Shown here: positions 1-64,000 of the stretch, piece after piece
How positions within the stretch are numbered: the first letter of the stretch is position 1
How the letters are laid out: every line of letters begins with the position of its first letter
From: an uncultured Chloroflexia bacterium
Lineage (GTDB): Bacteria; Chloroflexota; UBA5177
Direction of reading: 5' to 3'
Assembly: GCA_963737125.1 (NCBI GenBank)
Contig: CAVTRL010000001.1
Coordinates: forward strand, 1,758,355-1,822,354
Length of the DNA stretch: 64,000 nt
Made by a program: the position numbers and the translations under genes
The notes under the pieces: generated by a model
What the model was told of the DNA's origin: nothing
The model's database searches: none
The model's input: the letters and a program-made list of their open reading frames with translations, nothing else

Positions 1-1168
1 ACATCACCGCGCTGGTCGCAGCGACATCGGCCGGAAGGTATTCGTGTAGCGAGCGATCCGCGGTGCGCACGTAAAATTCCAGGACTTGCTCGGCCACTCG
101 CGGCCAGGAATACTCCACGACGGAGTGTCTGGCTTCCACTCCCATGGACAGCCGCAATGCAGGGCTCTGTAAGACCGTGCAAAGCGCATCGGCCAGCGCG
201 CGTTCGTCGCGTGGGGGAACAAGGAGGCCCTGCCGGCCATCGGACACGACCTGGCGATAGCCTTCGATGTCGCTCGCGACCACGGGTAGGCCGGCGGCCA
301 TGCCTTCGAGAAGCACGATCCCGAAGCTTTCGCCCTGGGTGGCGGGGCTGCACAGGACATCGGCGCTTCGATAGTACCTGGGCAGATCGTCGTCGGACAC
401 CCGGCCGACCACGATGATATCTCTCATATCGTGACGCTCGAGGTAGTCGACGTAGCGCGAGTTTTGCCAGTCGCCCGCGCCCACGACGATGAAGCGCGCA
501 TCGGGGAACGCAGCCTTGACGAGCGGGTAGGCCCGGAGGAGATAGCCGACGCCTTTGCGCTTTTCCGGCCTGCCGACGAAGAGGATATTGGGTCGACCAT
601 CGGAGAACTGGGGCAGCGGCTCGACCGACCCGGGATCGAAACGATTGATTTCGACCCCGTTCGGAATAATTCTGTAGGGGGCCATAAAGTACTGGCGAAC
701 AAAGCGTTTAGCAGCGCGTGATACCGCGATGCGGCCGTCGAGACTTCGGAACGCTCGCCGCAGTACGGGGCGGCCGTAGAAATATCCGTAGTACGAGCCG
801 CGGTAGGCATGAAACGTCCCGATATTCACCGAGCGAGAGTATCGCAATACGGTGGGAGGGAGCGACGGCATGAGGGGCTCGTGCACGTGCACGATGTCGA
901 ACCGTTCGGATGCGAGGACTTCCCGAACTCGCCGGGACAGGCGAAACGACAGCGTTATGCGAGCGATCGATCCATTTGCCGGCACGCGACGGACGTTTCC
1001 GATTCGATATACATCACTTTCCTCTCGCTCGAGATTGCGATTGGAAGACGGAGCCATGATGCGCACGTCGTGTCCCAACGCGGTAAATTCTCGATAGAGA
1101 TGCTTGACATGGTTGGTAACGCCGCCGGGGTAGGGATAATCGTACGGAGAGACCAGCGCAATCTTCAC
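1..1168 (-). CDS. GT4 glycosyltransferase, PimA-like (phosphatidylinositol mannosyltransferase-like); 3' end runs off the window
   Basis: My own minus-strand translation from a GTG at 1168 gives VKIALVSPYDYPYPGGVTNHV... and the GT4 motif ...ESFGIVLLEGMAAGLPVVASD...; not in the ORF track because the stop lies beyond position 1. The track ORF 4..360 is a different frame and is rejected. Confidence 0.7.
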   Translation of the reverse strand, partial: MKIALVSPYDYPYPGGVTNHVKHLYREFTALGHDVRIMAPSSNRNLEREESDVYRIGNVRRVPANGSIARITLSFRLSRRVREVLASERFDIVHVHEPLMPSLPPTVLRYSRSVNIGTFHAYRGSYYGYFYGRPVLRRAFRSLDGRIAVSRAAKRFVRQYFMAPYRIIPNGVEINRFDPGSVEPLPQFSDGRPNILFVGRPEKRKGVGYLLRAYPLVKAAFPDARFIVVGAGDWQNSRYVDYLERHDMRDIIVVGRVSDDDLPRYYRSADVLCSPATQGESFGIVLLEGMAAGLPVVASDIEGYRQVVSDGRQGLLVPPRDERALADALCTVLQSPALRLSMGVEARHSVVEYSWPRVAEQVLEFYVRTADRSLHEYLPADVAATSAVM

Positions 1169-1270
1169 GCGTTGCACCGCCGTACCGTCGCTGGCACGGC
1201 GAAGTTGCCTGGAAGAGGCACACTCCCGAGCGACCCGTCGAAAATTTCCGAACGTGCTGATTCAGACACT

Positions 1271-2194
1271 TTAAACAGCCGCCTCTTTATGATGCCTCAT
1301 GGTAGCAGCACCATTCGCGCCGGCGTTTGCGCTCCATACGGGTGAAAATGCCAGCCACTGTTCGGGATAGCGGGCAATGATGCGTTCCATCTGCCGGGCG
1401 AGGACATCGAGGTTCGCAGTGTCGTCGGCGTCCACATCGCCGGTGCGCTGTACGGGGAGAGGTACGATGAGGCCGTCGAAGGCACCCGGACTCTTTCGTA
1501 TGCCAACGGCCAGGACCAAGGGAGAGCCGAGCCGCCTGGCCAGCGCAACCGGGCCAACCGGTAAAGCCGCGACGTGGCCAAAGAGCTCGACGGGTTCCGT
1601 TCGGCCGGAAATATGGCGGTCTCCCGCGACGCCCACGATCTCGCCGGCCTTGAGAGCACGGATCATCTCGCGCGGCGCCCGTTCGAGCGGCACGATGTTG
1701 ATGCCGTGGGCGGCGCGTTCCTTGACGAGGAACTCAAAGAGCTGAGGCGGGCTCATCCGCTCGACCGGGACGGTGAGCCGGTAGCCGCGGGATGCAAGCA
1801 CCTGGCCGACCAGGTCGTGGTTTCCCAGATGCAGTGTGATCATGATCAGACCGTGCCCGGCCGACATCGCCGCGTCAACCGCTGACCAATCGGGCACATG
1901 TACCATGCGTTCGATCTCATCAATAGACAATGAGCCGATGCGCAGAGTATCGACCCAGTTCATGGCGTCGTGTTGGAACGTCCTGCGGGCGAGTCGGCGG
2001 ACGCGTTTCGAACCGGCCGGCTCGGACAGCACAATCGACAGATTCGAGGTGACGCCCGCCCGGGCGCGCGGCACGACGAAGTATGCGGCCCAGCCCGCAA
2101 CACGGGCCATCCGGTAGACGAGCGGAGCCGGTACCATGGCGAGGGTGCGACTCGCCAGGCGGAGGGCGACGTACAGGGCAACGTTCGGGGACAC
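1271..2194 (-). CDS. HtrB/LpxL-family lipid acyltransferase (paralog 2)
   Basis: 307-aa track ORF; overall resemblance to lysophospholipid/lipid A acyltransferases; start overlaps the stop of the upstream paralog. Confidence 0.65.
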   Translation of the reverse strand: MSPNVALYVALRLASRTLAMVPAPLVYRMARVAGWAAYFVVPRARAGVTSNLSIVLSEPAGSKRVRRLARRTFQHDAMNWVDTLRIGSLSIDEIERMVHVPDWSAVDAAMSAGHGLIMITLHLGNHDLVGQVLASRGYRLTVPVERMSPPQLFEFLVKERAAHGINIVPLERAPREMIRALKAGEIVGVAGDRHISGRTEPVELFGHVAALPVGPVALARRLGSPLVLAVGIRKSPGAFDGLIVPLPVQRTGDVDADDTANLDVLARQMERIIARYPEQWLAFSPVWSANAGANGAATMRHHKEAAV

Positions 2195-3111
2195 TATGCT
2201 TTCAGGTCCCCGCTCGTCTTCAAGGATGCGGCACCGGTGCGGGCATGGTCACGTTCCGGCCACATGGGACGAAACATGTACCACTGGTCGGGCCTTTCCC
2301 GAACAACCGTTTGCAGAGTGTCCATGAGCTTCTGCATGATGCCGGCGACGTCGGCGTCCCGATTGCCGGACTCGGCGCAGGGCACCGGCGGAAACAAGCG
2401 GCACTCGAAGGTTTGATCGGGTTGCCGGAACATGTATACCGGAAGGAGTGTTGCTCCGGTTTTCAAGGCGAGTACTGCCGGTCCGCCGGGGACGGCCGTC
2501 TCCCGTCCAAAAAAGCGAACGGTTACGCCCTCATCAGGAGGGAGTGGCCGGTCAAAGAGCAGGGTGAGTGAGCCGCCGGTGCGGAGCGCTTTCAGCATGC
2601 CGCGCGCGTCGTTCACGCCAATCAGGTGGATCCCTTTCTGGAGACGCTTGCGCTGAATGAGTCTGTCCAGATAGGCGGGTCGGAAGGTATCGTAGACGGC
2701 GTGTACAGCCGTGAAGTCTTGCAGACGCAGGCCGCCGACCTCAATAGTGCCGAAGTGGGCGCTCGCGATGATGACGCCTTTGCCGCGGGCGACGGCGGCC
2801 AACAAGTGCTCGAGCCCGTGGATTTTCATCGACGCGATGATTTCATCCGACGAGGACATGTTGGGTAGGTCGAGGAACTCGATGAGGTACTTGCAGTAAT
2901 TGCGCATGGACTTGCGCGCGATAGTGCGCACGTGGCCGTCGGAAGCATCACCACCGAGAACCGCCCGGGTATTGGCGAGGAGTATCCTGCGCTTGGCCGG
3001 CCAGGAGAGATACACGCAGTCGCCCACGGCGGTACCAATCAGGTACCGCCATGAACGGGGTATGAATCTCGAAAGAAACGCACTGATCTGAATGACCAGG
3101 TACAGCGCCAT
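2194..3111 (-). CDS. HtrB/LpxL-family lipid acyltransferase (paralog 1)
   Basis: 305-aa track ORF with HtrB-like acyltransferase features (..IIASAHFGTIE.., C-terminal ..RERPDQWYMFRPMW..). Confidence 0.65.
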   Translation of the reverse strand: MALYLVIQISAFLSRFIPRSWRYLIGTAVGDCVYLSWPAKRRILLANTRAVLGGDASDGHVRTIARKSMRNYCKYLIEFLDLPNMSSSDEIIASMKIHGLEHLLAAVARGKGVIIASAHFGTIEVGGLRLQDFTAVHAVYDTFRPAYLDRLIQRKRLQKGIHLIGVNDARGMLKALRTGGSLTLLFDRPLPPDEGVTVRFFGRETAVPGGPAVLALKTGATLLPVYMFRQPDQTFECRLFPPVPCAESGNRDADVAGIMQKLMDTLQTVVRERPDQWYMFRPMWPERDHARTGAASLKTSGDLKA

Positions 3112-3120
3112 GAACGTGTA

Positions 3121-4230
3121 CTAGGAGCTTGCCGTCACGGGGCTGTGCTCTTCAACCAGAGCCGTGGCGCGAATAAACGCTTCCGTCATCTCGCGAGCGA
3201 GCTCGTCCTTATGCTGGACAGGCGGTGATTTCATAAAGTACCCGGACGGCCCCTCGAGGGCGCCGGATATGTTGTGGTCAAGCGCCAGCTTGTTGCAGCG
3301 TATCGCGTCGATGACGACACCGGCGGAATTTGGAGAATCCCAGACTTCGAGCTTCATCTCGACGTTCAACGGAACGTCTCCGAAGGATCGGCCTTCCATC
3401 CGAATGTACGCCCACTTTCGGTCACTGAGCCATTCCACGTAGTCACTTGGTCCAATGTGCACATTGCCCTTGCCGACGTCGTAGTCGAGCTGCGAAGTGA
3501 CGGCGTTTGTTTTGGATATCTTCTTTGACTCGAGGCGGTCGCGCTCCAGCATGTTGAGGAAGTCGGTGTTGCCGCCGACGTTGAGCTGGCTGGTGCGTTC
3601 GACCTTGACTCCACGATCCTTGAAAAGGGTGGTCAAGGCGCGGTGAACGATGGTAGCGCCCACCTGAGATTTGATGTCGTCGCCAATGATCGGCAGTCCT
3701 GCCTGCTCGAAGCGACGGCGCCAGTATTCCTCGCGGGCGATGAAGACCGGGATGCAGTTTACGAATCCACATCCGGCCCGCAGCACCTGCTCGACATACC
3801 ACTTCGTCGCTTCCTCACTGCCGACGGGCAAGTAGCTGACGACTACATCGGTCTTGGTGTCCTTGAGGATTTGAACGACATCGGCGGTCGGACCGGGTGC
3901 TTTGGTGATGATCTCCGAAAGGTACTTGCCCAATCCGTCGTGGGTCATCCCGCGCTCAACCTTGACTCCGAGGCGCGGCACGTCAGAGAACTTGTAGGTG
4001 TTGTTGTGCCCTGAAAAAACCGCTTCCGAGAGGTCTTTGCCAACCTTTTCAGCGTCAATGTCGAAGGCGCAGCTGAACTCGATGTCCCGAATGTGATAGC
4101 CGCCCAAATTGACGTGCATGAGCCCTGGAACGAAATCGTCGTCCTTGGCGTCCTTGTAGTACTGCACGCCCTGCACAAGGGATGAGGCGCAATTTCCTAC
4201 CCCGATAATTCCAACTCGAACCTTCGACAC
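3121..4230 (-). CDS. ino1: myo-inositol-1-phosphate synthase
   Basis: 369 aa; N-terminal NAD-binding [21 protein letters not shown] and overall similarity to bacterial/archaeal MIPS. Confidence 0.85.
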
Positions 4231-4246
4231 GCTGCTTCTCCTTTGG

Positions 4247-4609
4247 CTACTGCTTGGTGGGTAAGGGGCTGGTGACGGTATTTGACGGGCTGTCGGCTTG
4301 ACTCGAGGCTTCCGAGTCTCGCTCTAGATTTGTCAACTGGAACATGGTTTCGATCTGCTGTTGGTAGGCCCGCAACTGCGGTCGATTCAGCGAACACAGG
4401 ACCTGCCGGCCGGTGCGAAGCGTGCTTACCACGCCGATTCGCCGCAGCACGCGGAGATGCCACGACATAAGCGGCTGACTTAGCCTGAACTCCACACTCA
4501 ACTGCGACACGGGCACGTGTTCGTGCAGCGCCAGATACTCAAGGATGGACAAGCGCTTACGATCGCTCAGGGCACGAAAGTACATTACGGGGTCGGCCAC
4601 GCCAGGCAC
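4247..4609 (-). CDS. ArsR/SmtB-family transcriptional regulator
   Basis: 120 aa with HTH core ..[42 protein letters not shown]..; true start may be the internal Met at about 4585. Confidence 0.65.
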
Positions 4610-4690
4610 CTACATATAAGTGTGTATTTCATAAACTTTCATTTGTATGTTAATGCGCGGTGAAGATGGATGTCAACCCGGTCGAGTGTG
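4610..4690. promoter_or_regulatory. AT-rich putative promoter/operator region upstream of the ArsR-led operon
   Basis: Locally AT-rich stretch (tacatataagtgtgtatttcataaactttcatttgtatgt) with weak dyad symmetry in an otherwise high-GC window, directly 5' of the arsR-like gene. Confidence 0.3.
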
Positions 4691-4693
4691 TGG

Positions 4694-6430
4694 CTAACTC
4701 GCCGCAGCGCCGGCCGATGCACCCGATTGGACGTCGGGTCGGAGTCCGAAGACGCGCCCACCAAGCTGGTACTGGCCGGAAAAATAGGCGTGGAGCTCGG
4801 TAGGGTCGATCACGTCCGCGAATGCTTCATGCAGTCCGGAGGGCGCGATCATAAAGGGGAACATCTGCGCCCCACCGAGGCCTCCGTGCGCGCCGCCGTG
4901 GTCCTCGAAGTTGACGACAGTCGCGCCGTCGTACGCGCCAAACACCATGAGGTCGCCCGCGCACGGCATGGCGGCGAGATTTACGAGCTGACGACGCACG
5001 ATTTCGGGATCGTCGTAGAGCCGCAGGAATTCGAGGTCTTCCGGGGCCGCCGACTGGAGCTCGATGCGGCGCTCGCGGTGGAGGAGCACGGTGCCATCCT
5101 CGTTCTGCACCAGGACGATGCCGATTCCGGGATGCCGCACGAGGGCATCGAGCAAACCGGGAGCAATCGCTTCGACGGCATCCAGCCCGGGACGGGTTTT
5201 CTCGTGCGTGAAGTAGACGTTGGCCAGAGCGCTGGAGTAGATAGCCAGTACCGGACTGTGGCTCTGCTCGGCCAGTCCGGCCTGGAGCGGGCCGGTACCG
5301 ATGCGCATTGCCAGCCGCATCGCTCGATCCACGAAAAAGCTCGTGGCGGAACTGGTTTTTGGCCCGATCTCGGCAGACAACTCTTCCAACTGCTGCAGAG
5401 TTGCCAGGTCTCGATAACCGCGGCCATCGAGCTCATCGGCACGCGGCGGCTGAACGCCGTGCGAGGCGATGAACTGACCGAGGGTCTGGCCGTAGAGGTG
5501 CCGAAATGGCAGGGACTGCGTCATGCCGTGGTCGCTCATGATGTAGAGGTCGTAGGGGCGCAACCCGAGCGCGCTGATCGCTCGGTGAATATCCCGGATC
5601 TGACGATCGAGGGCGCGAAGCGATCGATAGGCCGCGGTGCTGCGCGGACCCAGATGATGGGCGACTTCGTCGTATCCGATGTAATTCGCGTAGATGGCAG
5701 GCACGCCTCGAAATATGTCCAGGCGAACGCCGAGGGTGGTGAGCTCGCGAAACAGTACGTGGGTGAAGGCCCGGGTCAAAGGGAAGATGCCCTCAGGCGC
5801 GACATAGCGGCGCCGCAAGCGGTACAGCGCCTGTTCGTAAATCTCTATGAACACTTCCGCGACGGTGAGAAAGGCAGCTCGGGCCAGGCGCCAGGGATTG
5901 AGTACGAGTAGCAAGAACACGTCGATCCCAGTGAGCTTGGGTGGGAACGAGGTGCGCCCAAGGGCGCTCGTGGTAAAAACTGCACGCTGCGCGCCGCCGG
6001 AGGCCATGCCCATATACACGCTGCCGTGGCGAAAGAGACCCGCGCTGCCGTTCGCGTTCTCGGTTTCCACCGCGGCCATATCGAGGGGCCAGCTGCAGAT
6101 GACGGGCCTCTGTTTCCGCCGGTCAAACCAATAAAAACCGGGCACATTGGTCTTTTTGCCGTAAAATACGGCGCACTGAATTGCCGCGGTATCACTTGGA
6201 GCGCCACTCCTCCACTGCGATACGGCGTGTGTCGAGCCGATCAAGCGCTTCAGAAAGGGTAGATGCCCGTCAGCCATGGCACGGCCCAAATCCTCATGCG
6301 AGAGGGCGTCGATCTGCAGAATGATGAATCCCCGGCGCCGGCCCTCGATCTGGCTGTAGGGTAATTGAAGGCGTCGCAGGGTCGCCGTTGCTTTCAAAGC
6401 AGCCAGAGTTCCACGAAGGGAAACGCGCAA
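4694..6430 (-). CDS. alkaline-phosphatase-superfamily protein (type I phosphodiesterase / nucleotide pyrophosphatase-like)
   Basis: 578-aa ORF; N-terminal ..FIILQIDALSHEDLGRA.. metal-site-like region; family-level assignment only. Confidence 0.5.
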   Translation of the reverse strand: MRVSLRGTLAALKATATLRRLQLPYSQIEGRRRGFIILQIDALSHEDLGRAMADGHLPFLKRLIGSTHAVSQWRSGAPSDTAAIQCAVFYGKKTNVPGFYWFDRRKQRPVICSWPLDMAAVETENANGSAGLFRHGSVYMGMASGGAQRAVFTTSALGRTSFPPKLTGIDVFLLLVLNPWRLARAAFLTVAEVFIEIYEQALYRLRRRYVAPEGIFPLTRAFTHVLFRELTTLGVRLDIFRGVPAIYANYIGYDEVAHHLGPRSTAAYRSLRALDRQIRDIHRAISALGLRPYDLYIMSDHGMTQSLPFRHLYGQTLGQFIASHGVQPPRADELDGRGYRDLATLQQLEELSAEIGPKTSSATSFFVDRAMRLAMRIGTGPLQAGLAEQSHSPVLAIYSSALANVYFTHEKTRPGLDAVEAIAPGLLDALVRHPGIGIVLVQNEDGTVLLHRERRIELQSAAPEDLEFLRLYDDPEIVRRQLVNLAAMPCAGDLMVFGAYDGATVVNFEDHGGAHGGLGGAQMFPFMIAPSGLHEAFADVIDPTELHAYFSGQYQLGGRVFGLRPDVQSGASAGAAAS

Positions 6431-6530
6431 GGATGAACTCCTCTAGTACGAACGAAGGGAAAGCCGCTCGATTCTATAGACCTGGGCGGGGCGCGACCAA
6501 GGCGGGAAAACGAACGTACAGGATTACAGC

Positions 6531-7052
6531 ATGACCGATGACGAAGGGTTCTCCGGGCTCTCGCACGTGGGCGCCGACGGCAAGGCGCACATGGTCGACG
6601 TGGCGGCGAAACCGAGCAGCACACGAATCGCCGAGGCCGAGGGATATGTTTGCATGCTGCCGGCGACGCTCGACCGCGTGCGAAGCAACAGCGCCGAGAA
6701 GGGTGATGTACTGGGAGTGGCGCGTATTGCCGGAATCCTGGCCGCGAAGAAGACCTCGGAGCTCATCCCGCTCTGTCACGGACTGGCGCTGGACCATGTG
6801 GGGGTGGAATTCGAGCTCGACGAGCCGGGGTCACGGGTGCGGGTGAGCGCGAGGGCGATCACCCGAGGGCCGACGGGTGTGGAAATGGAAGCTCTGACCG
6901 CCGTGGCGGTGGCCTCCCTGACGGTGTACGACATGTTGAAGGCGGTCGATCGCGGCATGACGATTGACGGTGTACGACTGACTCTCAAGTCGGGCGGACG
7001 GTCAGGGACGTACCACGCAGGTGAAGCGGCTACGCCAGATCGTACTCTCTGA
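6531..7052 (+). CDS. moaC: cyclic pyranopterin monophosphate synthase accessory protein MoaC
   Basis: 173 aa; ..[22 protein letters not shown].. and ..[16 protein letters not shown].. are MoaC hallmarks. Confidence 0.85.
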
Positions 7053-8409
7053 TCTTGGCCTGCAACATCGTGCGCTGGATGCCGAGCTGTTTCGCGGCCT
7101 GGCCACGGTTGCCATCCGCCTGGTCCAGAGCGGCTTCGATCGCTTGACGCTCGACCTCGGCCACTATCTCTTTGAGTTTGACGCCGGCGGCAACCTTGTC
7201 TTGCACGCCGTCCGATGAAAGGTTGCCGTTTTTACCCGGGGCACCGGTGAACACGACGTGCTGGGGCGTGATGACCGACTCCCTGGCGAGGATTATGGCC
7301 CGATGGGTGGAGTTCTCCAGTTCCCGTACGTTGCCCGGCCAGTTGTAGGTCATGAGTTTGTCGAGTGCTTCCTCGGAAATGCGAGGGTTGTTGTTCGGGG
7401 CGTCATTCCGGTATTTCTGCAGGAAATGCTCGACCAGCAGCGGTACGTCGTCCATTCGATCGCGGAGCGGCGGGAGCTCGAGCGCGATCACGTTGAGACG
7501 GTAGTACAAATCCTCGCGAAAGCGACCTTCCGACACTTCCTTGGCAAGATTCCGGTTGGTGGCGGCGACGACACGGGTGTTTACCTTGATCGGCGTATTG
7601 CTTCCGACGCGCTCGAATTCGCGTTCCTGTAGAACGCGAAGTAACTTCTTCTGGGTGTTGAGCGACATTTCGCCAATTTCGTCGAGAAAAATCGTGCCAC
7701 CGTCGGCCATCTCGAAGCGACCCTTCCGGGTCTTCACGGCGCTGGTGAAACTGCCGGCCTCGTGACCGAAAAGCTCGCTCTCAAGTAGAGTCTCGGTCAG
7801 TGACGCGCACGGCACTTTGACGTAGGGTCCATTGCGCCGGTTGGAATTGAAGTGTAGAGCCCCCGCCACGAGCTCCTTTCCGGTGCCACTCTCGCCCGTT
7901 ATCAAGATGGTGGCCTCGGTGCGGGCCACCTGCCCGATGGTTTTGTAGACCTGCTGCATGGGCATTGTGTTGCCGATGATGTTGTCCAGGGGGTCGCGAA
8001 TGGTTTCATCGACGGCGCGGACCCGCCGAGCGAGATTGCGGTGGTCGAGGGTTCGGCGGACGGTGATAAGCAAGTCATCCAATTCGAATGGTTTGGTGAC
8101 GTAGTCGTAGGCGCCGCGCTGAATGGCCTCGATGGCGACGTTCGATGTGCCGTAGGCGGTCATCGTGAGGACCGGTACATCGTCGATATGCATTTTTTTC
8201 ATCTGGTCCAGCACATCAAGACCGCTCATACCCGGCATCCGGACGTCCATAATAAGGACATCGGGCCGGTGCTTGGTGAGGGCCGGAATGACGTCACGAC
8301 CGGACTTGGCCTCAATGGTATTGAAACCTTCGCTTTCCAGGAAGCTTTGAAGCAGGCCCCGGATCGATTGATCGTCGTCCGCGACAAGAATTAACGCCTT
8401 TTCGTCCAT
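7030..8409 (-). CDS. sigma-54-dependent Fis-family response regulator (NtrC-like)
   Basis: Receiver domain ([20 protein letters not shown]..), AAA+ sigma-54 activator core (..[19 protein letters not shown].., ..GAFTGA-like region), C-terminal Fis HTH. Track ORF extends to 8553; start at MDEK (8409) preferred. Confidence 0.8.
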
Positions 8410-8578
8410 TGACCCCTCGCACCCCCGCACACACCGCGCTGTTGCCGACGTCCGCCGCCAACCAACCGATTGTACAGTGCAAAGGGGCCGTTCGGGACGT
8501 CCGGCGGAGCCGGCGGGCAAGCGATCGACGGCCCGCACGTGTACTGGAGGCAACGATCAGGTCGAAGGCGCGTAAAGA

Positions 8579-10453
8579 ATGAAAGTGATCGGAACGGCGG
8601 GCCACATAGACCACGGCAAGTCCACGCTCGTTCGACGGCTCACGGGGATCGATCCGGATCGGCTGGACGAGGAGAAGCGGCGCGGCATGACGATCGACCT
8701 TGGCTTCGCTTGGCTCACGCTGCCGTCCGGGGTGGAGGCGAGCATCGTGGACGTCCCGGGACACGAGCGATTCGTGAAAACCATGGTGGCGGGCGCGGGT
8801 GGAGTGGATGTCGCACTGCTGGTGGTGGCGGCCGACGAGGGGATCATGCCGCAAACCAGGGAGCATCTGGACATTCTCGATGTACTGGGCGTCCGATATG
8901 GGGTAGTGGCGCTGACGAAGTGCGATCTGGTGGACGAGGAGTGGCGCGAGCTGGTGGCCGAAGAGGTACGCGAGGAACTTGTGGGCTCCTCACTGGAGGG
9001 CAGCTCCGTGGTTCCGGTGAGCGCCCAGTCGGGGGAAGGTCTGGACCGCTTGCTGCAGGCACTTGATTCCGCGCTCGCGGCGAGCCCGGCGCCGCGCGAT
9101 CGTGGACGACCGTACCTGCCTATTGACCGCGCGTTTTCAGTCGCGGGCTTCGGCACGGTGGCAACCGGTACGTTGCACGACGGCACGGTAACCGAAGGCA
9201 TGGAACTGACGCTGCTGCCGGCGGGCCGGCGGGTGAAAGTGAGGGGCCTGCAAACGCATCGCAAGCAGGTGGATGAGGCGACCGCGGGCGCGCGCGTGGC
9301 CGTCAATCTTTACGGGCTCAACGCGTCGGACCTGCAGCGAGGAGATGTGCTGGCGGCACCCGGCGCAGTCGCGGTCACGCAGCGAGCGGACGTATGGCTG
9401 AGGGTCGCTCGGTCGGCGCCGCACGCTTTGCGTCACGGAATGACCGTGATGGCCCACGTCGGCGCGGCGGAAGGCGCGACAACGCTCGCCCTCTTCGAGC
9501 GAGCCGAACTGCCGCCCGGGGAATCGGGCTGGGGACAACTCCGGTTTGAGACTCCACAGGCAATAACCCGTGATGAGCCATTCGTACTCCGACTACCGGC
9601 CCCGGCGCGCACGGTGGGCGGGGGCATTATCACCGACACGGCGCCACGTCACCGCAGATCCGACAGGTCGGCACTGAAGCGGTTGAGTGACCTCATGTCG
9701 CCGAACCAGCACGACCGCGTGCGAGCGGCGGTGACTGCCGCGTCACCACTTTCCATCGAGTCGATCGAGTTGAGGGCCGGCCTGACCCGGGCCGAGACGT
9801 CCTCGGCACTGCAGGAGCTGACGACGGATGGAAGTGTGGTCAGGGTGGGCCAGCGATACCTCTCGAAGGAAGGGTGGGACCGGCTGGAGCGTGAGGTGGA
9901 AGAGGCTCTGAGCGGGTACCACGCGCGGCATCCACTGGCGCTAGGCATGGCGCGTGAGGAGCTCAGAACGAGGGTTGGCTGGAGATTCGCCGGCTGGGCG
10001 GACGTGTTGGAGTGCCTGGCGGACCGGGGGATTGTGCGGGTGAGCGGCGCGCGTGTCGCGGCCAGTGGCCACGGCGGCGGTACCGGTAGCCGCCGCGCCG
10101 AGGCGGACGCCGTCAAGGAGCTGCTGACTGCAACGCCGTACGCGCCGCCCGGTGCGACGGTCTTGATGGCGGAAACGGGGGCGGACGCGGCGTTGTTGCA
10201 GGCGATGGTCGAGGAAGGCGAAATCGTGCGAGTGGACACGGGGCTGTATTTCGAGCGTGCGGCGCTCGACACTGTGAAAAGAACAGCCGTCGAGGCGATA
10301 CGTGCCGAGGGCTCGCTGACGGTGTCTACGCTGCGCGACAGACTGGGCACGTCGCGCAAGTACGCGCTCTCGCTCCTGGAGTTTCTCGATAGCGAACGAG
10401 TGACACGCCGGATCGGAGACGAGCGCGTGCTCGGTGTGCAGGCGGCGGAATGA
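8579..10453 (+). CDS. selB: selenocysteine-specific translation elongation factor SelB
   Basis: 624 aa; N-terminal GTPase [18 protein letters not shown] plus long C-terminal winged-helix-type extension typical of SelB rather than EF-Tu. Confidence 0.8.
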
Positions 10454-11583
10454 AAGTAGGCATAGCAGCCTATTTGCTGCACTCCGGCGCCGATTATCGC
10501 GCAGCCGGGGTAAGCCTCTATACGTATCAGCTGCTCCGATACTTGCCAGGAGCCGCGAACGACAGCGAATTTCTAGCTTTTTGCGGAAAGGACGCCCCGC
10601 CGGTGGAAAAGGTCCATTCGGTAGTCACGGCCGTGCCGACGGTCCATCCGGTCCTCAGAATCGCGTGGGAGCAAACCGGTTTTCCCTGGTCGGCCGGTCG
10701 GCACGACGTGGATCTGGTGCACGGCACGGTGAACGTGGTGCCGCTCCTTGCGCGGATTCCATCGGTCGTCACCGTGCATGACCTGTCGTTCTTGCGGCTG
10801 CCGGGCATGTTTCCCGCCGCGAAGTCGAGGTATCTGAAATTGGCCGTCGCGCAATCTGTGCGGCGGGCGACGCACGTTATCGCAGTTTCAGCCGGCACGA
10901 GGGCGGATGTGGTAGAGCTGCTCGGCATACCAGAAGGCAAAGTGACGGTGGTCCATTCTGGCGTGTCACCGGCATTTCGACCGCTGGCAGCGGCCACAAT
11001 CGAGCGATTTCGAGTCTCGCACTTTGGCGGCCGCCCGTACATCTTGCACGTGGGAACACTTCAGCCGCGTAAGAACATCGACGTCCTGATCCGGGCATAT
11101 GCAGGCCTCCGGCGCGAGCTGCAACTTCCGCACATGCTGGTCCTGGTCGGTGCGCGAGGATGGATGTTTGAAGATCTGTTCGATCTGGTCCGATCTGAGG
11201 GCCTGTCCGAGCACGTTTTCTTTGCCGGATACGTACGCTGGGAGGATTTACCACTCTGGTATAATTCCTCCGACCTGTTCGCCTACCCGTCGGCCTACGA
11301 AGGCTTCGGATTTCCCTTACTCGAGGCGATGGCGTGTGGAGTGCCGGTCGTCGCCTCTTCCGTTCCGACTTCGGTCGAGGTGGTTGGTGATGCAGGTCTA
11401 ACCGTTTCGCCCGGATCCCAGGAGGCTCTCCAAATGGCACTGACGCGCGTCCTGGAAGATTCGACGCTGCGCGCCGAATTGGTTGAGCGAGGTTTGGCGA
11501 GAGCCGCAACGTTTACCTGGGAACGTACGGCCGCCGAGACGGTCGCCGTGTATGAACGCGTCCGCAGGGAAACCGCACGTTGA
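10450..11583 (+). CDS. GT4-family glycosyltransferase
   Basis: 377 aa; C-terminal ..YPSAYEGFGFPLLEAMACGVPVVASS.. GT4 motif. Confidence 0.7.
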   Translation: MKVGIAAYLLHSGADYRAAGVSLYTYQLLRYLPGAANDSEFLAFCGKDAPPVEKVHSVVTAVPTVHPVLRIAWEQTGFPWSAGRHDVDLVHGTVNVVPLLARIPSVVTVHDLSFLRLPGMFPAAKSRYLKLAVAQSVRRATHVIAVSAGTRADVVELLGIPEGKVTVVHSGVSPAFRPLAAATIERFRVSHFGGRPYILHVGTLQPRKNIDVLIRAYAGLRRELQLPHMLVLVGARGWMFEDLFDLVRSEGLSEHVFFAGYVRWEDLPLWYNSSDLFAYPSAYEGFGFPLLEAMACGVPVVASSVPTSVEVVGDAGLTVSPGSQEALQMALTRVLEDSTLRAELVERGLARAATFTWERTAAETVAVYERVRRETAR

Positions 11584-13043
11584 TTGAATGGAGCCCGCGC
11601 GTCAGCGCCGGACGAGAGGCACGTTCCACCTCGTTTCAGCGACTCGTGCCGGTGACCACGGCGGCCCTCGATCTGGTCCTGATCTACGGCGCTTTCATTC
11701 TGGCTTACTGGCTTCGGTACACGCTGCGGTTGGGGCCGACAATACAACAGCACATCAGTTTCTGGCGGTATCAGCCGCCTGCGCTTTTGCTCGCGGCCGT
11801 AATGATGGTGGTGCTAATCGCGAAAGACTCGTACCGGCGGCGCATGGGCGGGGACATAGTGGGAGAGGCGATCAACGTTTTCAGCGCCTCTACCATTTCG
11901 GTGGCGACGATTGTGGTGATCAACGCGATGCTGCATCAGTGGGAATATTCACGTGCGGTCATCCTGTACGTATGGGTACTGGCGATCGCTCTGGTGATCA
12001 CGGGGCGCGCTCTGCACCGAAGTATGCAGACGATGCTTTACCGAAAAGGACGCGGTGTGCGACGACTGCTGGTGGTCGGGGCTACCGACGTTGGAAAGAT
12101 GATCATGCAAAGCGTGATGAACCGGCCGGACTTCGGTTATCAGCTCGTGGGGTTCGTAGAGCATCGATCATCGCCGACCGTAAAAAACTTCGGCCGCTTT
12201 CGGGCGCTCGGCACGGTGGTAGACGTGCCGTCGATCGTGGAAAGCGCCGGGATCGATGAGGTGATAATCGCGCTTCCGGCTTCGGCACACGAGGATATGT
12301 GGCCCATTCTCAGTAGCTGCGAACGCCTCGGGGTCGGAGTGAAGCTCGTGCCCGACCTGTTCGAAATGGGCCTTGGTAGGGTTCAGATGGACGACATCTC
12401 GGGTATCCCATTGATCGACGTGCAGGAGCGCCCGCTGAGAAATGTCGCGCGAGTAGCGAAGAGATTCACGGATGTGGCGTTGGGATCGATCCTCTTGATC
12501 GCGACGACGCCGGTGGTGTTACTGCTGGCGCTATTGATCCGTCTGGAGTCGGCCGGGCCGGGCTTTCTTCGACAAGAGCGGATCGGCGTGGGTGGCCGCC
12601 GCTTTCTGTGCCTGAAGCTACGGACCATGCGGGTGGATGCAAACGATGTGACGGCGTCGCTACAAGCGATGAATGAAAGCGATGGGCCGCTCTTTAAGAT
12701 TCGGAATGATCCGCGGTGCACGGTGCTGGGAAAGAGAATCCGGCGACTGAGCCTTGACGAGCTGCCGCAGTTGTGGAACGTGGTGAAGGGCGAGATGAGC
12801 CTGGTAGGCCCGCGTCCAGCACTTCCGCACGAAGTTGAGCAGTACGATCTACGTCAAATGCGACGTCTGGAAGTGAAGCCAGGCATCACCGGGATATGGC
12901 AGGTGAGCGGACGGAGCGATCTGTCTTTTGACGAGATGGTGATGATGGATATCCACTACGTGGAAAATTGGTCGATTGGCCTGGACATTGCGATTTTGCT
13001 GCGAACCGTGGTCGCGGTCGTTGCCAGACACGGGGCGTATTGA
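11580..13043 (+). CDS. polyprenyl-phosphate sugar phosphotransferase (WbaP/exopolysaccharide 'sugar transferase' family)
   Basis: 487 aa; C-terminal ..LSLDELPQLWNVVKGEMSLVGPRPALPHEV..KPGITGIWQVSGRSD.. bacterial sugar transferase domain preceded by TM segments. Confidence 0.75.
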   Translation: MIEWSPRVSAGREARSTSFQRLVPVTTAALDLVLIYGAFILAYWLRYTLRLGPTIQQHISFWRYQPPALLLAAVMMVVLIAKDSYRRRMGGDIVGEAINVFSASTISVATIVVINAMLHQWEYSRAVILYVWVLAIALVITGRALHRSMQTMLYRKGRGVRRLLVVGATDVGKMIMQSVMNRPDFGYQLVGFVEHRSSPTVKNFGRFRALGTVVDVPSIVESAGIDEVIIALPASAHEDMWPILSSCERLGVGVKLVPDLFEMGLGRVQMDDISGIPLIDVQERPLRNVARVAKRFTDVALGSILLIATTPVVLLLALLIRLESAGPGFLRQERIGVGGRRFLCLKLRTMRVDANDVTASLQAMNESDGPLFKIRNDPRCTVLGKRIRRLSLDELPQLWNVVKGEMSLVGPRPALPHEVEQYDLRQMRRLEVKPGITGIWQVSGRSDLSFDEMVMMDIHYVENWSIGLDIAILLRTVVAVVARHGAY

Positions 13044-13046
13044 CCG

Positions 13047-13742
13047 ATGGAGTGGGCCGCGTACGGGGGCCTGATTCGCCGCCGCTGGCTGATTCTGGCG
13101 GTCATCGTGGCCCTGGACCTGATCGCGGCCGGTGCGAGCTACGCCCGCAGCCGGCACGCGGCGGGCTACCAGGCGTGCGGCACGCTGTACCTCGCGGATG
13201 TTTCCGCTCCGAGCCTCATCGCCGCTCCTCCCACGTCGTTGGAGGCGGCCGGCGAACTCCTGGCAGGGGAAACTGCCGCCAATTTTTTCGGCGACGATAT
13301 TCTTGACGTGGCGTCGTCGCGATCGGTCGCCAGTTTTATTTCGGCTCATCTCTCCGGTCAGGTCTCAAGCTCGACAAGTGACATCTACGGGCAGGTGACG
13401 GGATCGCGGCGCGATCGAACGGTCTCGCTGTGCGTAAACAACGCGAACAGCGCCACGGCACTGGCCGCGGACCGGGTGCTGACCCAGGCGATGTCGGCCG
13501 ACCGCGCGCGATTTGTGGGGAAGAATATGGCCGGCCGTACGTTTGTTTCGGTCGTGTCGCCGGCGTCGGTAGCGACTGTTCCGGCGTCGTCCTCCCGTTT
13601 GCGACTGGCGCTGGAATTCGTGCTCGGCCTCCTGATCGCGGGCGGTGTCGCGTTGCTGTGGGATGCATTCGATGCGAACGTTCGGGACGAGCATGACGTG
13701 GAACGCATACTGGGCGTACGGGTGACGAGGCTGAGCCGATGA
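13047..13742 (+). CDS. Wzz/polysaccharide co-polymerase-like membrane protein
   Basis: 231 aa with N- and C-terminal TM helices flanking a periplasmic region; position after the sugar transferase. Confidence 0.4.
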   Translation: MEWAAYGGLIRRRWLILAVIVALDLIAAGASYARSRHAAGYQACGTLYLADVSAPSLIAAPPTSLEAAGELLAGETAANFFGDDILDVASSRSVASFISAHLSGQVSSSTSDIYGQVTGSRRDRTVSLCVNNANSATALAADRVLTQAMSADRARFVGKNMAGRTFVSVVSPASVATVPASSSRLRLALEFVLGLLIAGGVALLWDAFDANVRDEHDVERILGVRVTRLSR

Positions 13743-14218
13743 CGCTCGGTTCGCTCGCTATGCTCATCGCCGAATTGCAGATCACGATGGAGGCGATGCA
13801 ATCGTTGTTGGTGACGAGCCCGCTGGCCGATACACGCGTGCGCGGTATCGCGTCGGAAATTTCGGACAGTTTGCGCGGGCGAGAGATACCCGTACGTCTT
13901 CTCCTGTTAGATCCGGGTGGCCACCTGGTACCGCCGGGCGATACCACCGCGACGCCGGCGGGAGAGAACCACGCACCACCGGACATACGTACGCCGGCAG
14001 CGGCGCGGGGCTATTTGAACGCTCCCGGCATACTGACGGTGACCGGGTCCCCGGCGGTGCTGGAAGATCCGACGACGCTTATCCTGGCAGCAGCGGCCGA
14101 CGCGGTGGCACTGGTGGTGGAACAGGGAAAAACGTCGCGGAGGAGCTTGCAGGCGGCCAGGCAGGAGCTACACGCGGTCGGGGCGCACCTGGTCGCGGCT
14201 GTGCTCTACGGGAATTGA
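13739..14218 (+). CDS. BY-kinase (CapB/Wzc ATPase)-like domain protein with degenerate P-loop
   Basis: 159 aa; ..ILTVTGSPAVLEDPTTLILAAAADAVALVVEQGKTS.. resembles the C-terminal half of tyrosine-kinase ATPase domains, but no GxxxxGK[ST] Walker A is present. Confidence 0.35.
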   Translation: MTLGSLAMLIAELQITMEAMQSLLVTSPLADTRVRGIASEISDSLRGREIPVRLLLLDPGGHLVPPGDTTATPAGENHAPPDIRTPAAARGYLNAPGILTVTGSPAVLEDPTTLILAAAADAVALVVEQGKTSRRSLQAARQELHAVGAHLVAAVLYGN

Positions 14219-15426
14219 TCGACAGGTGAGGGGACAGATAACAGCCGCTCCACCTCATCCCAGAGGAGTCTGGCGACCTCGCTCTTGCTCGTTTCGGGAA
14301 TGACTCGCTCGCGGTTCGGAAACACGAAGGTCACCCGGTTGCGATCGGATCCAAACGGTGAGTGTTCCGGTCCGTGCTCGTTGGCAACGATCATCGATAG
14401 ACCCTTGCGCTGCAGCTTTTCCCGCGCCTGTGCGACCAGATCACCGGTCTGAAGGGCGAAGCCGATATGCAGGGCGGAAGGAGCGGCGGCTACGGCATCG
14501 GCCGCGATGTCAGGGGTCGGTTGGAGTGTGAGCTCGGTGACTTCCCCACGCTTCAGCTTACGATCGTGTACCTGCACGGGCGTGAAGTCGGCGACGGCGG
14601 CACACATCACGACGACGTCCTGAGCGCCGACGCTCGCCATGACGGCGTCTCGCATTTCGGCAGCGGTCTCGACATTCTGCACACTCACGGAACGGGGAGG
14701 TGAGAGAGCGGTGGGGCCGCTGACGAGCGTCACGCCGGCGCCGCGCCGCGCCGCCTCAGCGGCAATGGCGTAGCCCATCTTGCCCGAGCTGCGATTACCG
14801 ATATAGCGCACCGGATCAATTGGCTCGTGGGTTGGTCCTGCCGTGACCAGCACCCTTTTGCCACCGAGCGTGCGCCGGGGGGCGACAACGCACACCGATC
14901 TGATGAGATCCGCGATGACGCCAGGCTCGGACATCCGGCCGGGGCCGATGCCTCCCGACGCCAGGCGGCCCGACTGAGGACCGACAATGTGCGCACCGCG
15001 CTCGGCGAGCAGCCGCAAGTTGGCCTGCGTTGCGGCGTGCTCGAACATGTTGGTCTCCATGGCGGGCGCGATTACCAGCGGACCGCGAAACGAGAGGGCC
15101 ACGGCTCCAAGCAGGTCATCGCTCCGTCCCAGGGCCAGGCGGGCGATGGTGTCGGCACTGGCCGGCGCCACGGCCAGTAGGTCGATGGAGGTAGCCAGCG
15201 CCAGGTGGGCCATGGTGGCACCGGCGTTGCCATTTTCCCAGAGGGACGTGACCGCCTTCCGGCCAGTAATTCCTTCCAGAGTCGCCGCGGTGATGAAGTG
15301 AGCGCCGCCCTCGGTGAGCAGCGGCGTCACGTCGAGCCCATCCTGCACCAGCTCGCCGGCGAGGGAGGCCGCTTTAAAGGCCGCAATACTTCCCGAAACG
15401 GCAAGCAAAATGTGAGCGTGTGGCAC
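14206..15426 (-). CDS. coaBC: bifunctional phosphopantothenoylcysteine decarboxylase / phosphopantothenate-cysteine ligase
   Basis: 406 aa; flavoprotein N-domain (..ILLAVSGSIAAFKA..) plus CoaB ligase domain (..GNRSSGKMGYAIA..). Confidence 0.85.
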   Translation of the reverse strand: MPHAHILLAVSGSIAAFKAASLAGELVQDGLDVTPLLTEGGAHFITAATLEGITGRKAVTSLWENGNAGATMAHLALATSIDLLAVAPASADTIARLALGRSDDLLGAVALSFRGPLVIAPAMETNMFEHAATQANLRLLAERGAHIVGPQSGRLASGGIGPGRMSEPGVIADLIRSVCVVAPRRTLGGKRVLVTAGPTHEPIDPVRYIGNRSSGKMGYAIAAEAARRGAGVTLVSGPTALSPPRSVSVQNVETAAEMRDAVMASVGAQDVVVMCAAVADFTPVQVHDRKLKRGEVTELTLQPTPDIAADAVAAAPSALHIGFALQTGDLVAQAREKLQRKGLSMIVANEHGPEHSPFGSDRNRVTFVFPNRERVIPETSKSEVARLLWDEVERLLSVPSPVDQFP

Positions 15427-15545
15427 GCGCTTATCCTTGACCGATCGCTGCGAGGAGCGCTATACTTAGAGCGAACATATGAAGCGAGACATACTACAGC
15501 CAGGAGTTTCGGCTCCGGGCTTTATTGTCTCTCGAGGGGAATACC

Positions 15546-15812
15546 ATGGACGATGTGAAGATACCCGGGGAGCCCATTCCGGCTTCTCCTCTGATGAGGA
15601 GACTAACCATCGTAGCCAGCGGTTTAACGGCCGCGAGCCTCATTGTAAATCTCTTTTTGCAGTTGGCCGACTTTATGAGGAAGCGACCGATGCAGCCGGA
15701 CCAACGTGACAAGACCCAGGCGGCCACGTTGACTCTGAGTGTGCTTCGACAAATGCCGGGACTGATTCGACAAGTGCGGTTGTTTGTGAACCAGATTCGC
15801 TCCGCTTCCTAA
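15546..15812 (+). CDS. small hypothetical single-TM protein
   Basis: Track ORF 15525..15812; one hydrophobic helix (..LTIVASGLTAASLIVNLFLQL..); no recognisable family. Confidence 0.25.
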   Translation: MDDVKIPGEPIPASPLMRRLTIVASGLTAASLIVNLFLQLADFMRKRPMQPDQRDKTQAATLTLSVLRQMPGLIRQVRLFVNQIRSAS

Positions 15813-15827
15813 CGAAAGGACTCCCAC

Positions 15828-16031
15828 ATGAAACCAGGAATACATCCCGAGTACGCGGACGCCACGGTGCAGTGCGCGTGCGGGAACAGCTTTCAGACAC
15901 GTTCCACGAAGCCGATGATCAGGGTCGACGTTTGCTCGAACTGTCATCCCTTCTACACCGGTACGCAACGAATTATCGACTCGGCCGGACAGGTCGAACG
16001 ATTCCGACGTCGGTTCAATATCGACAAGTAA
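15828..16031 (+). CDS. rpmE: 50S ribosomal protein L31
   Basis: 67 aa; [28 protein letters not shown] zinc-ribbon L31. Confidence 0.9.
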
Positions 16032-16045
16032 CACTACCCGTACCG

Positions 16046-16080
16046 AATGGGGAGCCGCTGATGCGACTCCCCATTTTTTG
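16046..16080 (+). terminator. Rho-independent terminator after rpmE
   Basis: GC-rich hairpin aatggggag...ctccccatt followed by a T5 tract immediately downstream of the rpmE stop. Confidence 0.6.
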
Positions 16081-16098
16081 TAGGTGTAGGATTGAGCC

Positions 16099-17034
16099 AT
16101 GGCAGCGTTTTACTACGGTGGTCAAGCAGTTATAGAAGGCGTGATGATGCGCGGCAAACGCCAGGCCACGGTGGTGGTGCGTCGGTCCGATCAGACGCTG
16201 TTGTCGCGGACTCATCAGCTACCCGATGCGCTGTATCGAAACCCATTCGCGAGGCTGCCCTTCGTGCGAGGTCTCGTGGTGTTGTGGGAGATGATGATCC
16301 TCGGCACGCGCATGATGGTGTTTTCGGCGAACGTGCAAGCAAAGGGACAGATGGATCGCGAGATTCCAAAGCGCCTGCTCTTGTTTATGATGACGATTTC
16401 GCTGACGCTGGCAGTGGGCGTGTTTTTCGTGCTTCCCCTGCTGGCGGCGCGCTCGGAAGGCCGCCTGTCCTCCGGTTCACTTCAGGAGAATCTGGTGGAA
16501 GGGATCGTTCGACTGGCGTTATTCGTGGGATACCTGGCCCTCATGGGACGCGTGGAACGCATGAACCGCGTTTTTCAATACCACGGCGCCGAACACAAAA
16601 CGGTGAACGCGTTCGAACACGGTGCGCCGCTGGTACCCGCGGAAGTTCAGCGGTATTCGCTGACGCACACGCGGTGCGGGACAGCGTTTCTGCTGTGGGT
16701 GGTGGTGATTTCGATTCTGGTATTCGCGCTTATCGGACATCCGCCAATCGCGCTGGCGATCCTGGCAAGAATCGTGCTCATCCCGGTCGTAGCCGCGGTG
16801 AGCTATGAGATATTGCGTTTTGGCGCGCGCTTCTACGGAGTCTGGGTGGTTCGGATGATCCTGCAACCCGGGTTGTGGCTGCAGCGCTTGACCACGCGTG
16901 AACCGTCGGACGATCAGGTGGAAGTGGCGATTGCAGCGCTGCAGCCGGTTCTGTTGGCCGATGGTGTCCCCTTCGTTCGGGGACGTGGGGCGCAGACGCC
17001 GGCATACGAGTCCGTTCAGCCGGTCTTGACCTGA
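16099..17034 (+). CDS. DUF1385-family membrane protein (YqhQ-like)
   Basis: 311 aa; conserved position between rpmE and prfA, ..[14 protein letters not shown].. motif. Confidence 0.7.
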
Positions 17035-17036
17035 CC

Positions 17037-18107
17037 ATGGAGGAACGGATCGACGCTATTGAGCGCCGCTACGCCGAACTCGGCGAGCTGATGAGCCGGC
17101 CCGAAACGCTCTCCGACATGGCTCTCCTGCAAAAGTACGCACGTGAACATTCGGAGCTCACGCCGTTTGTGACGTCGATTCAGTCATTCCGCGAGACGGA
17201 CGCGGCGATCATCGACGCACGTTCACTGCTGGGTGACGGTGGAGACCCCGAACTGAAGGAACTGGCCGAACAGACGCTGGCGGAGCTGGAGCCGGTTCGG
17301 GAAGCGCAACTGGACGAGCTCAAAACCGCGCTCACGCCCAAGGACCCGAACGATCAGAAGAACGTGATACTGGAAATTCGAGCGGCCGCGGGCGGCGACG
17401 AGGCAGCGCTTTTCGCGCGCGAGCTGCTCCGAATGTACACGCTGTATGCCGAGCAGCAGGGATGGAGCACGGAGATGCTCGACCTGAGCGAAATCGGCAT
17501 TGGAGGCGTCAAGGAAGCGATCGTCAAAGTAGAAGGGACGGGCGCGTTCGGCAAACTGAAGTTTGAAAGCGGTGTCCACCGCGTGCAGCGTGTGCCGGCC
17601 ACGGAGTCTGGCGGACGTATCCACACTTCGACGGCGACCACGCACGTTCTACCGGAGGTGGAAGAGTTCGATGTGGAAATCAGACCGGAAGACCTGCGTA
17701 TTGACGTGTACCGCTCGGCCGGTCACGGCGGGCAAGGAGTGAACACGACGGACAGCGCGGTGCGGATCACGCACTTCCCGACCGGCACCGTGGTGACCTG
17801 CCAGAACGAGCGGTCCCAGATCCAGAACCGAGCCAGTGCCATGGCGGTGCTGCGAGCGCGCCTATACGAGAAGGAACAGGAGCGCCGCCAGAAGGAAATG
17901 GGTGAGTTTCGAAAGTCGCAAGTGCAGACCGGCGATCGCAGCGAAAAGATCCGGACGTACAATTATCCGCAAGATCGGGTTACCGATCATCGCATCAACC
18001 TTTCGGTGCACAACCTGCCCTCGGTGCTCAGTGGGAATCTGGGAGGCATCATCGAGCAGCTGGTGGCGCACGAACAAGAAGAAGGATTGAACGGCGATTC
18101 GGCCTGA
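17037..18107 (+). CDS. prfA: peptide chain release factor 1
   Basis: 356 aa; GGQ motif (..[20 protein letters not shown]..) and RF1-type domain organisation. Confidence 0.9.
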
Positions 18108-18216
18108 GAACGCTGCCACCGTTTCGGCCGAACCGGAGGGATCGACGGTACGTGATGCCGAGCTGTGGGCACGTGGGCGGCTGACGCCTTCGCCGACAGC
18201 GGCGCTGGACGCACAA

Positions 18217-18969
18217 TTGCTTCTCGCGCACGCGCTCGCCAAAGATCGATCGTGGGTATTGGGGCATTCAGAGGATGTTTGTCCGGCGGCGGCGCGAGCA
18301 CGGTTTATTCGGCTGGTGAAGGAAAGGGCGACCGGCGTGCCGGTGGCGTACCTGCGCGGATTCGTTGAGTGGTATGGGGTGCGGTTAACGGTTAACCGTT
18401 CCGTACTCGTGCCAAGGCCGGAAACCGAGGTCTTGCTGGAAGAAGCAGTACGTATCGCACGCCGACTAAACCTGCTGGATTTTGCCGACATCGGTACGGG
18501 CAGCGGCGCGCTGGCGATCGGGCTGGCTCGCGCCATTCCGGACGCGCGGGTGACTGCCACGGACGTAAGCACGGCGGCACTGCGGGTGGCGGCCGTCAAT
18601 CGTGATGAACTCGGGCTGACGGATCGGATCACGCTGCCGCTCGGCTCGTTGTTCGAGCCAATAACGGCCGAGCCGTCGCTCACGGTTGCCAATTTGCCGT
18701 ACCTATCGACCGCCATGATGGCCGAGCTGGAGGCCGACGTGCGGCATGAGCCATATCTGGCCCTGACGGCCGGACCGGACGGGCTGAGTCTGTACAACGA
18801 CCTGTTTCGGGAACGCCGTCGGCGGGCATGGACCGCACCCGTCCTGTTCGAAGTGGACCCCCGAGAAACAACGGCGGTAGGCGCGATGCTGGAGTCGCAC
18901 GGCGTTGCGGACTACCGGGTGCTGCGTGACTACGCGGGCCGGGATCGGGTCGTGGTGGTGGGCGCTTGA
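18217..18969 (+). CDS. prmC: release factor glutamine N5-methyltransferase PrmC/HemK
   Basis: 250 aa; SAM-binding ..DIGTGSGALAI.. and substrate motif ..VANLPY..; conserved N-terminal residues continue in-frame upstream of the first canonical start (see findings). Confidence 0.8.
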   Translation: MLLAHALAKDRSWVLGHSEDVCPAAARARFIRLVKERATGVPVAYLRGFVEWYGVRLTVNRSVLVPRPETEVLLEEAVRIARRLNLLDFADIGTGSGALAIGLARAIPDARVTATDVSTAALRVAAVNRDELGLTDRITLPLGSLFEPITAEPSLTVANLPYLSTAMMAELEADVRHEPYLALTAGPDGLSLYNDLFRERRRRAWTAPVLFEVDPRETTAVGAMLESHGVADYRVLRDYAGRDRVVVVGA

Positions 18970-19673
18970 GTCACGTGCCGGAACGTTCGCACGGCGAGCA
19001 ACCGACCTTGCTTTTAGATGGAAGCAATGCAGTCGAGCAACTGCGGGCAGTTTCCTTGATCCGGAGCGGAGGGCTGGTGGTGCTGCCCACCGATACCGGC
19101 TATGGCATCGCGGCGAGTCTCTTCGCGCCAGCAAGTGTGGAACGGGTCTACGCGATCAAACAGCGTGATCCATCGCTTCGGTTGCCGGTGCTGCTGGCCA
19201 CGGCGGCCGATCTGCCGATGGTGGTGTCCGCGGTTCCTTCACTTGGCTGGAAGCTGATTGGAAGGTTCTGGCCGGGACCGCTGTCTCTAGTGTTGCCGGC
19301 GACTTCGAATGTGCCGAGGGCGGTGACGGGGGGTCTGGGCACGGTGGCGGTGCGCGTGCCGGGCGCCAGATCCTGCCTCAGCGTACTTCAGTCGCTGGGG
19401 GAGCCCGTTACGGGCACGAGCGCCAATATAAGTGGCCGGCCGTCGGCGCGAACGGCCGACGAAGCTTTTGCTCAGTTGGGCGGCTTAGTCGACGCCATAC
19501 TGGTGGACGACGCAGCCGTGGTGCACGGCGCCGCGTCCACGGTGGTCGAAATCGGTAAGGAGGGCATGATACTGCATCGAACCGGCGTGGTATCGATTGA
19601 CGAGCTGCGGGTCGCTACGTCGGCGCGCGTCACGCCGGTACGCGCGTTGCCCGCCAGGAACGACGGGCGGTAA
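18966..19673 (+). CDS. tsaC: L-threonylcarbamoyladenylate synthase (YrdC/Sua5 family)
   Basis: 235 aa; ..LVVLPTDTGYGIAASL.. YrdC fold signature. Confidence 0.8.
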   Translation: MSHVPERSHGEQPTLLLDGSNAVEQLRAVSLIRSGGLVVLPTDTGYGIAASLFAPASVERVYAIKQRDPSLRLPVLLATAADLPMVVSAVPSLGWKLIGRFWPGPLSLVLPATSNVPRAVTGGLGTVAVRVPGARSCLSVLQSLGEPVTGTSANISGRPSARTADEAFAQLGGLVDAILVDDAAVVHGAASTVVEIGKEGMILHRTGVVSIDELRVATSARVTPVRALPARNDGR

Positions 19674-19787
19674 ACTGAACGTATACGCTCCCGCGATCTA
19701 GTTGGCAAGAGCGGAATCGACACGCTTTTCAACCTCTGTCGCCGCTGTGGCGGCTAGAGGCTATTGCCGTTTAAAGAGGACGATGGA

Positions 19788-22472
19788 ATGACGCTAGTTG
19801 AAGACCCCGCAGCCCCTATGGCGCCGCGGTACGACCCGGGCGAGGCCGAAGCGCGTTGGTACAAGCGGTGGGAAGAGGACGGCAGATTCAAACCCTCGGA
19901 CGAGAGCGATGCGCCGGTCTTCGTGATCACGATTCCGCCGCCGAACGTCACCGGTGATTTGCACATCGGTCACGCGCTGACCTTCGGCATCGAGGACGTG
20001 TTGGGCCGCTACAAGCGCATGCGCGGGTTCAACACCCTCATCGTTCCGGGTTCGGACCACGCCGGAATCGCCACGCAAAATGTGGTGGAGAAGCAACTGG
20101 CGCTGGAAGGGATCGATCGTCACGCGCTTGGTAGGGAAAAGTTTGTCGAGCGCGTATGGCAGTGGAAGGACCTGTACGCTGCCAATATTCGCAGCCAATT
20201 TCGCGCCCTGGGCTGTGGTTTCGACTGGAGCCGAGAGCGTTTCACGTTAGACCCCGGCTACGTGGACGCGGTTCACGAATTCTTCATCCGGCTCTTCGAT
20301 CAGGGGAAGATATACCGGGGTTGGCGCGTGATCAACTGGTGCCCGCGTTGCCAGTCGGCAATCTCCGATATTGAAGTCGAAGACGTGGAACGCCAGGACC
20401 CTCTGTACTACCTGCGCTATCCGCTGGCGGACGAAAGCGGGGAGATCGTCGTCGCCACCGTGCGGCCGGAAACGATCCTGGGCGACGTGGCCGTTGCGGT
20501 GCATCCCGAAGATGACCGGTATTCCAAGTACATTGGCCACTACGTGACCCTGCCGTTGCTCGGCCGCCGGCTCGAGATCGTCGCTGATTCGATGGTCGAC
20601 ATGGATTTCGGTACGGGCGCGGTCAAGATCACACCGGCCCACGACTTCAACGATTTCGAGGTGGCGGAACGCCATAACCTGGAGCGTCCGATTGCGATCA
20701 ACGCGGCCGGTATCATCACGGAGGTCGGCGGTCCGTACGCCGGACTGACGGTGGCAGAGGCGAGAACCGCGGTACTGGCCGACCTGGAGGCCGCGGGCTT
20801 CCTCGAAAGGACCGAGCTGCACGAGCACCGCGTCCCGACGTGCGAACGCTGCGGAACGGTGGTGGAACCATTGCTATCCGAACAGTGGTTCATGCGAATG
20901 GAGGAACTGGCGCGCCCGGCGATCGACGTGGTGCGGGATGGAACGGTGCGGTTTGTGCCCGAGCGGTGGGCCAAGGTCTACCTCGACTGGATGGAAAACA
21001 TTCGACCGTGGACCCTCTCGCGACAGCTCTGGTGGGGCCACCAGATCCCGATCTATTACTGCGTGAACGGTCACGCAAACGCTGCTCGGCAGTGGCCGCC
21101 GGCATGCAACGAGTGCGGTGAGGCGATCGATCATCAGGACCCCGACGTTCTGGATACGTGGTTTAGCTCGGCACTCTGGCCGTTCGCGGCGTTGGGTTGG
21201 CCGCGCGACACCGAGGATCTCCGACGTTTTTATCCGACGTCGTTTATGAACACCTCGAGCCAGATTCTGTACCTGTGGATTGCGCGGATGATCATGACCG
21301 GGCTGGAGTTTCGCGGGGAGGTTCCGTTTCCCCGGGTCCTGATCAACGCGACGATCCTCAACGAACTCGGCCAGCGCATGAGTAAATCACTGGGTACCGG
21401 TGGAGACCCGATGGAAATGGTCCGCGAATTCGGGGCCGATGCCCTGCGCTTTGGCCTGATGACGTCGGGAAGTACGCACCAGCAGGACGTCAGATTCTCG
21501 GCCGAGCGAGTGGAGCAGGCGCGTAACTTCGCGAATAAAGTGTGGAATATAGCGCGCTTTATCCTGTCGAACAGCACAGACGCGGATGAGGGTGAGATCG
21601 AGCTGGCGGCAGCGGATCGGTGGATACTGAGCCGGGCCAGCAGCGTGGTCGAGGCGGTAACCGCGGACTTCGAGCAGTACGAATTCGGCGGTGCGGGTCA
21701 GCAGCTGCACGATTTCCTCTGGTCGGAATTCGCCGACTGGTACCTCGAGATTGCCAAGATTCGGTTGTTCGACAGTTCAGATTCCACGGGCGCCCGCACG
21801 GTTCGCGCGGTACTACGCACGGTGCTCGACGTGGGGATCCGTCTACTGCATCCCTTCATGCCGTTCCTCACGGAGGAAATCTGGCACCACTTTCGGCGGG
21901 CGCAGGCGGCGGGGACCACTTTTGGGCTGACCGCCGGAGACCGGCCGGAAAGCATTATGGTGGCGTCGTGGCCGACGCCGGGATTCAGCGATCCGGAGGC
22001 GGAAGCGGCGTTGGGGATCGTGAGGACGACGATCACGTCGGTGCGCGCCGTGCGGTCGGAGTACAAGGTGGACCCGTCGGTTTTTATCGGCGCGTCGGTC
22101 AGCGCCGAACGCTTGCTTCCGGTCTTCGAGGAAAATGCCGTTGTCGTCGGCCGGCTAGCCCGGCTACACCCGCTGGTGGTTCACGAGCATATCGACGAGC
22201 AACCGTCCGATGCCGTGGCAGTGCTGGTCGAGGACTCGACGCTGTACATCCCGCTCAGCGAGATGACGGACGTGCAGGCGGAACGAGATCGGCTTACGCG
22301 CGAGCTGGAAGCGGCGCGACGCGCGCAGGCGGCGACTGCATCGAAACTGGCGAACGAGAACTTTACGTCGCGGGCCCCGCACGACGTCGTCGAGCGCGAG
22401 CGTGCCCGAGGCGACGAGATCGACGAACGTGTGCGCCGGTTGGTGGAGCGACTGGAACTGCTGACGACGTGA
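19788..22472 (+). CDS. valS: valine--tRNA ligase
   Basis: Track ORF 19764..22472 (902 aa); HIGH motif (..PNVTGDLHIGHAL..) and KMSKS (..MSKSLGT..); ATG at 19788 is preceded by the SD-like AAGAGGA. Confidence 0.9.
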   Translation: MTLVEDPAAPMAPRYDPGEAEARWYKRWEEDGRFKPSDESDAPVFVITIPPPNVTGDLHIGHALTFGIEDVLGRYKRMRGFNTLIVPGSDHAGIATQNVVEKQLALEGIDRHALGREKFVERVWQWKDLYAANIRSQFRALGCGFDWSRERFTLDPGYVDAVHEFFIRLFDQGKIYRGWRVINWCPRCQSAISDIEVEDVERQDPLYYLRYPLADESGEIVVATVRPETILGDVAVAVHPEDDRYSKYIGHYVTLPLLGRRLEIVADSMVDMDFGTGAVKITPAHDFNDFEVAERHNLERPIAINAAGIITEVGGPYAGLTVAEARTAVLADLEAAGFLERTELHEHRVPTCERCGTVVEPLLSEQWFMRMEELARPAIDVVRDGTVRFVPERWAKVYLDWMENIRPWTLSRQLWWGHQIPIYYCVNGHANAARQWPPACNECGEAIDHQDPDVLDTWFSSALWPFAALGWPRDTEDLRRFYPTSFMNTSSQILYLWIARMIMTGLEFRGEVPFPRVLINATILNELGQRMSKSLGTGGDPMEMVREFGADALRFGLMTSGSTHQQDVRFSAERVEQARNFANKVWNIARFILSNSTDADEGEIELAAADRWILSRASSVVEAVTADFEQYEFGGAGQQLHDFLWSEFADWYLEIAKIRLFDSSDSTGARTVRAVLRTVLDVGIRLLHPFMPFLTEEIWHHFRRAQAAGTTFGLTAGDRPESIMVASWPTPGFSDPEAEAALGIVRTTITSVRAVRSEYKVDPSVFIGASVSAERLLPVFEENAVVVGRLARLHPLVVHEHIDEQPSDAVAVLVEDSTLYIPLSEMTDVQAERDRLTRELEAARRAQAATASKLANENFTSRAPHDVVERERARGDEIDERVRRLVERLELLTT

Positions 22473-23686
22473 TCACCGTTCAGCGCTACGATCGATTCAT
22501 CCGTGAAGCATCGTACGAGCTCGGCGCCGACGGCGGACGCAGCCTGGTACCGGCGGAACGCGTAGGGACTTTACCGCCATGGGCCGCCGCATGGAGCGAC
22601 GTCATACTGATGGATACGCCGGGCGCGCCGTCGATAGTGGCCTTTACGAGGGGCGACGGGACGACGACCGACGAGCTGCAGACGCGGGTCGATCGGCTCG
22701 TAGCCGGTCTAGCCGACGCGGGTGTTTTTCGTGGCTCGCCAATCGGTTTACACGTCGTAACGGTGTTTGCCGATAGCCCCTCGGCGCTGACTGCCAAACA
22801 CGCTGGAAAGCTCGTGCCGGCGGCATTCATTCCCGGACTGCGGCCGCATAGCTACGTGGCGGATTTGACCGGTGGAACACTGACGGGACGCGGGAGCGAG
22901 GTGATTCGCGCCACGCTCCAGCGGGCGTTGCGCGCCGAGGGTGAGCCGGCCCGGGACATCGCACAATTTGAAGCACGGCGACTGGCCAGCCGCGAACGGG
23001 TGAGCTCGTTCTACGCGCTGATGCAGGGCCGCCGGCCGTATGCGACCTATGCACTGGTAGCAACGAACGTGCTGGTCTTCGCGCTGACGGTGTGGTCGGG
23101 CGGTTCCACGGAAGTATCGACGGTCCTGCACGGCGGACCGGTTTCGGACGGTACAGTGCGCACCTGGGGAGCGCTCTCGCCGATTCTGATGGAACATGGC
23201 CAGTGGTGGCGCGTGGTCTCAGAAATGTTTCTGCACGGAAGCTTGACGCACATTCTGTTCAATATGGCGTCGCTGCTGGCGGTCGGCACCCTGGCGGAGC
23301 GGCTGTACGGCAGTAGTAAGTTCCTGGCCATTTACTTCGGCGCGGGAATCATCGGTTCGCTGGCGAGTTTCACCTACGCAGTGTGGGGCGGCAACACGGA
23401 TATGCTGGCCGTCGGAGCGTCGGGGGCTATCTTCGGCGTGGCGGGTGCGCTGTTGACGGTCCGGTTTCAAGATAGCGATGTTATCCCGGCAAACGTGCGG
23501 CGCGGCATCTCGTCGTCGATGTTGCCGCTGGTAGCGATCAGCCTCTTCCTGGCGGCCGCGACGCAATACGTGGACAACTCGGCGCACGTGGGTGGGCTGT
23601 TAGGCGGTATCCTGTTATCGTTTGTATTTTCGCTATCGGGCGCGCGGTCTCCGATCTTGGCGCGGCCGGCGAAGGGCACGCAGTAG
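22469..23686 (+). CDS. rhomboid-family intramembrane serine protease
   Basis: C-terminal part of track ORF 21620..23686: rhomboid core with ..GASGAIFGV.. and downstream His in TM helices. Start taken as the GTG overlapping the valS stop; an ATG at about 22607 is an alternative. Confidence 0.65.
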   Translation: MITVQRYDRFIREASYELGADGGRSLVPAERVGTLPPWAAAWSDVILMDTPGAPSIVAFTRGDGTTTDELQTRVDRLVAGLADAGVFRGSPIGLHVVTVFADSPSALTAKHAGKLVPAAFIPGLRPHSYVADLTGGTLTGRGSEVIRATLQRALRAEGEPARDIAQFEARRLASRERVSSFYALMQGRRPYATYALVATNVLVFALTVWSGGSTEVSTVLHGGPVSDGTVRTWGALSPILMEHGQWWRVVSEMFLHGSLTHILFNMASLLAVGTLAERLYGSSKFLAIYFGAGIIGSLASFTYAVWGGNTDMLAVGASGAIFGVAGALLTVRFQDSDVIPANVRRGISSSMLPLVAISLFLAAATQYVDNSAHVGGLLGGILLSFVFSLSGARSPILARPAKGTQ

Positions 23687-23737
23687 GGGTGCAGCCTGGA
23701 TAACGAAGCAGCGGGCACGGCGGTTGAATCTCGTTAC

Positions 23738-26567
23738 ATGATGGTGGACGGGCACGCGCTGGTTCATCGTGCGTTTCACGCGTTGCCGGAAGACCTCGCG
23801 ACTTCGGCCGGCGAACCGACCAATGCGGTGTTGGGCTTCACCAACATCGTTCTGAAAGTGATGGCCGAGAAGCGGCCGTCGCACATCCTGATGGCCATGG
23901 ATCGGCCGGTGCCCACCTTCCGGCACGAGCGGTTTGCCGATTACAAGGCGACCCGGCCGCCGATGCCCAGGATCCTGGCGGGACAGTTTGCAAGAGTGCG
24001 GGAGGTCGCGGACGCGCTCGGTATTCGCATTTTCGAGCTCGACGGGTACGAAGCCGACGATGTCCTGGGCACGCTGGCCGGAGAAGCCGAACGAGAGGGA
24101 ATCGACACACTGATCGTTACCGGCGATCTTGACGCGCTGCAGCTGGTGTCGGACCGGGTTCACGTGCTGACGCCGGGGCGAGGCGTGGCGGAGACTACCG
24201 AGTATGACGTGGACGCGGTGCGGAATCGGTATGGCATCGAGCCGGGCCAGCTTCCGGATTGGAAGGCGCTGGTTGGGGACACTTCCGACAACATTCCGGG
24301 CGTCCGCGGAATTGGCAACAAGGGCGCGACAAAACTGGTCGCCGAGTTCGGTTCGCTGGAAGGCATATTTGCGCACCTCGACGAACTGCCGGCGCGCATG
24401 AAGCAGCTGCTGGAGGACGCCGCGGACCAGGCGTACGAAAGCCGCGAGCTGGCGACTATACTCCGGAACGCGCCGATCGAGCTGCCCGTCGAGGACACCC
24501 GGAATACGGGCGGCGACCGCGCGAAACTGGTAGAGCTATTTCGCGATCTGGAGTTCTACAGCCTGATCGAGCGCATTCAGAGCGCTCTGCCACGGGCGGC
24601 CAGTGAGCCGGCATGGAAAAAGCACGACACGGGCCCGGAACAGCTTGCCATGTTCGAGATCGAAACCCTGGAGACGCCGGGGACGGCGAACGGCGGCGGC
24701 TTTGGTTCGGTCCCGGCGCCAGTACTGCCGCCAGCAGCCGATTTGGGATCGCACGTGCGGACCACGGTGGTACGTTCAGAGGAGGAGCTGCGAGCGCTGG
24801 TGCGGGATCTGTCCAACGCCGACATCTTCGCATTTGATACCGAGACGACGTCCACCGATCCGATGCGTGCCCGGTTGGTCGGGCTCTCGTTTTCCACGGA
24901 GCGGCGGGCCGGTTGGTACGTTCCGGTCAATCACGCCGAGGGCCAGCAGCTCGAAATCGAAGTGGTGCTCAAAGCGCTGCGACCGCTGCTGGCGGATCCA
25001 GGCAAGGGCGAAAGTCGGGCACAACCTGAAGTACGACTATGCCGTGATGGCGAACTACGGGATTCGCCTGGCCGGGCTGGAGTTCGACACCATGGTGGCC
25101 GCGTACCTGGTGGAGCAGACCGGCCGAAATCTTTCGCTGGACGCTCTGGCCCTGAAATACGCGCACGTCGAAATGGTGCCGATCAGCGCGTTGATCGGGA
25201 AAGGCAAGTCGCAGATCACGATGGACCGCGTCGATATTGACGTGGCGGGTGAGTATGCGGCGGAGGATGCTGCCCTCACACTTGAGCTGAAGGGTCTACT
25301 GGAGCCGGAGCTCGCCAAAATGGAGCTGACCGAGCTATTCCACACGGTGGAAATGCCGCTGGTGCGCGTGCTGGCCGAGATGGAGCTTGTGGGAGTGAAG
25401 CTCGATACCCAGGTGCTGGCGCAAATGTCGGTTGAAATGAGCGACATTATCGGCCGACTGGAGGCCAACATCTACGAACTGGCGGGTGGCCGATTCAACA
25501 TCAACTCCACCCAGCAACTGGGACAGCTGCTGTTCGTGCAACTCAAGCTGCCGTCCGGCCGCCGCACAAAAACCGGGTTCTCGACGGACAATGAAGTGCT
25601 CGAGGGGCTGCGCGGCAAGCATCCAATCGTCGACGAATTACTGCAGTACCGGCAACTCGTAAAGCTGCGGAGCACGTACATCGACGCGCTGCCGGTGCTG
25701 ATCAATCCGGAAACTGGACGGGTGCATACGGACTATAACCAGTGCTCGACCTCGACCGGACGGCTGAGCTCATCGAGTCCCAATTTGCAGAACATTCCAA
25801 TTCGAGGAGACATCGGCCGGAAAATCCGCCGCGCTTTCATTCCACTGGAGAAGGACCACGTGCTGCTGACCGCGGATTATTCGCAGATCGAGCTGCGCGT
25901 GCTGGCGTCGATGTCGCACGACCCGAAATTGGTGGAAGCGTTCCGCTCCGGATTGGACGTGCATCGCGCGACCGCGTCGGCGGTGTTTGGCGTCGACCTG
26001 GATGCCGTTACGCCCGACCAACGCCGGATCGCGAAAATCGTGAACTTCGGGATTATCTACGGCATCGGCGAGAACCGGCTGGCACACGAGACCGGGATTT
26101 CACGGGCTGAAGCCGCCGAGTTCATAGCGAACTACAATCGCACCTATGCCGGGGTCAAGGCCTTCATGGATGACATGCGCCGGCGTGCGGTGCTGTACCA
26201 GTATGTTTCCACGCTGCTGAACCGACGCCGGTACCTACCCGATATACACTCGTCCAATCCCGGCATTCGCACCGCGGCCGAGCGGGCGGCGATCAACATG
26301 CCGATCCAGGGCACTGCCGCAGACATCATCAAACTGGCCATGATCCGGCTGCAGAATGAGATCAGGGACCGGTTTCCGGACACCCACATGGTGCTGCAGG
26401 TGCACGACGAACTCGTGTTTGACGTTCCGCTGAGCCGCTTAACCGAGCTGGCGCGACTCGTGCAGGACGTCATGGAGCACGCGCTGCCGCTTGACGTTCC
26501 ACTGGAGATCGACATGAAGGTGGGAGACGACTGGTACGACATGGCGCCGCTGGAACGGGTGAGCTAG
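23738..26567 (+). CDS. polA: DNA polymerase I (single apparent frameshift near 25006)
   Basis: 5'-nuclease, 3'-5' exo-like and polymerase domains across track ORFs 23738..25240 and 24603..26567; frames switch at a GGG run (25006-25008) between ..LLADPGK and AKVGHNLKYD... Confidence 0.85.
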
Positions 26568-26574
26568 CCGGCGG

Positions 26575-27645
26575 CTACTGGTGGAGTGGCTGACAGAGTG
26601 CGCACTGGCCCGATGGTCCGCGGCGGCAATGCGAGTGATAGAGGTGGTGTAGCCCCTGGTGCTGAGGAGCGCCTCGGGCTCGCGGGATCTCGTGTCCGGC
26701 GGATTGCATGAGGTGGAGCATGTGGCGCGTCCAGCGGGTGTCCGGCGGACTCGGGTAGTGCTGGAAGAGCCAGGCGGCGCGTCCGTCGGACGGCTCAAGC
26801 ACCGCTACCAGCGGTAGAACCACGCTAACGGCAAGCTCATCGGCTCGACCGGCCCCGATGAAGGCGCCGTCGGTAGCGGGTACGACAAGCCTGCGGCGCA
26901 GGTCCGAAGGGTGCTCGGAGCGCTGGACCCATTCGACCAGTCCGGCGCCGATGGAGCGTTCGGCGCGAGACAGAAGCGTCACCGCCCCATGGATCCGCCG
27001 TGCCGGGTGGTTGGCCGGCCGGAGCCGGGAGAGCCTCCACAGATCGGGGTCAATGCGTGCCGGCGGGCGCACACGGGCTGCCGGAGCGAGCCGAGCGGCG
27101 TCGAGCAGACTCGCGGCGCGATCCGCCGAGGGAAGGCTCATGAGCCAGGCATACGGCACCGCTTCGGCGAGGGCGCGAAAGGCGGCCCGGTTGGCTGAGT
27201 AGCCGAGGGCCTCCAGGAGGGCCCGATAGGCGACCTCGTCACATCCCAGAGCCGAGACGTCGGCGGCGAAGGTGTCGGCTCTGGCGCGAAATCGTTCGAG
27301 ACCGAACTCGTGGATGGCCAGCAGCAGGGGCTCGGTGTCGAAGGCGGCAAACGACTGGATACAGGGATGTGGCAGGAGGTGCCGGCTCGTCGGTAGGCCG
27401 AGACGTTGCTGATCCCCAACGGCCAGCACGGGCACTACACTGCCGTCTGTCCGAAGCGTGCTCGTACCGTCGTCGGTCCAAACGACATGCAGGATGACCC
27501 GGTTGTACGCCGGATTGAGGTGATGGCCGTGCCGGTACCAGTCGCTGGATCGCACGTGAAATTCGATGTCACCGCCGACCACAGCTCTGCCGCCGATGGC
27601 GAGAATGGCGTCCTGGTAATCGGGCCCACCGGCGTCGGAGGGCAT
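26575..27645 (-). CDS. conserved hypothetical protein (possibly DUF2851-like)
   Basis: Track ORF 26575..27876; ..SDWYRHGHHLNPAYNRVILHVVW.. is a conserved-looking block, family assignment from memory only; start set at internal Met. Confidence 0.35.
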   Translation of the reverse strand: MPSDAGGPDYQDAILAIGGRAVVGGDIEFHVRSSDWYRHGHHLNPAYNRVILHVVWTDDGTSTLRTDGSVVPVLAVGDQQRLGLPTSRHLLPHPCIQSFAAFDTEPLLLAIHEFGLERFRARADTFAADVSALGCDEVAYRALLEALGYSANRAAFRALAEAVPYAWLMSLPSADRAASLLDAARLAPAARVRPPARIDPDLWRLSRLRPANHPARRIHGAVTLLSRAERSIGAGLVEWVQRSEHPSDLRRRLVVPATDGAFIGAGRADELAVSVVLPLVAVLEPSDGRAAWLFQHYPSPPDTRWTRHMLHLMQSAGHEIPRARGAPQHQGLHHLYHSHCRRGPSGQCALCQPLHQ

Positions 27646-27801
27646 GCCTCGGAAGACAACGCTGCAGTCGAGCGCCTCGAGAGAGAGTGTTGGAAAGGAC
27701 TGCCGCTCCCAGCAATCGACGACGGTTCTTTCGTCGACGTCCAATTGAATCGGCACTGGCGCTCTCCCGGTCCGGACCGTGACGCTTTCCCCTATAATGC
27801 G

Positions 27802-28350
27802 ATGCTTATGACACCGCACACTGATATGGTAGAACGCCTGCGTTCGAACATCCGCGAGGTGCCCGGGTTCCCGCATGAGGGGATCCTGTTTTACGACATA
27901 ACGACGGTGCTCGGCAGGGGAGACCTGTTCCGGGACGCGGTGGACCTGATGTGCGAGCCTTTCAGCGACCGGGACGTCGACGTCGTGGTGGCGATGGAAT
28001 CACGCGGGTTCATTTTCGGCGCACCAATCGCGTATCAACTCGGCGTGGGCTTTGCACCCATTCGAAAGCTGGGCAAATTGCCGGCTGAGAAGGTGACTCG
28101 CGAGTACACGCTGGAGTATGCGAGCAACACGCTCGAGATGCATCGCGACGCGGTAGAGCCGGGACAGCGCGTGCTGCTGGTGGATGATCTACTGGCAACC
28201 GGCGGCACGGTGGCGGCTTCGCTGGAGATCGTCGAAGAGCTGGGTGGAGTTCCCATCGGGGTGGTCGTACTGGTGGAGCTGCCGGTGCTGGGAGGACGCG
28301 AACGCCTGAAATCACACGGCGTGGATGTCGTTTCGTTCATTACGTTTTGA
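27802..28350 (+). CDS. apt: adenine phosphoribosyltransferase
   Basis: C-terminal 182 aa of track ORF 27406..28350; PRPP-binding ..VLLVDDLLATGGT..; the N-terminal extension overlaps the divergent gene and is rejected. Confidence 0.85.
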   Translation: MLMTPHTDMVERLRSNIREVPGFPHEGILFYDITTVLGRGDLFRDAVDLMCEPFSDRDVDVVVAMESRGFIFGAPIAYQLGVGFAPIRKLGKLPAEKVTREYTLEYASNTLEMHRDAVEPGQRVLLVDDLLATGGTVAASLEIVEELGGVPIGVVVLVELPVLGGRERLKSHGVDVVSFITF

Positions 28351-28439
28351 TCCGGCGTATCGGGGGAGCAGCGATGCCTGCGCCGGCCGCTTTGCTACAA
28401 TTTCTCGGTGCCTGCCGGCTTGGGCAGAACAGACGTCGT

Positions 28440-28516
28440 GGCGCATTCGTCTAGCGGCCTAGGACACCGCCCTCTCAAGGCGGAGACCACGGGTTCGAAT
28501 CCCGTATGCGCTACCA
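28440..28516 (+). tRNA. tRNA-Glu (anticodon CUC)
   Basis: Hand-folded 77-nt cloverleaf: acceptor GGCGCAT/ATGCGCT, D-arm GTCT..GGAC, anticodon stem CCGCC/GGCGG with loop CTCTCAA, T-arm ACGGG-TTCGAAT-CCCGT, encoded CCA. Confidence 0.8.
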
Positions 28517-28681
28517 ATTTCCGCAGCGCTGATCAGCGCGGGCGAATGGCAAGAAACGACTCAGGGCACCGAGGGACCGGTTCATGGGACCGGCCAGACG
28601 ACCCAAATTCGGTGTAAAGACGGCGTCCAGCAGCCGGAGGCACCGGCAGCGGAATACGCCAGTACGTATCGAGGTGAGTGT

Positions 28682-29464
28682 TTGAACATCGTCGTCTGCA
28701 TGAAGCAGGTCCCGGACACCACGGCTCGCCGCGAGCTGCTTTCGGACTTCCGGCTCAAACGCGAGGGCGTCGACAACGTGATCAATCCGTTCGATGAGTA
28801 CGCCATCGAAGAGGCGCTGCGGCTGCGCGACGTACACGGTGGTGAAGTGGCAATCGTCACAATGGGACCGCCGGGGGCCGAAGAGTCCATTCGCAAGGCC
28901 CTGGCCATGGGCGCGGACCGAGGAGTGCTGATTACCGATCCGGCCCTGGTGGGCACGGATTGGAGCGGGACTTGCACGGTGCTGGCAAAGGCGCTGACTC
29001 GATCTTCCTTCGACCTGGTAATGCTGGGCACGGAGAGCACCGACGCGCGATCCGGTCTGGTGCCGGGCGGATTGTCCGAGATACTCGACCTTCCGCTGGT
29101 GACATACGCCATGCGAGTCGAGATCTCGGGATCGACGGTCCACCTCGACCGGCAGATTGCCGGCGGATACGCCGAGGTATCCACCGAGCTGCCGTGCATC
29201 GTCAGCGTGGTGAAGGGAGCCAATGACCCGCGATACCCGTCGCTTAAGGGAATCATGGCCGCGAAGCGAAAGGAAATCGCCAAGCTTTCGCTTTCCGATC
29301 TAGGGGTCGATCCGCAGGAGGTTGGTTTCGCCGGGGCGCGAACCATTGTCTCGGGCGCAAAAGAGCGCTCGGCGCGGGAGCCCGGCCAGGTTCTGACTCC
29401 GGAGTCAGCGGAGCAAGCGGCAGCCGCCATTGCGGATTTCCTGCAGTCTCGGAAATTTATCTAA
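28682..29464 (+). CDS. etfB: electron transfer flavoprotein beta subunit
   Basis: 260 aa; MNIVVCMKQVPDT.. N-terminus typical of EtfB; intact. Confidence 0.85.
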   Translation: MNIVVCMKQVPDTTARRELLSDFRLKREGVDNVINPFDEYAIEEALRLRDVHGGEVAIVTMGPPGAEESIRKALAMGADRGVLITDPALVGTDWSGTCTVLAKALTRSSFDLVMLGTESTDARSGLVPGGLSEILDLPLVTYAMRVEISGSTVHLDRQIAGGYAEVSTELPCIVSVVKGANDPRYPSLKGIMAAKRKEIAKLSLSDLGVDPQEVGFAGARTIVSGAKERSAREPGQVLTPESAEQAAAAIADFLQSRKFI

Positions 29465-29494
29465 TGCGGCACGAACGGTAAGGAAGCGAAACGG

Positions 29495-30482
29495 ATGGAA
29501 CCACGTGTTCTGGTGTATGTAGAGCAAGAGGATGGCGTGCCGAAGCGTACCGCGCTGGAAGCAGGGAGCAAGGCCGCGGAGCTTGCCGGGAATGGTGATG
29601 GAACCGTAACCGGTGTGGTGCTGGGAGTGGGAGCGGCACGATGCGTCGATGTGCTTCGCCGCCACGGATTCGATGAGATTCTGGTGTGCGAGGATGCCGC
29701 ATTCGGCGATTTTTTGGTCGATCCGCACGTGGAGATCGTGGCCCAGGTGATCGGCAATCGCCGGCCTCGGCGCCGTACTATTTCCCGATACCGGCCACAG
29801 CCGCGATATCGCCGCACGGGTCGCGGCCCGGGTGGGGGCAAGTCTGGTATCCGGTGTGGTCGATCTGACCTGGCGAGACGGTGCATGTTGAGGCGCAGGA
29901 GACGATTTTCGGGGGGAACTACGTCACGACGGTTGAAACTCGAAACGCCACAACCGGTGTGTTTTTGGTTCGGCCGAATGCGTTCGAGGCGCGCGAGACG
30001 CCGCGTGAGGGCGCCATTAGCAACCTAGAGTACGCGAGGGGCGAGCCCACGCAACGTGTCCGAATCGAGAAGGTGGTGGAGGAGCAGGGCGCCCCGATAC
30101 CGCTGGAGGAAGCCGCGATCATCGTGTCCGGCGGCCGGGGGCTGGGCGGACCGGAGCCGTTTCGCGCTCTTGCAGGAGCTTGCCGACGCGCTGGGAGGAG
30201 TGGTGGGAGCTTCTCGCGCGGCGGTCGACGCGGGGTGGATACCGTACTCGCATCAGGTTGGACAGACGGGACGGACGGTCAAGCCGTCGCTCTACATTGC
30301 CGATGGGGATATCCGGAGCGGTGCAGCACCGGGTGGGGATGCAGACCGCAGAGACGATAATCGCAATCAACAAGGACCCGGGTGCGCCGATTTTCACGTT
30401 GTCCGATCTGGCAGTAGTCGGCGACCTCTTTCAAATCGTCCCCGCTTTGACGGCGGAGATCAAGCGTCGGAAGGGAGCCTGA
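29495..30482 (+). CDS. etfA: electron transfer flavoprotein alpha subunit (at least 4 frameshifts)
   Basis: Conserved EtfA segments lie in different frames (29495.., [32 protein letters not shown] in a second frame, 29881.., 30056.., 30180..30482 ending ..[29 protein letters not shown]..). Confidence 0.75.
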
Positions 30483-30484
30483 CC

Positions 30485-31634
30485 CTGAATTTCGACCTTT
30501 CCGACGAACAAATCATGGTGCGAGATCTGGCCCGCGACTTCGCCACGAACGAGATGGCACCGAAGGCGGAGCATTACGACCGGGAGCACTCCGTTTCCGT
30601 ACGACGTGATCCAGGGATTGGCGGAACTCGGTTTCCTGGGGCTCCCTGTACCGGAAGAGTACGGTGGGGCGGGTGCCGACACGCTGACCTACGCGCTGGC
30701 CGTTGAGGAGCTCTCACGCGGTGACGCTTCAGTGGGCATCACGGTAGCAGCTCATACGTCGCTTGGCACCATGCCGTTTCTGCTATTCGGCTCTGAGGAG
30801 CAGAAACACGAATTCGTGCCTCCGCTAGCGCGCGGTGAGTCGCTCTGGTCATTCGGCCTGACGGAGCCCAACGCGGGGTCAGATGCCGGTGCGACGCGCA
30901 CGCAAGCGACGCTGACCGATGGTTCCTGGCGTGTGAACGGGGTGAAATCGTTCATCACGAATTCCGGCACGACCATGAGCGGGGGAGTAACTATCACCGC
31001 CGTTACCGGAACGTTGCCAGACGGTAAGGCGGAGATATCCAATTTGATCGTGCCGAGGGGCACACCCGGGTACTCGATTGCCAAAGACTACGACAAGATG
31101 GGCTGGCGGGCCTCCGACACTCACGAACTGGCGTTCAACGACGCGCAAGTGCCGGAGAACCGGCTGCTCGGCCCACGCGGTGAGGGGTTTCACCAGTTTC
31201 TAACGATTCTCGACGGCGGCCGGATTTCGGTGGCGGCGCTGAGCGTAGGGCTGGCGCAGGCGTGTTATGATGCCTCGTTCAAATACGCGCGCGAGCGGAG
31301 CCAGTTCGGGCGGGCAATCTCGAAATTCCAGGCGATCCAGTTTCGGCTGGCCGATATGGCGACGGAGATCGAGATGGCCCGCTTGATGACGTATAAGGCT
31401 GCCTGGCTGAAGGATGCCGGAAAGGACTTCCGGATGGCTGCCGGCATGGCAAAGCTCTACGCGACGGAAGTGGCGACACGCGCCGCGAACCACGCAGTGC
31501 AGATCCATGGTGGCTACGGAATCATGGAGGAGTTTCCGGTGGCTCGATACTGGCGGGACGTCAAGATCGGTGAAATCGGGGAAGGCACCTCCGAGATCCA
31601 GCGGACGGTTATCGCCCGACTGCTGGGCGCGTAA
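30485..31634 (+). CDS. acyl-CoA dehydrogenase (frameshift near 30600; start approximate)
   Basis: N-terminus ..[36 protein letters not shown].. in one frame, continuing as track ORF 30606..31634 (..[32 protein letters not shown]..). Confidence 0.75.
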
Positions 31635-31714
31635 TACAGTGGGAGTAGACGTCGCGCGTCGACTCGAACGTGCGCCCGCACCGCAGGCACCAGACCTTTC
31701 TAGAAAATAGCGTC

Positions 31715-32901
31715 ATGGAAGAAGTAGTTATTGTCTCGACGGCCCGCACGCCGTTCGGAAAGATGGGCGGCGCTCTCAGCCCATTGAGCGCGATCGATCT
31801 GGGCTCGTGCGTCGATTCGATCCGCGCTGGAACGGGCGCAGGTGCCGTTCGACGAGGTCGACGCAGGTAATCATGGGAACGGTCATCACGGCCGGTCTGG
31901 GTCAGATCCCGGCGCGGCAGGCGGCACTGAAAGCCGGGCTGCCCAAAGAGGTTTCGGCCCTGACGGTCAACAAGGTATGCGCGTCCAGTCTGAAGGCGGT
32001 CAATCTGGCCGCCCAGATGATCCGGGCCGGGGACGCCGACGTGGTGGTGGCGGGAGGCATGGAGAGCATGAGCAATGCTCCGTACCTCTTGCCCGGCGCA
32101 CGTTTCGGATACCGGATGGGCGACGGCGAGCTGGTCGACGCGATGATGCGCGACGGTCTCAACTGTCCTACCGGGTGCGTCCCCATGCACGAGTACGGAA
32201 GCGACGTGGCCGCGGAATTCGAGATCAGCCGGGAGGACCAGGATCGATGGTCGCTGCGCAGCCAGCAGCGGTACGCCGCAGCGCTGGACGCCGGGAAGTT
32301 TTCGGACGAAATCGTGCCAATCTCGGTACCGCAGCGAAAGGGACCGGCACTGCTGGTGGATCGGGACGAACAGCCCCGCCCGGACACGACCTTCGAAGGA
32401 TTGCAGAAGCTCAAGCCGCTCAAGCCGGGGGGCAGTGTGACGGCGGGAAACGCTCCCGGCGTCAACGACGGCGCGGCCGCGCTGGTGGTTATGTCGGGCC
32501 GGAAAGCGGCGGCGCTCGGCGTCACGCCGCTGGCCATTCACCTGGCGCAGGGCGAGGCAAACGACGAGAACCGCTATCTGCATACCGTGCCGGCGGATGC
32601 CATCCTTCGCGCTTTGAAACGGGCGAAGATCGACCTGGATCAGATCGGCCTATTCGAAATAAATGAGGCGTTCGCGGCGGTGACGCTGCGTAGCATGCAA
32701 ATGCTCTCGCTGGACGGCGAGAACGTCAACGTGAACGGCGGAGCAGTGGCGATCGGACATCCGATCGGCGCGTCGGGCGCGCGCATTCTGGGGGCATTGA
32801 TCCTCGAGATGGGCCGCCGCGGCGTGGAGTACGGCGCGGCAGGCATCTGCAGCGGCATGGCGCAGGGTGAGGCGACCGTGGTACGCCTCCCCTTCAGGTA
32901 A
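31715..32901 (+). CDS. acetyl-CoA C-acetyltransferase (thiolase); two frameshifts near 31800-31860
   Basis: MEEVVIVSTARTPFGK.. start; conserved ..VNKVCASSLKAV.. and C-terminal ..NVNGGAVAIGHPIGASGARIL..; N-terminal 45 aa in a different frame from the rest. Confidence 0.8.
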
Positions 32902-32940
32902 AGCGTCCGGGTGGTGTCTTGAGCGGAGCCGAAGCGTATC

Positions 32941-34087
32941 GTGGATATTGAGCTGACCCAGGACGAGACCGACATTCTCGACGTAGTACGGTCGTTCGCA
33001 CGCGAAGAAGTGCTGCCACGCGCAGCGGCGATCGACCGGGACGGTGAGTATCCGGTCGATCTGGTGCGTGCCATGGGGGAACTGGGACTGATGGGCGTGC
33101 CGTTTCCGGAAGAGTACGGCGGCGCAGACCAAAGGTATTTAATGTTTGCGCTGATCGTCGAAGAGCTATGCCGGGCGTGCGCCAGTACCGGCCTGATCAT
33201 GGACGTCAATATCTCGCTGTGCGGCGAGCCCATCTGGCTATTCGGCACCGAAGACCAGAAGCAGAAGTATCTGGGACGGCTGGCGCGCGGAGAGGCGCTG
33301 GGCGCACTGGCGATGACCGAACCGGAGGCAGGCTCGGACGCAGCGTCGATTCGGACGACAGCGGTGAAGGATGGCGATTGCTACGTCCTGAACGGCCGAA
33401 AGATCTTCATCACGAACGGTGAGGTCGCGGACATGTACATCGTGACGGCGGTGACCGACCCCGAGAAGGGAACGCACGGGATCACAGACTTCATCGTCGA
33501 AAAGGCATGGCCGGGTGTCTCATTCACGACTCACTACGAGAAGATGGGCATCCGCGGCGCACCGACCACGGACGTGGTGCTGGAGAACGTCGAGGTGCCG
33601 GTCGAGAACGTGCTGGGCGGCGAGGGAAACGGATTCAAAGTCACGATGGACACGCTCGACGCGGGGCGGATCGGCATCGCGGCGCAGGCGGTCGGTATTG
33701 CGCGCGCGGCGCTGGAGGACGCGACGGAGTACGTCAAGACCCGGCGGCAGTTTGGAAAGTCGATCTGCCGAATTCCAGGGCATGCAGTTCATGCTGGCCG
33801 ACATGGCGACAGCAATTCACGGCGCCAGGCTTTTAACCTTACGGGCGGCCGGTCTGCGCGACGCGAATATCCCGTGCGCGCGGGAATCTTCGATGGCGAA
33901 ACTGTTTGCAGGCGACACGGCGATGAACGTGACGACTGAGGCGGTCCAACTTTTCGGCGGGTACGGCTACATGCAGGAGTATCCAGTGGAGCGCCATATG
34001 CGAGACGCGAAAATCACGCAGATTTACGAGGGTACGCAACAGATCCAGCGAGTGGTGATTGCCCGCCAGGTGTTGAACGCCCGATGA
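32941..34087 (+). CDS. acyl-CoA dehydrogenase (frameshift near 33770)
   Basis: Track ORFs 32941..33939 and 33515..34087 together give a full ACAD (..[32 protein letters not shown]..). Confidence 0.75.
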
Positions 34088-35229
34088 ACTTCACTCTGAC
34101 CGACGATCAGGAAGCTATCCGCGACGCGGTACGCGACTTCGCACAGGGTGAAGTGGCGCCTCGCGCGGCGCAAATCGACCGCGACAATGTCTTTCCGCGC
34201 GATCTGGTGGAGGCGGCGGCGGGGCTCGATCTGCTGGGCATCGTCGTGCCGGAGCAGTACGGCGGGACCGGGCTGGACCATGTCTGCTTCGCGCTCTTCG
34301 TGGAGGAGATCGCGGCCGTCTCGGGCACGCTGGCCGTGATTCTCGACGTGCACACGTCGGTGGGTACCGAACCAATCATTGCTTTCGGAAGTGACGAACA
34401 AAAGCAGCGGTATCTTCCCCGACTGGCGCGCGGGGAGTATCTCGCGGCATTCGCGCTTTCCGAGCCTGAGTCTGGATCGGACGCCGCCAGCCTGACGTCC
34501 AGCGCCACTCTGGTCGACGGCTGTTATCGCTTGAACGGAACGAAGACGTTTATCACCAATGTCGGCGAGGCCGGACTCTACATCGTGATGGCACGCACCG
34601 GCGAGCCGGGAGCTCGCGGCATCTCGGCGTTCATCGTGGAGGCGGACACGCCCGGACTGTCGTTCGGGGCGCCGATGCACAAAATGGGCCTGCGAGGGTC
34701 GTCCACCGGCGAATTAGTGCTGCACAACGTCGAGGTGCCGGTGTCGAACCTGCTGGGCGACGAGGGACAGGGTTTCCGGGTGGCGATGAAGGCTCTGGAC
34801 AGCGGGCGGATCGGGATCAGCGCCCAGGCGGTCGGCCTGGCGCGAGGGGCGCTGGACCTGGCATCGTCGTACGCCACAGGAACGCCAACAGTTCGGCCAG
34901 CCGATTGCGCGCTTTGAGGGCATCCAGTTCATGCTGGCAGACATGGCAACCGCCATCGACGCGTCGCGGCTGATGACGTGGGAGGCAGCGGCACGCTGCG
35001 ACGCGGGGAAGCCCGTTTACGTCGTCGGCGTGCCATGGCAAAGCTGATGTCGACTGATACGGCGATGAAGGTTACGACCGACGCGGTGCAAATCCTGGGC
35101 GGATACGGCTATATCAAAGAGTTTCCGGCCGAGCGGTTCATGCGCGATGCGAAGGCGACCCAGATCTACGAGGGTACCAATCAGATCCAGCGTATCGTCA
35201 TCGCGCGCGACCTGCTGCGCGGTGGATGA
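34084..35229 (+). CDS. acyl-CoA dehydrogenase (frameshifts near 34880 and 35030)
   Basis: Track ORFs 34084..34917 and 34978..35229 plus an intervening third-frame segment (..[16 protein letters not shown]..). Confidence 0.75.
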
Positions 35230-35236
35230 CCCCGGT

Positions 35237-36220
35237 ATGGCGACGCCGAGCACAGATGTGCTGGTCGATGGTTTACGGCGGCGCAACCGGAGAGCTGCCG
35301 GAAGGCTCATCAGCCTGATTGAGGATCAGTCCGCCGAGGTAGAAGCGGTGATGCGGGAGGTGTACCCATACACCGGCAAGGCGTATTTCATCGGCGTCAC
35401 GGGACCGCCGGGCGCCGGAAAGAGCACGGTGGTGGACGAATTGATACGCGTGGTGCGCGAAACGGGTGACGCCATTGCGGTGGTCGCGGTGGATCCGAAC
35501 AGCCCGTTTTCGGGCGGCGCGATTCTGGGGGACCGGATCCGAATGATGCGCCACGCTTCGGATTCCGGTGTGTTCATTCGCAGCATGGGCGCACGCGGGC
35601 ATCTCGGCGGCATCGCCACGGCGACTCTGAACGCCATGTTGATCCTCGATGCCATGGGGAACGATATCGTCCTGGTGGAAACGGTGGGAGTGGGACAGTC
35701 GGAACTGGAGGTGGCGTCGACGGCCGATACCACGATCGTGATTTTGCCGCCGGGCCAGGGGGATGGTGTGCAGGCGATCAAGGCAGGCATCATGGAGATT
35801 GCAGATGTTTACGTCGTAAATAAGGCGGATCATCCCCAGACCAAGCGCACGGTGGCGGAGCTACGCGAACTGCTGAGAACCGCGCCCGTGCAACCGCCAT
35901 GGGTGCCTCCCATCGTGGAAACCATCGGCACACAGAACGCCGGTATTGAAGACCTGTGGGAGGCGATTACCAAGCATCGTGACTACCTGGAGCGAAGCGG
36001 AGAGCTCGAGCAGCGACGGACTGACCGGATCGAGCGCGAGATAGTGGACATCGTGGAAAGGCGTCTGAGATCGGAATTTTTGCTACCACAGCTCCAAACT
36101 GAGGAATTTACCAGCATGGTTCAGCAGGCAGCACGCCGGGAGTTGAGCCCCTACGAGGTGGCGGAACGTCTGTTACCCGCAGACCGACTACCGAGAAAGC
36201 AGGCATCGATTGGACGATAA
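35237..36220 (+). CDS. meaB: MeaB/ArgK-family G-protein chaperone for B12-dependent acyl-CoA mutase
   Basis: P-loop ..[12 protein letters not shown].., ..[10 protein letters not shown].., ..VVNKADH..; start set at MATPSTD within track ORF 35147..36220. Confidence 0.85.
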
Positions 36221-37863
36221 CGCAGGTCTCGAGGCCGAGTTCCAGGCATGGCGCGAGCATCGGTACGGGAAGGATCGCGCCGTTTCATTCACGACTCTTT
36301 CCGATCACGGCATCAAGCCGCTGTATTCGCCGCTCGACACGCCGCCCGCGAGCTTTGAGGCCAAGGTCGGCTGGCCTGCCCAGTACCCGTATACGCGTGG
36401 CATCTACGGAAATATGTATCGCGGCCGTCTCTGGACCATGCGTCAGTTTGCCGGGTTCGGCACAGCTCGGGATACAAACGAGCGGTTTCACTACTTGCTT
36501 GAGCACGGCATGACCGGCCTCTCGGTGGCCTTCGATAATCCCACTCTGATGGGAATCGACTCGGACGATCCGCGCGCGCTGGGAGAGGTGGGACGGACCG
36601 GCGTCGCGATGGATTCGCTGGCCGACATGGAAGTGCTGTTCGAAGGGATTCCACTGGATCGGGTCAGCACCTCGATGACCATCAACGCTCCGGCCGCTGT
36701 TCTGCTGGCAATGTACGTCGCCGTAGGGGAGAAACAGGGCGTTCCGAGCGTTCAACTCACGGGGACGCTACAGAACGACATTTTGAAGGAGTACATCGCC
36801 CAGAAGGAATGGATTTATCCCCCGGCAGCGGGCGTCAAACTGATCGTCGATACGGTTGAATTTGCGATGGAGCACATGCCAAAGTACAACCCGATCAGCA
36901 TCAGCGGCTATCACATTCGCGAAGCGGGCGCGACTGCCGTACAGGAACTGGCTTTCACGATTGCCGACGGCGTGACCTACGTAGAAGCATGCATTGCGAG
37001 GGGCCTGGAGGTGGATGCTTTCGCACCGCGACTCTCGTTCTTCTGGAACTCGCACATCGATTTCTTCGAGGAAATTGCGAAGTTTCGCGCGGCGCGACGC
37101 ATGTGGGCGTCGATCATGCGGGATACGTTCGGAGCGAGGGATCCGAAATCGTGGCTGATGCGTTTCCACACGCAGACGGCGGGAGTGTCGCTCACGGCCC
37201 AGCAGCCCGAGAACAACATCGTGCGGACCGCTCTGGAGGCGATGGCGGCGGTGCTGGGCGGCACGCAGTCGCTCCACACCAACTCGATGGACGAGGTGCT
37301 TGCTTTACCGACCGAGAAGGCGGTTGAAATTGCGCTCCGGACGCAGCAGATCATCGCCCACGAGACCGGCGTGGTGAACACGGTGGACCCACTCGGCGGA
37401 TCGTACTTCGTGGAGGCGCTGACAGACGAATGGAGGCCGGCGCACGCCAATACTTCGCGACGGATCGAGGAGTTGGGCGGCGTGCTGGCAGGGATCGAGG
37501 CCGGATTCTTCCAGCGAGAGATCGGCGAGTCGGCGTTCCACTATCAGCGGCAACTGGAACGCGGCGAGAAGGTGATGGTGGGAGTCAATCAATTCGTGAC
37601 GGACGCGCCGATCGATATTCCCGATACTCAGTATCGATCCCGAGGTGGAACGATCGCAGGTGGCGCGCGTGCTGGAACTCAAAAAAGCCCGGACGGAAAA
37701 CCGCGTACACGACGCGCTGGCGCGGGTAAAACTGGCCGCGGCGGACGGCCGGAACGTCATGCCATCGCTGCTGGCGGCCGTACGCGAGTACGCGACCATT
37801 GGAGAAATGTCGGAAGCAATGAAGGTTGAGTTCGGAAGTTATCGAGAGCCCGCTCTGGTGTAA
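36210..37863 (+). CDS. B12-dependent acyl-CoA mutase, large (substrate-binding) subunit; ICM-like signature; frameshift near 37625
   Basis: ..[18 protein letters not shown].. and ..[16 protein letters not shown].. plus ..[14 protein letters not shown]..; C-terminal 72 aa in a second frame (track ORF 37645..37863). Confidence 0.8.
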
Positions 37864-37904
37864 GCTGCCACGGTGGGCCGCTGGCAAAGTAGGAGTGTGA
37901 AGTC

Positions 37905-38324
37905 GTGGCGGAAGGAAAGATTCGCGTCCTGATGGCAAAAGCGGGGCTGGACGGACACGACCGCGGGGTAAAAGTCGTGTCCCGCGCGCTGCGAGACGCC
38001 GGCATCGAAGTTATTTACACGGGTCTCCATCAGACTCCGGAGGGTGTGGTAAGCGCAGCAGTGCAGGAAGACGTGGACGCAATCGGATTGAGCCTGCTGT
38101 CCGGGGCGCACATGACCCTATTTCCGCGAATTCTGAGCCTCCTGCGAGAAGAGGATGCGGGCGATATCCTGGTGTTCGGCGGAGGAACGATTCCTCAGGG
38201 TGACGTGGCGAGTCTAAAGGCGATGGGCGTGGCGGAGGTCTTCACGCCCGGTGCCTCGACAGTCGATATCGTGGAGTGGGTCCGGACGAACGTGACGAAG
38301 AAGAGCCTGAGCGGGCAGACCTGA
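37905..38324 (+). CDS. acyl-CoA mutase small subunit (B12-binding domain)
   Basis: 139 aa; ..[15 protein letters not shown].. cobalamin-binding DxHxxG motif. Confidence 0.85.
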
Positions 38325-38330
38325 CGGGGT

Positions 38331-38654
38331 CTACAGCTTACTCAGTGCAAGCACCAGCAGCACCAGCGGCAGCGATAGAAACGACCCTACGATGGTGGTT
38401 GCCATTGGTGCCACCGACAACGCGCGCCACTGCGAAATTTCGACAGCGGTGTGCGAGGGAGCTCGCAGCATGGCACGCGTACCGACTATCGCCGCGCCCA
38501 GCAGGACACAATAGAAGACGCCGAGGAGTGCAGTCTGCGCGACCGAGAATGCCAGGAACCGGCTGAAGAGGAAGCCCTCCGCGAACCAGATGAGAACCGA
38601 CGCGCCGATATAGATAGAGGTTCGAATCATTTTATTTTGGTCCGCCAGCATAAT
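38331..38654 (-). CDS. hypothetical membrane protein
   Basis: Hydrophobic track ORF 38331..38735; upstream part overlaps the tRNA-Leu gene, so the start is set at the internal Met. Confidence 0.3.
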   Translation of the reverse strand: MMLADQNKMIRTSIYIGASVLIWFAEGFLFSRFLAFSVAQTALLGVFYCVLLGAAIVGTRAMLRAPSHTAVEISQWRALSVAPMATTIVGSFLSLPLVLLVLALSKL

Positions 38655-38705
38655 GACGGCGCCCCGCCGACTTTTCGACAGGGCGCCGTAGGGTTTCGAG
38701 ATGAT

Positions 38706-38793
38706 TGGTGCGCCCGACTGGACTCGAACCAGCACTCCCTTAACGGGAACTAGGCCCTCAACCTAGCGCGTCTACCTGTTCCGCCACGGGCGC
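38706..38793 (-). tRNA. tRNA-Leu (anticodon GAG)
   Basis: Reverse complement folds as a class II tRNA: acceptor GCGCCCG/CGGGCGC, anticodon stem CTAGG/CCTAG with loop TTGAGGG, long variable arm (tcccgttaaggga), T-loop TTCGAGT, encoded CCA. Confidence 0.8.
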
Positions 38794-38891
38794 GACAATC
38801 TAAAGTATAGAAATGGCTTTCCGGCACTGTCAACGCGCCGTCTTCGTGGCTGTGCAGGCGCACGACGCACACTCAATTCAGGGGCAGGGCA

Positions 38892-39435
38892 ATGGCACGG
38901 GTAACGACCGGTACGGGAGACGAAGGCTGGACCGATCTGCTCGGCTCGGAACGCGTGCCCAAGTACCATCCCCGTCCGGAAACGTTCGGAACGGTCGACG
39001 AGGCGACGTCCGCGCTGGGGCTAGCCCGGGCGCATCTCGAACGATGCGGCGCTCAAAGATCAGATTTACCGGCTCCAGCAGGATCTATACGTGCTGATGG
39101 CGGAGCTCGCGACGCCTGCCGAGAACTACGCCAAAGTCGACTTCAAAATTCGATCGGAACACGTGGAGCGCCTCGAAAAGGAAAGCGAAGTGCTCAAAGC
39201 GGAAGTCGAAATCGGAAAGGTATTCGTGGTGCCGGGGGCGACGGTGGCGGGAGCCGCGCTGGACGTGGCACGCACGGTGGTTCGCCGCGCTGAGCGCCAG
39301 GTGGCCCGGCTTTATCACGAAGGCGACATAACGAACGCATTCGCGCTGCGCTATCTGAACCGACTGTCGGATCTGTTATTCATCATGGCGAGGTACGAGG
39401 AAGCTACGACCAGGGAGCCGCCGGACGACAACTAG
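38892..39435 (+). CDS. PduO-type ATP:cob(I)alamin adenosyltransferase (frameshift near 39050)
   Basis: MARVTTGTGDEGWTDLLGSERVPK.. N-terminus and ..DLYVLMAELATP.. C-terminal half in two frames; stop codon TAG (39433-39435) abuts the inverted repeat. Confidence 0.7.
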
Positions 39436-39451
39436 TGGGTCACTTGTGTTG
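39432..39451. repeat. left terminal inverted repeat (with flanking C-TA)
   Basis: ctagtgggtcacttgtgttg, perfect reverse complement of 45449-45468. Confidence 0.8.
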
Positions 39452-39543
39452 GTCAAAGCCACTGGTTCGTGCTGCTCGTCGTCTCCGGGGTGACCCCTTC
39501 AAGGCGCCACGAGGGAATGGCTCTGGCCGACCCCCTTGACCCA

Positions 39544-40002
39544 CTAAGAGCGACTCGTGGTCAGCGGAAGCCCAAGCAGGAGAATAGCCCGTGCAACCAG
39601 CACCCCTGCTCCCACCGCCACGAGCGCCATGAGGCCATGCAGCACCTCCTCCAGCACCACGGGACCCGGCGAAGTATTAGTGTAAAAACTCTGAAAGCCA
39701 ATGGCGACGAGGCTGAGAAAGAGGACGACTTCACCAGCGAGAGCCAGGGCAGCATACTGTAGGGATTGAAGAGCGCCGCGGTGGTACCTCTGCGGCCGAA
39801 GGAACGCCAGCCAGATGATGCCTCGCTCGGAGGCAACGACAAGAAGACTGAGGGCCACGATGCCGACGATCACCGCCACTCCACATTGAAAAGTCCCCAG
39901 CCCGACACTAATTGGGAGGCCGCTCGGACGGTGAAGGAAGGGTGTGCTGGTGGCTATCCCAGCCAGAACCGCAAGGCCGCCAAGGACGCAGAACGTTTTC
40001 AC
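39544..40002 (-). CDS. hypothetical polytopic membrane protein (family A, copy 1)
   Basis: 152 aa, about 4 TM helices; N-terminal 60 aa clearly paralogous to ORF 42717..43436 (..LAVLAGI(A/G)(T/A)STPFL(H/Q)RP..GTFQ..). Confidence 0.5.
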   Translation of the reverse strand: MKTFCVLGGLAVLAGIATSTPFLHRPSGLPISVGLGTFQCGVAVIVGIVALSLLVVASERGIIWLAFLRPQRYHRGALQSLQYAALALAGEVVLFLSLVAIGFQSFYTNTSPGPVVLEEVLHGLMALVAVGAGVLVARAILLLGLPLTTSRS

Positions 40003-40020
40003 AGCATGTCCGCCTTCAGG

Positions 40021-40548
40021 TCACGGCAGTTGCACGGTACCCCGAAATGTCACCGTTACGGGTCCAGGTGGAGCGTGCTGCCCGTGCACGAATTGCTCCG
40101 TGTACGTTCCGCGCCCACGAGCATGTGCGAACCGCCCCGTGCCCCCGGTAATCGTGAACGTCCCAACCTGGGCAGGTGTACCTGGAGGGACTGGACGGAA
40201 GCAGGCAGAGAACGTGGAGCGGTACGTCAGGCTGTTACCTCCGGCGCCACGAAGCCGCCCCGGTCCTTTCATCGGAATACAGCCGCTCGGATTGGGAACG
40301 CCGACGCTGTGGGAGCGGAGAGTGCTGCGACCGAGGATGGTTGCCGTTCCGCTCGCAACAACCGCCTCCCGCAACTGGTGCGCGTCCGGAAGGTGAGACA
40401 TCCCGTGATAGGTGGCACGAAAGGCTATACGACCGAACAGGCCGCTGGCATGGGTACCAGGAACGGGTGATGAGAGTGCCGCGCACGCTGCAGCAGCAAC
40501 AGCCAACCATGAGAATCGTTGCATCATGTCATCGGACCTCCCTTTCAC
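40021..40548 (-). CDS. hypothetical secreted protein
   Basis: 175 aa; predicted signal peptide (..MMQRFSWLAVAAAACAALSSP..), Gly/Thr-rich beta-like remainder. Confidence 0.45.
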   Translation of the reverse strand: MKGRSDDMMQRFSWLAVAAAACAALSSPVPGTHASGLFGRIAFRATYHGMSHLPDAHQLREAVVASGTATILGRSTLRSHSVGVPNPSGCIPMKGPGRLRGAGGNSLTYRSTFSACFRPVPPGTPAQVGTFTITGGTGRFAHARGRGTYTEQFVHGQHAPPGPVTVTFRGTVQLP

Positions 40549-41987
40549 CGTACCCCGTCAATTCGGACGCTGAAGTCGGCGCAGTGTGCCGAAACGATGT
40601 CTACGCGCAGCCTGCCTTTGATCCGCACCGTGGTATAAAACTCCCCCGGTCCCGGCATCAGACCGCGAACAGGAACTGCCACGCGCTTCGCGGCCGCGGT
40701 CTGCACGGCGATGCGCACGCCGGTCACACCGGGACACGGAGGTGCATCGGGATACACGCCCGCCGTTACCTGCCACGGTCCGGTCGCGGTAAACCACGGG
40801 GAATACGTATGGAGCTGCGGTCTGGCGTTGTACGTGCCGGAGAAGAAGATCGCCGGGACCACGTCATGCCACGTCTTGCCGCTGTCGCTGCTGCGCACCA
40901 ACCGGCGCAATCTGCCTGCGGCGTAGCAGGTAGAGGCGCTGGGGCACGCGATGGCAGTAAGGGGAGACGCGCCCGGGAGGTTCACCACCCTCCAGCTCTT
41001 CCCTCCATCGGTCGTCCTGGCGGTGGTTCCTGCCCTGCCCAGGGCAATGCAGGTGGTCGGCGTGGGACAGGAAAGGGCACCCATGCCCGGGGTCAGCACG
41101 TGGTTGGCTCCTGGACCCGGTCCTCCAGCCACGGCGCCGAGTCCGGGGATCAAGTGGCGCTTCCAGGTGCGGAACCCGTCCTGGGTGGTAACGGCCACTG
41201 CGTGGTACACGCCGCCATGGTAGTAGCTCGCCCCGGCGAAACAGATGCGCTGCGTTGGACAGGCGATCGCGTGGAACTCGTAGCACGCTAAGGGGGAACA
41301 CGCCGCTCCGCCAACATGGCTGATGAGCCACCGTTTCGCGCCGCCCGTGCTCCGTCCAATTACGTTGTAGCCACCCGCGTAACAGACCGTGGCGCTGGGG
41401 CAGGAGAGCGGCACTGATACACCGCCGCCAAAATCACGCGTCAGCGCTCCCGTGCTCCTCCAGCTCCTGCCGCCATCCATGGTCCGGATGACTTCGTCCC
41501 CCGAGGGGGGCCGAAAGAGCTGAACCGAGCAAGTAGACCCATTTACGCAGGCAAGTCCGGGGAGAGCGCATCCTAGCGGGTGAGATCGTTCCGCCCAGGT
41601 GCGGCCGCCATTAGTGGTGTTCAGCACAGGAAGCGGAGAGGAGCCATTGAGGCAGCCTTCGGTGAGGGCAAAGCAGGCACTGATAGCGGGACAGGTGATC
41701 GTGGCAAGGGAACTCGGCGACCGGCTGGGCTGTGCCTGCCAGGTGGCCCCCGCGTCATGCGTACTGAGGATCGAGCCCTGACTTCCGACGACATAGCACA
41801 CGCGCACGCTGGGACACGAGATGTCTCGGAGCGTTTCCTCCGCCGTTCCCGAGGGTAGGGCGGATTGCTCAGTCGCGGGAGACGCAGCCCGCGTTGTGAA
41901 ATCAGGACTGCCGGCTCCTGCTGCGGTGAGCACGAGAGCGAGCAGGAAGGGCACGAGTACGGAATGATGCTGCCGTATATGTGTCAC
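40545..41987 (-). CDS. secreted Asp-box (BNR)-repeat beta-propeller protein with repeated CPxxxxC motifs
   Basis: About 7 repeats each with C-P-x-x-x-x-C-(Y/F)-x-x-G followed by an Asp-box-like [ST]xDxGx[ST]W (e.g. TTDGGKSWR, SSDSGKTWH); signal-peptide-like start at a GTG (..VTHIRQHHSVLVPFLLALVLTAAGAGS..). The 5' part of track ORF 40545..42509 is rejected. Confidence 0.55.
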   Translation of the reverse strand: MTHIRQHHSVLVPFLLALVLTAAGAGSPDFTTRAASPATEQSALPSGTAEETLRDISCPSVRVCYVVGSQGSILSTHDAGATWQAQPSRSPSSLATITCPAISACFALTEGCLNGSSPLPVLNTTNGGRTWAERSHPLGCALPGLACVNGSTCSVQLFRPPSGDEVIRTMDGGRSWRSTGALTRDFGGGVSVPLSCPSATVCYAGGYNVIGRSTGGAKRWLISHVGGAACSPLACYEFHAIACPTQRICFAGASYYHGGVYHAVAVTTQDGFRTWKRHLIPGLGAVAGGPGPGANHVLTPGMGALSCPTPTTCIALGRAGTTARTTDGGKSWRVVNLPGASPLTAIACPSASTCYAAGRLRRLVRSSDSGKTWHDVVPAIFFSGTYNARPQLHTYSPWFTATGPWQVTAGVYPDAPPCPGVTGVRIAVQTAAAKRVAVPVRGLMPGPGEFYTTVRIKGRLRVDIVSAHCADFSVRIDGVR

Positions 41988-41989
41988 GG

Positions 41990-42490
41990 CTATGCCGCTC
42001 GACGAGCCAGGAATAGTAGCGCGACGGGGCCCAGGATAATTCCTATGACTGCGGCGATGAGGAAGCCGAAGGCGGCCGCAGTGAGAAACGCGTATCCGGC
42101 CGTTGGGCCGGCCGTGCAGCTCGCTTTCTCGAAGCAGGGATTGGCGTAGCCGGCGGACAGTGCGGCTACGACCAGATCGACAAAGGCAAGGATACCGCCA
42201 AGGGCATAGATGATCGTAGCCTGACCGTAGATGCCGTCTCGCGCGCGAGCAGCTGAGAAGAGCAGCGCACCGCACGGTAGCAGCGCGAAGGCGAGGCTGG
42301 TGAGGAACACAGATCCGCCATATCGCTGCGCAATTGAACCGGAGAGGAGCGCGAGGGCCGAGAGGATGGCACAGAGTGGGCCGGCCAGCACGACCGCCCA
42401 CGCCACGTGTCTGCCCGCGGACATGCCCGGCTCGTCCCCTCGTATCGTCAGTTGCTGTTTCCTGTGCCGTGTTGCAGCGGTCGGTTCCAT
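41990..42490 (-). CDS. hypothetical polytopic membrane protein (family B, copy 1)
   Basis: 166 aa; shares (F/Y)ANPC(F/W)..(A/P)SCT(A/G)G loop motif and TM layout with ORF 43438..43935. Confidence 0.5.
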   Translation of the reverse strand: MEPTAATRHRKQQLTIRGDEPGMSAGRHVAWAVVLAGPLCAILSALALLSGSIAQRYGGSVFLTSLAFALLPCGALLFSAARARDGIYGQATIIYALGGILAFVDLVVAALSAGYANPCFEKASCTAGPTAGYAFLTAAAFGFLIAAVIGIILGPVALLFLARRAA

Positions 42491-42716
42491 GAGTCCCTCC
42501 TTGCAGCACTCACTCTATGCCTGTCCTGCACAGAACGCGTGAGGATGACTACCGATGGTCTCTTGGGGAGAATCACGTAGGTGGACAGCCGGGTACCGCG
42601 ACCGAGGGGACAGCGCAGATATGTTTGCTCGGACGATTCCGTATACCTGGCCGATCTAGGCCCACCGAAAAGGTAGCGCATCACCGTCTCAATCATCGAC
42701 CGTTTGTGCTCCAGAG

Positions 42717-43436
42717 CTAGCGTCCAACCAAGAACGGATAGAGTTCGGCCCTGTGCTTCCACCGCCCCACCAGCACGTAGGAGCCGGAGGATGGGAAGAA
42801 GAGATAGCCGCAATAGAACAGGAATCGCCTGGCGTTCTTGTCGCGCCTATATGCATCCGACATGGGATCCAAGCGCAGAACCGGGCCAGCGGTCTGCGGA
42901 CTGTCTCCAAACATAACCGCCTTACCCGATGCGAGGTTCCATCCACGCACCGTGATAACGTCTGTGAGCGCGGGGCCTGCCGCCGAGACAGCCTTTTGGT
43001 ACGGGGCACGCGGCCTGGTCCTCGTGTGGAGGATCCCGTCCACTGTGGACGGATTGACCCACAGCGGAGCTCGACCAAACGCGTGGTGAAAGGCCCCGGC
43101 GAGTCGCTGCATTGGAGCTCGGGGTGGGCAATTCTTCGGCACCGGCCCGTAGTGGGGGGACGGCTTGTTAGCGCTGACCATTGCGGCGCCGGCCGGCCAG
43201 AGTACGCCAGCCGCAGACGCCACGGCCAGGAGAGCCAGCATCACCATCCCGTCTGCCGCCGCCACCACCACTTGAAAGGTCCCCGGTCCGACACTCGATG
43301 AGAGGCTGGTCGGACGTTGAAGGAACGGCGTGCTGGCACCTATCCCCGCCAGAACCGCAAGGGCACCAATGACCAGGAACGACTTCACGGACAACTGCTG
43401 TATCCGCGGCGACCCTTTGGGCATCTCCCCAGACAT
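42717..43436 (-). CDS. hypothetical membrane protein (family A, copy 2) with divergent C-terminal region
   Basis: 239 aa; N-terminus paralogous to 39544..40002; C-terminal half unlike copy 1 and may be partly non-coding read-through. Confidence 0.4.
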   Translation of the reverse strand: MSGEMPKGSPRIQQLSVKSFLVIGALAVLAGIGASTPFLQRPTSLSSSVGPGTFQVVVAAADGMVMLALLAVASAAGVLWPAGAAMVSANKPSPHYGPVPKNCPPRAPMQRLAGAFHHAFGRAPLWVNPSTVDGILHTRTRPRAPYQKAVSAAGPALTDVITVRGWNLASGKAVMFGDSPQTAGPVLRLDPMSDAYRRDKNARRFLFYCGYLFFPSSGSYVLVGRWKHRAELYPFLVGR

Positions 43437-43437
43437 G

Positions 43438-43935
43438 TCAGGGCCCGTGCCCGCTCACAATGTGCTCAGTCGATCGTCGTGCCGCGCGAAGGAGCAGGGG
43501 CGAAAGAAGCAGAGCAACGGCTGCGGCCAGCAGCAAGACGAGTAGCGCAGCCTTGAGGATGCTGTCCTCGAGGGATGACCCGCCCGTACAGCTTGGGTTG
43601 TCCCAGCAGGGGTTGGCGAAGACCCTGAACAGGGCGACCGCTCCGATGCCGGGCAGAAGAACCACCCCTCCTGCAAGAGACGCGCTCCTGGCTGCAGGCA
43701 GATCCGCCCGGCGCGCCAATTTCGCTGCCCGGAGGAGCATCTGGCAGGGGACCATCCCAAGGCCGACTACCCCAACCACGATGGCTATTTGTACGCCGAT
43801 GGGGAAGCGCAATACTCTGTCGTCGTACAGAGCTGTGCCAAGGACGACGGCACACACTCCGAGGGCAGCGAGCACCGCACCGGCGACTGCTGCGAGGTAG
43901 GCCATCCATTGTGAGATCGGAGCGGAGCGGGTCAT
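43438..43935 (-). CDS. hypothetical polytopic membrane protein (family B, copy 2)
   Basis: 165 aa; ..FANPCWDNPSCTGG.. motif paralogous to 41990..42490. Confidence 0.5.
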   Translation of the reverse strand: MTRSAPISQWMAYLAAVAGAVLAALGVCAVVLGTALYDDRVLRFPIGVQIAIVVGVVGLGMVPCQMLLRAAKLARRADLPAARSASLAGGVVLLPGIGAVALFRVFANPCWDNPSCTGGSSLEDSILKAALLVLLLAAAVALLLSPLLLRAARRSTEHIVSGHGP

Positions 43936-44063
43936 CTCGGTGCCTCGATAGCTCGACTTTATACCGGCGCAGAGGGGAAGACATCCGTAAGACCACGGAA
44001 GATCTCGTCCTCAGCCGAAGAGATGGGGAGCGGCCCCGCCAGCCGGCTGCGCTCGACTCCTGG

Positions 44064-44089
44064 CGGGTCACGTGTATTGGTCACAACCC
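44064..44089. repeat. internal degenerate copy of the left terminal repeat
   Basis: gcgggtcacgtgtattggtcacaacc vs left end gtgggtcacttgtgttggtcaaagcc: 21/26 identical, same orientation as the left end, no TA flank. Confidence 0.55.
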
Positions 44090-44094
44090 TTGTC

Positions 44095-45421
44095 TCAGGC
44101 TGCCCGTCGGCGGTGGAGTGGCCGCCGGGTATAGGCACCTGAGCCACCGAGGGCATGACGTCGCTCCCGTGCTCGCTGGCGTCGGGCCTGCCGTTTCCCA
44201 CCCCACTCGAAGGGCGTCGGCTCTCGGTTCCAGGCACGGGCTGTTGCCTCCAGCCAGTCGATGATCTCCTCGGGCGTCTTGGGATGGGCGCCGTCGAGTG
44301 CGCGCCGCTTGAGGATGCGCTGAATCGACTCGCACATATTGAGGTACGAGCCGCCCAGCGGGGTGAAGAGGGGCATGATCCCGTGGTGGAAGAGCCACAG
44401 GATGAGATCGACGGTGTAGTGCCCGGTGAGGTTATCCCAGACCAGGAGCATGCGGAGCGGTGGGAGGTCCTGAGGAAGGGTGGTGCGGATCGTCAGCCCC
44501 TCTTGCCAGCGCTGCCAGCACCGTCGGTTCTCCTCCGGCGGGAGGGCGTCCGGCTTAGGCAGGGTTGCCAGGATGGCCAGCAACTCCGCTTCGAGCCAGG
44601 GATGCAGGATGGCATTAGCACCGCTTCGCACCCCTTTCACCCGCACGTGCCCAGTGGCGGGATGGAAGAGCGTCAACTGCTTGGCCGTGCCTTCCCGGAC
44701 ATACTCATGGGGATAGCGAACCGGCTCTCCAGCCGGATGCCAGTGGGAGCCGGGATAGGGGAGCGTCCCATACGGACCCGCCTCGTCTTCTGCCCAGACC
44801 GGCGGGAGGGACTGGGTATATGCCGCCTGGATCAACTTTTTTTCGCTGCGGCATCGGGATCGACGACCGTCACGGTTCCACTTTTCCGCTTCCTGACCAC
44901 GGTCCCTGTCTCGCACCAACTCTGATCCTTGGTCCAGACAAAGCCGGCATCGTGCAAGACGCACCAGATGGTGTAGGTGCTGATCCCGGGCAGGCCATCC
45001 GGCGCGCGCGTCGCAGCGTGGTGAGTGACCACGTCGCCGTGCCATCCGTGTTCCGATCCGGTGTGCGCCGCACCTCCCGCAGAATCCGCTCTTGCTCGGT
45101 CTCGGTGTAGCGCTTCGGCTGCCCACCACCATGATGCTCGACCAGCGCGTCGATCCCGTCCCGGTTGAACCGGGTCACCAGATGGGCAACGGCATCGCCA
45201 CTCTTGCGACCGGCACGGCGTGCTGCGCTCTCGAAGCTTGCGCCATCCGCGACCGCGAGGAGTTCCTTGGCTCGCACCACCTGAGCGGCGGGATCGGTGC
45301 GCGATCGACTCACTAGTTCAAGGTGGAGGCGTTCGTTGGGCGTAAGGGGACGCAAGGGATCTTTCTGGCGAGCCGGCATGGCAGACTCCGGGGAAGGCGA
45401 GGCGGCGAATACCTGCCACAA
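44095..45421 (-). CDS. IS630/Tc1-family DDE transposase, split over three reading frames
   Basis: N-terminal HTH frame (track ORF 44870..45421), middle frame (44832..45032: ..[31 protein letters not shown]), DDE_3 frame (44095..45132: ..LVWDNLTGH.., ..[16 protein letters not shown]..); the last switch is at an A7 tract (plus-strand T7 at 44837-44843). Confidence 0.7.
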
Positions 45422-45448
45422 GCCTACTGCCGTCGATTGGCAGTCATC

Positions 45449-45468
45449 AACACAAGTGACCCACTAGA
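45449..45468. repeat. right terminal inverted repeat (with flanking TA-G)
   Basis: caacacaagtgacccactag; its CTA (45464-45466) is the minus-strand TAG stop codon of tsaD. Confidence 0.8.
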
Positions 45469-46507
45469 ACTGCAGGGACGGGTTTATGTCGGACCGGTCC
45501 CAGGCATCGGGCTCATAGTGGGCGGCGGCGGCGATCATGGCAGCGTTGTCGGTTGCCAGGTCCGGCCGGGCGACGTAGACCGGCAGATTGCTCTCGGCGT
45601 GCATTCTCGCGCGTAAGGCCGCATTCGCGGCGACTCCTCCGACGACCGCGATCGACGCGACACCCAACGCGCCAGATGCCGCGATCGTCTTCTTCACCAG
45701 GACGTCGACCACGCTGTCCTGGAAGGCACCGGCTATGCCGGCAACCACTGCCTGGTCGAGAGGCTCACCGGTCTTTGCCGGTGGATCGACGCCAGGCGCG
45801 TTGCCGGCGGGCGCAACTTCGCCGTGAGCGGCTCGGACAGCGTGTAAAACCGCCGTTTTCAAGCCGCTGAAGCTGAAGTCGTAGGTGCCGGGCAGCCAGG
45901 CGCGGGGAAGAGCAGTGCCGGCCGTGGAGGCGGCGGCACGCTGAATTGCCGGGCCGCCCGGGTAGGACAGTCCCAGGAGGCGTGCAACCTTGTCGAACGC
46001 TTCGCCGGCCGCGTCGTCCAGAGTTCGGCCCACGACCTGGTACGATCCGTGGTCACGAATCAACACCAATTCGGTGTGCCCACCGGACACGATGAGGGCG
46101 AGCATCGGCAGCAGCGGGGGTGGGGGCGCCGGATCCTGGGTTGAGAGCCAGACGGAGTATACGTGCCCATGAAGGTGATTGACGCCCGCAAACGGCAGTG
46201 ACCGGGCAAACGCCAGAGCGCGAGCAAAGTTGAAGCCCACAAGAAGCGAGCCGGCGAGGCCGGGGCCACGGGTGGCTGCCACGCCTTCAATGTCTCCGAG
46301 TGAGATTCCTGCCTGGTCGAGCGCGAGCTCGGCCACGGCGACGATCGACGTGACGTGCTGCCGGCTTGCTATCTCAGGGACGACTCCGCCGTAGGGGGCA
46401 TGAATGGCGATCTGCGACGAAACAACGTTAGAAAGTATGTGCCGACCGTCGCGGACTACCGCAACGCTGGTTTCGTCGCAGGACGTTTCGACGGCGAGTA
46501 TTAGCAT
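45464..46507 (-). CDS. tsaD: tRNA N6-adenosine threonylcarbamoyltransferase
   Basis: 347 aa; MLILAVETSCDETSVAVV.. and ..HLHGHVYS.. Kae1/TsaD signatures. Confidence 0.9.
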   Translation of the reverse strand: MLILAVETSCDETSVAVVRDGRHILSNVVSSQIAIHAPYGGVVPEIASRQHVTSIVAVAELALDQAGISLGDIEGVAATRGPGLAGSLLVGFNFARALAFARSLPFAGVNHLHGHVYSVWLSTQDPAPPPPLLPMLALIVSGGHTELVLIRDHGSYQVVGRTLDDAAGEAFDKVARLLGLSYPGGPAIQRAAASTAGTALPRAWLPGTYDFSFSGLKTAVLHAVRAAHGEVAPAGNAPGVDPPAKTGEPLDQAVVAGIAGAFQDSVVDVLVKKTIAASGALGVASIAVVGGVAANAALRARMHAESNLPVYVARPDLATDNAAMIAAAAHYEPDAWDRSDINPSLQF

Positions 46508-46519
46508 GGCGCGATCGCG

Positions 46520-47197
46520 TTACAGGGCGCCGGCATCTTCGACCGCGGTTACCGCCGGCGCTTCCACCGGCAGACTCGGGTCCGCCTCGAAACGGTTGCG
46601 CAGGGCGCGGACCGACTCCTCAAACGACCGGCGGTAGCTCTCAGCGCGGATATCGGAAGTCGTCATGATATAGGCGTCCTCGTTATTGTCGCTGTAGTAG
46701 CGAGGACGCAGCCCTTCCTGGGTGAAGCCGTATTTTCGATATAAATTCTGTGCAGGCTCGTTAGTAACGCGCACTTCGAGGGTGACACGGTGAGATCCGA
46801 GGTCGTGCGCACTTTCGATCAGACTCGCGAGCAAGAGCTCGCCCAGGCCCTTTCCCCGCCACTGGGTGCGCATCGCGATCGTCGTGATATGCGCCTCGTT
46901 CAGCATCAGCCACATGCCGGCATATCCCACTATCGTACCGGCGCGGTCGGAGGAGGAGCCATCGGGCCGTGATGGCTTTCGAAAAAAACCGAAGGGAAAC
47001 TTCGGCCGTTCGTCGCGCGGATCGTCTTCATCGGCCGGGGTGCTCGTCTGGCGCAGGACGATGTAGTGGGCGTTGCGATTATGCATGATCTCGTGACGAT
47101 AGGCGCTGGCAGGCCAGGGAAGCGCATAGCTCTCCTTATCGACTTCAAGCACCTGCGCGATATCATCCAGTTCCATGGACTCGACGACGAGTCTCAC
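46520..47197 (-). CDS. rimI: ribosomal-protein-alanine N-acetyltransferase (GNAT)
   Basis: 225 aa; GNAT motif ..QWRGKGLGELLLASLIE.. and position between tsaB and tsaD. Confidence 0.75.
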   Translation of the reverse strand: MRLVVESMELDDIAQVLEVDKESYALPWPASAYRHEIMHNRNAHYIVLRQTSTPADEDDPRDERPKFPFGFFRKPSRPDGSSSDRAGTIVGYAGMWLMLNEAHITTIAMRTQWRGKGLGELLLASLIESAHDLGSHRVTLEVRVTNEPAQNLYRKYGFTQEGLRPRYYSDNNEDAYIMTTSDIRAESYRRSFEESVRALRNRFEADPSLPVEAPAVTAVEDAGAL

Positions 47198-47200
47198 GAC

Positions 47201-47890
47201 TTACTCCCCTCCCGCCAACCGTCTTTCCTCGGCGGCGGACCGGCGCACATAGAGTGGCTCCAGAGTGTGACGCTGGTCTTCGCCGCCAGCTGCAAGGCAC
47301 CGTCTACACAATTCTGCCAAATACGTCGCTCGACGCAGCCGGAAATAGTCCGGTTCGACGACCCACTCTCCGGCGGTCGCGCCACCGGCGGCCGCTATCG
47401 AGGCCGCGCCCGGGCCACACAGCACGGTTCCTGGCATAATGCCGTTGGCCGCCTGAACCGGGGTCGTCAGCTCGATGTGGCCCATCATGACGACGTTGCC
47501 CTCGCTTGACGTATAACGCGCAGCGTAAATCTGTCCCCTCCCGGCCGGTAATGACGCAATCAGTGTGCCACCCAGACACGACGCCGAGAACGCGATGACA
47601 TCGAGAGTACCGACGCCTATGAGCGGAACGTCGAGGGACAGCGCGAGGCCCTTGGCAAAACTAAGACCCACCCGGAGCCCGCTGAACGATCCCGGCCCCG
47701 TGGCAACGGCCACGGCATGTATCTCGGTTGGAGTGAGGTTTTCGGTCTCGATGAGTACGTCCAGCAAACGCGAAAGATGAGCGGAGTGATTGGAGCTCGC
47801 TGTCCAGGAAAACTCGGCTCGAGGGGCGCGTTCCTGCAGAAGTCCGAGCGATGCCTGATCGGTTGACGTGTCGATGGCCAGGATCAACAT
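47201..47890 (-). CDS. tsaB: tRNA threonylcarbamoyladenosine biosynthesis protein TsaB
   Basis: Start set at MLILAIDTSTDQASLGLL within track ORF 47201..48022; YeaZ-type inactive Kae1 paralog. Confidence 0.75.
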   Translation of the reverse strand: MLILAIDTSTDQASLGLLQERAPRAEFSWTASSNHSAHLSRLLDVLIETENLTPTEIHAVAVATGPGSFSGLRVGLSFAKGLALSLDVPLIGVGTLDVIAFSASCLGGTLIASLPAGRGQIYAARYTSSEGNVVMMGHIELTTPVQAANGIMPGTVLCGPGAASIAAAGGATAGEWVVEPDYFRLRRATYLAELCRRCLAAGGEDQRHTLEPLYVRRSAAEERRLAGGE

Positions 47891-48339
47891 TGCGCGGCGG
47901 CTACCGACGCCGAATCGTGGACCGTCATGAGCCGCCTGTCGCCCGATCCGTGCTCGAGGTTGATCCGCACCAGCCGCTCCGCCGGGAGCGAGGCGAGGTA
48001 ATGGGCGGCGCGATCGGCCCATTCAATGACCAGGACGGTGGAGTGGCCGGCGTACTCCTCGAGTCCCAGCTCTTCAACTTCCCGGGCCTCCAGGCGGTAG
48101 AGATCGCCGTGTACCAGACGGGGCCAGGAGTCGTATTCGTGAATCAGGGAGAAGGTGGGGCTCCCCCGCCAGTAAGGCACACCGAGCGCCGCGCCGATAC
48201 CGCGCGAAAGCACCGTTTTCCCGGCGCCAATTTCTCCGGTAAGCAGGACGACCTCGCCCCCGTGAAAGGAGCGTGCCAGGCACTCGGCGAAGCGATGCGT
48301 TTCGACTGCGTCGTGCAGCGTCCGTTGTAGAGATGTCAT
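47884..48339 (-). CDS. tsaE: tRNA threonylcarbamoyladenosine biosynthesis ATPase TsaE
   Basis: Walker A ..LTGEIGAGKTVLSRGI..; start at MTSLQRT within track ORF 47884..48375. Confidence 0.8.
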   Translation of the reverse strand: MTSLQRTLHDAVETHRFAECLARSFHGGEVVLLTGEIGAGKTVLSRGIGAALGVPYWRGSPTFSLIHEYDSWPRLVHGDLYRLEAREVEELGLEEYAGHSTVLVIEWADRAAHYLASLPAERLVRINLEHGSGDRRLMTVHDSASVAAAQC

Positions 48340-48393
48340 GGATACTTGCGCGCCTTTCGCCAATGCCGTGAACATGAGACCGGATGGTGCTAC

Positions 48394-50031
48394 ATGTCGA
48401 AACAGGTAACCGGGCGCCGTAGGCGCAGCGCCAGAATTCTCTGGCTGTTTTTCATACTCGTTTTCAGTTTTTTTTCGGAGTATCTGGTCGCCCGGGTAAG
48501 TGGCCGATCGTACGATTTCTTCGGTAACAGCAATTTAAATCGAAGCCGTGCACGCAAGATCCGTACTACCGCTTTACAGATGGGCGGCGTACTGATCAAA
48601 GTTGGGCAGTTTTTGAGTTCCCGCGTCGATTTGCTCCCACCCGAATATATCGAAGAGTTGTCGCTGCTGCAGGACGAAGTGCCCGGAGTTCCGTTTCCGG
48701 AGATCCGCACGGCAGCGGAAGGGGAACTGGGCGGTACCCTCGAGACATTTTACTCGAGCTTTTCGGAAGTTCCCCTGGCGGCGGCATCGCTCGGGCAGGT
48801 TCATCGGGCCACGCTGCCGACCGGCGAGAGAGTCGCGGTCAAAGTACAGAGGCCTCAGATTGAGTCGATCGTGGCGGCGGACCTGGCGAGTCTGCGGTAC
48901 ATCGTGAGCTGGCTGGAGAGGTTCACGGCGATCAAGCGCCGCGTCGACTTGACCGGCGTGCTCAAGGAGTTTGAGGAAACACTGAGCCTGGAATTGGATT
49001 ACACGGCCGAAGGCCACCATGCGGAACGAATCTCAGTCATGTTCAGGAACGACCCCGGGATCGCCGTGCCACGCGTGTACTGGTCGCACTCCACTTCCCG
49101 TTTGATCACGCTGGAGTATATGGAGGGCGTGAAGGTGACCGACTTTGCCGCGCTGGATCGGCTGCAAATCGACCGCACCATGGTCGCCGATATCTTGATG
49201 CGGGCGTATTTCAAGCAAGTGCTGGAGGTGGGATTCTTTCACGCCGATCCTCACCCGGGAAATATTGCGGTGCGTCCCGGTCCGGTGGTGGTGCTGCTTG
49301 ACTTTGGCATGGTGGGGGAGATCACGCCGACTATGCGCGATAGCATACGACGGATCTTTCTCGGCGTCATACGGCGCGACTTTGACCAGGTGCTCCTGGC
49401 CGCAGAGCGCCTGGGCTTCGTGGCGCGCGGGGCGGACCGACGCGCTCTCAAGCAGGCCCTGACCTGGATCGTGGACACCTTCTACGAGATGTCGCTGGGA
49501 GAGCTCCAGACGATCGACCCGCGTCTGGTACTGAGCGAGCTACAGGAAGTGTTGTTTTCCGAGTCGCTGCGGGTTCCTCCAAATTTCGCCTTTCTGGGGC
49601 GTGCTCTCGGCACGCTGGTGGGATTAGCGACCGCGCTTGATCCCAGTTTCCAGTTCGTCGAAGTAGCGGAGCCGTACGCGAGAAGCTTACTGCGTGAGCA
49701 GCGAGGCGTGATCCCGACTCTGCAATCGTTACGCAGGGAGGCCCGTAACCTGGGAGCGACGGCCTATTCGCTGCCCTACCTGGCGGCGACGACGTTGTCC
49801 GACGTGCAAGGCATGGAGAGCGAATTCAGCCAGAGAATCGAAGCGGTCTCCCGTGCGATGGAGCGCGTGGAGTACTCCATTCGGAGGGTCCTCTACGGCC
49901 TGCTGGTGCTGACGATTCTGTTTGCCTCCAGTACGGTACTACACCGAGATCCCGTGTTCACGACGATCGCGTTTGTGGCGGCTTTGTTGCTTCTGCTGGC
50001 GGCGGTTCTGCCGAGACGGAAACGGCGATAG
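48394..50031 (+). CDS. ABC1/UbiB-family atypical kinase with C-terminal TM anchor
   Basis: ..AAASLGQVHRATL..VAVKVQRP.. kinase-like motifs and ..FHADPHPGNI..; start at MSKQV within track ORF 48346..50031. Confidence 0.8.
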   Translation: MSKQVTGRRRRSARILWLFFILVFSFFSEYLVARVSGRSYDFFGNSNLNRSRARKIRTTALQMGGVLIKVGQFLSSRVDLLPPEYIEELSLLQDEVPGVPFPEIRTAAEGELGGTLETFYSSFSEVPLAAASLGQVHRATLPTGERVAVKVQRPQIESIVAADLASLRYIVSWLERFTAIKRRVDLTGVLKEFEETLSLELDYTAEGHHAERISVMFRNDPGIAVPRVYWSHSTSRLITLEYMEGVKVTDFAALDRLQIDRTMVADILMRAYFKQVLEVGFFHADPHPGNIAVRPGPVVVLLDFGMVGEITPTMRDSIRRIFLGVIRRDFDQVLLAAERLGFVARGADRRALKQALTWIVDTFYEMSLGELQTIDPRLVLSELQEVLFSESLRVPPNFAFLGRALGTLVGLATALDPSFQFVEVAEPYARSLLREQRGVIPTLQSLRREARNLGATAYSLPYLAATTLSDVQGMESEFSQRIEAVSRAMERVEYSIRRVLYGLLVLTILFASSTVLHRDPVFTTIAFVAALLLLLAAVLPRRKRR

Positions 50032-50429
50032 ACGTTTCGTTGCAGTTCGGTTCCCGGGTAGGATGCCGCGGCTAGAAAGGGCAGATTTTACCGTGCGGGC
50101 GGCAAACCACGAATGGCTGCCCGCTGGGCAATGTCGAGGAAGCACAAGGACCCCACGGCCGTGTCTCACCACCTGCGACGGCCGTAGGCCGCACCCGGTG
50201 TGGTGTGGCGCCTGCGGCTGGGGTGGAGGCAGGCCGTCAGCCCGGGATGATGGTGGTGGGGTGTGTCGCGCGGTCGTGGATGGCCGGTTCGAGGGGCAGG
50301 GCCACACCGCACACCGGCGGTGTGCTACGACGGAGATGACATCCGGGCATGTGGACGTGGCCGGGACGCAAAGTGCCGCGAGTCTTGTCGCTTAAACTGT
50401 GGAATCTGGGATAGTGCGGGAGGATAAGC

Positions 50430-50639
50430 TTGAGCTTGCGGGCGTTGATCGACGTGACGACCAAATTGATGACTGACGGTGAATACCGCAATCTGTTGGT
50501 GAACGATCCGAACGCGGCTCTTGCCCCGTTTAACCTGTCGGCCGACGAGAGTCAGGCGCTGCGCACGCGAGATCGCTGGCTGCTCGAGGAGTGCGGGTTA
50601 GAGGAATGGACCGCTCGATGGGTGTCGGCGCTGCGTTAA
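50430..50639 (+). CDS. small hypothetical protein (69 aa)
   Basis: Track ORF with helix-like ..EYRNLLVNDPNAALAPF..; preceded by about 400 bp of apparently non-coding sequence. Confidence 0.3.
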   Translation: MSLRALIDVTTKLMTDGEYRNLLVNDPNAALAPFNLSADESQALRTRDRWLLEECGLEEWTARWVSALR

Positions 50640-50727
50640 GCGGCTGCGCGCATGATTGACTGGGTTTTCATGCGCTGACTACAATGCTGGGCCGGTTCGC
50701 GATCAGCGGGCTTGCAGGTGGATACAA

Positions 50728-50804
<77 letters not shown>

Positions 50805-50832
50805 GATCCACCCCATGGGAGACCGCGGGGGA

Positions 50833-52149
50833 TTACCGCGTCGTCGGCTGCCGGCCAACGAGCCACACCGTGGTCGTGGGCAATTTGACGTAGCGGTACC
50901 GAGCGTCGAGATATCGCACAAACCCCGGCGGATAGCCGCTACTCGCGCCGCTGCTCATGACGACCGCCTGTGCCGCTCCCACACGTCGCTCGAGGTAGCG
51001 TGCATTCACCAGCACGCCGATATTCCAAAAGTAATGTGCCAGGGCGGGCCGATGCGCGAGATAGGCGTATTCGAAACGATCACCCAGGATCGCGCCGGAC
51101 GGCGTCGTGCGAGCATCCAGCAGGTGAACGGTGGGAGCTACATCCGATAGGTGAGCGGCGGTAATAAACAGTGGACTGACGCCTCCGGTCCGGACCACGA
51201 TGCCGGCGACAAGCGCCACGCCGAGGGCGATCGCGGCTACGAGTCGAATCGCCGGAGGTCGTAGACCGACGATCGATCGAGACGCGAGTAGAGCAGCAAA
51301 CGGAAGCGCCGGCACGAAGTAGTGGTAGTAGGTCTGGGGCGCCAAGACGAATGCTCCGGCGAGGAGAAAGCCGACTCGCAACCAGGCAGGTGCCGGCCGG
51401 AAGAGGGCGGGAATCGATAACACGTTGAGCGCCAACCAGAAGAGCAACGTCGTCTCGATCCGCTGGTCGACTGACATGGTCCACCGAGTGCTCTGAAATG
51501 TCACGGTTTGCGCGTACACGGCGTGGAGGTTGCCATAGAAGGGAGCAAGCAAGAAGCAGAACGTGACAACCGTGCTCAGCAGTACCAAGGGAGCGCGGCG
51601 GGGCGAGAGGAGAATGCAGACCGGAACGAAATAGAGTGCCGGGAACTTTACCCACACCGCGAGGGCCAGCAGAGCGCCGGCTCCAACGGTGAAGTACCAA
51701 TTCCGATCGCCACGGACCAGACAGGCAACCGCGGCCGTTCCCAGCATGGTGAGAAGCGGGTCCTGACCAACGCGCACACCGACAATCATGGCAAGGGGCG
51801 ATACGGCATACAGCAAGCCGGCTAGGAGCGCGGTACGGCGATCGAACAGCCGGATCCCGATCAAGAGCACCAGTACCGCCGTGATCGAGTCCACGATGGC
51901 CTCGGCGAGGCGTGCCAGAGGCCACCACAGGGAGCTGAGAGGCTCCAGAGCGCGAAAAAACACGAGTGCGCCGGGAGGATGGAAGAACATGAAGTCTTTG
52001 TACGGGACGGCCCCGTGCGCGAAGTCACGCGCCAGTAGTAACAACACGAATTCGTCGTAGTCATAGGTATTGGCGACGATGAGCCCGAACACCATCCTCA
52101 GGCTCAGTGCGCATACAAAGACGCCGGCGACCAGACGAACGAGTGGCAT
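50833..52149 (-). CDS. polytopic membrane protein, putative GT-C glycosyltransferase (DUF2029/GT87-like)
   Basis: 438 aa, multi-TM; N-terminal ..[18 protein letters not shown].. resembles the DUF2029-type mannosyl/arabinosyltransferase loop; assignment from memory. Confidence 0.45.
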
Positions 52150-52232
52150 GCGGGGCGCACTCCGTTCGGTCCCCGGTTCTTCCGCCCTCGATAGGTTACG
52201 AATTGTTGCGACCGATCTCGCCCGCGAGTAGA

Positions 52233-53336
52233 ATGTTTGGTCGAAAAGATGCTACGAGGCGGACGTCCCAAGCATCTATCTTATTGCCTGTGAAATGGAG
52301 CGCAGCCGGCTTGCGCGACACCTACAGGCGCGCGACGCCGTATGTCCTGGCGGTCTATGTAGCGTGTGTTGCGGGCCTTTTTCTGTTCTTCAACATGCGT
52401 TTGACCGTGGAGTGGGTGGCGATCATTCTCTTTGTCGCTGCCCTTCTGTCAGGGCGAGCACTACTGTTCGTGCGCGACTGGGGTGTATTCATCGCGGTGC
52501 TGCTGGCCTGGCAACTTGCATCGCCGCTCGCTACTCGATTCACCTTCCCCTGGCATCTGACCGAAATGGTGTCCGCGGACAAGTGGATGTTCTGGGGCAC
52601 GGTGCCGTCGGTGTGGCTCCAGCAGCACCTGTACCATCCGGGTCGTCTGGAGCCGTGGGACGTGCTGGCGGCAACCATGTATATGCTGCATTTCCTCTCT
52701 CCGCTGGCGGCAGGCTTTCTTCTCTGGTCGACGAATCGAGCGCTCTTCCAGAAGTTTGCAATCACCTTCGTACTGGTGGCGCTGGCCGGATTCGTGACCT
52801 ACATTGTGTACCCGGCGGTGCCTCCGTGGATGGCGGCTCAGCCTCTGGTGGCTGTCGGCAATCAGTATCTGTACCCGTGGGTCGCGGCGTCGCACTATCC
52901 CGGCGGCCTGCGCGGGGCGTGGGCGCACGCGCACGTCTATCTTCCCGGCGTACAGAACCTTTTCAACAGCATCGCGTCACGCTGGTACAACCCATATCAC
53001 GGAACGATTTTCTTCGGAAGCCTGCATCTCCATTACGACCAGGTGGCGGCCATTCCCTCCGAACACGCAATGTATCCGCTACTCTTCTTCTTGTTCCTGC
53101 GGCGTCAGTTCGGAAGCTGGGGGTACCTGGCACTGATCTATATTGCGCTCTTGCTGTTCAGCATCACCTACCTGGGACAGCATTACGTGATTGACGCGGT
53201 AGTGGGTTTTGTCTATGCCGGGATGGGCTACGCAAGCGTGATGCACGGCTGGCCCTGGCTGCGACAGCGGATGAAGCGTCGCGAACGCGCGAGAGCGTAC
53301 GTCCCGTCGGGAATGCGCGAACTCGAGGAAGCATAG
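52233..53336 (+). CDS. PAP2-superfamily membrane protein (phosphatase / inositol-phosphoceramide-synthase-like)
   Basis: Track ORF 52107..53336 trimmed to avoid the divergent gene; PAP2-like motifs ..IPSEHAMYP.. and ..LGQHYVIDAVVG... Confidence 0.45.
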   Translation: MFGRKDATRRTSQASILLPVKWSAAGLRDTYRRATPYVLAVYVACVAGLFLFFNMRLTVEWVAIILFVAALLSGRALLFVRDWGVFIAVLLAWQLASPLATRFTFPWHLTEMVSADKWMFWGTVPSVWLQQHLYHPGRLEPWDVLAATMYMLHFLSPLAAGFLLWSTNRALFQKFAITFVLVALAGFVTYIVYPAVPPWMAAQPLVAVGNQYLYPWVAASHYPGGLRGAWAHAHVYLPGVQNLFNSIASRWYNPYHGTIFFGSLHLHYDQVAAIPSEHAMYPLLFFLFLRRQFGSWGYLALIYIALLLFSITYLGQHYVIDAVVGFVYAGMGYASVMHGWPWLRQRMKRRERARAYVPSGMRELEEA

Positions 53337-53341
53337 GTGCA

Positions 53342-54940
53342 GTGAGTCCCGGCGACATGAGGCCAAGGCTGGCGCCGGCTCTGCGCGTGTTCGTACTGGC
53401 ATTGGTCGTGTACGGCTACTTTCTTCCCCGTTGGGCGGACTGGAACCAGGATTCGCGCTTTGACCTGACGCGAGCGCTGGTGGATCTGCATACTCTGCGA
53501 ATCGATCGATTTCACTTCAATACCTGGGACAAGGCGAAGTTCCGAGGACACTTCTACAGCGACAAGGCCCCGGGCACCGCGGTGCTAGGGGCGGCCGTGT
53601 ACGCGGCGTTTGCGCTGGGAAGAAATGCACCATTGGTCGATTCCGGCATCAAGGACGTCGAGTCCAACGGCGTCTGGAACATTGCGATACGTCTGGGAAG
53701 GACTTCGACTCAGAACTCGCCCGCACCGAAAGGCACCAATCTGGGGGGCTGTCAACGTTCGGGGGGCGGCGGGAACGTGCAATTCATCCCCTGGGGGAAT
53801 CGACTGTATCCGCCTTTTCGGGACTGGGCGCTTTCCAAGTACGTGACCACGGTCGGGGCAGTGGCTTTGCCGTCCGCGGCGTTTCTGGCATTCTTCTTCT
53901 GGTTTCTGGGCTTCTTTTCACGGCGCCTCTGGACGCGACTGGCGGCAACACTGGTCTACGGCTTCGCAACGGTGGCCCTGCCGTACTCCACGGTCTTCTA
54001 CTCTCACCAGCTAAGTGCCGCCTGCCTATTTACCGCGTTCGCCTTGCTCTTTTTATTTGGGAGGGGCCTTGCCGGCGGAAAAGCGGTGCTCGCCGCGGGC
54101 TTCTTGCTCGGCTTTGCCTTCTTCACGGAGTACACGGTAGCGCTGGCAATCGTGACGATCGGGATGTACGGGCTGTACGTTTGCCGACGCTCCGGATCCG
54201 CCATACTCGGGTTTCTGATAGCGGGAGTGATACCGGTTGGCGGACTGATGGCGTACAACGCGGCCGCATTCGGAAATCCTCTGGATACCGGTTACTCGCA
54301 CGATTTTTGCTGGTCGGCGGCTCAGGCCGGCGGATACGCTGGGTTCACGTATCCGCACCTCGCTGCACTTTTCGACCTCACGATCGGGCCCTTCCGGGGT
54401 TTGTTCTACGGCTCGCCAGTTCTCGTGCTGGCTCTGGCCGGGGGCGTGGTGATGAGCCGCCGGGGCATGAGAGTGGAAGCGGTCCTATGCCTGGGCACGG
54501 CGTTGGCGTTCATTCTTGCAATCAGCTCGTATTGGGGCTGGAATGGCGGCCAGGTGGACGGACCGCGGTATCTCGTGCCAATCGTGCCGTTTCTGGCATT
54601 TGCACTGTTTTTCTACCTCGACGCGGTGGCAAGGGCGAGGCCGGGCGTACTTGTTTTCGGGATACTCACTATCTGGTCGGTTGGAGCGGTCTGGGCAGAG
54701 TTTCTGGGCGGAGAGCTCTTTCCGCCTTCCGGAATGAGATATCCTCTGGTCAACTACTCGTTTCCAGCACTGCAACGCAACGAGATCGCCCCCAACCTCG
54801 GAATGTTTTTCGGTTTAAGCGGGTGGGTCTCGTTACTTCCGCTGGCGGCGGTCGCCGTTCTCATAGGAGCAAGCGCCGCGTTGCCACGGTCCAGGGGAAC
54901 CCGCGCGGCTCTCAACCGCGACGCTCCATACGCGCAATAG
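53342..54940 (+). CDS. polytopic membrane protein, putative glycosyltransferase
   Basis: 532 aa with many TM helices and a conserved-looking N-terminal loop (..WNQDSRFDLTRAL..FHFNTWDKAKFRGHFYSDKAPG..); no firm family. Confidence 0.35.
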   Translation: MSPGDMRPRLAPALRVFVLALVVYGYFLPRWADWNQDSRFDLTRALVDLHTLRIDRFHFNTWDKAKFRGHFYSDKAPGTAVLGAAVYAAFALGRNAPLVDSGIKDVESNGVWNIAIRLGRTSTQNSPAPKGTNLGGCQRSGGGGNVQFIPWGNRLYPPFRDWALSKYVTTVGAVALPSAAFLAFFFWFLGFFSRRLWTRLAATLVYGFATVALPYSTVFYSHQLSAACLFTAFALLFLFGRGLAGGKAVLAAGFLLGFAFFTEYTVALAIVTIGMYGLYVCRRSGSAILGFLIAGVIPVGGLMAYNAAAFGNPLDTGYSHDFCWSAAQAGGYAGFTYPHLAALFDLTIGPFRGLFYGSPVLVLALAGGVVMSRRGMRVEAVLCLGTALAFILAISSYWGWNGGQVDGPRYLVPIVPFLAFALFFYLDAVARARPGVLVFGILTIWSVGAVWAEFLGGELFPPSGMRYPLVNYSFPALQRNEIAPNLGMFFGLSGWVSLLPLAAVAVLIGASAALPRSRGTRAALNRDAPYAQ

Positions 54941-54993
54941 GTGAGGCGTATGAGGCCCATACCGCTTGACCGGTCGAGATCGAGGTCGGCGAT

Positions 54994-55863
54994 TTGAGGT
55001 GGTTTGCGATCCTGGCGCTGGTATGCGTCACAGCCGTGTGGGGATATACCTTCGTGGTGGTCCAGAACGCGATCCGACTTTACCCGGTGGTTCCGTTTCT
55101 CTCGCTCAGGTTCGCGTTTGGCGCACTGTTACTGTGCCCGCTCCTGCTGCGTGGAGCGAGGGACATAACCTCCGGGATCATGCCCGGTCTGGCGCTGGCG
55201 GCGGGCTATCTCTTTCAGACGGTGGGACTGGAGTACACAACCGCCTCACAGGCCGGCTTGTTGACCGGGCTATTTGTCGTGTTGACTCCGCTTTTGGAGT
55301 TTGCCGCCTATCGATCGAGGCCTCGATCGGTGACTGTGGTAGCAGTGCTGGTGGCATTTGCCGGGGTCGCGCTCCTGGCACTGACCGGCAGCACTCACAT
55401 GAGTCGCCGCATCGTACTCGGCGATTCGCTCGAGCTCGCCACGGCCCTGGCGTTTTCGGTCCATTTGATCCTGTTAGGACGAGCGTCGACGGGTAGAAAT
55501 TCCGGGCAGGTAGCAGTCGGACAAATTGCGACAGCCGCGGTGTTGTTCACGGCGGGAGCTTCAACCATGCGGGGCTACTCACCCGTGGCGCCGACGGTGG
55601 GAGTTGCGCTACTAATCACCGCAGCGGGCGCGACCGCCGCGGCCTTCTGGGTACAAACGTTCGTGCAGCAGCGATTGTCTCCGTCCCGAACGGCTCTGGT
55701 GCTAGTGTTGGAACCGGCCTTCGCAACCTTCTTTGGCTTCTTGCTGGCCGGCAACACGTTCACACACCTACAGGCGATCGGTGCCTCGTGCATCTTCGTG
55801 GCGCTGGCAGGTCATGAAATGACGCTCTCGCTCAAGCCGGGGACCCGCCCAGTGGCCGGCTAG
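54994..55863 (+). CDS. DMT-superfamily (EamA-like) transporter
   Basis: 289 aa, about 10 TM helices in two EamA-like halves. Confidence 0.65.
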   Translation: MRWFAILALVCVTAVWGYTFVVVQNAIRLYPVVPFLSLRFAFGALLLCPLLLRGARDITSGIMPGLALAAGYLFQTVGLEYTTASQAGLLTGLFVVLTPLLEFAAYRSRPRSVTVVAVLVAFAGVALLALTGSTHMSRRIVLGDSLELATALAFSVHLILLGRASTGRNSGQVAVGQIATAAVLFTAGASTMRGYSPVAPTVGVALLITAAGATAAAFWVQTFVQQRLSPSRTALVLVLEPAFATFFGFLLAGNTFTHLQAIGASCIFVALAGHEMTLSLKPGTRPVAG

Positions 55864-56599
55864 TAGCGAGGCCGATTCTCCTCGGGTAGCCCTCCGGCGT
55901 GCGCGCTACCTTTCGGTAGATGACAACGTACCGGTCGTCTCCGAGGCCAACGTCGACCGGTATTCGCGTCAGGGCTGTGCATTCGACCCGCAGAGCGCGC
56001 GCGGCGGCCGTAGCGGTGGCGATTTCGCCGCTGACATCGCCACTTTTGGGAAAGACCAAGAACCCTCCGGAACGGACGAACGGACTGCAAAGCTCGATCA
56101 GCGCGGGGAGTGCCGCTACGGCGCGCGCAAAGCAGAGGTCGGCCGCGTCGCGAAAGCGGTCCAACCAGGCGACTTCCTCGGCGCGGCGTGCCTCGACGGC
56201 GACGTCCTCCAGACCGAGCTCTTCGAGCATACGGGAGAGAAATCGAGCTTTTTTCTGGACCGACTCAACGAAGGTAAAGGACCAGGCCGGAAACAGGATC
56301 TTGAGAGGCAGCCCCGGCGCACCCGAGCCGGTGCCGACATCGACCGCGCGCACTGTTTTACCCGGGTCAACCACATCCCGAGGCAGATACGGGGCGATAG
56401 ACAATGAGTCCACGATGAGACGCTGCATCACGTCCTCGGGCGTGCGAAACGCGGTGAGATTGAAGGACCGGTTGGTTTCGATCAGACGGGAGCAATACGC
56501 TTCGAACAACTCGATCTGACGGCGCGACAAGTCGAGGCGCAGGGCGCGAGCTCCGGACTTCAACAGGGCGACGGCGGACGCGCTATTCGACTCGTTCAC
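55832..56599 (-). CDS. rsmG: 16S rRNA (guanine527-N7)-methyltransferase
   Basis: C-terminal 255 aa of track ORF 55832..57310: ..VDVGTGSGAPGLPLKILFP.. SAM-binding motif; GTG start at 56599 chosen. Confidence 0.75.
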   Translation of the reverse strand: MNESNSASAVALLKSGARALRLDLSRRQIELFEAYCSRLIETNRSFNLTAFRTPEDVMQRLIVDSLSIAPYLPRDVVDPGKTVRAVDVGTGSGAPGLPLKILFPAWSFTFVESVQKKARFLSRMLEELGLEDVAVEARRAEEVAWLDRFRDAADLCFARAVAALPALIELCSPFVRSGGFLVFPKSGDVSGEIATATAAARALRVECTALTRIPVDVGLGDDRYVVIYRKVARTPEGYPRRIGLATSRPLGGSPA

Positions 56600-57870
56600 G
56601 CTATCGATCTCGACTCTGTCGGGGGCCGTGCCGGTGCTCCGGCGGCGCGAGATCGCGACCCCACCAGCGTGGCGAGAAGCGCAGCCAGCAACGCCAGGGC
56701 CGGCGCCGCAAAAATAGCTGTCCGTACGCCGGTGTGCTCGGAAACGGTCGTAATAACGGACGCGACGATACCGGAGAGGCCGAACCCGAGCCCGAGCGTC
56801 AGACCGGAGGCCAGTCCTCGATTCAAGGGTAAGAATTCCTGCCCCTGGACCACCGTCACGGAATTTGACGCGAGCATGGTGGCACCGGAGAGCGCGATCA
56901 GTGGCCACACGAAGAGCGGCGGGACCAAAAGCGCCACGACCAGCAGTGGGACCGAGACCAAGAGCGATAAGACGACAGTGGGTTTGCGGCCATGCATGTC
57001 GGAAAGGTGGCCTCCCACCAGTCCACCTGCCGCTCCGGCGAGGGAGAAAACGAACGCGAAGTACGAGCCGAGCTCGGGCGCGAAGCCACGCAAATGGAAA
57101 TAGAGGGGAAGAAAAATGATCAAACAGTAGAGGGCGGAGCTTCGAATCGCGATGACGGACACGAGAAGTGTGAGCGGTTTCCAGACGTTGGCCACGGAGG
57201 TCTTGAGCACTTGCCACGAGAAGACTTCCGTGGAGGCGCCGGTGTGGGGCGTGTAGCGTGCCAGCGCGATGGTGAGTAACGCTCCGGGTACAAGCAGAGC
57301 GGGACTCCAATCGAGGCCTACGGTGGCGACAACCGCCGCGGCCACCGGCCCGAGCGCAAAACCGATATTGCCTCCCATCGAGAAAAAGGCCATGGACCGC
57401 CCCTTGTTGCTGGGACTCACCGAGTCCACCATGGCGGCCGCCTGGGGGTGAAATGCAGCGGTACCGAGGCCGCCGATGGCAGCAACGAGCAGCACCGTGA
57501 AGGTGGTGTTCGAGTGTGCAATGATGCCGGCCGCGACGCCGACCCAGAGCGGTCCGATGATCGCAAAGATACGGCGACCGGTGCGATCGGCCATCAAGCC
57601 GAAAATAGGCTGCAACACCGAGCTTCCGATGAGGTACACGAGTAGCACGAAACCGGCCGCGGCGGTCGTGATGCTGTGTCGAAGTACCAGGTACGGCATG
57701 AGCGAGGTTATGAAGTTGCCATACATGTCGTTGACCAGGTGTCCGGCGCTGAGAAAACCAACACGAAGGTAGTCGGTACCGGAGCGGAGAGCGGATTGAT
57801 GGCGAGTTTCTTTTGCAATCACGGCGCGAACCTCGGGGAAGGTTTTGTAATCCGATTGTGCCCGCTGCAT
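56596..57870 (-). CDS. MFS transporter
   Basis: 12-TM MFS-like ORF (..GLMADRTGRR.. loop motif); start set at the Met that avoids overlap with the divergent L,D-transpeptidase start. Confidence 0.7.
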   Translation of the reverse strand: MQRAQSDYKTFPEVRAVIAKETRHQSALRSGTDYLRVGFLSAGHLVNDMYGNFITSLMPYLVLRHSITTAAAGFVLLVYLIGSSVLQPIFGLMADRTGRRIFAIIGPLWVGVAAGIIAHSNTTFTVLLVAAIGGLGTAAFHPQAAAMVDSVSPSNKGRSMAFFSMGGNIGFALGPVAAAVVATVGLDWSPALLVPGALLTIALARYTPHTGASTEVFSWQVLKTSVANVWKPLTLLVSVIAIRSSALYCLIIFLPLYFHLRGFAPELGSYFAFVFSLAGAAGGLVGGHLSDMHGRKPTVVLSLLVSVPLLVVALLVPPLFVWPLIALSGATMLASNSVTVVQGQEFLPLNRGLASGLTLGLGFGLSGIVASVITTVSEHTGVRTAIFAAPALALLAALLATLVGSRSRAAGAPARPPTESRSIA

Positions 57871-59091
57871 ACTACTGGTAGGAAAGGGAGGATCCATGCG
57901 CAGGCGTGTGTGGTGGTGGGTAACCGTCGCCCTCGTTTTGCTGCTGTGCGCCACATTCGGCACGGCTCGGGCAACGCAGGTTGTGGACCGGAACGCCGCA
58001 TACGGAACTTTCACGGCGGCGCGGACCGTGGCCGTTCATGCGTTGGCATCAGCTTCTACCGACGGGATGCGTTCCAAAGCATTGTCGCCCTTCCAGGCCC
58101 GTGCGGCCCAGCTTGCGCGGCGGCCGGCTCCGCCGAGCACTCCGCTCTGGGACACCGCCAGCGCGGCCTACTACCGTGCCCTGGCGGCCGACTACCGCGT
58201 ACTGGCCCGGCAGGTGAAGGCGGCAGACAAACTTCAGCGGATACGGTCCCGACACGCTGCGACAGGTGCGCTCACGACTCTGGGGCGACTTATCACGATC
58301 GCGGCTCGTCTGGATCTCGATACCTCGGAGGCAGTGAACGTGCAGAAGGCGCAGCAGAGCGCTCTCTCGAGCTCGACGTCGACGCGGTCGAGCAGGGCAG
58401 TGCGGACCGCCGTGCGCGCCGAAGTGCTCAAGCTGAGCTCCGTGGTGGAGGCACGAAAAGCGGCGTTTAGCAGCGTCCTGTCGAAATCGGGCGGAACGCT
58501 CGCCGGAGTGCAAACACTCGCCGATACGGAAGCCAACGAGGCGCAGAGCCGGCTGTCACTGCTCTCTCTACTGACGACACGATCCTCGGCATATTCGAGC
58601 ACCGTCACCGGGCTGGTGAGTGCAATCCATGACCAAACGACGGTAGCGGGCGCGGTCGACCGAGAACTTGCCCTCGAGGACGAGCTACAGCGCATCGACG
58701 CGGATTATGACCGTACCATTCCCGCCAAGATGATCGTGGTTTCAACGGAAAATCAGACCGCGACTATGTACGAGAAGTCGACCGCGGTGTACTCGACGGT
58801 GGTCACGACGGGCGGGCCGGAGCTCCCCACGGACCATGGCGTGTTCCACATCTACTTCAAAGCGAGCCCGTTTGTTTTCCACTCGCCGTGGCCCATCGGG
58901 TCGCCGTACTACTACGATCCCACGCCGGTACAGTTCTGGATGCCGTTCGACGGTGGCGAAGGGCCTGCATGACGCATCGTGGCGGTCGAACTTTGGCCCC
59001 GGGTCAAACCTGGCGCCGACCGATCTCGGAAACGGCAATACTATTCTGGGGACACATGGTTGCGTCAATCTGCCGTTCGCCGCGGCTCAAT

Positions 59092-60804
<1,713 letters not shown>

Positions 60805-61525
60805 GGGGCGTGGGCCGTGACTCAGGTGTCATACGGTCCGCGCTGCACCCTGCGGCACGGGGCGCGAGCCCCAGCGGATGACCGCGCCGATGATGTAAAT
60901 GACAGCGGAAATGAGCGCCAAGCCATATGCCGAAGCCACGGCTCATGCCCTGGCACTGAATGCACGCGTACTTCCCCAGCTGGTACACGAACAGCAGGAG
61001 AAGCACGGTACCGACCGTAAGATAGACGATGGGTGTGCCGAACGGAAGTGGCGGAAGTCCGGTGGGAGCCGCAATCGCCGGGTACAACGACCAAAAACAC
61101 GGTGGCAAGAAAGAAGACGATGACGACCACGGAGGCGACTTCCGAATACGTAAAGGCCCACTCACTGTGGGGGCGCGGCACGCTGCTCGTAAACCAGGGT
61201 AAGAACAGACTCACGAGCGTCAACACGCTCGCGACGAGCACGATGTAGTCGCCAATCGATGATGCGCCGCAGGTCAATGAAGCCGCGCCGGCGCGTGGCA
61301 GCGTTACGCATGGTGTTCTCCTCCCACCGATGCCAGCAGGCATGCCTGGCACTGTTACTCCTCGCACAGTGTACAACTGGTGCTCACGGAAGGGTCCCGA
61401 ACGGCACCTTGTGGTAATGTAAAAGTAGGTTTTGACGGCGTAAAACAGGCGACCGGCAAGAATTCCAGGTACGTATCAGCCGGGCGGATGAGAACCTGTC
61501 GCCAGCGTCTATGGCGTGAGGAAGC

Positions 61526-61883
61526 ATGGTTCAGGATTATGTCCCGCTTCTGATCCTCACGATCCTGGCGGGCGGTTTTGCAGTGACCAATATGTTCATC
61601 ACGTTCGTGGTCGGGCCGTGCCGTCCGACGCGCGAAAAGCTGTCATCCGTACGAGTCGGGAATGACGGAGATCCAGCCGCCGAGGCAGCGGTTTCCGATC
61701 AAGTTCTACGTCATCGCGATGCTGTTTCTTCTTGTTCGACATCGAAGCGATTTCGTTTTATCCGTGGGCGATGTTGCTTCGGGTCTTGCACTTTTCAGGC
61801 TTCATTGAAATGTTCATCTTTATAGTCGTCCTCTTGTAGGGTACGTCTACATCTGGAAGAAGGGAGCGCTCGATTGGGAATAG
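61526..61883 (+). CDS. nuoA: NADH-quinone oxidoreductase subunit A (about 3 frameshifts)
   Basis: [20 protein letters not shown].. then ..[10 protein letters not shown] / [12 protein letters not shown].. / ..[15 protein letters not shown] in successive frames. Confidence 0.7.
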
Positions 61884-62446
61884 ATGGAACACCCGATGCG
61901 AACGCAATTGAAAGCGTCTCAATCATTCAGCCGCGCACTCTCCGTGAGCGAGGCGACACTGACTACTTGCCCACGCACCAGGGCGCGTATCTTCACGACG
62001 ACGGTCAAGCAGATGGGCCACTGGGCGCAGGCCAACTCGATCTGGCCGGCGCTGTTTGGTCTAGCCTGTTGCGCCATCGAAATGATGGCGATGAGCGCGG
62101 CCCGCTGGGATGTGGCCCGCTTTGGCGCAGAGGTGTTCCGGGCCTCGCCCCAGGACAGTCGGACCTGATGATCGTTGCAGGCCGGCTGTCCACCAAGATG
62201 GCGCCGGTACTGCGCCAGGTCTACGACCAGATGCCGGACCCGAAGTGGGTGATCAGCATGGGTGCATGCGCTTCCACGGGCGGCGTGTTCAACAACTACG
62301 CAATCGTTCAGGGAGTCGATCAGATCGTGCCGGTCGATGTCTATGTGCCGGGCTGTCCGCCCACGCCGGACATGCTGATGTACGGATTCACCATGCTGCA
62401 GGACAAGATCAAGCAGGCATTCCGCCCGCCTCCGATCATGGCCTGA
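61884..62446 (+). CDS. nuoB: NADH-quinone oxidoreductase subunit B (frameshifts)
   Basis: ..[18 protein letters not shown].. and ..[41 protein letters not shown].. in two frames. Confidence 0.75.
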
Positions 62447-62459
62447 GCGCGCGCGGAGT

Positions 62460-62950
62460 GTAGCTGTGACCCCGCGAGGAGACAGCCGACGGTACTGCAA
62501 GCAAGTGTTCGGCGATACGAGTGCTGGACGTCGTGCAATTCCGGGGCGAGGTGACGGCAGTGCTGGTCGCGCGAGCGCAATCGTAGACGTGCTGCTCGTT
62601 CTGTCGCGACGAACTGCGGTTACGACTTCTGCTCGGACGTGACCTGCACCGATTGGCTCGATCGGCACCCACGCTTCGATGTGGTGTATCACATCACGAT
62701 TCGTGCCGGACACTGGATCCGCTTCCGCCTGAAAGTGCAGACGAACGACGGCGAGCCGGTGCCGACGGTCATTCCGGTGTGGCGGCGCGCCAACTGGGCC
62801 GAACGCGAAGTATGGGACCTGTTTGGCATCGAGTTTGACGGGCATCCCGACCTGCGACGGCTTCATGCTGCCGGAGGGATGGATCGGACATCCCCTGCGC
62901 AAAGACTACCCGCAGACTCAAATCGCACTGCCGCGTCCCAAGAGCCGACA
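62460..62950 (+). CDS. nuoC: NADH-quinone oxidoreductase subunit C (frameshifts; boundaries approximate)
   Basis: ..RFDVVYHITIRAGHWIRFRLKV..ANWAEREVWDLFGIEFDGHPDLRRL.. with N- and C-terminal parts in other frames. Confidence 0.6.
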
Positions 62951-62989
62951 AGGTTAGGCGATTCGATTCCATGGTCACCACCGAACGCA

Positions 62990-64000
62990 CGCGGCGACAC
63001 CATGGTCCTCAACATGGGGCCGCACCATCCGTCGACCCACGGCGTGCTTCGACTGCTGCTGGAGCTCGACGGTGAAACCGTCGTCAGCGTCGTGCCCGAC
63101 ATTGGGTATCTCCACACCGGTATCGAGAAGACCGGCGAGCGACTGAAGTACCAGCAGGTCATCACGCTGACCGACCGCATGGGATACCTCGACAACATGC
63201 TCGACGAGCTCGCGTACGTGCTGGCCGCGGAAAAACTGCTCGGGATCGAGGTGCCGGAACGGGTGAAGTGGATCCGGGTCCTGCTCGGCGAGCTGGAGCG
63301 AATCTCCAGCCACTGTGTCTGGCTCGGGACCCACGCGCTCGATCTCGGCGCGCTGAGCATGTTCATGTACGGCTTCCGGGAGCGCGAAAAGATACTCGAC
63401 ATCAAAGAGACCATCAGCGGCGTCCGGATGATGACGTGCTTCATTCCGCATCGGCGGTTTGATGGCCGATCTACCGCCGGAGTTCGAGCCCAAGGTCCGC
63501 GATTTTCTGAAGATACATGCCGGCCCGCATCGACGAATATCGAGGAGCTGCTGACCGCGCAACGAGATCTGGCTGGAGCGCACCAAAGGGGTCGGAGTCA
63601 TCCTGCCGGCCGAGGTAGCGCATCGAGATGGGCTGTTCCGGACCAACGCTGCGGGCTTCCGGCGTGCCGTACGACATCCGGCAGGAGACGCCGTACAGCG
63701 GCTACGAGAACTTCGACTTCGACGTGATCGTCGGCGAACACGGGGATGTATACGACCGGTTTCTAGTGCCGGGTGCGGGAGATGCGCGAGAGCCTGCGCA
63801 TCATCGAACAGGCGACTGGACGGAATGCCGGACGGCCCGTGGCGAATCGACGACCGCAAGATCGTCCCACCGCCAAAGGATGAGATCGTCACGAGCATGG
63901 AGTCGCTGATCCACCATTTCAAGCTGTTCACGGAGGGTCTGAAGCCTCCGGTCGGCGAGGTGTACAGCGCCATCGAGGGCGGCCCGAGGGGAGATGGGGT
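62990..64000 (+). CDS. nuoD: NADH-quinone oxidoreductase subunit D (partial, runs off window; frameshifts)
   Basis: ..[38 protein letters not shown].. then ..[32 protein letters not shown].. in another frame. Confidence 0.7.

Follow-up and report, generated by a model that had tools for sequence, protein, structure and literature searches.

The first 4,609 nucleotides of the 64,000-nucleotide stretch of DNA analysed here (the window) raise the question of whether the early pathway behind the mycobacterial phosphatidylinositol-mannoside (PIM) glycolipids also operates outside Actinobacteria, as an earlier note on this DNA had proposed. The proposal is supported, with a PIM-like product predicted from sequence: the operon likely encodes inositol phosphate synthesis, lipid attachment, mannosylation and acylation, an early PIM-type pathway, in an uncultured member of the Chloroflexota. 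The early PIM pathway would then be common in a second large phylum, and no paper connecting PIMs with Chloroflexota was found in the literature. The ArsR, Ino1, two HtrB-like acyltransferase and PimA-like glycosyltransferase genes named in that note were all found, intact and on the minus strand, as was the NtrC-type sigma-54 activator placed elsewhere in the window. The features are as follows:

4647..4676, minus strand: sigma-70-type operon promoter, TTGACA-18 nt-TAACAT, 10/12 matches
4611..4647, minus strand: candidate operator lying between the arsR start and the -10 element; imperfect dyad TACAAATGA-N19-TTATATGTA
4247..4609, minus strand: arsR, opening gene of the operon, winged-helix regulator of the ArsR/SmtB family, 117-120 aa (NF033788, PF01022)
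3121..4230, minus strand: ino1, myo-inositol-3-phosphate (1L-myo-inositol-1-phosphate) synthase, 369 aa (PF01658)
2194..3111, minus strand: AT1, LpxL/HtrB-family acyltransferase, second PatA-related paralogue, 305 aa (PF03279)
1271..2194, minus strand: AT2, PatA-like LpxL/HtrB-family acyltransferase, 307 aa (PF03279 Lip_A_acyltrans)
1..1177, minus strand: GT4, PimA-like glycosyltransferase, 389-392 aa (match to M. smegmatis PimA, 2gej)
7030-8553: NtrC-type sigma-54 activator, Sigma54_activat 239 bits with a receiver domain and HTH_8

The operon comprises six genes, arsR-ino1-AT1-AT2-pimA-pips, with the first five inside the window, and these are tightly packed, being separated in turn by 16 nt, 9 nt, a GTGA overlap of the AT1 stop and AT2 start, and 93 nt. 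Two acyltransferases lie upstream of GT4 in 41 of the 64 related loci with enough upstream sequence, ino1 lies upstream in 37 of 56, and a CDP-alcohol transferase lies downstream in 51 of 76. Because the arrangement recurs across related genomes, it is not a chance juxtaposition.

By sequence comparison, the glycosyltransferase is PimA-like and not a generic GT4 enzyme. It aligns with residues 4-372 of M. smegmatis PimA (E 2.2e-60), which is by far its best match among solved GT4 structures (207.9 bits over the full length, against 87.9 for the next non-PimA structure, 79.6 for PimB' and 67.3 for MshA), and the clustering with non-PimA glycosyltransferases feared in the earlier note is absent. 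Comparison of 79 homologues (the window protein and 78 relatives) shows no variation at Tyr9, Gly15-16, His118, Arg196, Arg201, Lys202, Glu274, Ser275 or Glu282, and Arg68 in 78 of them; the beta3-alpha3 inositol-phosphate loop has the extended length seen in PimA. Tyr9 is strictly conserved in PimA, with Asp at the same place in PimB', and Ser275 directly follows the catalytic Glu of PimA, where PimB' has Gly (PMC2988379). The gene starts at a GTG at either 1168 or 1177, and its TAG stop straddles position 1, with the first base alone inside the window. Homologues are already auto-annotated as pimA, and those with 82% identity carry the JGI label phosphatidylinositol alpha-mannosyltransferase. 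Counted against the PIM reading are an identity to PimA of only ~36% and the replacement of PimA residues Gln18, Arg70 and Lys256. These replacements would also suit an operon that makes an inositol phospholipid decorated unlike the mycobacterial PIMs, in which GT4 might draw on a different nucleotide sugar or modify a different hydroxyl of the inositol; such a product is possible but rather unlikely, as the features that discriminate PimA from PimB' (Tyr9, Ser275 and the long inositol-phosphate loop) are invariant in the 79 homologues (PMC2988379) and no other solved GT4 approaches PimA in score.

The same alternative bears on the acyltransferases, one or both of which might acylate phosphatidylinositol (PI), lyso-PI (in acyl-chain remodelling) or the inositol ring instead of the mannose 6-OH. 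Both proteins belong to PF03279 (AT1 159.8 bits, AT2 109.3 bits), as do PatA and LpxL/LpxM, and PatA is the best match of each, with AT1 scoring 78 bits against M. smegmatis PatA (5f2t, E 5.8e-21) and 57 bits against A. baumannii LpxM (5kn7, E 1.6e-14), and AT2 scoring 63 bits (E 2.7e-16) and 33 bits (E 2.7e-7), respectively. The surrounding genes are inositol-lipid genes and not lpx genes. Chloroflexota are generally regarded as being without lipopolysaccharide, which makes lipid A an improbable substrate of LpxL-family enzymes here. Both paralogues keep the catalytic His of the HX4D/E motif, the general base in PatA (5f2t, 5oce), as well as Arg164 and a carboxylate partner at the position of PatA Glu200, where Asp replaces Glu (residue roles from PMC8519569). 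In favour of a different decoration, the aromatic residues that cradle the mannose in PatA (Tyr83/Trp84/Trp130/Phe160) are mostly lost, reading Y/L/I/I in AT1 and N/W/H/L in AT2, with only one of the four kept in each. AT1 also carries the HX4E motif of LpxM (HFGTIE, of the form HFGTxE) and branches apart from PatA in a neighbour-joining (NJ) tree, and both proteins fall below the cut-off of 209 bits of the PIM acyltransferase equivalog PRK07920 (149.7 bits for AT1, for which it is the best NCBIfam model, and 127.6 bits for AT2). The lost aromatics and the low scores likewise count against the PIM reading. Against a different decoration, AT2, with the HX4D motif HLGNHD, adjoins pimA, and only AT2-type genes form the sister group of M. 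smegmatis PatA (84 of 100 NJ bootstraps); a patA-like gene also lies directly upstream of pimA in the mycobacterial pgsA-Rv2611c-pimA arrangement (PMC3229680).

No CDP-alcohol phosphatidyltransferase had been seen within the window, and the earlier note placed a possible PI synthase beyond position 1. Indeed, none of the six reading frames of the 64 kb contains the signature motif, and a near-identical contig, L001 (the first of the related loci, which are numbered L001 onwards), points to the gene just outside. This contig overlaps the window by 3568 nt with 2 mismatches and runs on for 57 nt past position 1, where the next gene of the source organism starts at a distance of 2 nt from the GT4 stop; its first 17 codons, MFPAAMQGWAKRVAETV, which are all that is available of this gene and in that respect count against the PIM reading, match the N-termini MFPPEMQAWARRVAEGMV (L002) and MFPASVQNWARGAAEAVV (L004) of the CDP-alcohol transferases that follow GT4 in those loci. 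A phosphatidylinositol phosphate (PIP)-synthase-like CDP-alcohol phosphatidyltransferase follows GT4 in 10 of the 10 closest relatives and is complete in L002-L011. The best match of these proteins is mycobacterial PIP synthase (6wm5, 6h53; E ~5e-30), although they fall just below both curated cut-offs, which counts against the PIM reading.

Ino1 (PF01658, 128.7 bits), whose GTG start is preceded by an AAAGGAG ribosome-binding site, matches M. tuberculosis Ino1 (1gr0) over its full length (E 6e-145) and scores 546.5 bits against TIGR03450, under the cut-off of 638. Its best-matching model is mycothiol_INO1, and mycothiol synthesis likewise begins with Ino1 and a GT4 that acts on an acceptor containing inositol phosphate. 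A soluble product, either a mycothiol-like thiol made by an MshA-type GT4 or a compatible solute of the di-myo-inositol-phosphate type, is nevertheless very improbable. The MshA model scores 90.5 bits on GT4 against a cut-off of 462.5, far under PimA, whose specific residues are present, and MshB-, MshC- and MshD-like genes were not found among the window proteins scanned. The relatives' CDP-alcohol transferases are weakly similar to DIPP synthase (67-71 bits), but are 215 aa long without a cytidylyltransferase domain and score 137-177 bits against PIP and AIP synthases. Nor would either soluble pathway have a use for two membrane-lipid acyltransferases.

In the PIM-type pathway that we consider likely, Ino1 would convert glucose-6-phosphate to inositol-3-phosphate, which the PIP-synthase-like enzyme would join to CDP-diacylglycerol, giving phosphatidylinositol phosphate. 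A phosphatase encoded outside the operon would then yield PI, the PimA-like GT4, at the membrane surface, would use GDP-mannose to mannosylate the 2-OH of inositol, giving PIM1, and AT2, perhaps with AT1, would add chains from acyl-CoA to produce acylated PI-mannosides. Counted against this reading, the operon holds neither a recognisable PIP phosphatase nor a PimB'-type second mannosyltransferase; a second GT4 in the window (10450-11583) is generic. In its favour, PI is a major polar lipid in one cultured Chloroflexota species, found alongside unidentified glycolipids (PMC12453558).

The host is a member of the Chloroflexota and not an actinobacterium, in line with the non-actinobacterial high-GC lineage suggested previously. 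The best 80 loci are all labelled Chloroflexota except one labelled Proteobacteria (L011), these relatives being metagenome-assembled genomes (MAGs) with taxon labels given by submitters. The order SelB-NtrC-MoaC-phosphodiesterase-ArsR-Ino1-AT1-AT2-GT4 is common to the closest loci. The sigma-54 activator from which the host had been argued led to the right conclusion, but is an indirect clue only, and the operon promoter is of the sigma-70 type. It could be argued that the cluster is foreign, either a recent actinobacterial transfer or part of an actinobacterial or chimeric window, in which case there would be no non-actinobacterial PIM pathway; the close similarity of Ino1 to that of M. tuberculosis, the submitter-given labels and the Proteobacteria label of the syntenic L011 would fit. 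This appears extremely unlikely given the uniform GC (0.60-0.66 over the window, 0.60-0.62 over the operon), the 10 kb of syntenic flanking sequence, including NtrC, MoaC and SelB, in the ten closest loci, and the low identity of GT4 to PimA. MAGs carrying the labels Dehalococcoidia, Anaerolineae and Chloroflexia also have the cluster, in some cases on Mb-scale contigs and in one on a complete chromosome, and the AT1-type and AT2-type paralogues each form clades that span these groups.

In Corynebacterineae, the early PIM operon (in M. tuberculosis, Rv2612c pgsA1, Rv2611c patA and Rv2610c pimA; PMC3229680) likewise joins a CDP-alcohol transferase of the PIP-synthase type and a PIM acyltransferase of the LpxL family to the GT4 PimA; the catalytic and PimA-specific acceptor residues are kept here. 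Besides the host phylum and the distant similarity (PimA 36% identity; PatA matches weak, at 63-78 bits), the present operon differs in having the synthase gene after pimA, where the mycobacterial operon has it ahead of patA, and in carrying two acyltransferase paralogues to the single mycobacterial one. It also includes an ArsR-type regulator and ino1, a gene not linked to the PIM genes in M. tuberculosis, and the cluster lacks thrS and Rv2613c. No counterpart of the Nudix gene Rv2609c was found in the ORFs after the operon in L002 and L004. The inositol-lipid cluster of Bacteroides thetaiotaomicron (MIPS BT_1526, PIPS BT_1523 and a PgpA-family PIP phosphatase BT_1525; PMC9246714) also places MIPS and PIP synthase together in a non-actinobacterial genome, with PI made via a PIP intermediate, and the relatives' synthase matches the BT_1523 model at 144-149 bits. 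That cluster leads to inositol sphingolipids and has a PgpA-type phosphatase without PimA or PatA, whereas a phosphatase is missing from the window operon; in its place, most other Chloroflexota have a PHP-family phosphoesterase.

Transcription of the operon starts from a conserved sigma-70-type promoter of its own, situated in an AT-rich spacer of 84 nt that follows the stop codon of the upstream phosphodiesterase gene, with -35 and -10 elements kept at the same place in L003-L005, L008, L010 and L011; no sigma-54 -24/-12 element occurs anywhere in 1-4700. The operon is probably regulated by its own ArsR-type protein (NF033788, 68.3 bits, cut-off 55), in which inspection of the sequence revealed neither a CXC motif nor a His/Asp-rich alpha-5 metal site. 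This protein may bind the candidate operator, whose dyad matches at 7 of 9 positions in the window and 8 of 9 in L002, and reads ATAAGCG...CGCTTAT in L008 and L011. The start of arsR kept in relatives is the GTG at 4600, which is probably the true start, and arsR homologues lie upstream of ino1 in L002-L005 and L008-L011.

The five co-directional genes that the earlier note described at the start of the window are present as described, are full length, and are confirmed by both Pfam and NCBIfam:

4247-4609, minus strand, ArsR/SmtB-type regulator
3121-4230, minus strand, Ino1
2194-3111, minus strand, AT1, first LpxL/HtrB-family acyltransferase
1271-2194, minus strand, AT2, second LpxL/HtrB-family acyltransferase
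1-1177, minus strand, GT4 glycosyltransferase

The spacing is that of an operon, with the genes separated in this order by 16 nt (with an AAAGGAG ribosome-binding site), 9 nt, a GTGA stop/start overlap and 93 nt. Ino1 has 128.7 bits to PF01658 and aligns over residues 2-353 with the M. tuberculosis enzyme (1gr0, E 6e-145), while its score on TIGR03450 (546.5 bits) lies under the equivalog cut-off of 638.

The earlier note found no CDP-alcohol phosphatidyltransferase in the window and proposed that a PI synthase may lie beyond position 1. The motif of this enzyme family occurs in no frame of the 64 kb, and the proposed position is supported by L001, a near-identical Logan contig of 3.6 kb that has 2 mismatches to the window in an overlap of 3568 nt and extends 57 nt beyond position 1, as well as by complete genes in related loci. 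An identical protein is recorded from an NCBI contig of 2.35 Mb, while an exact-DNA scan of JGI metagenomes gave no match. In L001, an ORF (MFPAAMQGWAKRVAETV) opens two bases past the TAG stop of the GT4 gene; its first 17 codons, which are all that is available for the source organism, match the N-termini of the relatives' CDP-alcohol transferases. A gene follows GT4 in each of the ten closest related loci (L002-L011), at a gap within ~10 nt where ORFs were read (L002, starting MFPPEMQAWARRVAEGMV, and L004, starting MFPASVQNWARGAAEAVV), and the motif D(x)2DG(x)2AR...G(x)3D(x)3D lies downstream of this stop at ~200 nt (198-261 nt) from the GT4 gene end. The relatives' 215-aa transferases best match mycobacterial PIP synthases (6wm5, E 4.6e-30; 6h53, E 5.9e-29). 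Their scores fall short of the cut-offs of both the archaetidylinositol-phosphate synthase model (162-177 bits; cut-off 180) and the PIP synthase model (137-153 bits; cut-off 170), and reach only 33 bits on the PgsA model. The full operon order is probably arsR-ino1-AT1-AT2-pimA-pips, with pips denoting this PIP-synthase-like gene.

The GT4 protein has the two-domain GT-B/GT4 architecture (Pfam Glyco_transf_4 and Glycos_transf_1), and among all solved structures its best match is M. smegmatis PimA over the whole length (E 2.2e-60, 207.9 bits), far above the other GT4 enzymes Tll1590 (87.9 bits), PimB' (79.6) and MshA (67.3). In an alignment to PimA that covered the window GT4 and 78 homologues from Chloroflexota, Tyr9, Gly15-16, His118, Arg196, Arg201, Lys202, Glu274, Ser275 and Glu282 were invariant in all 79, and Arg68 was kept in 78. 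The nucleotide-sugar site (Arg196, Lys202 and the Glu274...Glu282 EX7E motif) is thus present in the window GT4. So are the acceptor-side features that separate PimA from PimB', namely the strictly conserved Tyr9 in place of Asp, Ser instead of Gly following the catalytic Glu, and an 'IP-binding' beta3-alpha3 loop with 10 more residues in PimA (PMC2988379). Opposite PimA 55-80, 69 of the 80 aligned sequences, PimA included, have 26 residues as PimA does, and the rest have 27-28. The window GT4 is ~36% identical to PimA, with differences at Gln18, Arg70 and Lys256. Membrane association of PimA is reported to have been attributed by Guerin et al. in 2007 to a basic amphipathic helix with Arg77, Lys78, Lys80 and Lys81; these positions are R, R, R and E in the window (RLSRRVRE), and only position 80 is consistently basic across the homologues. 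With PimA so far ahead in score and the PimA-specific residues conserved, the PimA-like assignment of the earlier note stands, there being no clustering with non-PimA enzymes. GDP-mannose is the predicted donor and the inositol 2-OH of PI the predicted acceptor.

An identity of GT4 as the mycothiol enzyme MshA was rejected, the TIGR03449 score being 90.5 bits against a cut-off of 462.5 and confined to the C-terminal half, and the mycothiol and di-inositol-phosphate readings of the cluster were likewise rejected for their scores and domain content. That the cluster makes some soluble inositol product is very improbable. A second GT4 of 377 aa is encoded at 10450-11583 (+), overlapping the selB stop and followed by a Bac_transf polyprenyl-phosphate sugar transferase (region 10450-13043). 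As a candidate for PimB', the missing second PIM mannosyltransferase, it was rejected as generic (PimA 53 bits, PimB' 44 bits).

Both acyltransferases score highest among NCBIfam models on PRK07920 (NF005919), a PIM acyltransferase model, with 149.7 bits for AT1 and 127.6 for AT2, both under the equivalog cut-off of 209, and the best solved structure for each is PatA (78 and 63 bits, versus 57 and 33 for LpxM). In PatA, His126 acts as general base with Glu200 as relay, and the mannose ring is held by Tyr83, Trp84, Trp130 and Phe160, plus Arg164 (PMC8519569). The catalytic His is kept in AT1 (HFGTIE, an HX4E motif as in LpxM) and in AT2 (HLGNHD, HX4D); position 200 is Asp and Arg164 is kept in both. 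Each protein retains one of the four aromatics of the mannose-ring pocket, the residues being Y, L, I and I in AT1 and N, W, H and L in AT2. A PI-glycolipid with a different decoration is an unlikely product of the operon, though a less remote one than a soluble compound.

In a rough, distance-based neighbour-joining tree that combined 103 Chloroflexota acyltransferases with both window proteins and with incomplete PatA and LpxM sequences, first-position (AT1-type) genes separated from second-position (AT2-type) genes. PatA was sister to the AT2-type in 84 of 100 bootstraps, a value that comes from the distance method and the partial PatA and LpxM sequences. AT2 also adjoins pimA, as Rv2611c does in mycobacteria (PMC3229680), and owing to this position and the PatA grouping AT2 is the likelier PatA counterpart. 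AT1 appears to be a paralogue in its own right, with a distribution that spans the sampled classes. A PIM-type acyl acceptor is predicted for AT2 and perhaps for AT1.

Scanning one genome per GTDB species with GT4 returned 252 relatives. The best 80 of these share 44-82% identity with the window protein, are all MAGs, and carry the labels Chloroflexota, Chloroflexia, Dehalococcoidia or Anaerolineae, with one exception that is labelled Proteobacteria yet is syntenic. The gene order SelB, NtrC, MoaC, phosphodiesterase-family protein, ArsR, Ino1, AT1, AT2, GT4, PIPS is common to the closest relatives, L002-L004 and L008 among them, and GC content is even across the window. From the labels, the shared order and the even GC content it follows that the host is a Chloroflexota bacterium and that the NtrC regulator is native, in agreement with the non-actinobacterial host proposed earlier; a foreign origin of the cluster is very unlikely. 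The exception, L011 (JAJPIP010000076.1, labelled 'Proteobacteria bacterium'), carries the phosphodiesterase-family gene and the operon from arsR to pips arranged as in Chloroflexota, with a GT4 72% identical to that of the window, and is probably a mislabelled or contaminated bin.

Conservation of the cluster was counted in loci with enough flanking sequence. Upstream of GT4, two acyltransferase genes are found in 41 of 64 loci, one in eight, three in one and none in 14, and ino1 lies upstream on the same strand in 37 of 56. The CDP-alcohol motif is downstream of GT4 in 51 of 76 loci, nearly always in the adjacent gene. In three Anaerolineae-type or Aquidulcis-type loci, a gene for an FAD-dependent oxidoreductase separates the pimA-like gene from that of the CDP-alcohol transferase (L020:2953-4107, L023:11104-12393 and L024:11008-12375).

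The operon is preceded by an 84-nt AT-rich gap upstream of arsR that contains a sigma-70-type promoter (TTGACA-18-TAACAT, 4676-4647), with hexamers at the same position in most of eight aligned relatives. The promoter is followed by a conserved block with loose dyad symmetry (window, TACAAATGA-N19-TTATATGTA; L008 and L011, ATAAGCG...CGCTTAT), a candidate operator to which the ArsR-type protein may bind. This protein has a winged-helix ArsR domain (NF033788, 68.3 bits, cut-off 55; PF01022). Metal-sensing members of the ArsR/SmtB family carry an alpha-3 CXC motif or an alpha-5 Asp/His/Glu cluster. On inspection, the translation contains one Cys and lacks a CXC motif, its C-terminal helix is free of any His/Asp cluster, and the protein is probably a non-metal regulator.

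The NtrC-type sigma-54 activator reported in the earlier note is real (7030-8553, minus strand), but the operon is not sigma-54-driven: a -24/-12 element (TGGCAC-N5-TTGCW, up to two mismatches) is missing from positions 1-4700, where the sigma-70-type promoter is found instead. Counts of sigma-54-like matches across the whole window are not above chance. The NtrC gene lies outside the inositol-lipid system and served only as a taxonomic hint. It is 79-89% identical in the closest relatives, and its product has GSFTSA at the sigma-54 contact loop, for which the consensus is GAFTGA. The best sigma-54-like match in the window is TGGCACACTGATTGCG (47555-47570, minus strand), which lies upstream of paired GNAT and TsaD genes.

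The activities encoded can be linked into a continuous chain, in which Ino1 would produce inositol-3-phosphate, the direct substrate of PIP synthases, the resulting PIP would have to be dephosphorylated to PI by a phosphatase not in the operon, the PimA-like GT4 would then make PIM1, and PatA-type enzymes would acylate it. Judged on sequence, the operon probably encodes a pathway of this PIM type. Lipids of the diol-phosphoinositol and phospho-acylmannoside types are known from Thermomicrobia, which is background and carries no weight in this assignment. In one cultured Chloroflexota species, PI is a major polar lipid and unidentified glycolipids occur as well (PMC12453558).

The closest known system is the pgsA-Rv2611c-pimA operon of Corynebacterineae (PMC3229680), from which the present one differs in phylum, in gene order, in the inclusion of ino1 and a regulator, and in having a second acyltransferase. 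Reviews have treated bacterial inositol lipids as mostly confined to Actinobacteria and Spirochaetes, to which Bacteroidetes were added in 2022 (PMC9246714), and in the sources consulted PIM biosynthesis is described for mycobacteria and corynebacteria only (PMC3229680). Literature searches that covered the phylum and its classes turned up no paper linking PIMs, pimA or this operon to Chloroflexota. Annotation pipelines already call these genes pimA, with 82%-identical homologues named 'phosphatidylinositol alpha-mannosyltransferase' by the JGI pipeline.

If the ino1-patA-pimA-pips operon is conserved in the at least 252 species genomes with GT4 matches, PI-glycolipids would be a normal envelope component of a phylum that ranks with the most abundant uncultured ones of soil, sediment and groundwater, and the main value of the finding would be for phylum-wide envelope biology. 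It would also bear on the assignment of intact polar lipids in environmental samples to their source organisms, on the origin of the PIM pathway among monoderm phyla, and on chemotaxonomy, in that the operon may identify the 'unidentified glycolipids' of cultured Chloroflexota. Additionally, these operons offer compact comparative candidates for two steps that lack an assigned gene in mycobacteria. One is the second PIM acyltransferase, which makes Ac2PIM2 and 'remains to be identified' (PMC8519569); the other is the PIP phosphatase, known only in Bacteroides as a PgpA-family enzyme (PMC9246714).

With regard to the latter step, a gene for a PHP-family metal-dependent phosphoesterase (PHP and PHP_C, ~250-280 aa) lies directly upstream of the pimA-like gene in 53 of the best 80 of the 252 relatives, mostly between pimA and the second acyltransferase (loci L013-L080, e.g., L041:9216-10001, L024:9194-9931 and L014:9231-9962). 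The nearest structures are of nucleotide-bisphosphate phosphatase and exoribonuclease types (9etk, 2yb1, 7ug9), and the protein is a candidate for the PIP phosphatase step. The gene is absent from L002-L011 and from the window, which was checked by tblastn. A more far-reaching proposal, speculative and on balance doubtful, is that acylated PIMs are an ancestral, phylum-wide Chloroflexota envelope lipid made from a self-contained operon, with the AT1-type enzyme as an inositol or second-site acyltransferase (giving Ac2PIM-type lipids) and the PHP phosphoesterase as a new kind of PIP phosphatase; with these additions the operon would supply steps for which the actinobacterial pathway still has a gap.

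A 578-aa phosphodiesterase-family protein is encoded at 4694-6430 (minus strand), immediately before the operon promoter, with a weak Pfam Phosphodiest match (E 1e-11) and no NCBIfam or PDB match. Its gene is in the same place in L002-L005, L007, L008 and L011 and is missing upstream of arsR in L010. Given its position upstream of the promoter, the lack of an NCBIfam or PDB match and its absence in L010, it was taken as a neighbour rather than an operon member; a role in the inositol-lipid pathway, e.g., as a phosphatase, would be speculative. A divergent pair farther along the window (50833-52149, minus strand, and 52107-53336, plus strand) encodes a GT-C glycosyltransferase of the polyprenol-phosphate-sugar-dependent PMT_2 type and a PAP2_3 membrane phosphatase/transferase, either of which could act in later PI-glycolipid steps or as the PIP phosphatase.

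Selenocysteine genes flank the locus, with SelB at 8579-10453 (+) in the window and, in relatives, SelD at two genes' distance past the PIP synthase, preceded by a DgcN-like gene (L002:13075-14052, L004:13026-13988). The three tRNAs of the window are those for Glu, Leu and Pro, with no tRNA-Sec among them. Several ORFs seem truncated relative to Pfam models, including three acyl-CoA dehydrogenase pieces (30606-31634, 32941-33939 and 34084-34917), a thiolase that begins at profile position 46, a 173-aa urocanase fragment and a NuoC/NuoD piece (regions 30606-34917, 60177-60698 and 62639-63727), which suggests frameshifts, arising either as assembly errors in a long-read MAG or in pseudogenes.

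Follow-up and report, generated by a model that had tools for sequence, protein, structure and literature searches.

The closest described counterparts of the locus reported here are the selenocysteine (Sec)-specific elongation factors SelB of E. coli (ribosome-bound structures 5lzb, 5lzc and 5lzd) and A. aeolicus (4zu9). In both proteins, EF-Tu-like domains I-III come first and winged helices make up the C-terminal part. The selA and selB genes of E. coli are organized as an operon (PMC1273633). Homologous SelB proteins are also encoded in selA-selB clusters of Firmicutes, Proteobacteria, NC10/Methylomirabilota and Rokubacteria, where selA immediately precedes selB, a tRNA-Sec gene is found within a few kb and selD occurs in some cases. 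One of these clusters (L043) additionally has a UGA-containing fdhA. Other arrangements have been described for paralogues of this factor: selB* copies are located downstream of selC* genes for tRNA-Cys(UCA) in some Deltaproteobacteria, and SelB-like proteins occur in Sec-less archaea (PMC5389517, PMC3037878). In a survey of more than 5200 genomes, Peng et al. found "a perfect consistency" of SelB with the Sec trait (PMC5029168).

We analysed a stretch of 64 kb of DNA from an uncultured Chloroflexota lineage (the whole stretch is hereafter called the window) that encodes a SelB of the same length class (624 versus 614 aa) and domain order. Unlike in E. coli, this selB gene is not part of a selAB operon. 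It shows 35-44% identity on the protein level to the SelB of the clusters named above, but it lacks all of their partner genes, and its surroundings are without a UGA-containing fdhA. Like selB* of Syntrophobacterales and Desulfobacterales (Mukai et al., PMC5389517) it is not adjacent to selA. However, an (8/4) tRNA gene directly precedes selB*, whereas neither positions 8410-8578 upstream of the window selB nor its wider surroundings contain a tRNA or tRNA-like element, and in contrast to these paralogues the window protein passes the canonical TIGR00475 model. The greatest resemblance was found to SelB proteins of uncultured Chloroflexota MAGs (P0002-P0120, e.g. GCA_003530725.1 DPEV01000477.1), which are 48-60% identical over the full length and agree with the window in Pfam architecture, in the flanking gene block and in having no sel partner within ±10 kb.

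Identity and conservation of SelB

The product of the 624-aa ORF scored 315.4 bits with the NCBIfam selB equivalog model TIGR00475 (cutoff 242.25), while all other translational-GTPase models, with EF-1-alpha, EF-Tu and aIF-2 gamma as the next best, remained far under their own cutoffs. The Pfam domains GTP_EFTU, GTP_EFTU_D2, Beta-barrel_SelB, SelB-wing_2 and SelB-wing_3 were all recognized (Table 1), and the call of the beta-barrel domain was also made in SelB relatives. Residues 3-618 could be aligned to E. coli SelB (E = 1.6e-66, 228 bits). Despite this full-length alignment overall similarity is low, with poor conservation at about residues 360-570, that is the linker and the middle winged-helix region. 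A Viterbi-style frame tracker detected no internal frame switch in the gene. Judged by its profile score, domain content and alignment, the ORF is a canonical bacterial SelB, and the intact gene called in the initial annotation was thereby confirmed.

Table 1. Positions of selB, its domains and other features discussed in the text (numbering of the window).
Feature	Position	Strand	Basis or remark
MoaC, molybdenum cofactor biosynthesis, two genes upstream of selB	6531-7052	+	PF01967, E = 7e-53
NtrC-type sigma-54-dependent response regulator, divergent from selB	7030-8409	-	Pfam Response_reg, Sigma54_activat and HTH_8
Putative selB promoter and 5' UTR, divergent intergenic region, 169 bp	8410-8578		Sequence
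selB coding sequence, 624 aa, ATG to TGA stop	8579-10453	+	ORF, TIGR00475, Pfam domain set
SelB domain I, GTPase, residues 4-166	8588-9076	+	PF00009, E = 1.4e-36
SelB domain II, residues 192-259	9152-9355	+	PF03144, E = 8e-15
SelB domain III, beta-barrel, residues 275-356	9401-9646	+	PF25461, 24.5 bits, slightly under the 27-bit cutoff
SelB winged helix, SelB-wing_2, residues 442-493	9902-10057	+	PF09106, E = 2e-11
SelB C-terminal winged helix, SelB-wing_3, residues 573-618, predicted SECIS-RNA binding	10295-10432	+	PF09107, E = 6e-19
GT4 glycosyltransferase downstream of selB	10450-11583	+	Pfam Glycos_transf_1 / Glyco_transf_4
Bac_transf sugar transferase, in operon-like string with selB and GT4	11580-13043	+	Pfam profile matched to position 178 of 179
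tRNA-Glu(CTC)	28440-28516		ARAGORN, Rfam
TGA mimicking an in-frame UGA in ACAD3	34915-34917	+	Out of frame, between two compensating frameshifts
tRNA-Leu(GAG)	38706-38793	-	ARAGORN, Rfam
tRNA-Pro(CGG)	50728-50804		ARAGORN, Rfam
TGA within urocanase (hutU)	60177-60179	-	Coding-like flanks; about 11 frame switches scramble the gene

Alignment with the E. coli and A. aeolicus proteins showed that all GTPase motifs are intact (G1 GHIDHGKST, G2 RGMTID, G3 DVPGHE, G4 TKCD, G5 SAQ). Directly upstream of domain II are D183 and R184 (in IDRAF), and inside this domain is R239 (in AGARVAVN). These three residues align to D180, R181 and R236 of E. coli SelB, which we take to be the residues lining the selenocysteinyl (aminoacyl) pocket in published SelB structures. 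At the C-terminus, the motif RDRLG..RK.A..LLE.LD....T.R.G aligns to WH4 of both E. coli and A. aeolicus SelB. In an alignment of 18 sequences of relatives with 48-60% identity, motifs G1-G5 and the D/R/R residues were invariant, as were the winged-helix positions G578, V582, R586, D587, R593, D604, T609, R611, G613 and R616. The invariance of predicted tRNA-binding and SECIS-binding residues at this level of identity argues for purifying selection on both ends of the protein.

The closest other SelB was only 60% identical and the window SelB formed a singleton cluster. All named relatives were MAGs designated "Chloroflexota bacterium" or "Chloroflexi bacterium", and the best match among GTDB species representatives showed 47% identity. 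The window SelB adds a rather divergent new protein to a very well-known family, and its gene is arranged as is usual in the phylum.

Genomic context of selB

In the window, selB is preceded by annotated genes for two PF03279 acyltransferases, inositol-1-phosphate synthase, an ArsR-type HTH protein, a phosphodiesterase, MoaC and a sigma-54-dependent response regulator. It is followed by genes for GT4, Bac_transf, CoaBC, DUF1385, RF1, PrmC, Sua5, ValRS, a rhomboid protease and PolA. A conserved block around selB, consisting of Lip_A_acyltrans (twice), Ino1, HTH, phosphodiesterase, MoaC and the sigma-54 regulator upstream and of GT4, Bac_transf, CoaBC, L31, DUF1385, RF1, PrmC, Sua5 and ValRS downstream, was kept in four independent relatives with SelB identities of 58%, 57%, 53% and 48%. 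The position of MoaC two genes upstream of selB was retained in relatives, where the sigma-54 regulator (460-503 aa) also neighbours selB. None of selA, selD and selC was found within ±10 kb of selB in the four syntenic relatives, and no tRNA-Sec was detected near selB in close relatives.

The start codon of the GT4 gene overlaps the stop codon of selB (ATGA) at the junction GAATGAAAG, and an abutting or overlapping junction of the two genes was also present at loci L001, L002, L003 and L006 of relatives. The ATGA overlap suggests that selB and the glycosyltransferase gene are co-transcribed and translationally coupled. On the other side of selB, the divergent regulator probably starts at the ATG complementary to 8407-8409; its mechanically called ORF extends to 8553. 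The presence of this regulator motivated a scan for sigma-54 promoters upstream of selB. No match to a -24/-12 element was found in 8410-8578, and the number of matches across the window was at chance level. A search against Rfam also gave no RNA family match in this intergenic region. The location of moaC would be compatible with a molybdopterin-dependent formate dehydrogenase as Sec target, which is a guess by association. A formate dehydrogenase-like operon was seen near selB at locus L004, where neither a Sec-type nor a Cys-type FdhA motif could be matched and the operon genes are themselves split.

As a baseline for the linkage of sel genes we used 80 named SelB loci in GTDB genomes and six loci of close relatives. 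Outside of Chloroflexota, 26 of 51 loci had at least one partner gene in the flanks of selB (NC10/Methylomirabilota, Firmicutes, Rokubacteria, Eggerthella and Desulfotomaculia). A tRNA-Sec gene was found at 19 loci, SelA at 14 and SelD at four, in each case in other phyla only. Not one partner was encoded within ±10 kb at the 29 named loci of Chloroflexota, Dehalococcoidia, Thermomicrobiales or SAR202, nor at any of the six close-relative loci. A selB gene unlinked from selA, selC and selD is the rule in Chloroflexota. Examples of complete chromosomes of the phylum with an isolated selB are OZ244848.1, OZ243944.1 and OZ241866.1. Because of this habitual separation, missing neighbours should not be taken as a missing pathway. 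The implication drawn in the initial annotation, that an intact SelB implies Sec decoding, is retained, whereas the isolation of the gene, which had been highlighted there as noteworthy, turned out to be ordinary for the phylum.

Search for Sec partners and targets in the window

No SelA or SelD was recognized by Pfam among the approximately 60 ORFs of the window or by six-frame tblastn of the window (E ≤ 1e-3) with SelA and SelD seeds that had been verified by Pfam beforehand. ARAGORN and Rfam identified three tRNA genes (Table 1), none of them for tRNA-Sec, as was originally stated. Since Chloroflexi are reported to carry a non-canonical (8/4) tRNA-Sec (PMC5389517), the Rfam scan, run at the gathering threshold, was repeated at E ≤ 5, again with nothing in the window that looks like tRNA-Sec. 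Two annotation-independent scans of every TGA and a scan for the FdhA active-site motif revealed no selenoprotein candidate within the 64 kb. The lack of selA, selD, tRNA-Sec and an obvious selenoprotein noted for the window before any searches had been made was thus borne out by Pfam, tblastn, ARAGORN, Rfam and the TGA scans.

According to Pfam, the approximately 60 ORFs represent ordinary housekeeping and metabolic genes, with no known selenoprotein family among them. Besides the genes flanking selB these encode ETF beta and alpha, three acyl-CoA dehydrogenases (ACAD1 to ACAD3), thiolase, MeaB, methylmalonyl-CoA mutase, a cobalamin adenosyltransferase fragment and a BNR-repeat protein. The remaining annotated genes are those for TsaD, RimI, TsaB, UbiB, membrane proteins, GidB, an MFS transporter, HutU, NuoB and NuoCD.

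Proposed function and alternative explanations

In our view the window very probably encodes a canonical SelB of the Sec pathway, with selA, selD, selC and the selenoprotein targets located elsewhere on the chromosome of about 2.35 Mb. A location of partners and targets elsewhere would be expected because the sel genes of Chloroflexota are dispersed and not organized in an operon. Published surveys, in which SelB and the Sec trait coincide perfectly, point in the same direction. We infer that the partners are most likely present in the genome and that the factor most likely works in Sec insertion. SelA would then produce Sec-tRNA(Sec) from Ser-tRNA(Sec) with selenophosphate supplied by SelD. 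The EF-Tu-like domains I-III of SelB would bind GTP and Sec-tRNA(Sec), and its last winged helix would recognize a SECIS hairpin located just 3' of an in-frame UGA in the selenoprotein mRNA. SelB would finally deliver the Sec-tRNA(Sec) to the ribosomal A site. The gene for this factor lies within a conserved block of housekeeping and cell envelope genes and is probably co-transcribed with the glycosyltransferase gene. This uncultured Chloroflexota lineage can accordingly be marked as a probable user of selenocysteine.

We also searched for SelA proteins of the phylum, using the SelA profile, 50%-identity representatives selected by composition with cluster look-ups, and an Armatimonadota SelA as seed. 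No Chloroflexota-labelled SelA was among the matches listed, which is an uninformative rather than a negative result because these were the best 120-150 or so of thousands per search. A tblastn search of the plasmid collection provided no Chloroflexota SelA seed. Beyond annotation the overall result matters little, and it would be of interest only if selA, selD and selC were absent genome-wide.

Two explanations have to be weighed against a canonical SelB with dispersed partners. According to the first, selA, selC, selD and the selenoproteins have disappeared from the lineage, leaving behind an intact selB that has yet to degrade. Neither a partner nor a target lies within the 64 kb, the SelA matches listed contained none from Chloroflexota, and the small genome could reflect gene loss. 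We nevertheless consider a relic very unlikely. The gene is intact, its functional residues are invariant among relatives at 48-60% identity, and these relatives have it in the same syntenic position. Together these features point to long-term purifying selection and not to a recent leftover. In a documented case of loss, Yersinia pestis CO92, selB itself is frameshifted (PMC1273633), and in surveys SelB was never encountered in a genome lacking the Sec trait (PMC5029168).

According to the second explanation, the protein is a repurposed SelB-like factor that delivers a different aminoacyl-tRNA, as might be the case for selB* or the archaeal SelB-like proteins. Such paralogues do exist (PMC5389517, PMC3037878), and the window selB is found in a non-selenium gene context, coupled to glycosyltransferase genes. 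We regard this as highly improbable, given that the protein scores above the curated TIGR00475 equivalog cutoff and retains both the D/R/R pocket residues and the SECIS-binding winged helix. The conservation of residues at both ends of SelB is difficult to square with a relic and, to a lesser degree, with a repurposed protein. Furthermore, no tRNA or tRNA-like gene is located upstream, unlike in the selC*-selB* arrangement, and homologues with 35-44% identity in other phyla adjoin bona fide selA, selD and tRNA-Sec genes. Extended to the whole clade, the same idea would describe a group of Chloroflexota with a conserved, intact SelB that is encoded at a fixed place on the chromosome, is co-transcribed with cell-envelope glycosyltransferases and persists as an orphan without selA, selC and selD, presumably repurposed. 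We give this very little credence. If true, it would represent the first bacterial "orphan SelB", serving another aminoacyl-tRNA or acting as an RNA-binding GTPase. A canonical SelB with partners elsewhere on the chromosome is preferred over these readings.

Reading-frame breaks in the window

The initial annotation had also raised the possibility that some of the apparent frameshifts in the window are UGA-Sec codons of real selenoproteins. We scored both flanks of every TGA in six frames with a codon log-likelihood model trained on confident genes. Coding-like sequence on both sides was detected at four places (13041, 33937, 34915 and 60177), and all four were rejected as Sec codons. At 13041 the Bac_transf gene terminates normally; its profile is matched almost to the end (Table 1), and the ATG of the next gene follows at 13047, three bases past the TGA and in the same frame. 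The TGA at 33937 is a stop that truncates ACAD2 after a slip out of frame, i.e. an indel artefact, and its frame continues into the ACAD3 gene starting at 34084. The most Sec-like candidate was the TGA at 34915, where read-through would give 277 + 1 + 103 = 381 aa, corresponding to a full-length acyl-CoA dehydrogenase. Here, however, the true frame is shifted by +1 and gives canonical ACAD sequence before the original frame resumes. The TGA is out of frame, between a frameshift at about 34876 and a second one near 35033 that compensates for it. At 60177, conserved blocks of hutU are spread over all three frames, with about eleven changes from one to another.

The frame tracker was run on 40 gene regions. 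It detected no internal switch in any gene between 1 and 23 kb, including SelB and the 902-aa ValRS, one each in polA, ACAD1 and ACAD2, two each in thiolase and ACAD3, two to three in methylmalonyl-CoA mutase, four in ETF-alpha, about nine in nuoCD and about 11 in hutU. In none of the 40 regions did the best-scoring reading path lead through a stop codon. All of the approximately 35 breaks in the window are therefore frame changes caused by indels. To our knowledge, none of PolA, ETF, ACAD, thiolase, MCM, HutU and NuoCD is a known selenoprotein family. Same-frame coding-like sequence around the TGAs at 34915 (+) and 60177 (-) and the ACAD-like read-through product at 34915 would speak for a genuine UGA-Sec codon in an unrecognized selenoprotein, but with the compensating frameshifts at the former, the scrambled hutU at the latter, no best path through a stop and no affected family that is known to us as a selenoprotein family, the chance of this is vanishingly small. 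The suggestion that frameshifts might hide Sec codons is refuted for the breaks examined.

The indels were strongly clustered: the region 1-23 kb had 0 per kb, 29.5-38 kb had about 1.5 and 59-64 kb about 4. We favour a poor assembly consensus over ancient pseudogenes as the origin of these patches, because the peptide blocks between indels are highly conserved and because essential genes (polA, nuo) are affected. As a check for the signature of long-read error we looked for homopolymers near the indels and found no enrichment, in what is a weak test with shift positions good to about ±12 nt. The assembly has patches that are dense with indel frameshifts, and these should not be confused with recoding events. 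A weak Twister-sister match at 38991-39065 (23 bits versus 34, fold z-score 0.39) was dismissed as a chance match; it is located in the lost 5' part of the cobalamin adenosyltransferase gene.

Genomic context of selB

In the window, the stop codon of selB runs into the first bases of a GT4 glycosyltransferase gene; Bac_transf and two conserved proteins of unknown function come next (coordinates in the table). The translation factor is apparently co-transcribed with envelope-polysaccharide genes, in an arrangement kept across the clade. On the other side lies a divergent sigma-54-dependent response regulator, whose mechanically called TTG start is merely 25 nt from selB. Because homologues of this regulator are 460-503 aa long, translation probably begins at the ATG at 8409, which would leave a divergent intergenic region of 169 bp before selB. 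No match to a sigma-54 promoter was found in this region.

Coordinates of features in the window and at selB loci of other genomes
Feature	Location	Position	Strand	Remark
Acyltransferases (two, PF03279) + inositol-1-phosphate synthase	window	1271-4230	-	conserved cluster
Same cluster in relatives	L001/L002/L003/L006	733-5779		
Sigma-54-dependent response regulator	window	7030-8553	-	mechanical ORF, TTG start at 8553
selB stop/GT4 glycosyltransferase start overlap	window	10450-10453		ATGA
Conserved proteins of unknown function	window	13047-13742; 13739-14218		after Bac_transf
Frameshift patches	window	23738-26567; 29495-35232; 36210-38324; 59195-60830 (-); 62639-64000		
NAD-dependent formate-dehydrogenase-like operon	L004	316-5352		NuoE-like, NuoF-like, molybdopterin subunit
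FdhA UGA	L043	5081	+	
tRNA-Sec	L043	16693-16787	+	

Selenocysteine-related genes in other genomes

A more distant Chloroflexota relative (L004; SelB 49% identical to that of the window) encodes a formate-dehydrogenase-like operon about 5 kb from selB on a 1.0-Mb long-read contig. The genes of this operon are also split, with frameshifts the apparent cause, and the motif scan gave no match to a Sec- or Cys-type FdhA motif in it. The selB locus of NC10 bacterium CSP1-5 (L043) served as positive control for the FdhA motif and tRNA scans; it holds an FdhA whose active site contains an in-frame UGA (QARIUHSTTVAGL) as well as a tRNA-Sec near selB.

Among the approximately 390 SelA matches and representatives listed from the protein database none was labelled Chloroflexota, whereas the SelB search returned many matches with this label. 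The SelA searches were seeded with non-Chloroflexota sequences, and the missing label is probably a ranking artefact of these seeds.

Frameshifts and other features of the window

The initial annotation had proposed that some frameshifts could in principle be UGA-Sec codons. We counted approximately 35 indel frameshifts, grouped in patches, with none in the first 23 kb of the window. They break polA, ETF-alpha, three acyl-CoA dehydrogenases, thiolase, methylmalonyl-CoA mutase, hutU (about 11 frameshifts) and nuoCD (about 9). Frameshift sites in the window showed no homopolymer enrichment, and the peptide blocks between them are still highly conserved. The patches look more like local assembly or consensus error than like old pseudogenes.

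A Twister-sister ribozyme match (Rfam) at 38991-39065 (+), which scored below threshold (23.1 bits versus 34, E = 1.7), was rejected as a chance match: its folding showed no advantage over shuffled sequence (z = 0.39), and it falls where the 5' part now missing from a truncated cobalamin adenosyltransferase gene (39091-39435) would lie.

In the relatives, the cluster of acyltransferases and inositol-1-phosphate synthase is extended by genes for a GT4 glycosyltransferase and a CDP-alcohol phosphatidyltransferase. This gene set is reminiscent of a glycolipid pathway of the phosphatidylinositol-mannoside type, in this case in Chloroflexota.

Follow-up and report, generated by a model that had tools for sequence, protein, structure and literature searches.

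Clustered one-base insertions that split conserved genes in a Chloroflexia contig are probably a consensus artefact

Seven conserved genes between 29,768 and 39,033 of a 64,000-nucleotide stretch of DNA from an uncultured Chloroflexia bacterium (the window, numbered from its first letter) are interrupted by 15 one-base indels, 14 insertions and 1 deletion by frameshift-aware alignment. The character and distribution of these lesions argue that the frame switches are very probably an artefact of consensus building or polishing in a long-contig assembly, and not mutations of the organism. The actual genes would then make up a module of etfBA, acyl-CoA dehydrogenases, thiolase and B12 mutase that works normally, as in related Chloroflexota.

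Results

We aligned proteins to the DNA with a purpose-written aligner that allows frameshifts, using as references 120 EtfA relatives and orthologues from L049, L050 and L051, three syntenic loci with intact genes from related Chloroflexota. Loci matched by a MeaB scan of a genome collection supplied the first reference proteins; as a search for a close relative, the scan gave a best match 49-55% identical, too distant for base-level comparison. The set of events was unchanged between penalties 14 and 8, and its distribution (etfA four, acyl-CoA dehydrogenases 1, 2 and 3 one, one and three, thiolase two, mutase large subunit three, pduO one) bears out the original prediction of at least 14 frame switches in seven genes. 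Pfam searches of the ORF pieces agree, with every family divided between adjacent frames. The comparison with relatives' loci that had been proposed alongside that prediction shows uninterrupted orthologues in the same gene order at all three syntenic loci; a fourth, JGI locus, seen as a gene list without DNA, likewise has uninterrupted genes in the same order.

Taking the genes in order (plus strand unless stated), etfB (28682-29464) is intact: a single ORF with a Pfam ETF match at 4-180 of 181, it aligns over residues 1-260 of 260 to three orthologues without a frameshift. Frameshift-aware alignment places four one-base insertions in etfA (29495-30482; at 29767-71, 29882-83, 30159-63 and 30303), whose repaired form has exactly 327 codons and aligns with zero gaps to 327-aa relatives at 60-68% identity. 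Pfam and frameshift-aware alignment together identify a one-base insertion at 30591-93 in acyl-CoA dehydrogenase 1 (ACAD1, 30515-31634; 372 aa when repaired, with 85% identity to the L049 orthologue) and two, at 31813-14 and 31863-64, in thiolase (31715-32901; about 79% identity to the L050 orthologue and zero internal stops when repaired). By alignment, acyl-CoA dehydrogenase 2 (ACAD2, 32941-34087) has a single insertion at 33767, in the context ATCT[G]CCGAA and outside any homopolymer, and acyl-CoA dehydrogenase 3 (ACAD3, 34084-35229) has three (34877, 35003 and 35032). An apparent in-frame stop in ACAD3 at 34915-17 was considered as selenocysteine or recoding and ruled out, as the segment lies out of frame between two insertions.

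The meaB GTPase chaperone gene (35237-36220) is intact, with a Pfam MeaB match at 2-267 of 273 and no frameshift against L050 or L051; its longest ORF begins at 35147. The acyl-CoA mutase large subunit (36210-37863; Pfam and frameshift-aware alignment) carries the sole deletion of the block, near 37428 and 29 nt away from an insertion at 37457, with a further insertion at 37618-23; the ten codons from the deletion to the first insertion match orthologues only once repaired (MEAGARQYF versus MEAEAQAYF). By Pfam and alignment the small, B12-binding subunit (37905-38324) is intact, and its exact 139-aa product is already recorded from the source contig. On the minus strand follow an intact small conserved ORF (38334-38735, by frameshift-aware alignment) and an intact tRNA-Leu(GAG) (38706-38793), both within the feature 38334-38793; the plus-strand ORF pieces at 38276-38753, earlier read as a broken gene, are shadows of these two. 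Finally, pduO, encoding a PduO-type cobalamin adenosyltransferase (38892-39435), has its Pfam halves in two frames around a one-base insertion at 39032-33, placed by three-frame reading against the L051 orthologue.

Once extra bases are removed, each gene runs its full length without an internal stop and with at most one amino-acid gap against orthologues, in keeping with the earlier observation that conserved motifs are all present and only the frame changes. Frameshift-aware alignment finds no indel in etfB, meaB, the mutase small subunit (mutS) or the small minus-strand ORF, and the tRNA-Leu is likewise intact; the neighbours described as uninterrupted are indeed so. Their intactness inside the block is roughly what chance would give: meaB, mutS and the small ORF would all be missed with a probability of about 0.05, and for the largest event-free gap P is 0.28. 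Selective sparing of meaB, mutS and etfB was dropped as unnecessary, the gaps being compatible with chance. The clustering itself exceeds chance. At least 15 of 16 events would fall in the block with P = 3e-4 if uniform across 19.8-39.4 kb, and with P = 1e-8 if uniform across 1-39.4 kb.

Upstream, the first 28 kb had been described as holding one switch, in polA, and this stands: polA (23732-26564) has a single one-base insertion at about 25003-10 by frameshift-aware alignment, the same method finds zero indels in valS, rhomboid, DUF2851 and PRT, and ORFs of 1-19.6 kb have full-length Pfam coverage in one frame each. Downstream, a patch at 59-64 kb is denser than the 29.5-39.1 kb block. Here nuoD (62971-64000, truncated by the window end) contains nine one-base insertions in 1 kb by frameshift-aware alignment (62991-92, 63444-47, 63509-13, 63540-41, 63559-60, 63622, 63765-66, 63814-16 and 63980-82), yet after repair its product shares 92-95% identity with NuoD relatives of 394 aa; nuoC also carries lesions like those of the block. 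Urocanase (hutU, minus strand, 59167-60825) is heavily frameshifted in the same alignment, with at least 8 indels in 600 nt, a lower bound as the C-terminal half has no reliable count: insertions lie at 60626, 60578-83, 60549, 60525-26, 60482 and 60361-63, deletions near 60464 and 60337, and further ones downstream. Three of the +1 insertions, all inside a stretch of about 100 nt, together bring the reading back into frame. A search of a representative library with a urocanase fragment returned mostly out-of-frame or frameshifted matches, P0434 itself being riddled. Short frame runs at 39.9-45 kb were also considered as frameshifts and set aside: low-GC codon-position phase tracking, usable where codon usage was too noisy, marks an atypical island in which frameshifts are unproven. 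Inside patches, lesions number about 1.5 to 9 per kb; the sequence between patches is clean over 14-25 kb. The lesion cluster is not specific to the catabolic module, polA, nuoD, nuoC and hutU being hit too.

Across the window we mapped 30 insertions against 3 deletions (about 10:1), each deletion lying 18-29 nt from an insertion. Pure homopolymer extensions account for 0 of the 30 insertions against a random-insertion expectation of 24%, a shortfall with P = 0.0013 at n = 24 and 0.758^30 = 2.5e-4 with the six hutU sites added. At 19 of the 30 the insertion is one of an adjacent pair of unlike bases, and the protein is the same whichever base is removed; 47% would be expected (P = 0.04, computed at n = 24). 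These sites, about two thirds of the total, resemble a pair of synonymous alleles set next to each other. Where placement is unique, at the eight such sites tested outside hutU, removing the neighbouring base instead gives only a conservative change (S/A, K/Q, V/M or L/I; P = 0.09). The 30 sites share no enriched 3- to 5-mer, and GATC or CCWGG methylation motifs at junctions, considered by eye, were unsupported after precise site placement and the k-mer test.

Discussion

Several lines of evidence support the original prediction in placing sequencing or assembly error first: essential genes are hit, repaired genes are clean, insertions predominate and homopolymers are avoided. Single extra bases and a few paired missing bases would enter while the consensus of a long contig is built or polished. 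The source contig measures 2,349,993 bp, which implies long reads, and its predicted proteome already holds fragments (P0121, P0241 and P0361). The error profile is unlike the usual homopolymer-linked long-read errors, so the exact technical cause is one that we infer; the missing homopolymer association points to another technical route, not to biology.

Within the artefact class, we regard as roughly evenly balanced the proposal that allele doubling from strain collapse lies behind many of the extra bases. Reads of closely related strains would be collapsed into one consensus, and many an extra base would represent a second allele set down next to the first at a polymorphic site. Doubled alleles would explain insertion bias, homopolymer avoidance and patchiness together, the last since strains do not diverge evenly along a genome. 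The statistics behind this route are modest (P = 0.04 and 0.09 in two of three tests), and it also relies on the practice of some consensus methods of encoding a mismatch as one inserted and one deleted base.

A possible, if somewhat doubtful, source is random insertion error of noisy long reads that survived low depth or absent short-read polishing, with no strain mixing. Patches with clean 14-25 kb stretches between them would suit such errors, as would the lack of a motif, the insertion bias and the long-contig source. They should, however, include about 24% neighbour-base duplications without other ambiguity, where 0 of 30 were seen, and would leave the excess of synonymous two-base ambiguity unaccounted for. 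Residual ONT, HiFi and well-covered PacBio errors are, moreover, mostly homopolymer-linked, with G/C deletions dominating in GC-rich genomes (PMC12007338, PMC8574707).

The alternative raised originally, pseudogenisation of the whole module, fares poorly. Extended to a real and very recent loss of the catabolic module, hutU and nuo, it is unlikely, although the deposited sequence does contain the lesions, which interrupt conserved genes, several per gene as in decaying genomes, and no independent assembly contradicts it: the searched collections contain no second assembly of the organism, the exact products being singletons and the nearest EtfA 68% identical. In hit genes, frameshift-aware alignment shows neither nonsense codons nor deletions of several bases. 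Nor does branch-length comparison show extra divergence of hit genes over intact neighbours: relative to the distance separating the two orthologue loci used for each gene, the amino-acid branch of the window lineage measures 0.40-0.73 for hit genes and 0.45-0.97 for unhit genes. The close identity of nuoD despite nine insertions, the frame restoration in hutU, and the hits to polA and complex I outside the module all count against decay. In nature, one-base indels come mostly from slippage within runs, and bacterial genomes usually lean towards deletions; a 10:1 excess of insertions that avoid homopolymers is the opposite of natural slippage.

Less probable again is a reading in which the organism does carry the insertions, as very recent products of a localised insertion-only mutational process in chromosome patches of a living Chloroflexota population. 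If true, the process could be, for instance, an error-prone filling of gaps in the course of recombination or repair, and genes of a B12-dependent acyl-CoA catabolic module, urocanase and complex I would have been knocked out before other decay set in. Programmed recoding at each site, by +1 ribosomal frameshifting, transcriptional slippage or RNA editing, would suit events that are nearly all +1 with perfectly conserved downstream frames, but is highly improbable for 30 sites without a slippery or common motif, as many as nine of them in one gene, which lie outside the homopolymers that transcriptional slippage would require and are absent from orthologues whose ORFs run uninterrupted in the same gene order.

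Read as a consensus artefact, the finding is unremarkable and of use chiefly as a caution about the quality of this record. Fragmented and chimeric proteins from the public record, such as the 362-aa NuoC/NuoD chimera P0241 and urocanase pieces of 173 and 225 aa, have already entered protein databases. With such proteins as input, a genome would score as less complete and richer in pseudogenes than it is, and a metabolic reconstruction would wrongly suggest that complex I, the B12 mutase, histidine use and ETF-linked acyl-CoA oxidation had been lost. We suggest that the signature described here (patchy, insertion-biased, non-homopolymer, with extra bases that resemble second alleles) may serve to diagnose strain collapse in long-read metagenome assemblies without reads.

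Comparison with known systems

In true decay, as in Mycobacterium leprae or recent symbionts, many frameshifts fall in conserved metabolic genes whose neighbours are intact; there, frameshifts are accompanied by deletions, nonsense mutations and faster substitution, and essential genes are spared. The window differs from decay of the Mycobacterium leprae type in showing none of nonsense mutation, raised divergence or essential-gene sparing.

Closer parallels come from long-read assemblies, in which indels that fragment genes have been described (Kastor, PMC12007338; ARAMIS, PMC8574707). As in those bacterial cases, the lesions here are one-base indels, often several per conserved gene, the resulting proteome contains fragments and chimeras, and comparison with orthologues recovers full-length genes. 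Unlike them, the window has a 10:1 excess of insertions, no pure homopolymer extension and patches of about 1.5-9 per kb.

Allele-specific assembly of Trypanosoma brucei offers a second parallel (PMC8445201). Collapsing nearby allelic variants creates indels there, nearby variants disturb read alignment, and apparent frameshifts vanish once haplotypes are separated (PMC8445201). The trypanosome is a diploid eukaryote and its case is backed by reads; here the mixture would be one of co-assembled bacterial strains, proposed from sequence context. The two are alike in their unevenness, variant density varying greatly along the trypanosome chromosomes (PMC8445201) and indels being patchy here, where the extra bases may be second alleles.

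Frameshifts in a conserved acyl-CoA gene block

Between 28.7 and 39.4 kb the window (GC content about 62%) encodes, on the plus strand, etfB, etfA, a first acyl-CoA dehydrogenase (ACAD1), a thiolase, two further dehydrogenases (ACAD2 and ACAD3), meaB and both subunits (large, then small) of a B12-dependent acyl-CoA mutase. The mutase small subunit is followed by a short ORF and a tRNA-Leu on the minus strand, and the stretch ends with plus-strand pduO (PduO-type adenosyltransferase). Pfam divides most of these families among neighbouring reading frames. The nearest EtfA relatives are from uncultured Chloroflexota (60–68% identity), and three of their contigs (L049, L050 and L051), plus a fourth JGI locus compared by gene list alone, have the same gene order: Sua5, valS, rhomboid, polA, DUF2851, PRT, etfB, etfA, ACAD, thiolase, ACAD, ACAD, meaB, mutase, B12-binding subunit, pduO, tsaD. 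The comparison with orthologous loci that the original prediction proposed thus finds all these genes unbroken in the relatives, except pduO of L051. The latter (approximately 20250–20900, GCA_963731225.1) is frameshifted, with a 110-aa called product and its C-terminal half in another frame; this public MAG likewise bears at least one gene-breaking indel. No second assembly of the window organism was found in the collections searched.

We located indels with a purpose-written protein-to-DNA dynamic-programming aligner permitting one- and two-base frameshifts, the queries being syntenic orthologues (57–86% identical) and the EtfA relatives; calls in the block were the same when the frameshift penalty was dropped from 14 to 8. 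Four insertions fall in etfA (29767–71, 29882–83, 30159–63 and 30303), one in ACAD1 (30591–93), two in thiolase (31813–14 and 31863–64), one in ACAD2 (33767), three in ACAD3 (34877, 35003 and 35032) and one in pduO (39032–33), while the mutase large subunit has one deletion (approximately 37428) and two insertions (37457 and 37618–23). The resulting 15 events in seven genes (14 being single-base insertions) agree with the at least 14 frame switches originally predicted, and are lower bounds, as intergenic indels and compensated pairs in poorly conserved segments are undetectable. Their concentration in 29.5–39.4 kb far exceeds chance (P = 3e-4 to 1e-8, by choice of denominator). As also predicted, etfB, meaB and the mutase small subunit are uninterrupted, and neither the minus-strand ORF nor the tRNA-Leu has an event; random placement of 15 events would leave roughly this many neighbours unbroken (P approximately 0.05 for meaB, the mutase small subunit and the small ORF all escaping; largest gap, P = 0.28).

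The 5′ end of the small minus-strand ORF in its longest form (38334–38735) shares 30 nt with tRNA-Leu(GAG) (38706–38793, minus strand); because orthologues align only from approximately 38630, translation of the ORF probably begins downstream of the tRNA. The plus-strand pieces at 38276–38753 are shadow ORFs of this minus-strand gene, not a broken gene.

Lesions elsewhere in the window

Upstream, the single break that had been reported holds: polA (23732–26564) is split into two overlapping ORFs by an isolated single-base insertion at 25003–25010, the aligner finds no frameshift in valS, rhomboid, DUF2851 or PRT, and the ORFs of 1–19.6 kb have complete Pfam domains, each in a single frame. An ORF-list suggestion that 19764–22472 is polA was rejected, this gene being valS. 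A full-length gene for SelB, the selenocysteine-specific elongation factor (8576–10450), makes selenocysteine use by the organism probable; the frameshift finding involves no in-frame TGA.

A positional-GC phase track and Pfam flagged a second, much denser patch at 59–64 kb (59167–64000). Here nuoD (62971 to the window end) has nine single-base insertions in 1 kb, and its repaired product is 92–95% identical to 394-aa NuoD relatives. Within the first 600 nt of hutU, the minus-strand urocanase gene, at least eight indels were mapped (six insertions, two deletions); three of the insertions, each +1 and all inside approximately 100 nt, return reading to frame. nuoC is also affected, and perhaps nuoB; a 362-aa NuoC/NuoD chimera (P0241) is present in the public protein set. 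Used as a query against the representative library, a partly out-of-frame urocanase fragment mostly matched GC-rich translations that were likewise out of frame or frameshifted, among them a 547-aa 'urocanase' (P0434) that switches back and forth between the true frame and shadow frames; fragments of this kind seem to be common among public protein sets.

Genes of 45.4–59 kb appear whole, and across the window patches of approximately 1.5 to 9 lesions per kb are separated by clean stretches of 14–25 kb. Between pduO and tsaD (45467–46519, minus strand), approximately 6 kb (39436–45466) is absent from L051. It holds an intact 654-aa BNR/Ycf48-like ORF (40548–42509, minus strand), a weakly matching DDE_3 transposase-like ORF (44098–45174, minus strand) and several further ORFs without Pfam match, with flat positional GC; the segment is perhaps a mobile island or one specific to the strain.

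Character of the lesions and state of the genes

Mapped lesions comprise 30 insertions versus three deletions. Each deletion is paired with an insertion 18–29 nt away (37428–37457, 60337–60362 and 60464–60482), so that a short stretch is out of frame before the frame is regained; in plus-strand coordinates the deletion comes first in all three. The extra base's identity is ambiguous at most sites. For each insertion we listed all positions whose deletion yields an identical repaired protein; the null expectation came from simulating random insertions exhaustively across these genes. Pure homopolymer extensions number 0 of 30 (24% expected; P = 0.0013 for 24 sites, 0.758^30 = 2.5e-4 for 30). 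Two adjacent unlike bases, either of which can be deleted to give the same protein, account for 19 of 30 (47% expected; P = 0.04, n = 24), and 11 of 30 are uniquely placed (29% expected). At the eight uniquely placed sites tested outside hutU, deleting the neighbouring base gives conservative replacements only (V/M, E/Q, S/A, K/Q, D/E, S/A, F/L and L/I; P = 0.09).

With extra bases deleted and the one missing base padded, repaired genes match orthologue lengths (etfA exactly 327 codons, zero gaps) and have no internal stops. In a three-taxon comparison of each gene with two related loci, amino-acid change on the window lineage was 0.40–0.73 of the distance between those loci for frameshifted genes and 0.45–0.97 for untouched genes: the two sets are alike, with no sign of relaxed selection.

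Assembly artefact or biology

We infer that the lesions are consensus-building or polishing errors in a long-read-scale assembly, because the source NCBI record is a 2.35-Mb contig whose predicted proteins already contain gene fragments. The first choice of the original prediction, indel error, is favoured likewise by the intact repaired genes; the frameshift cluster is very probably an ordinary artefact of unusual pattern and no biological feature. Its alternative, pseudogenisation of a catabolic module, loses its main appeal, since the same lesions occur in genes for DNA polymerase I, respiratory complex I and histidine catabolism as well as in those for acyl-CoA metabolism. Genuine decay would add nonsense mutations and faster substitution, and neither is observed. 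Natural single-base indels come mainly from slippage within runs, and the tendency of bacterial genomes is towards base loss over gain; neither pattern is seen here. Programmed frameshifting needs a motif and conservation in orthologues, but 3- to 5-mers show no enrichment near the insertion sites and the orthologues lack the shifts.

As to the route by which such an artefact would arise, reads of closely related strains may have been collapsed into one consensus, two alleles at a polymorphic site being written successively to leave an extra base. Among artefact routes we give this roughly even odds, the alternative being plain low-depth read noise that escaped polishing. Residual long-read errors are usually homopolymer-linked, and deletions in GC-rich genomes (PMC12007338; PMC8574707); the window lesions do not fit this description, and their signature would be better matched by allele doubling. 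A related effect is known from collapsed haplotypes of Trypanosoma brucei, where nearby allelic variants produced indels together with apparent frameshifts and the density of variants along chromosomes was very uneven (PMC8445201).

Follow-up and report, generated by a model that had tools for sequence, protein, structure and literature searches.

A predicted stand-alone, isobutyryl-CoA-mutase-type enzyme in a frameshifted gene cluster of a Chloroflexota bacterium

Isobutyryl-CoA mutase (ICM) from S. cinnamonensis (IcmA/IcmB, EC 5.4.99.13) comprises separate large (~550-566 aa) and small (~136-139 aa) subunits and shows a DxHxxG motif with His-on cobalamin binding, an organization shared by the mutase described here, which is encoded in a 64-kb stretch of Chloroflexota DNA analyzed as a whole (the window). 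In the published numbering of IcmA, Phe and Gln occupy residues 80 and 198, as they do in the window protein. The Streptomyces icmA and icmB genes lie apart from each other and contribute to polyketide precursor supply, whereas the mutase genes of the window are adjacent and accompanied by meaB, PduO and β-oxidation genes. A comparable gene content is found in Slip_0757-0760 from Syntrophothermus lipocalidus, a predicted ICM cluster including large and small domain proteins, a cob(I)alamin adenosyltransferase and a MeaB-like protein, for which the conversion of isobutyryl-CoA to butyryl-CoA for β-oxidation has been proposed (PMC5017805); nevertheless, this organism belongs to another phylum and has an anaerobic syntrophic lifestyle, and the ICM role is also a prediction there. 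The fused enzyme IcmF (PDB code, 4xc6; NF045497) resembles the window mutase in its Phe/Ala/Gln signature, in Leu at position 113 and in its modules, a B12 domain, a G-protein and a substrate barrel, but these form one ~1,100-aa polypeptide as against three separate genes in the window, with a barrel identity of ~36%.

The 2-hydroxyisobutyryl-CoA mutase (HCM) HcmA/HcmB (PDB code, 4r3u) shares with the window mutase the split architecture, a MeaB-like partner and the residues Gln198, Lys199, Glu200 and Leu113, and is the top-scoring solved structure for both window subunits (1.2e-162 and 2e-43); however, it displays Ile90 and Asp117, and its clusters carry a 2-HIBA-CoA ligase that is absent in the window. 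Xaut_5043/5044 from X. autotrophicus is the characterized pivalyl-CoA mutase (PCM); the active-site motifs of its reference Xaut_5043, RQLIGLG, FIANHQF and VGQH, correspond to RQFAGFG, YIAQKEW and SGYH in the window protein. The split methylmalonyl-CoA mutases (MCM) from Ilyobacter polytropus and Brevibacillus laterosporus are likewise split with MeaB and display 54-57% large-subunit identity, but preserve Tyr, Arg and Gln113 and are encoded beside epimerase, carboxyltransferase or decarboxylase genes. The unfused large/small/chaperone layout, which the first-pass annotation of this DNA had considered worth noting, is standard, since it is the same in the HCM, PCM, split-MCM and predicted Syntrophothermus ICM clusters (PMC5017805).

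The cluster is located on the forward strand, in the order etfB, etfA, acyl-CoA dehydrogenase (ACAD), thiolase, two ACADs, meaB, mutase large subunit, mutase small subunit and PduO, an order kept in relatives at 76-81% identity (L089 and L090), which contain the same cluster with all genes intact; the large-subunit orthologue of L090 is encoded at 10001-11653 of that locus. Pfam and TIGRFAM matches bear out the neighbors as first described, namely EtfB, EtfA, three ACADs, a thiolase, MeaB and PduO. The electron-transfer flavoprotein genes comprise (i) etfB (β subunit; 28682..29464), intact (Pfam ETF, 3.4e-42) and aligning end to end in a single frame with L090 EtfB at 67% identity; and (ii) etfA (α subunit; 29495..30480), distributed over three frames by at least two indels, with partial ETF and ETF_alpha matches in separate ORFs and the 327-aa L090 EtfA aligning in frames 1, 2 and 3. 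The first ACAD, short-chain/butyryl-CoA-dehydrogenase-like (approximate start 30500, end 31634; Pfam ACAD N, M and C), has its N-terminus in another frame, the ORF before it holding positions 1-33 of the N domain, and shows 78% identity to its L090 counterpart from residue 27 on. The acetyl-CoA C-acetyltransferase, or thiolase (31715..32901; Thiolase_N and Thiolase_C; NCBIfam PRK08235, 467 bits), contains one frameshift near 31850, residues 1-48 of the L090 thiolase falling in frame 2 and residues 50-391 in frame 1.

The second ACAD (32941..34087), short-chain like the first and third, with Pfam matches cut off in the C-terminal domain, contains one inserted base near 33766, and in tblastn the match leaves frame 1 at ~33770 and continues in frame 2; DNA alignment places this 1-nt insertion in the window alone. 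In the third (34084..35229; Pfam), with indels near 34878 and at 35012-35030, the frame departs and then comes back in a three-frame translation against the L090 protein. The MeaB-type G-protein chaperone (35237..36220) is intact (TIGR00750, 335 bits, cutoff 241), with the P-loop GPPGAGKS and 62% identity to L090 MeaB; its start is likely the ATG at 35237, not 35147. The mutase small, B12-binding subunit (37905..38324) is also intact and comprises 139 aa (TIGR00640, 160 bits, cutoff 57), with DGHDRG at residues 16-21 as the DxHxxG motif of His-on B12 binding and with HcmB (4r3u_C, 2e-43) and 2yxb as best PDB matches. The PduO-type cob(I)alamin adenosyltransferase (38892..39435; TIGR00636) displays a frameshift near 39042-39100, a window-specific 1-nt insertion, with Cob_adeno_trans positions 1-49 and 68-170 in two overlapping ORFs.

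The large subunit (36210..37862, forward strand; 550 aa after correction) contains Phe80, Ala107, Leu113 and Gln198. The motifs RQFAGFG and IAQKEW quoted in the first-pass annotation are present in the forward-strand translation of 36210-37829, the latter within YIAQKEW. Gap-free alignment to solved structures pairs Phe80 with the Tyr of RQYAGFST in human MCM, while Gln198 falls opposite the Arg in the FMVRNTY motif shared by the human and P. shermanii enzymes. The substrate-carboxylate binders Tyr89 and Arg207 of MCM (P. shermanii numbering) are absent, with Phe80 and Gln198 in their place; Phe and Gln at these positions are the published specificity determinant of ICM. The Tyr-to-Phe and Arg-to-Gln pair claimed earlier was recovered at both specificity positions, and alignment with MCM, IcmF, HCM and PCM, along the lines proposed at that stage, returned the ICM pattern for the window protein: (i) Tyr/Ala/Arg in the MCMs from human and P. 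shermanii, (ii) Ile/Asp/Gln in HcmA, and (iii) Phe/Ala/Gln in the PGAP-annotated IcmF and in the window protein, where Ala107 stands against the Asp of HCM. The 144-residue spacing from Phe to Gln in the IcmF reference and the signature positions I90/D117/Q208 of M. petroleiphilum HcmA agree with the published numbering.

Five alignment columns separate 72 Phe/Gln from 18 Tyr/Arg sequences, with the window protein in the Phe/Gln state at all five. Phe80 and Gln198 are invariant among the closest Chloroflexota homologues, Asn110 (in FDNPT) is peculiar to the Chloroflexota subclade of the window protein, and GYH at 233-235 includes a Tyr-His pair also present in MCM at the corresponding position. 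The large subunit passes the domain model TIGR00641 (752 bits, cutoff 304), and reaches neither the MCM equivalog NF006944 (621 bits, and 118 for the small subunit; cutoff 876) nor the IcmF equivalog NF045497 (343 bits, cutoff 1500). PDB matches rank HcmA first (4r3u, 1.2e-162) and MCM next, with IcmF far more distant, and identity is 57% to the split Tyr/Arg MCM from Brevibacillus and 54-58% to distant Phe/Gln members. A barrel-domain large subunit combined with a DxHxxG B12-binding domain places the pair in the AdoCbl-dependent acyl-CoA mutase superfamily. As judged from sequence, the enzyme is a split AdoCbl-dependent acyl-CoA mutase with active-site residues of the ICM type rather than the MCM type.

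The neighbor-joining point-estimate tree groups all Phe/Gln stand-alone sequences together, apart from MCM, HCM, PCM and IcmF, the single Phe/Gln clade having a bootstrap of 7/100 with deep branches not resolved; the backbone is weakly supported, and no clade at a bootstrap of at least 60% mixes Phe/Gln with Tyr/Arg sequences. Phylogenetic placement, envisaged in the first-pass annotation as a check, is at 7/100 a weak discriminator. Because the bootstrap leaves the deep branches unsettled, it is the signature residues and the gene context, not tree position, that carry the ICM-type assignment.

The context sample comprised 80 related GTDB loci among the matches listed (best identity 66%), with the closer relatives L089 and L090 obtained separately; Phe/Ala/Gln was observed in 69 of the 80 and Tyr/Ala/Arg in 11. 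Within 10 kb of the 69 Phe/Gln loci among these matches, ACAD is found at 18, thiolase at 17, EtfB at 10 and hydroxyacyl-CoA dehydrogenase at 11, as against 0/11 for each of them at the Tyr/Arg loci. A PccB-like carboxyltransferase (59-65% identity) together with an epimerase was detected at 5/11 Tyr/Arg loci, and another carboxyltransferase, 31-36% identical to PccB, near ~11 Phe/Gln loci, both counts again among the matches listed; the epimerase counts were obtained with the epimerase half only of Brevibacillus mce as query, since this gene, despite its mce annotation, encodes a B12 domain fused to an epimerase. In two Chloroflexota loci (L021 and L056), a Tyr/Arg copy lies beside mce and PccB with a Phe/Gln copy 1.5-2.5 kb away, and such side-by-side occurrence identifies the two types as distinct paralogues. 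Among cultured controls, the Tyr/Arg gene from Ilyobacter adjoins mce, carboxylase beta, OadG and Na+ decarboxylase genes, and the Phe/Gln genes from Natronorubrum and Deinococcus adjoin ACAD or MaoC genes. The Streptomyces plasmid matches examined are all of the Tyr/Arg type, and searching plasmids with a Phe/Gln protein from actinobacteria gave no Streptomyces IcmA. The 64-kb window itself contains no homologue of the PccB-type carboxyltransferase or the epimerase.

Residues and gene context favor the rearrangement of branched or short-chain acyl-CoA over propionate metabolism, as had been suggested from the first reading. With good confidence, the locus probably encodes a stand-alone ICM-type mutase that interconverts isobutyryl-CoA and butyryl-CoA and feeds β-oxidation, its gene breaks being assembly errors. 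PduO would supply adenosylcobalamin and MeaB would gate its loading onto the small subunit; the mutase would then reversibly rearrange isobutyryl-CoA, derived from valine or isobutyrate, to n-butyryl-CoA, which may proceed towards two acetyl-CoA through the ACAD/Etf pair and the thiolase, a route that would bypass the sequence from propionyl-CoA through methylmalonyl-CoA to succinyl-CoA. The β-oxidation route is locally incomplete, with no hydroxyacyl-CoA dehydrogenase found in the 64-kb window.

The large-subunit ORF is not intact in the assembly and displays two frameshifts, of which only one is compensated. In the uncompensated case, the listed ORF 36210-37829 loses the frame at ~37621, with its last 79 residues displaced by one extra base, a lesion overlooked in the first reading of 36210-38324; the close homologue P0002 aligns through residues 1-471 at 36210-37622 and through residues 471-550 in another frame at 37621-37860, and deleting a single C of the CCC at 37620-37622 yields a 550-aa protein ending at 37862, the length of nearly all of its closest homologues. 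The compensated pair comprises a 1-nt deletion near 37429 and a 1-nt insertion near 37460, owing to which the conserved RMExxAxxYF reads WRPAHANTS. Programmed frameshifting was rejected, since position 37621 shows no slippery motif and each homologue examined is encoded by a single ORF of ~550 aa; a clustering of indels at GATC was dropped as not convincing (3/8 lesions near GATC versus a 15% background). Real, recently inactivated pseudogenes, with the pathway lost in the lineage, would account for the patchy packing of at least 11 indels, outside long homopolymers, into the ~10 kb of the cluster (29.5-39.4 kb; 7/10 genes), while ~23 kb upstream (ValRS, SelB, RF1 and others) and 45-53 kb downstream (TsaD, RimI, ABC1, PMT and PAP2) seem intact. 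Such decay is nevertheless improbable: polA, urocanase, nuoCD and ykuD in the window are likewise broken, and joint decay with these is unlikely; all lesions examined closely are indels, with no nonsense substitutions seen among those examined in the cluster; and the compensating pair, 30 nt apart, better fits local miscalling. Assembly error is favored because the conserved residues are otherwise untouched, the large subunit showing no breach of columns conserved at 97% or more outside the frameshifted patch; the frameshifts are most likely assembly errors, and the organism itself probably carries an undamaged gene.

Concerning the substrate, the public annotations of the homologues would make the enzyme a split MCM in propionate/succinate metabolism, the JGI/NCBI names being 'methylmalonyl-CoA mutase N-terminal domain' or 'family protein'; these are, however, generic family labels with no functional assignment. 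The TIGR00641 match and the 57% identity to the Brevibacillus split MCM, encoded beside epimerase and carboxyltransferase genes, agree with that assignment, which is made highly improbable by the replacement of the carboxylate-binding Tyr and Arg by Phe and Gln, the NF006944 score under cutoff, the absence of epimerase and PccB homologues from the 64-kb window, and the position of mce and PccB next to the Tyr/Arg rather than the Phe/Gln copy in dual-type genomes. An unlikely substrate assignment, though less so than MCM, is another non-carboxylated acyl-CoA, including (i) pivalyl- or isovaleryl-CoA, whose turnover by IcmF is slow, (ii) 2-hydroxyisobutyryl-/3-hydroxybutyryl-CoA, and (iii) longer branched acyl-CoAs handled via the three ACADs. 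Such breadth would suit the three ACAD paralogues, which suggest several substrates, the subclade-specific Asn110 in Chloroflexota, and those Phe/Gln loci whose nearby carboxyltransferase is a distant relative of PccB; pivalyl-CoA and isovaleryl-CoA are IcmF substrates (PMC10481361). The top PDB score and the shared Leu113, Gln198, Lys199 and Glu200 point towards HCM, but its Ile90 and Asp117 are replaced by Phe80 and Ala107, and no 2-HIBA-CoA ligase-like gene accompanies the window mutase, unlike the HCM clusters L001 and L002; the PCM reference, in turn, differs strongly at all signature motifs (L/N, and QH for YH). A similarly unlikely reading is that the Phe/Gln stand-alone mutases, which occur in numerous phyla of bacteria and archaea, do not form one ICM family, the change from Tyr/Arg to Phe/Gln, and perhaps the substrate range, having several origins; the Chloroflexota subclade of Asn110 and three ACADs might then act on broader or different branched short acyl-CoAs.

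The preferred ICM-type assignment makes the window mutase an ordinary find, since genes of this type are widespread and usually mislabeled: among the matches listed, Phe/Gln outnumbers Tyr/Arg by 69 to 11, almost all with generic MCM names, and the mislabeling is therefore systematic. The frameshifts serve as a warning that proteins called from the assembly, such as the 539-aa P0001, are truncated artifacts. An MCM label on the window gene would wrongly imply a link between propionate and succinate in the organism, whereas an ICM label predicts that carbon from valine or isobutyrate would flow through butyryl-CoA into β-oxidation, or in the reverse direction.

The acyl-CoA mutase locus comprises (i) a large subunit (ORF 36210-37829, plus strand) in whose translation both [18 protein letters not shown] and YIAQKEW occur; (ii) a 139-residue B12-binding small subunit (ORF 37905-38324, plus strand) carrying the DxHxxG motif as DGHDRG, with HcmB (2e-43) and the Aeropyrum 2yxb protein as its top solved-structure matches; and (iii) directly upstream of the large subunit, a MeaB GTPase (35147/35237-36220; TIGR00750, 335 bits versus a cutoff of 241) with the P-loop GPPGAGKS, all three as the first-pass annotation had recognized them, quoted motifs included. 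That annotation also singled out the unfused layout, which is the norm for stand-alone isobutyryl-CoA (ICM), 2-hydroxyisobutyryl-CoA (HCM), pivalyl-CoA (PCM), and split methylmalonyl-CoA (MCM) mutase clusters. According to NCBIfam, the large subunit passes as a member of the acyl-CoA mutase N-terminal-domain family but falls short of the MCM equivalog cutoff and of that for IcmF, the fused ICM/GTPase, in agreement with the generic names under which its homologues are publicly annotated.

The final ca. 70 residues of the listed large-subunit ORF are Arg/Gly-rich nonsense; it is the +1 frame that encodes the conserved C-terminal sequence ([12 protein letters not shown]...GSYREPALV), which ends at 37862. 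In a tblastn search with the closest full-length homologue (83% identity), residues 1-471 match 36210-37622 and residues 471-550 match 37621-37860 in a different frame; when the CCC run at 37620-37622 is shortened by one C, a 550-residue protein results, the length of nearly all the closest homologues. A second lesion is compensated: the loss of one nucleotide near 37429 is balanced by the gain of one near 37460, so that WRPAHANTS takes the place of the conserved RMExxAxxYF, where the alternative frame gives [11 protein letters not shown]. Across columns at least 97% conserved (leave-one-out, 97 homologues), the large subunit deviates at four positions, all within the frameshifted patch.

The corrected protein was aligned with the solved structures of human MCM, P. 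shermanii MutB, and A. tertiaricarbonis HcmA, and with references from plasmid records, including M. petroleiphilum HcmA, Xaut_5021, Xaut_5043 (the characterised PCM), an Ideonella IcmF named by a PGAP equivalog model, a Brevibacillus split MCM adjoining epimerase and carboxyltransferase genes, and three Streptomyces copies. At the positions of MCM Tyr89, HCM Asp117, and MCM Arg207, MCMs and split MCMs display Tyr, Ala, and Arg; HCMs display Ile, Asp, and Gln; the PCM displays Leu, no aligned equivalent, and Asn; and IcmF displays Phe, Ala, and Gln. The window protein carries F80, A107, and Q198, so that the Phe/Gln pair proposed in the first-pass annotation indeed replaces Tyr89 and Arg207 of MCM; this pair is the published determinant of ICM versus MCM specificity. 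The literature numbering is supported by I90, D117, and Q208 of M. petroleiphilum HcmA, by the Phe-to-Gln spacing of 144 residues in the IcmF reference, equal to that of the published F598/Q742 pair, and by positions 80 and 198 of the window protein, the numbers of the specificity residues in S. cinnamonensis IcmA. In addition, the PDB 5req chain, a P. shermanii MCM carrying the Y89F mutation, reads RQFAGFST versus RQYAGFST in human MCM, which confirms the alignment column of Tyr89. Five columns (80, 113, 198, 199, and 200) separate 72 Phe/Gln from 18 Tyr/Arg sequences, and the window protein shows the Phe/Gln state at all five. The motif FDNPT includes Asn110 (36537-36539), near-invariant in the Chloroflexota subclade of the window protein; position 110 is Leu or Met in other Phe/Gln, HCM, and MCM sequences and Ser in IcmF.

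Scanned with the Chloroflexota alignment as query, GTDB gave a sample of at least 80 loci (55-66% identity) spread over many bacterial and archaeal phyla; the 80 listed comprise 69 Phe/Ala/Gln and 11 Tyr/Ala/Arg types. Genes for acyl-CoA dehydrogenase (ACAD; 18 loci), thiolase (17), hydroxyacyl-CoA dehydrogenase (11), and EtfB (10) lie within 10 kb of the 69 Phe/Gln loci, and none of the four was found within 10 kb of the 11 Tyr/Arg loci among the matches listed. Five of these 11 carry a PccB-like carboxyltransferase (59-65% identity) and a methylmalonyl-CoA epimerase; a PccB-like gene (55-59% identity) also occurs at four Phe/Gln loci listed, three with an epimerase nearby. In two of these three, from the Chloroflexota MAGs L021 (Chloroflexia; mutase pair at 6968-11572) and L056 (Anaerolineales; 5914-11650), the Phe/Gln copy has at a distance of 1.5-2.5 kb a second, Tyr/Arg mutase that adjoins mce and PccB, which explains the epimerase near the Phe/Gln copy and shows that the two types coexist as distinct paralogues, a natural pair for study of the specificity switch. 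Cultured controls fit this pattern: Ilyobacter polytropus (Tyr/Arg) clusters its mutase with mce, carboxylase beta, OadG, a biotin protein, and a Na+ decarboxylase, and the Phe/Gln mutases of Natronorubrum aibiense and Deinococcus sp. have ACAD or MaoC genes nearby. No PccB-type carboxyltransferase, epimerase, or second mutase was found in the 64-kb window. On a Brevibacillus laterosporus plasmid, the gene labelled 'mce, methylmalonyl-CoA epimerase' (L008, 7652-8494) fuses two parts: a B12-binding mutase small subunit over the N-terminal ca. 135 residues, 61% identical to that of the window, and the epimerase in the C-terminal half.

The neighbour-joining tree places the window protein within a Chloroflexota subclade (support 100/100). 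In its point estimate, all stand-alone Phe/Gln sequences group together, separate from both split and classical MCM and from HCM, IcmF, and PCM, with a bootstrap of only 7/100 for a single Phe/Gln clade, and no clade at 60% support or more mixes Phe/Gln with Tyr/Arg sequences. Overall identity is equally non-discriminating (57% to split MCM versus 54-58% to distant Phe/Gln members); the ICM-type assignment, made in the first-pass annotation against a canonical MCM, therefore draws its support from the active-site residues and the gene context.

The same cluster occurs with all genes intact in GCA_025449555.1 (L089, 81% identity; covered from ACAD2 onwards only) and GCA_963731225.1 (L090, 76% identity), the latter in the order etfB, etfA, ACAD, thiolase, ACAD, ACAD, meaB, large subunit (550 residues), small subunit, and PduO, then tsaD, rimI, tsaB, and tsaE; interspersed are two short opposite-strand ORFs that carry no annotation. 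Aligned with the L090 proteins, the window EtfA is spread over three frames, and thiolase, ACAD1, ACAD2, ACAD3, and PduO are each split, with at least 11 indels in ca. 10 kb; EtfB, MeaB, the small subunit, TsaD, RimI, TsaE, ABC1, PMT, and PAP2 are intact. Recent real inactivation of the cluster is improbable as the source of these lesions, since the damage is indel-only, with no nonsense substitutions seen among the lesions compared, conserved residues are kept, and unrelated and essential genes are affected: breaks also occur in urocanase, nuoC/D, a gene with a YkuD domain, and polA, of which one ORF holds the 5'-3' exonuclease with part of the 3'-5' exonuclease and another holds the remainder. 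Single-base indels fall at 23738-26567, 29495-35229, 38892-39435, 57896-60800, and 62639-63727, and ca. 23 kb upstream (1-23 kb) and 45-53 kb look undamaged. The best explanation of the damage is patchy assembly error, not gene decay; the pattern suggests an unevenly polished long-read assembly.

Between PduO and tsaD, directly adjacent in L089 and L090, the window contains ca. 6 kb of extra DNA (39436-45400) that may be an insertion. Its ORFs include one for a 654-residue BNR/Asp-box repeat protein (40545-42509, minus strand), one whose weak match to DDE_3 is transposase-like (44095-45132, minus strand), and several that match no Pfam family. Elsewhere in the window, an intact SelB selenocysteine-specific elongation factor (624 residues, 8579-10453) implies selenoprotein use by the organism.

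In the proposed route, the PduO-type adenosyltransferase would make adenosylcobalamin, MeaB would gate its loading and removal at the small subunit, and the large subunit would catalyze the radical 1,2-rearrangement between isobutyryl-CoA and n-butyryl-CoA; the co-clustered short-chain ACADs with EtfAB, together with the thiolase, would then move butyryl-CoA towards acetyl-CoA. A hydroxyacyl-CoA dehydrogenase for this route was not found in the 64-kb window. The same cluster logic has been put forward for Syntrophothermus lipocalidus (PMC5017805), and the mislabelling of ICM-type enzymes as MCM is noted in PMC7764203, citing Cracan 2010. The window mutase is an uncharacterised member of an already known, widespread kind, encoded in a locally error-ridden assembly. 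Within this kind, eleven Phe/Gln loci listed, from Nitrospira, Gemmatimonadota, Acidobacteriota, and other hosts (L009, L038, L040, L057, L060, L070, L074, L075, L077, L079, and L086), have within a few kb a carboxyltransferase only 31-36% identical to PccB, which may be a methylcrotonyl-CoA-carboxylase-type subunit; if so, the mutases of these loci would be linked to the wider catabolism of branched-chain amino acids.

Follow-up and report, generated by a model that had tools for sequence, protein, structure and literature searches.

A 6-kb block between the gene for a PduO-type cobalamin adenosyltransferase and tsaD is probably a composite transposon, mobilised as a whole, with the outer end of a MITE replacing the dead end of an IS630-family IS. 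The window, by which we mean the whole 64-kb stretch of DNA analysed, shows the following features at this locus:

38892-39435, + strand: PduO-type cobalamin adenosyltransferase gene, left flank, with a frameshift near 39041-39049
39433-39434, no strand: left TA target-site duplication; C39432 and G39435 complete the CTAG
39433-39546, + strand: MITE of the same IS630 subfamily, 114 bp, with 110 bp between its two TA
39544-40002, - strand: c152, multi-span membrane protein with 4-5 hydrophobic segments
40021-40548, - strand: c175, 175-aa ORF without a family match
40545-41987, - strand: BNR/Ycf48-like beta-propeller protein with a hydrophobic N-terminal stretch
41990-42490, - strand: c166, 4-TM protein, distant paralog of c165
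42717-43436, - strand: c239, of which the first 81 aa alone belong to the c152 family, the remainder being unrelated
43438-43935, - strand: c165, 4-TM protein
44061-44090, + strand: degenerate transposase-distal inverted repeat, TGGCGGGTCACGTGTATTGG versus the consensus TAGTGGGTCACTTGTGTTGG
44095-45379, - strand: IS630-family transposase gene (OrfA start at 45379, OrfB stop at 44095-44097)
44837-44843, - strand: A7 run at the orfA/orfB junction, conserved in the clade
45448-45466, - strand: outer right (transposase-proximal) inverted repeat; contains the right TA duplication (45465-45466)
45464-46507, - strand: tsaD, right flank, intact, with a C-terminus of natural length

The left terminus, CTAGTGGGTCACTTGTGTTG (39432-39451, + strand), has its exact reverse complement at 45448-45467. 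The perfect 20-bp inverted repeat described in an earlier note on this DNA is therefore real, while the position given there for its right arm (45449-45468) was off by one. The repeat stretches to 30 nt at 87% complementarity, and the 19-mer TAGTGGGTCACTTGTGTTG occurs exactly twice in the 64 kb, even with 3 mismatches tolerated (0.01 occurrences expected from shuffling, and 0 of 100 shuffles yielding 2 or more). The span 39432-45467 measures 6,036 bp and the element proper, from TA to TA (39435-45464), 6,030 bp. Its outer ends (39433-39451 and 45448-45466) are inverted, with TA/TA outside and six passenger genes inside. Canonical IS630 elements duplicate a TA within a CTAG-type target. The window element sits TA/TA within C-TA-G, and our survey of family targets, covering locus L001 and the metagenome copies, found C before the TA in 116 of 140 flanks (83%); CTAG insertion is also shown by L001 and by most of the metagenome copies, which number in the dozens. 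As the note had proposed, the termini agree with IS630 insertion: this family inserts into C-TA-G and duplicates the TA. There are 35 CTAG sites in the 64 kb, the genome being CTAG-poor. ORF coordinates confirmed that the left TAG (39433-39435) is the stop codon of a PduO-type ORF (Cob_adeno_trans, 39091-39435) and that the right CTA (45464-45466) serves tsaD as its stop codon on the minus strand.

In four relatives, PduO and tsaD are direct convergent neighbours with no cargo between them, and for this reason we consider the whole block an insertion. The gene order in these relatives is tsaE-tsaB-rimI-tsaD facing PduO-B12bd-MCM-MeaB, and the two stop codons lie 8-11 bp apart, or the genes overlap. 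Rejoining the window flanks gives ...GACAAC-TA-GAACTG..., with a TsaD of exactly natural length and a PduO 2 aa longer than in two of the relatives. The uninterrupted PduO/tsaD junction is reconstructed as GACAACTAGAACTGCAG, or GGACGACAACTAGAACTGCAGGGAC in the form of an empty-junction query. Together with the synteny of the four relatives, this reconstruction supports the idea that the pre-insertion site was a single CTAG common to two convergent stops. As for the empty site expected in related strains, the uninterrupted junction is present in all four relatives but comes from no near-identical strain, since these genomes are distant (TsaD 65-70% identical); with nearest relatives of this kind, the insertion could be old or built stepwise. 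A second copy of the 6-kb unit was not found within the 64-kb window or the loci searched.

The left arm of the block is TA-flanked on both sides, has tips identical to the IS tips and lacks coding capacity; as a short, non-coding, TA-flanked element of 114 bp with IS-like terminal repeats, it classifies as a MITE. MITEs of 99-133 bp are common in the family. The arms of this one comprise 39 nt at 72% complementarity. Its outer end (39433-39461) is correctly oriented and identical to the intact IS end over 20 nt, and its outer 29 nt match the inverted repeats of the closest IS relatives (L124-L128) at 28 positions. The inner end retains a perfect 10-nt tip, TAGTGGGTCA (39537-39546, - strand), which makes it a third copy of the terminus. 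Its flank, TA-A, is a rare target type found in about 3% of flanks. Assigning an orientation to the MITE from 'proximal-type' and 'distal-type' ends was dropped, both of its arms being distal-like; the same 29 nt are present at either end in close relatives.

Regarding the right arm, the resident IS (44061-45466) is a 1,406-bp element of canonical type, collinear end to end in alignment with eight canonical copies of 1.40-1.43 kb. The canonical copies of the clade (n=21) measure 1,395-1,433 bp and have inverted repeats of 20-30 nt. In the distal repeat of the window copy, mutations at 44062 and 44064 have altered the TA as well as the tip T, so that the tip TAGT has become TGGC; the sequence is GTGACCCGCCA here and GTGACCCACTA in all eight other aligned copies. 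Also unique to the window copy in this alignment is a 10-nt deletion in orfA, at about 45005/45006. Hence, the resident IS is predicted to be defective in two ways, through its mutated distal tip and its deletion-broken orfA, and the copy would now be non-autonomous because of the broken orfA. Some lesions may be assembly errors, since neighbouring genes are also frameshifted, among them a nearby MCM gene. The third terminal copy at 39537-39546, the degenerate fourth end at 44061-44090 and the breaks in the transposase frame had been overlooked in the earlier note, which described a 6-kb IS630/Tc1-type composite element. Family and insertion stand as described there; the anatomy is that of a MITE, cargo and a defective canonical IS. 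The still recognisable inner ends at 44061-44090 and 39537-39546 led us to reject a one-piece long IS with passengers (tIS).

The transposase belongs to the IS630 type, as had been suggested. The N-terminal HTH of orfA matched Pfam HTH_29 with 31.6 bits (cutoff 28.1) and HTH_32 with 33.3 bits (cutoff 33.7). The match to NCBIfam NF033545 transpos_IS630 (E=4.7e-26) reached 91.9 bits, below the cutoff of 100, and that of orfB to Pfam DDE_3 21.5 bits, below the cutoff of 28.6. Most of the homologs carry PF13358 in precomputed annotation. Besides, D202, D319 and E354 are invariant across 20 aligned clade members, constituting a DD35E triad, and the window transposase reads VWDNL... in this region. 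PDB sequence searches, run both with the transposase itself and with a profile of 20 members, gave no match, including to the solved Tc1/mariner structures, and a scan of a collection of genome contigs with the rebuilt transposase returned one locus, L001, with 69% identity. In this clade the conserved A7 run is followed by a 0-frame TGA, and we predict that it is a programmed -1 recoding site, acting by ribosomal frameshift or by transcriptional slippage.

Between the MITE and the IS lie 4.5 kb of cargo with six minus-strand genes, whose membrane proteins are small and near-orphan. The stop codon of c152 is made up of the last base of the MITE and its inner TA, and the protein is a full-length member of a tiny family ending in ...LTTSRS. 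The propeller gene probably starts with the GTG at 41987; against NCBIfam, its product gave sub-cutoff Ycf48/BNR-like matches only. In base composition the cargo is foreign-like, being the strongest tetranucleotide outlier in the window (distance 0.0212, versus 0.009-0.0156 for every 4.5-kb window outside the element). The N-terminus of c239 is 83% identical to a metagenome protein (P0125), compared with 70% for the best TsaD relative. We found three partial homologs, and no others, when searching with c239, and no tsaD or PduO nearby on their contigs. No match to the six cargo genes or to the cargo DNA appeared in 123-130 loci (tblastn and blastn), no cargo homologs adjoined about 55 transposase-bearing loci, no cargo paralog was found elsewhere in the 64-kb window, and none of the cargo proteins had a PADLOC match. 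The cargo lacks terminal repeats of its own and encodes neither a recombinase nor an integrase. A short direct repeat, CGACTC[G/C]TGG, is present at both cargo borders (39551-39560 and 44053-44062), marginally beyond chance by a rough estimate (p about 0.01-0.03).

The anatomy of the block, the synteny of the relatives and a close precedent described below point to transposition as a single unit. We infer that a surrogate end was the cause. The proximal end of the IS is intact, while its distal end would be dead through the mutated TA and tip. The transposase, whose normal expression would need -1 recoding at the conserved A7 run, may then have paired the proximal end with the next good end in the correct orientation, which is the MITE outer end 6 kb away, so that the six genes in between, which encode membrane proteins and other uncharacterised products, were carried along. 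One cut-and-paste event into the CTAG of the overlapping convergent PduO and tsaD stops, with duplication of the TA, would yield the present arrangement. Only one of the two inner ends, the distal end of the IS, is clearly dead. Two complete IS arms, as in a strict composite, are not what we observed, the left arm being a 114-bp MITE.

The precedent is the nearest relative of the IS (OrfB 88%), a 3,667-bp cargo-carrying element on metagenome contigs L124/L125. Its layout is IR-orfA-orfB, no usable distal IR, and then MarR-cupin-hyp-cupin-IR; in L124, the inner end is lost beyond recognition. Copies of this sibling are 99.9-100% identical and have unrelated left flanks in different samples (L124/L125/L127); the sibling was met in samples 3300060015, 3300061690 and 3300060340. 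The window element resembles it in having the closest transposase, inverted repeats matching at 28 of 29 positions and CTAG flanks, and in having lost its own distal end, with a surrogate on the far side of the passenger genes. The sibling differs in its cargo (MarR and cupins on 2.2 kb), in its far end, which is a solo repeat of about 50 bp and not a complete MITE, in its intact transposase frames, and in the identical copies in several contexts. Candidate further examples are pairs of inverted repeats around a PRK-family gene (L128), an isochorismatase-like gene (L071), TetR and SnoaL-like genes (L047) and an EamA transporter (L120). We tentatively raise the possibility that this Chloroflexi IS630/Tc1 clade has repeatedly given rise to gene carriers, by losing its own end and recruiting a MITE or solo repeat kilobases away; if so, the 6-kb unit of the window would be the largest example.

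One could argue that the 4.5-kb cluster was already present between PduO and tsaD and that the MITE and the IS later hit the TAs of its border stop codons separately, in which case the 20-bp inverted repeat would merely be the consensus end of the subfamily. Indeed, related copies (for instance L043) have the 20-mer as the consensus at either end, the family inserts at CTAG or TA in stop codons in a genome that is CTAG-poor, with the 35 sites given above, the relatives that define the synteny are as distant as their TsaD identity indicates, and the IS, with its mutated tip and 10-nt deletion, looks decayed. Yet separate hits leave the arrival of the island unexplained, since it has no integrase and its borders match the PduO and tsaD stops to the nucleotide. 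Even with the MITE and the IS each taken out, TA...T(A) remains on the two sides of the bare island within a CTAG, which is the signature of IS630-type insertion, and so any model needs an IS630-type insertion of the island. PduO and the foreign c152 would also need overlapping stops, and the only two elements of the family in 64 kb would need to occupy precisely the two borders. The foreign-like composition of the cargo, and the fact that the two good ends are the outer ones, also speak against separate hits, which we consider unlikely.

A stepwise build-up, in which a tandem MITE-IS occupied the CTAG first and the cargo was placed between them later, either through a further insertion or through gene conversion or double crossover involving a MITE-cargo-IS arrangement at another site, appears to us decidedly improbable. 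Tandem arrays with one common TA are frequent in the family (L022, L093 and L118; 28 of 168 tips abut another element), MITE-MITE-IS arrays are common, and the direct repeat at both cargo borders could be taken as a trace of such an event; that repeat, however, exceeds chance only marginally by the rough estimate above, and the recombination version still requires the same composite elsewhere. We rate insertion of the cargo in place low because the cargo is without ends or a recombinase of its own. Finally, the IS and MITE repeats could have caused a chimeric join in the assembly, so that the cargo does not truly lie between PduO and tsaD. The frameshifts nearby (in MCM, PduO and the transposase) suggest imperfect sequence, and many metagenome assemblies are interrupted at IS and MITE copies of this family, some 105-125 nt away from a tip. 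Nevertheless, both flanks are true syntenic partners that rejoin into a sensible site, whereas in a chimera one would sooner expect synteny to fail at one flank; the inner junctions have unique sequences and the locus lies in a contig reported as 2.35 Mb, all of which makes an artefact highly implausible. We therefore favour transposition of the MITE, cargo and IS as one composite.

Bacterial Tc1/IS630 elements are usually regarded as cargo-free. Read as a composite, the locus would represent a concrete route by which such elements may pick up several kilobases and move them, with a nearby MITE standing in for an end that has died. With its palindromic CTAG target, the unit lands between convergent genes and both stops are regenerated, so that the insertion would come without host cost. 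If the pattern is general in the clade, Chloroflexi would have one more vehicle of gene transfer, and the engineering of cargo-carrying Tc1/IS630 vectors a natural template.

Compared with canonical IS630 and ISY100, the window element has the same HTH and DDE transposase, short terminal inverted repeats, TA duplication and CTAG-type target. Those elements are of 1.0-1.4 kb and contain only a transposase, whereas the window unit has 6 kb, six passengers and a resident IS that is one end short. The view that several kilobases of passenger genes are unusual for bacterial IS630 elements was upheld by the literature, where composites are very rare: Tn630-NC1 of Nitrosomonas communis Nm2 (6,461 bp) was presented in 2024 as the first composite transposon of the IS630 family (PMC11544213). 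Both belong to the IS630 family and measure about 6 kb, of which about 4.5 kb are cargo, and both have perfectly matching outer ends, poorer inner ends and transposase genes inactivated by indels; the 'asymmetric TIR' model put forward for Tn630-NC1, whose logic our reading shares, leads one to expect outer ends that are intact and inner ends that are degenerate (PMC11544213). The arms of Tn630-NC1 are two full 888-bp IS copies, in contrast to the 114-bp MITE and 1.4-kb IS of the window, and its cargo is VapE/Ant/BrnTA instead of membrane proteins, a BNR propeller and an unassigned ORF. The window IS also belongs to a divergent Chloroflexi-type clade with a larger transposase (431 aa) and the A7 recoding site. 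Regarding MITE-bounded composites, Acinetobacter MITEs flank class 1 integrons and MITE-297 flanks 76 kb (cited in PMC6382973). The likeness lies in a miniature non-autonomous element that provides a transposon end and makes foreign genes mobilisable in trans; those composites have MITEs on both sides, other IS families and duplications of 5 bp or longer, while the window unit has one MITE and one IS, of the IS630 family, and a TA duplication. Finally, a Roseiflexus IS630-family element uses programmed transcriptional slippage on T5C5 with a nascent RNA hairpin (PMC5009743). Like the window IS, it is a Chloroflexi IS630-family element with a DNA-binding orfA and a catalytic orfB, and its transposase needs recoding from one to the other, as we predict for the window IS; the two differ in the site itself, T5C5 in Roseiflexus versus the conserved A7 and 0-frame TGA in the clade of the window.

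The 6-kb block between the PduO-type adenosyltransferase gene and tsaD is bounded by a perfect 20-bp inverted repeat, with the left arm (CTAGTGGGTCACTTGTGTTG) at 39432-39451, as the earlier note had it, and the exact reverse complement on the right at 45448-45467, shifted leftward by a single base from the position proposed there. Without its leading C, the resulting 19-mer occurs twice in the 64-kb window, even with up to 3 mismatches allowed (0.01 expected from shuffles). The two stop codons are also where they had been placed: TAG at 39433-39435 closes the PduO ORF, and tsaD, on the minus strand, ends at the CTA of 45464-45466. Rejoining the flanks gives GACAAC-TA-GAACTG, a single CTAG common to both convergent genes, in which TAG ends PduO and the complementary TAG ends tsaD; the length of TsaD is then exactly the natural one, and PduO exceeds its counterpart in two relatives by 2 aa. 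The initial observation is confirmed, and its interpretation as an IS630/Tc1-type composite is supported and refined: the block is probably an IS630-family composite transposon, made up of MITE, cargo and IS and by now defective, that was inserted as one unit into the CTAG of the two stops.

The nearest relatives of this TsaD are 65-70% identical (5.8-billion-protein collection, 90%-identity clusters). In all four of the relative contigs read, tsaE-tsaB-rimI-tsaD faces PduO, which is followed by the B12-binding subunit, methylmalonyl-CoA mutase (MCM) and MeaB genes, and the window has the same genes on either side of the block. The PduO and tsaD stops of these relatives are separated by 8, 10 or 11 bp, or lie within overlapping genes. 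In these four distant relatives the junction is uninterrupted; the empty site envisaged in the earlier note was not found in a close strain.

On the left side, the 10-nt tip of the repeat is found a third time, at 39537-39546 on the minus strand. This copy and the outer repeat enclose a TA-flanked hairpin element of 114 bp, whose 39-nt arms are 72% complementary and whose outer 29 nt agree with the closest IS relatives' repeats at 28 of 29 positions. By its sequence, this element is a MITE of the subfamily of the resident IS, so that the 6-kb block reads TA-MITE-TA-4.5 kb cargo-T(G)-dead distal end-transposase-good proximal end-TA. A direct repeat, CGACTC[G/C]TGG, was seen at both cargo borders, marginally beyond chance (p ~0.01-0.03, a rough estimate). 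Its right copy (44053-44062) continues into the degenerate IR tip, and its left copy (39551-39560) is followed by TCAGCGG, like a tip minus 3 nt. The cargo comprises six closely packed minus-strand genes, from 39547 to 44060. Named by their length in amino acids, the cargo genes with a described product and the transposase gene are:

39544-40002, minus strand: c152, multi-span membrane protein, full-length member of a tiny family
42717-43436, minus strand: c239, chimeric paralog, only the first 81 residues from the c152 family
within the cargo, minus strand: c165 and c166, both 4-TM proteins
within the cargo, minus strand: BNR/Ycf48-like propeller protein, from family matches
44095-45379, minus strand: IS630-type transposase, spread over three frames

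In a set of 1.84 billion representatives, the c152 family accounts for 12 clusters. The first 81 residues of c239 show 83% identity to the metagenome protein P0125 vs 60% to the in-element paralog c152, and a protein search with c239 found no homolog of its remaining 158 residues, suggesting a truncated or fused gene. Profile searches gave no family match for the 175-aa ORF, and none of the six cargo proteins matches a known defence system. The cargo is the strongest tetranucleotide outlier of the 64-kb window (distance 0.0212; outside the element, all 4.5-kb windows lie at 0.009-0.0156). This composition, and the 83% identity of part of c239 to a metagenome protein when the best TsaD match is 70%, point to recent acquisition of the cargo from a foreign source.

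The transposase can be assigned to the IS630 family by its HTH_29, HTH_32 and DDE_3 matches, a match to NCBIfam transpos_IS630 (E=4.7e-26, 91.9 bits, just below the cutoff of 100), a DD35E triad (D202/D319/E354) invariant across 20 aligned clade members, and the TA/CTAG target. A Chloroflexi MAG contig (L001) carries a 1,414-bp element bounded by CTAG...CTAG, with 69% aa identity to the rebuilt window transposase. No protein from the source genome was among the results of the transposase search; this genome may be without an intact copy, or its copies may be annotated as pseudogenes.

End-to-end alignment showed that the window IS (44061-45466) is collinear, tip to tip, with eight canonical copies, that is, full-length transposase-only elements of the same clade. 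Compared with these, a 10-nt deletion at ~45005/45006, between short GCGC repeats, puts orfA out of frame, and the transposase-distal tip, invariantly GTGACCCACTA in the eight copies, is GTGACCCGCCA in the window (TGGC in place of TAGT on the plus strand, 44061-44064). The other frame change is no lesion: the A7 run at this site (44837-44843, minus strand) is conserved, with an A-run at the same position, ~620-640, in 19 of 22 canonical copies (window IS included). Among the matches listed, 17 of 21 canonical metagenome copies have A7 itself (18/22 counting the window IS); A6 or A8 was counted in two further copies or, in a second tally, A6 in two and A8 in one. As orfA ends at a 0-frame TGA within two codons after the A-run and orfB lies in the -1 frame, the arrangement reads as a programmed recoding signal. 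The literature describes frameshifting for IS630-family members as well as a Roseiflexus IS630 element with recoding (PMC5009743), whose slippage site is T5C5 instead of an A7 run.

Two neighbouring genes are also split over two frames relative to their homologs on comparison locus L002: MCM (36210-37863, change near 37612-37622) and PduO (38892-39435, change near 39041-39049), neither site being a homopolymer. These may reflect a decaying B12-dependent mutase pathway (real pseudogenes) or assembly indel errors, which makes the reality of the 10-nt deletion slightly less certain; its location, flanked by direct GCGC repeats, is what genuine slippage typically produces. A tRNA-Leu(GAG) (38706-38793, minus strand) separates the B12-binding subunit gene from PduO and is probably conserved there, since a short ORF is called at this place in relatives.

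Scanning metagenomes with the terminal pattern returned at least 120 stretches (L004-L123). The matches listed included at least 21 canonical copies of 1,395-1,433 bp, numerous 99-133-bp MITEs, with some others of ~400 and 640 bp, and MITE-MITE-IS arrays in tandem with a single common TA. Of 168 exact tips with readable flanks among these matches, 28 adjoin another element; each insertion regenerates CTAG at its ends, which thus act as hot spots. C precedes the TA in 116 of the remaining 140, fitting insertion into CTAG. An ISL3-type transposase (525 aa) is nested in one family copy (L032 1283-2857). Many of the contigs stop 100-125 nt from a terminal repeat, and MITE/IS copies of the family often break assemblies in these (mostly JAABU*/soil-type) metagenomes. 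Tandem arrays and cargo-bearing elements or candidates were found at these loci:

L022 461-2104 and 3783-4012; L093 118-1761; L118 6244-7887: two different MITEs and an IS in tandem, with a single shared TA
L124 123-3789; L125 1112-4778: 3,667-bp sibling element with P0178, IR-orfA-orfB-MarR-cupin-hypothetical-cupin-IR
L128 6666-8772: candidate IR pair with a PRK-family kinase
L071 1069-3446: candidate IR pair with an isochorismatase-like hydrolase
L047 3924-6628: candidate IR pair with TetR and two SnoaL-like genes, truncated transposase
L120 1421-3438: candidate IR pair with an EamA transporter, no transposase

P0178, the OrfB of the sibling, is 88% identical to the window orfB, and no recognisable distal repeat was found downstream of orfB in that element. 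Its copies are 99.9-100% identical, with unrelated left flanks across four samples, and in L127 (113-1882) the identity extends through the IS into the cargo. From these comparisons, the sibling looks like an active cargo carrier with a surrogate end beyond its passenger genes.

One could argue that the cargo already lay between PduO and tsaD, and that MITE and IS arrived at its two borders in separate events. This also fits the raw sequence, and the target bases agree equally with both readings. However, the arrival of the island, which lacks an integrase and repeats of its own, would be left unexplained; even without the MITE and the IS, the bare island is TA...T(A)-flanked in CTAG, an IS630-type insertion signature. 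It would also require overlapping stops for the foreign c152 and the native PduO, and the sole two family elements in 64 kb sit exactly at both borders. By contrast, if the entire MITE-cargo-IS block had transposed into CTAG, the nearest good left-pointing end available to an IS whose own is dead would be the outer end of the MITE, and the closest IS relative, the 3,667-bp sibling, shows the same arrangement. All these points favour transposition as one unit, and we regard separate landings as unlikely. No second copy of the 6-kb unit was found in the window or the fetched comparison loci.

The finding would gain interest if this surrogate-end route to cargo capture were general in the clade. 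Composite-like structures bounded by MITEs have been described for other families (PMC6382973), and Tn630-NC1 from Nitrosomonas communis (6,461 bp) was reported in 2024 as the first IS630-family composite, together with a proposed 'asymmetric TIR' model that places intact ends on the outside and degenerate ones inside (PMC11544213). The window element fits this logic but, unlike Tn630-NC1, has a MITE for one of its arms and belongs to a divergent Chloroflexi clade (431 aa) marked by an A7 recoding site.
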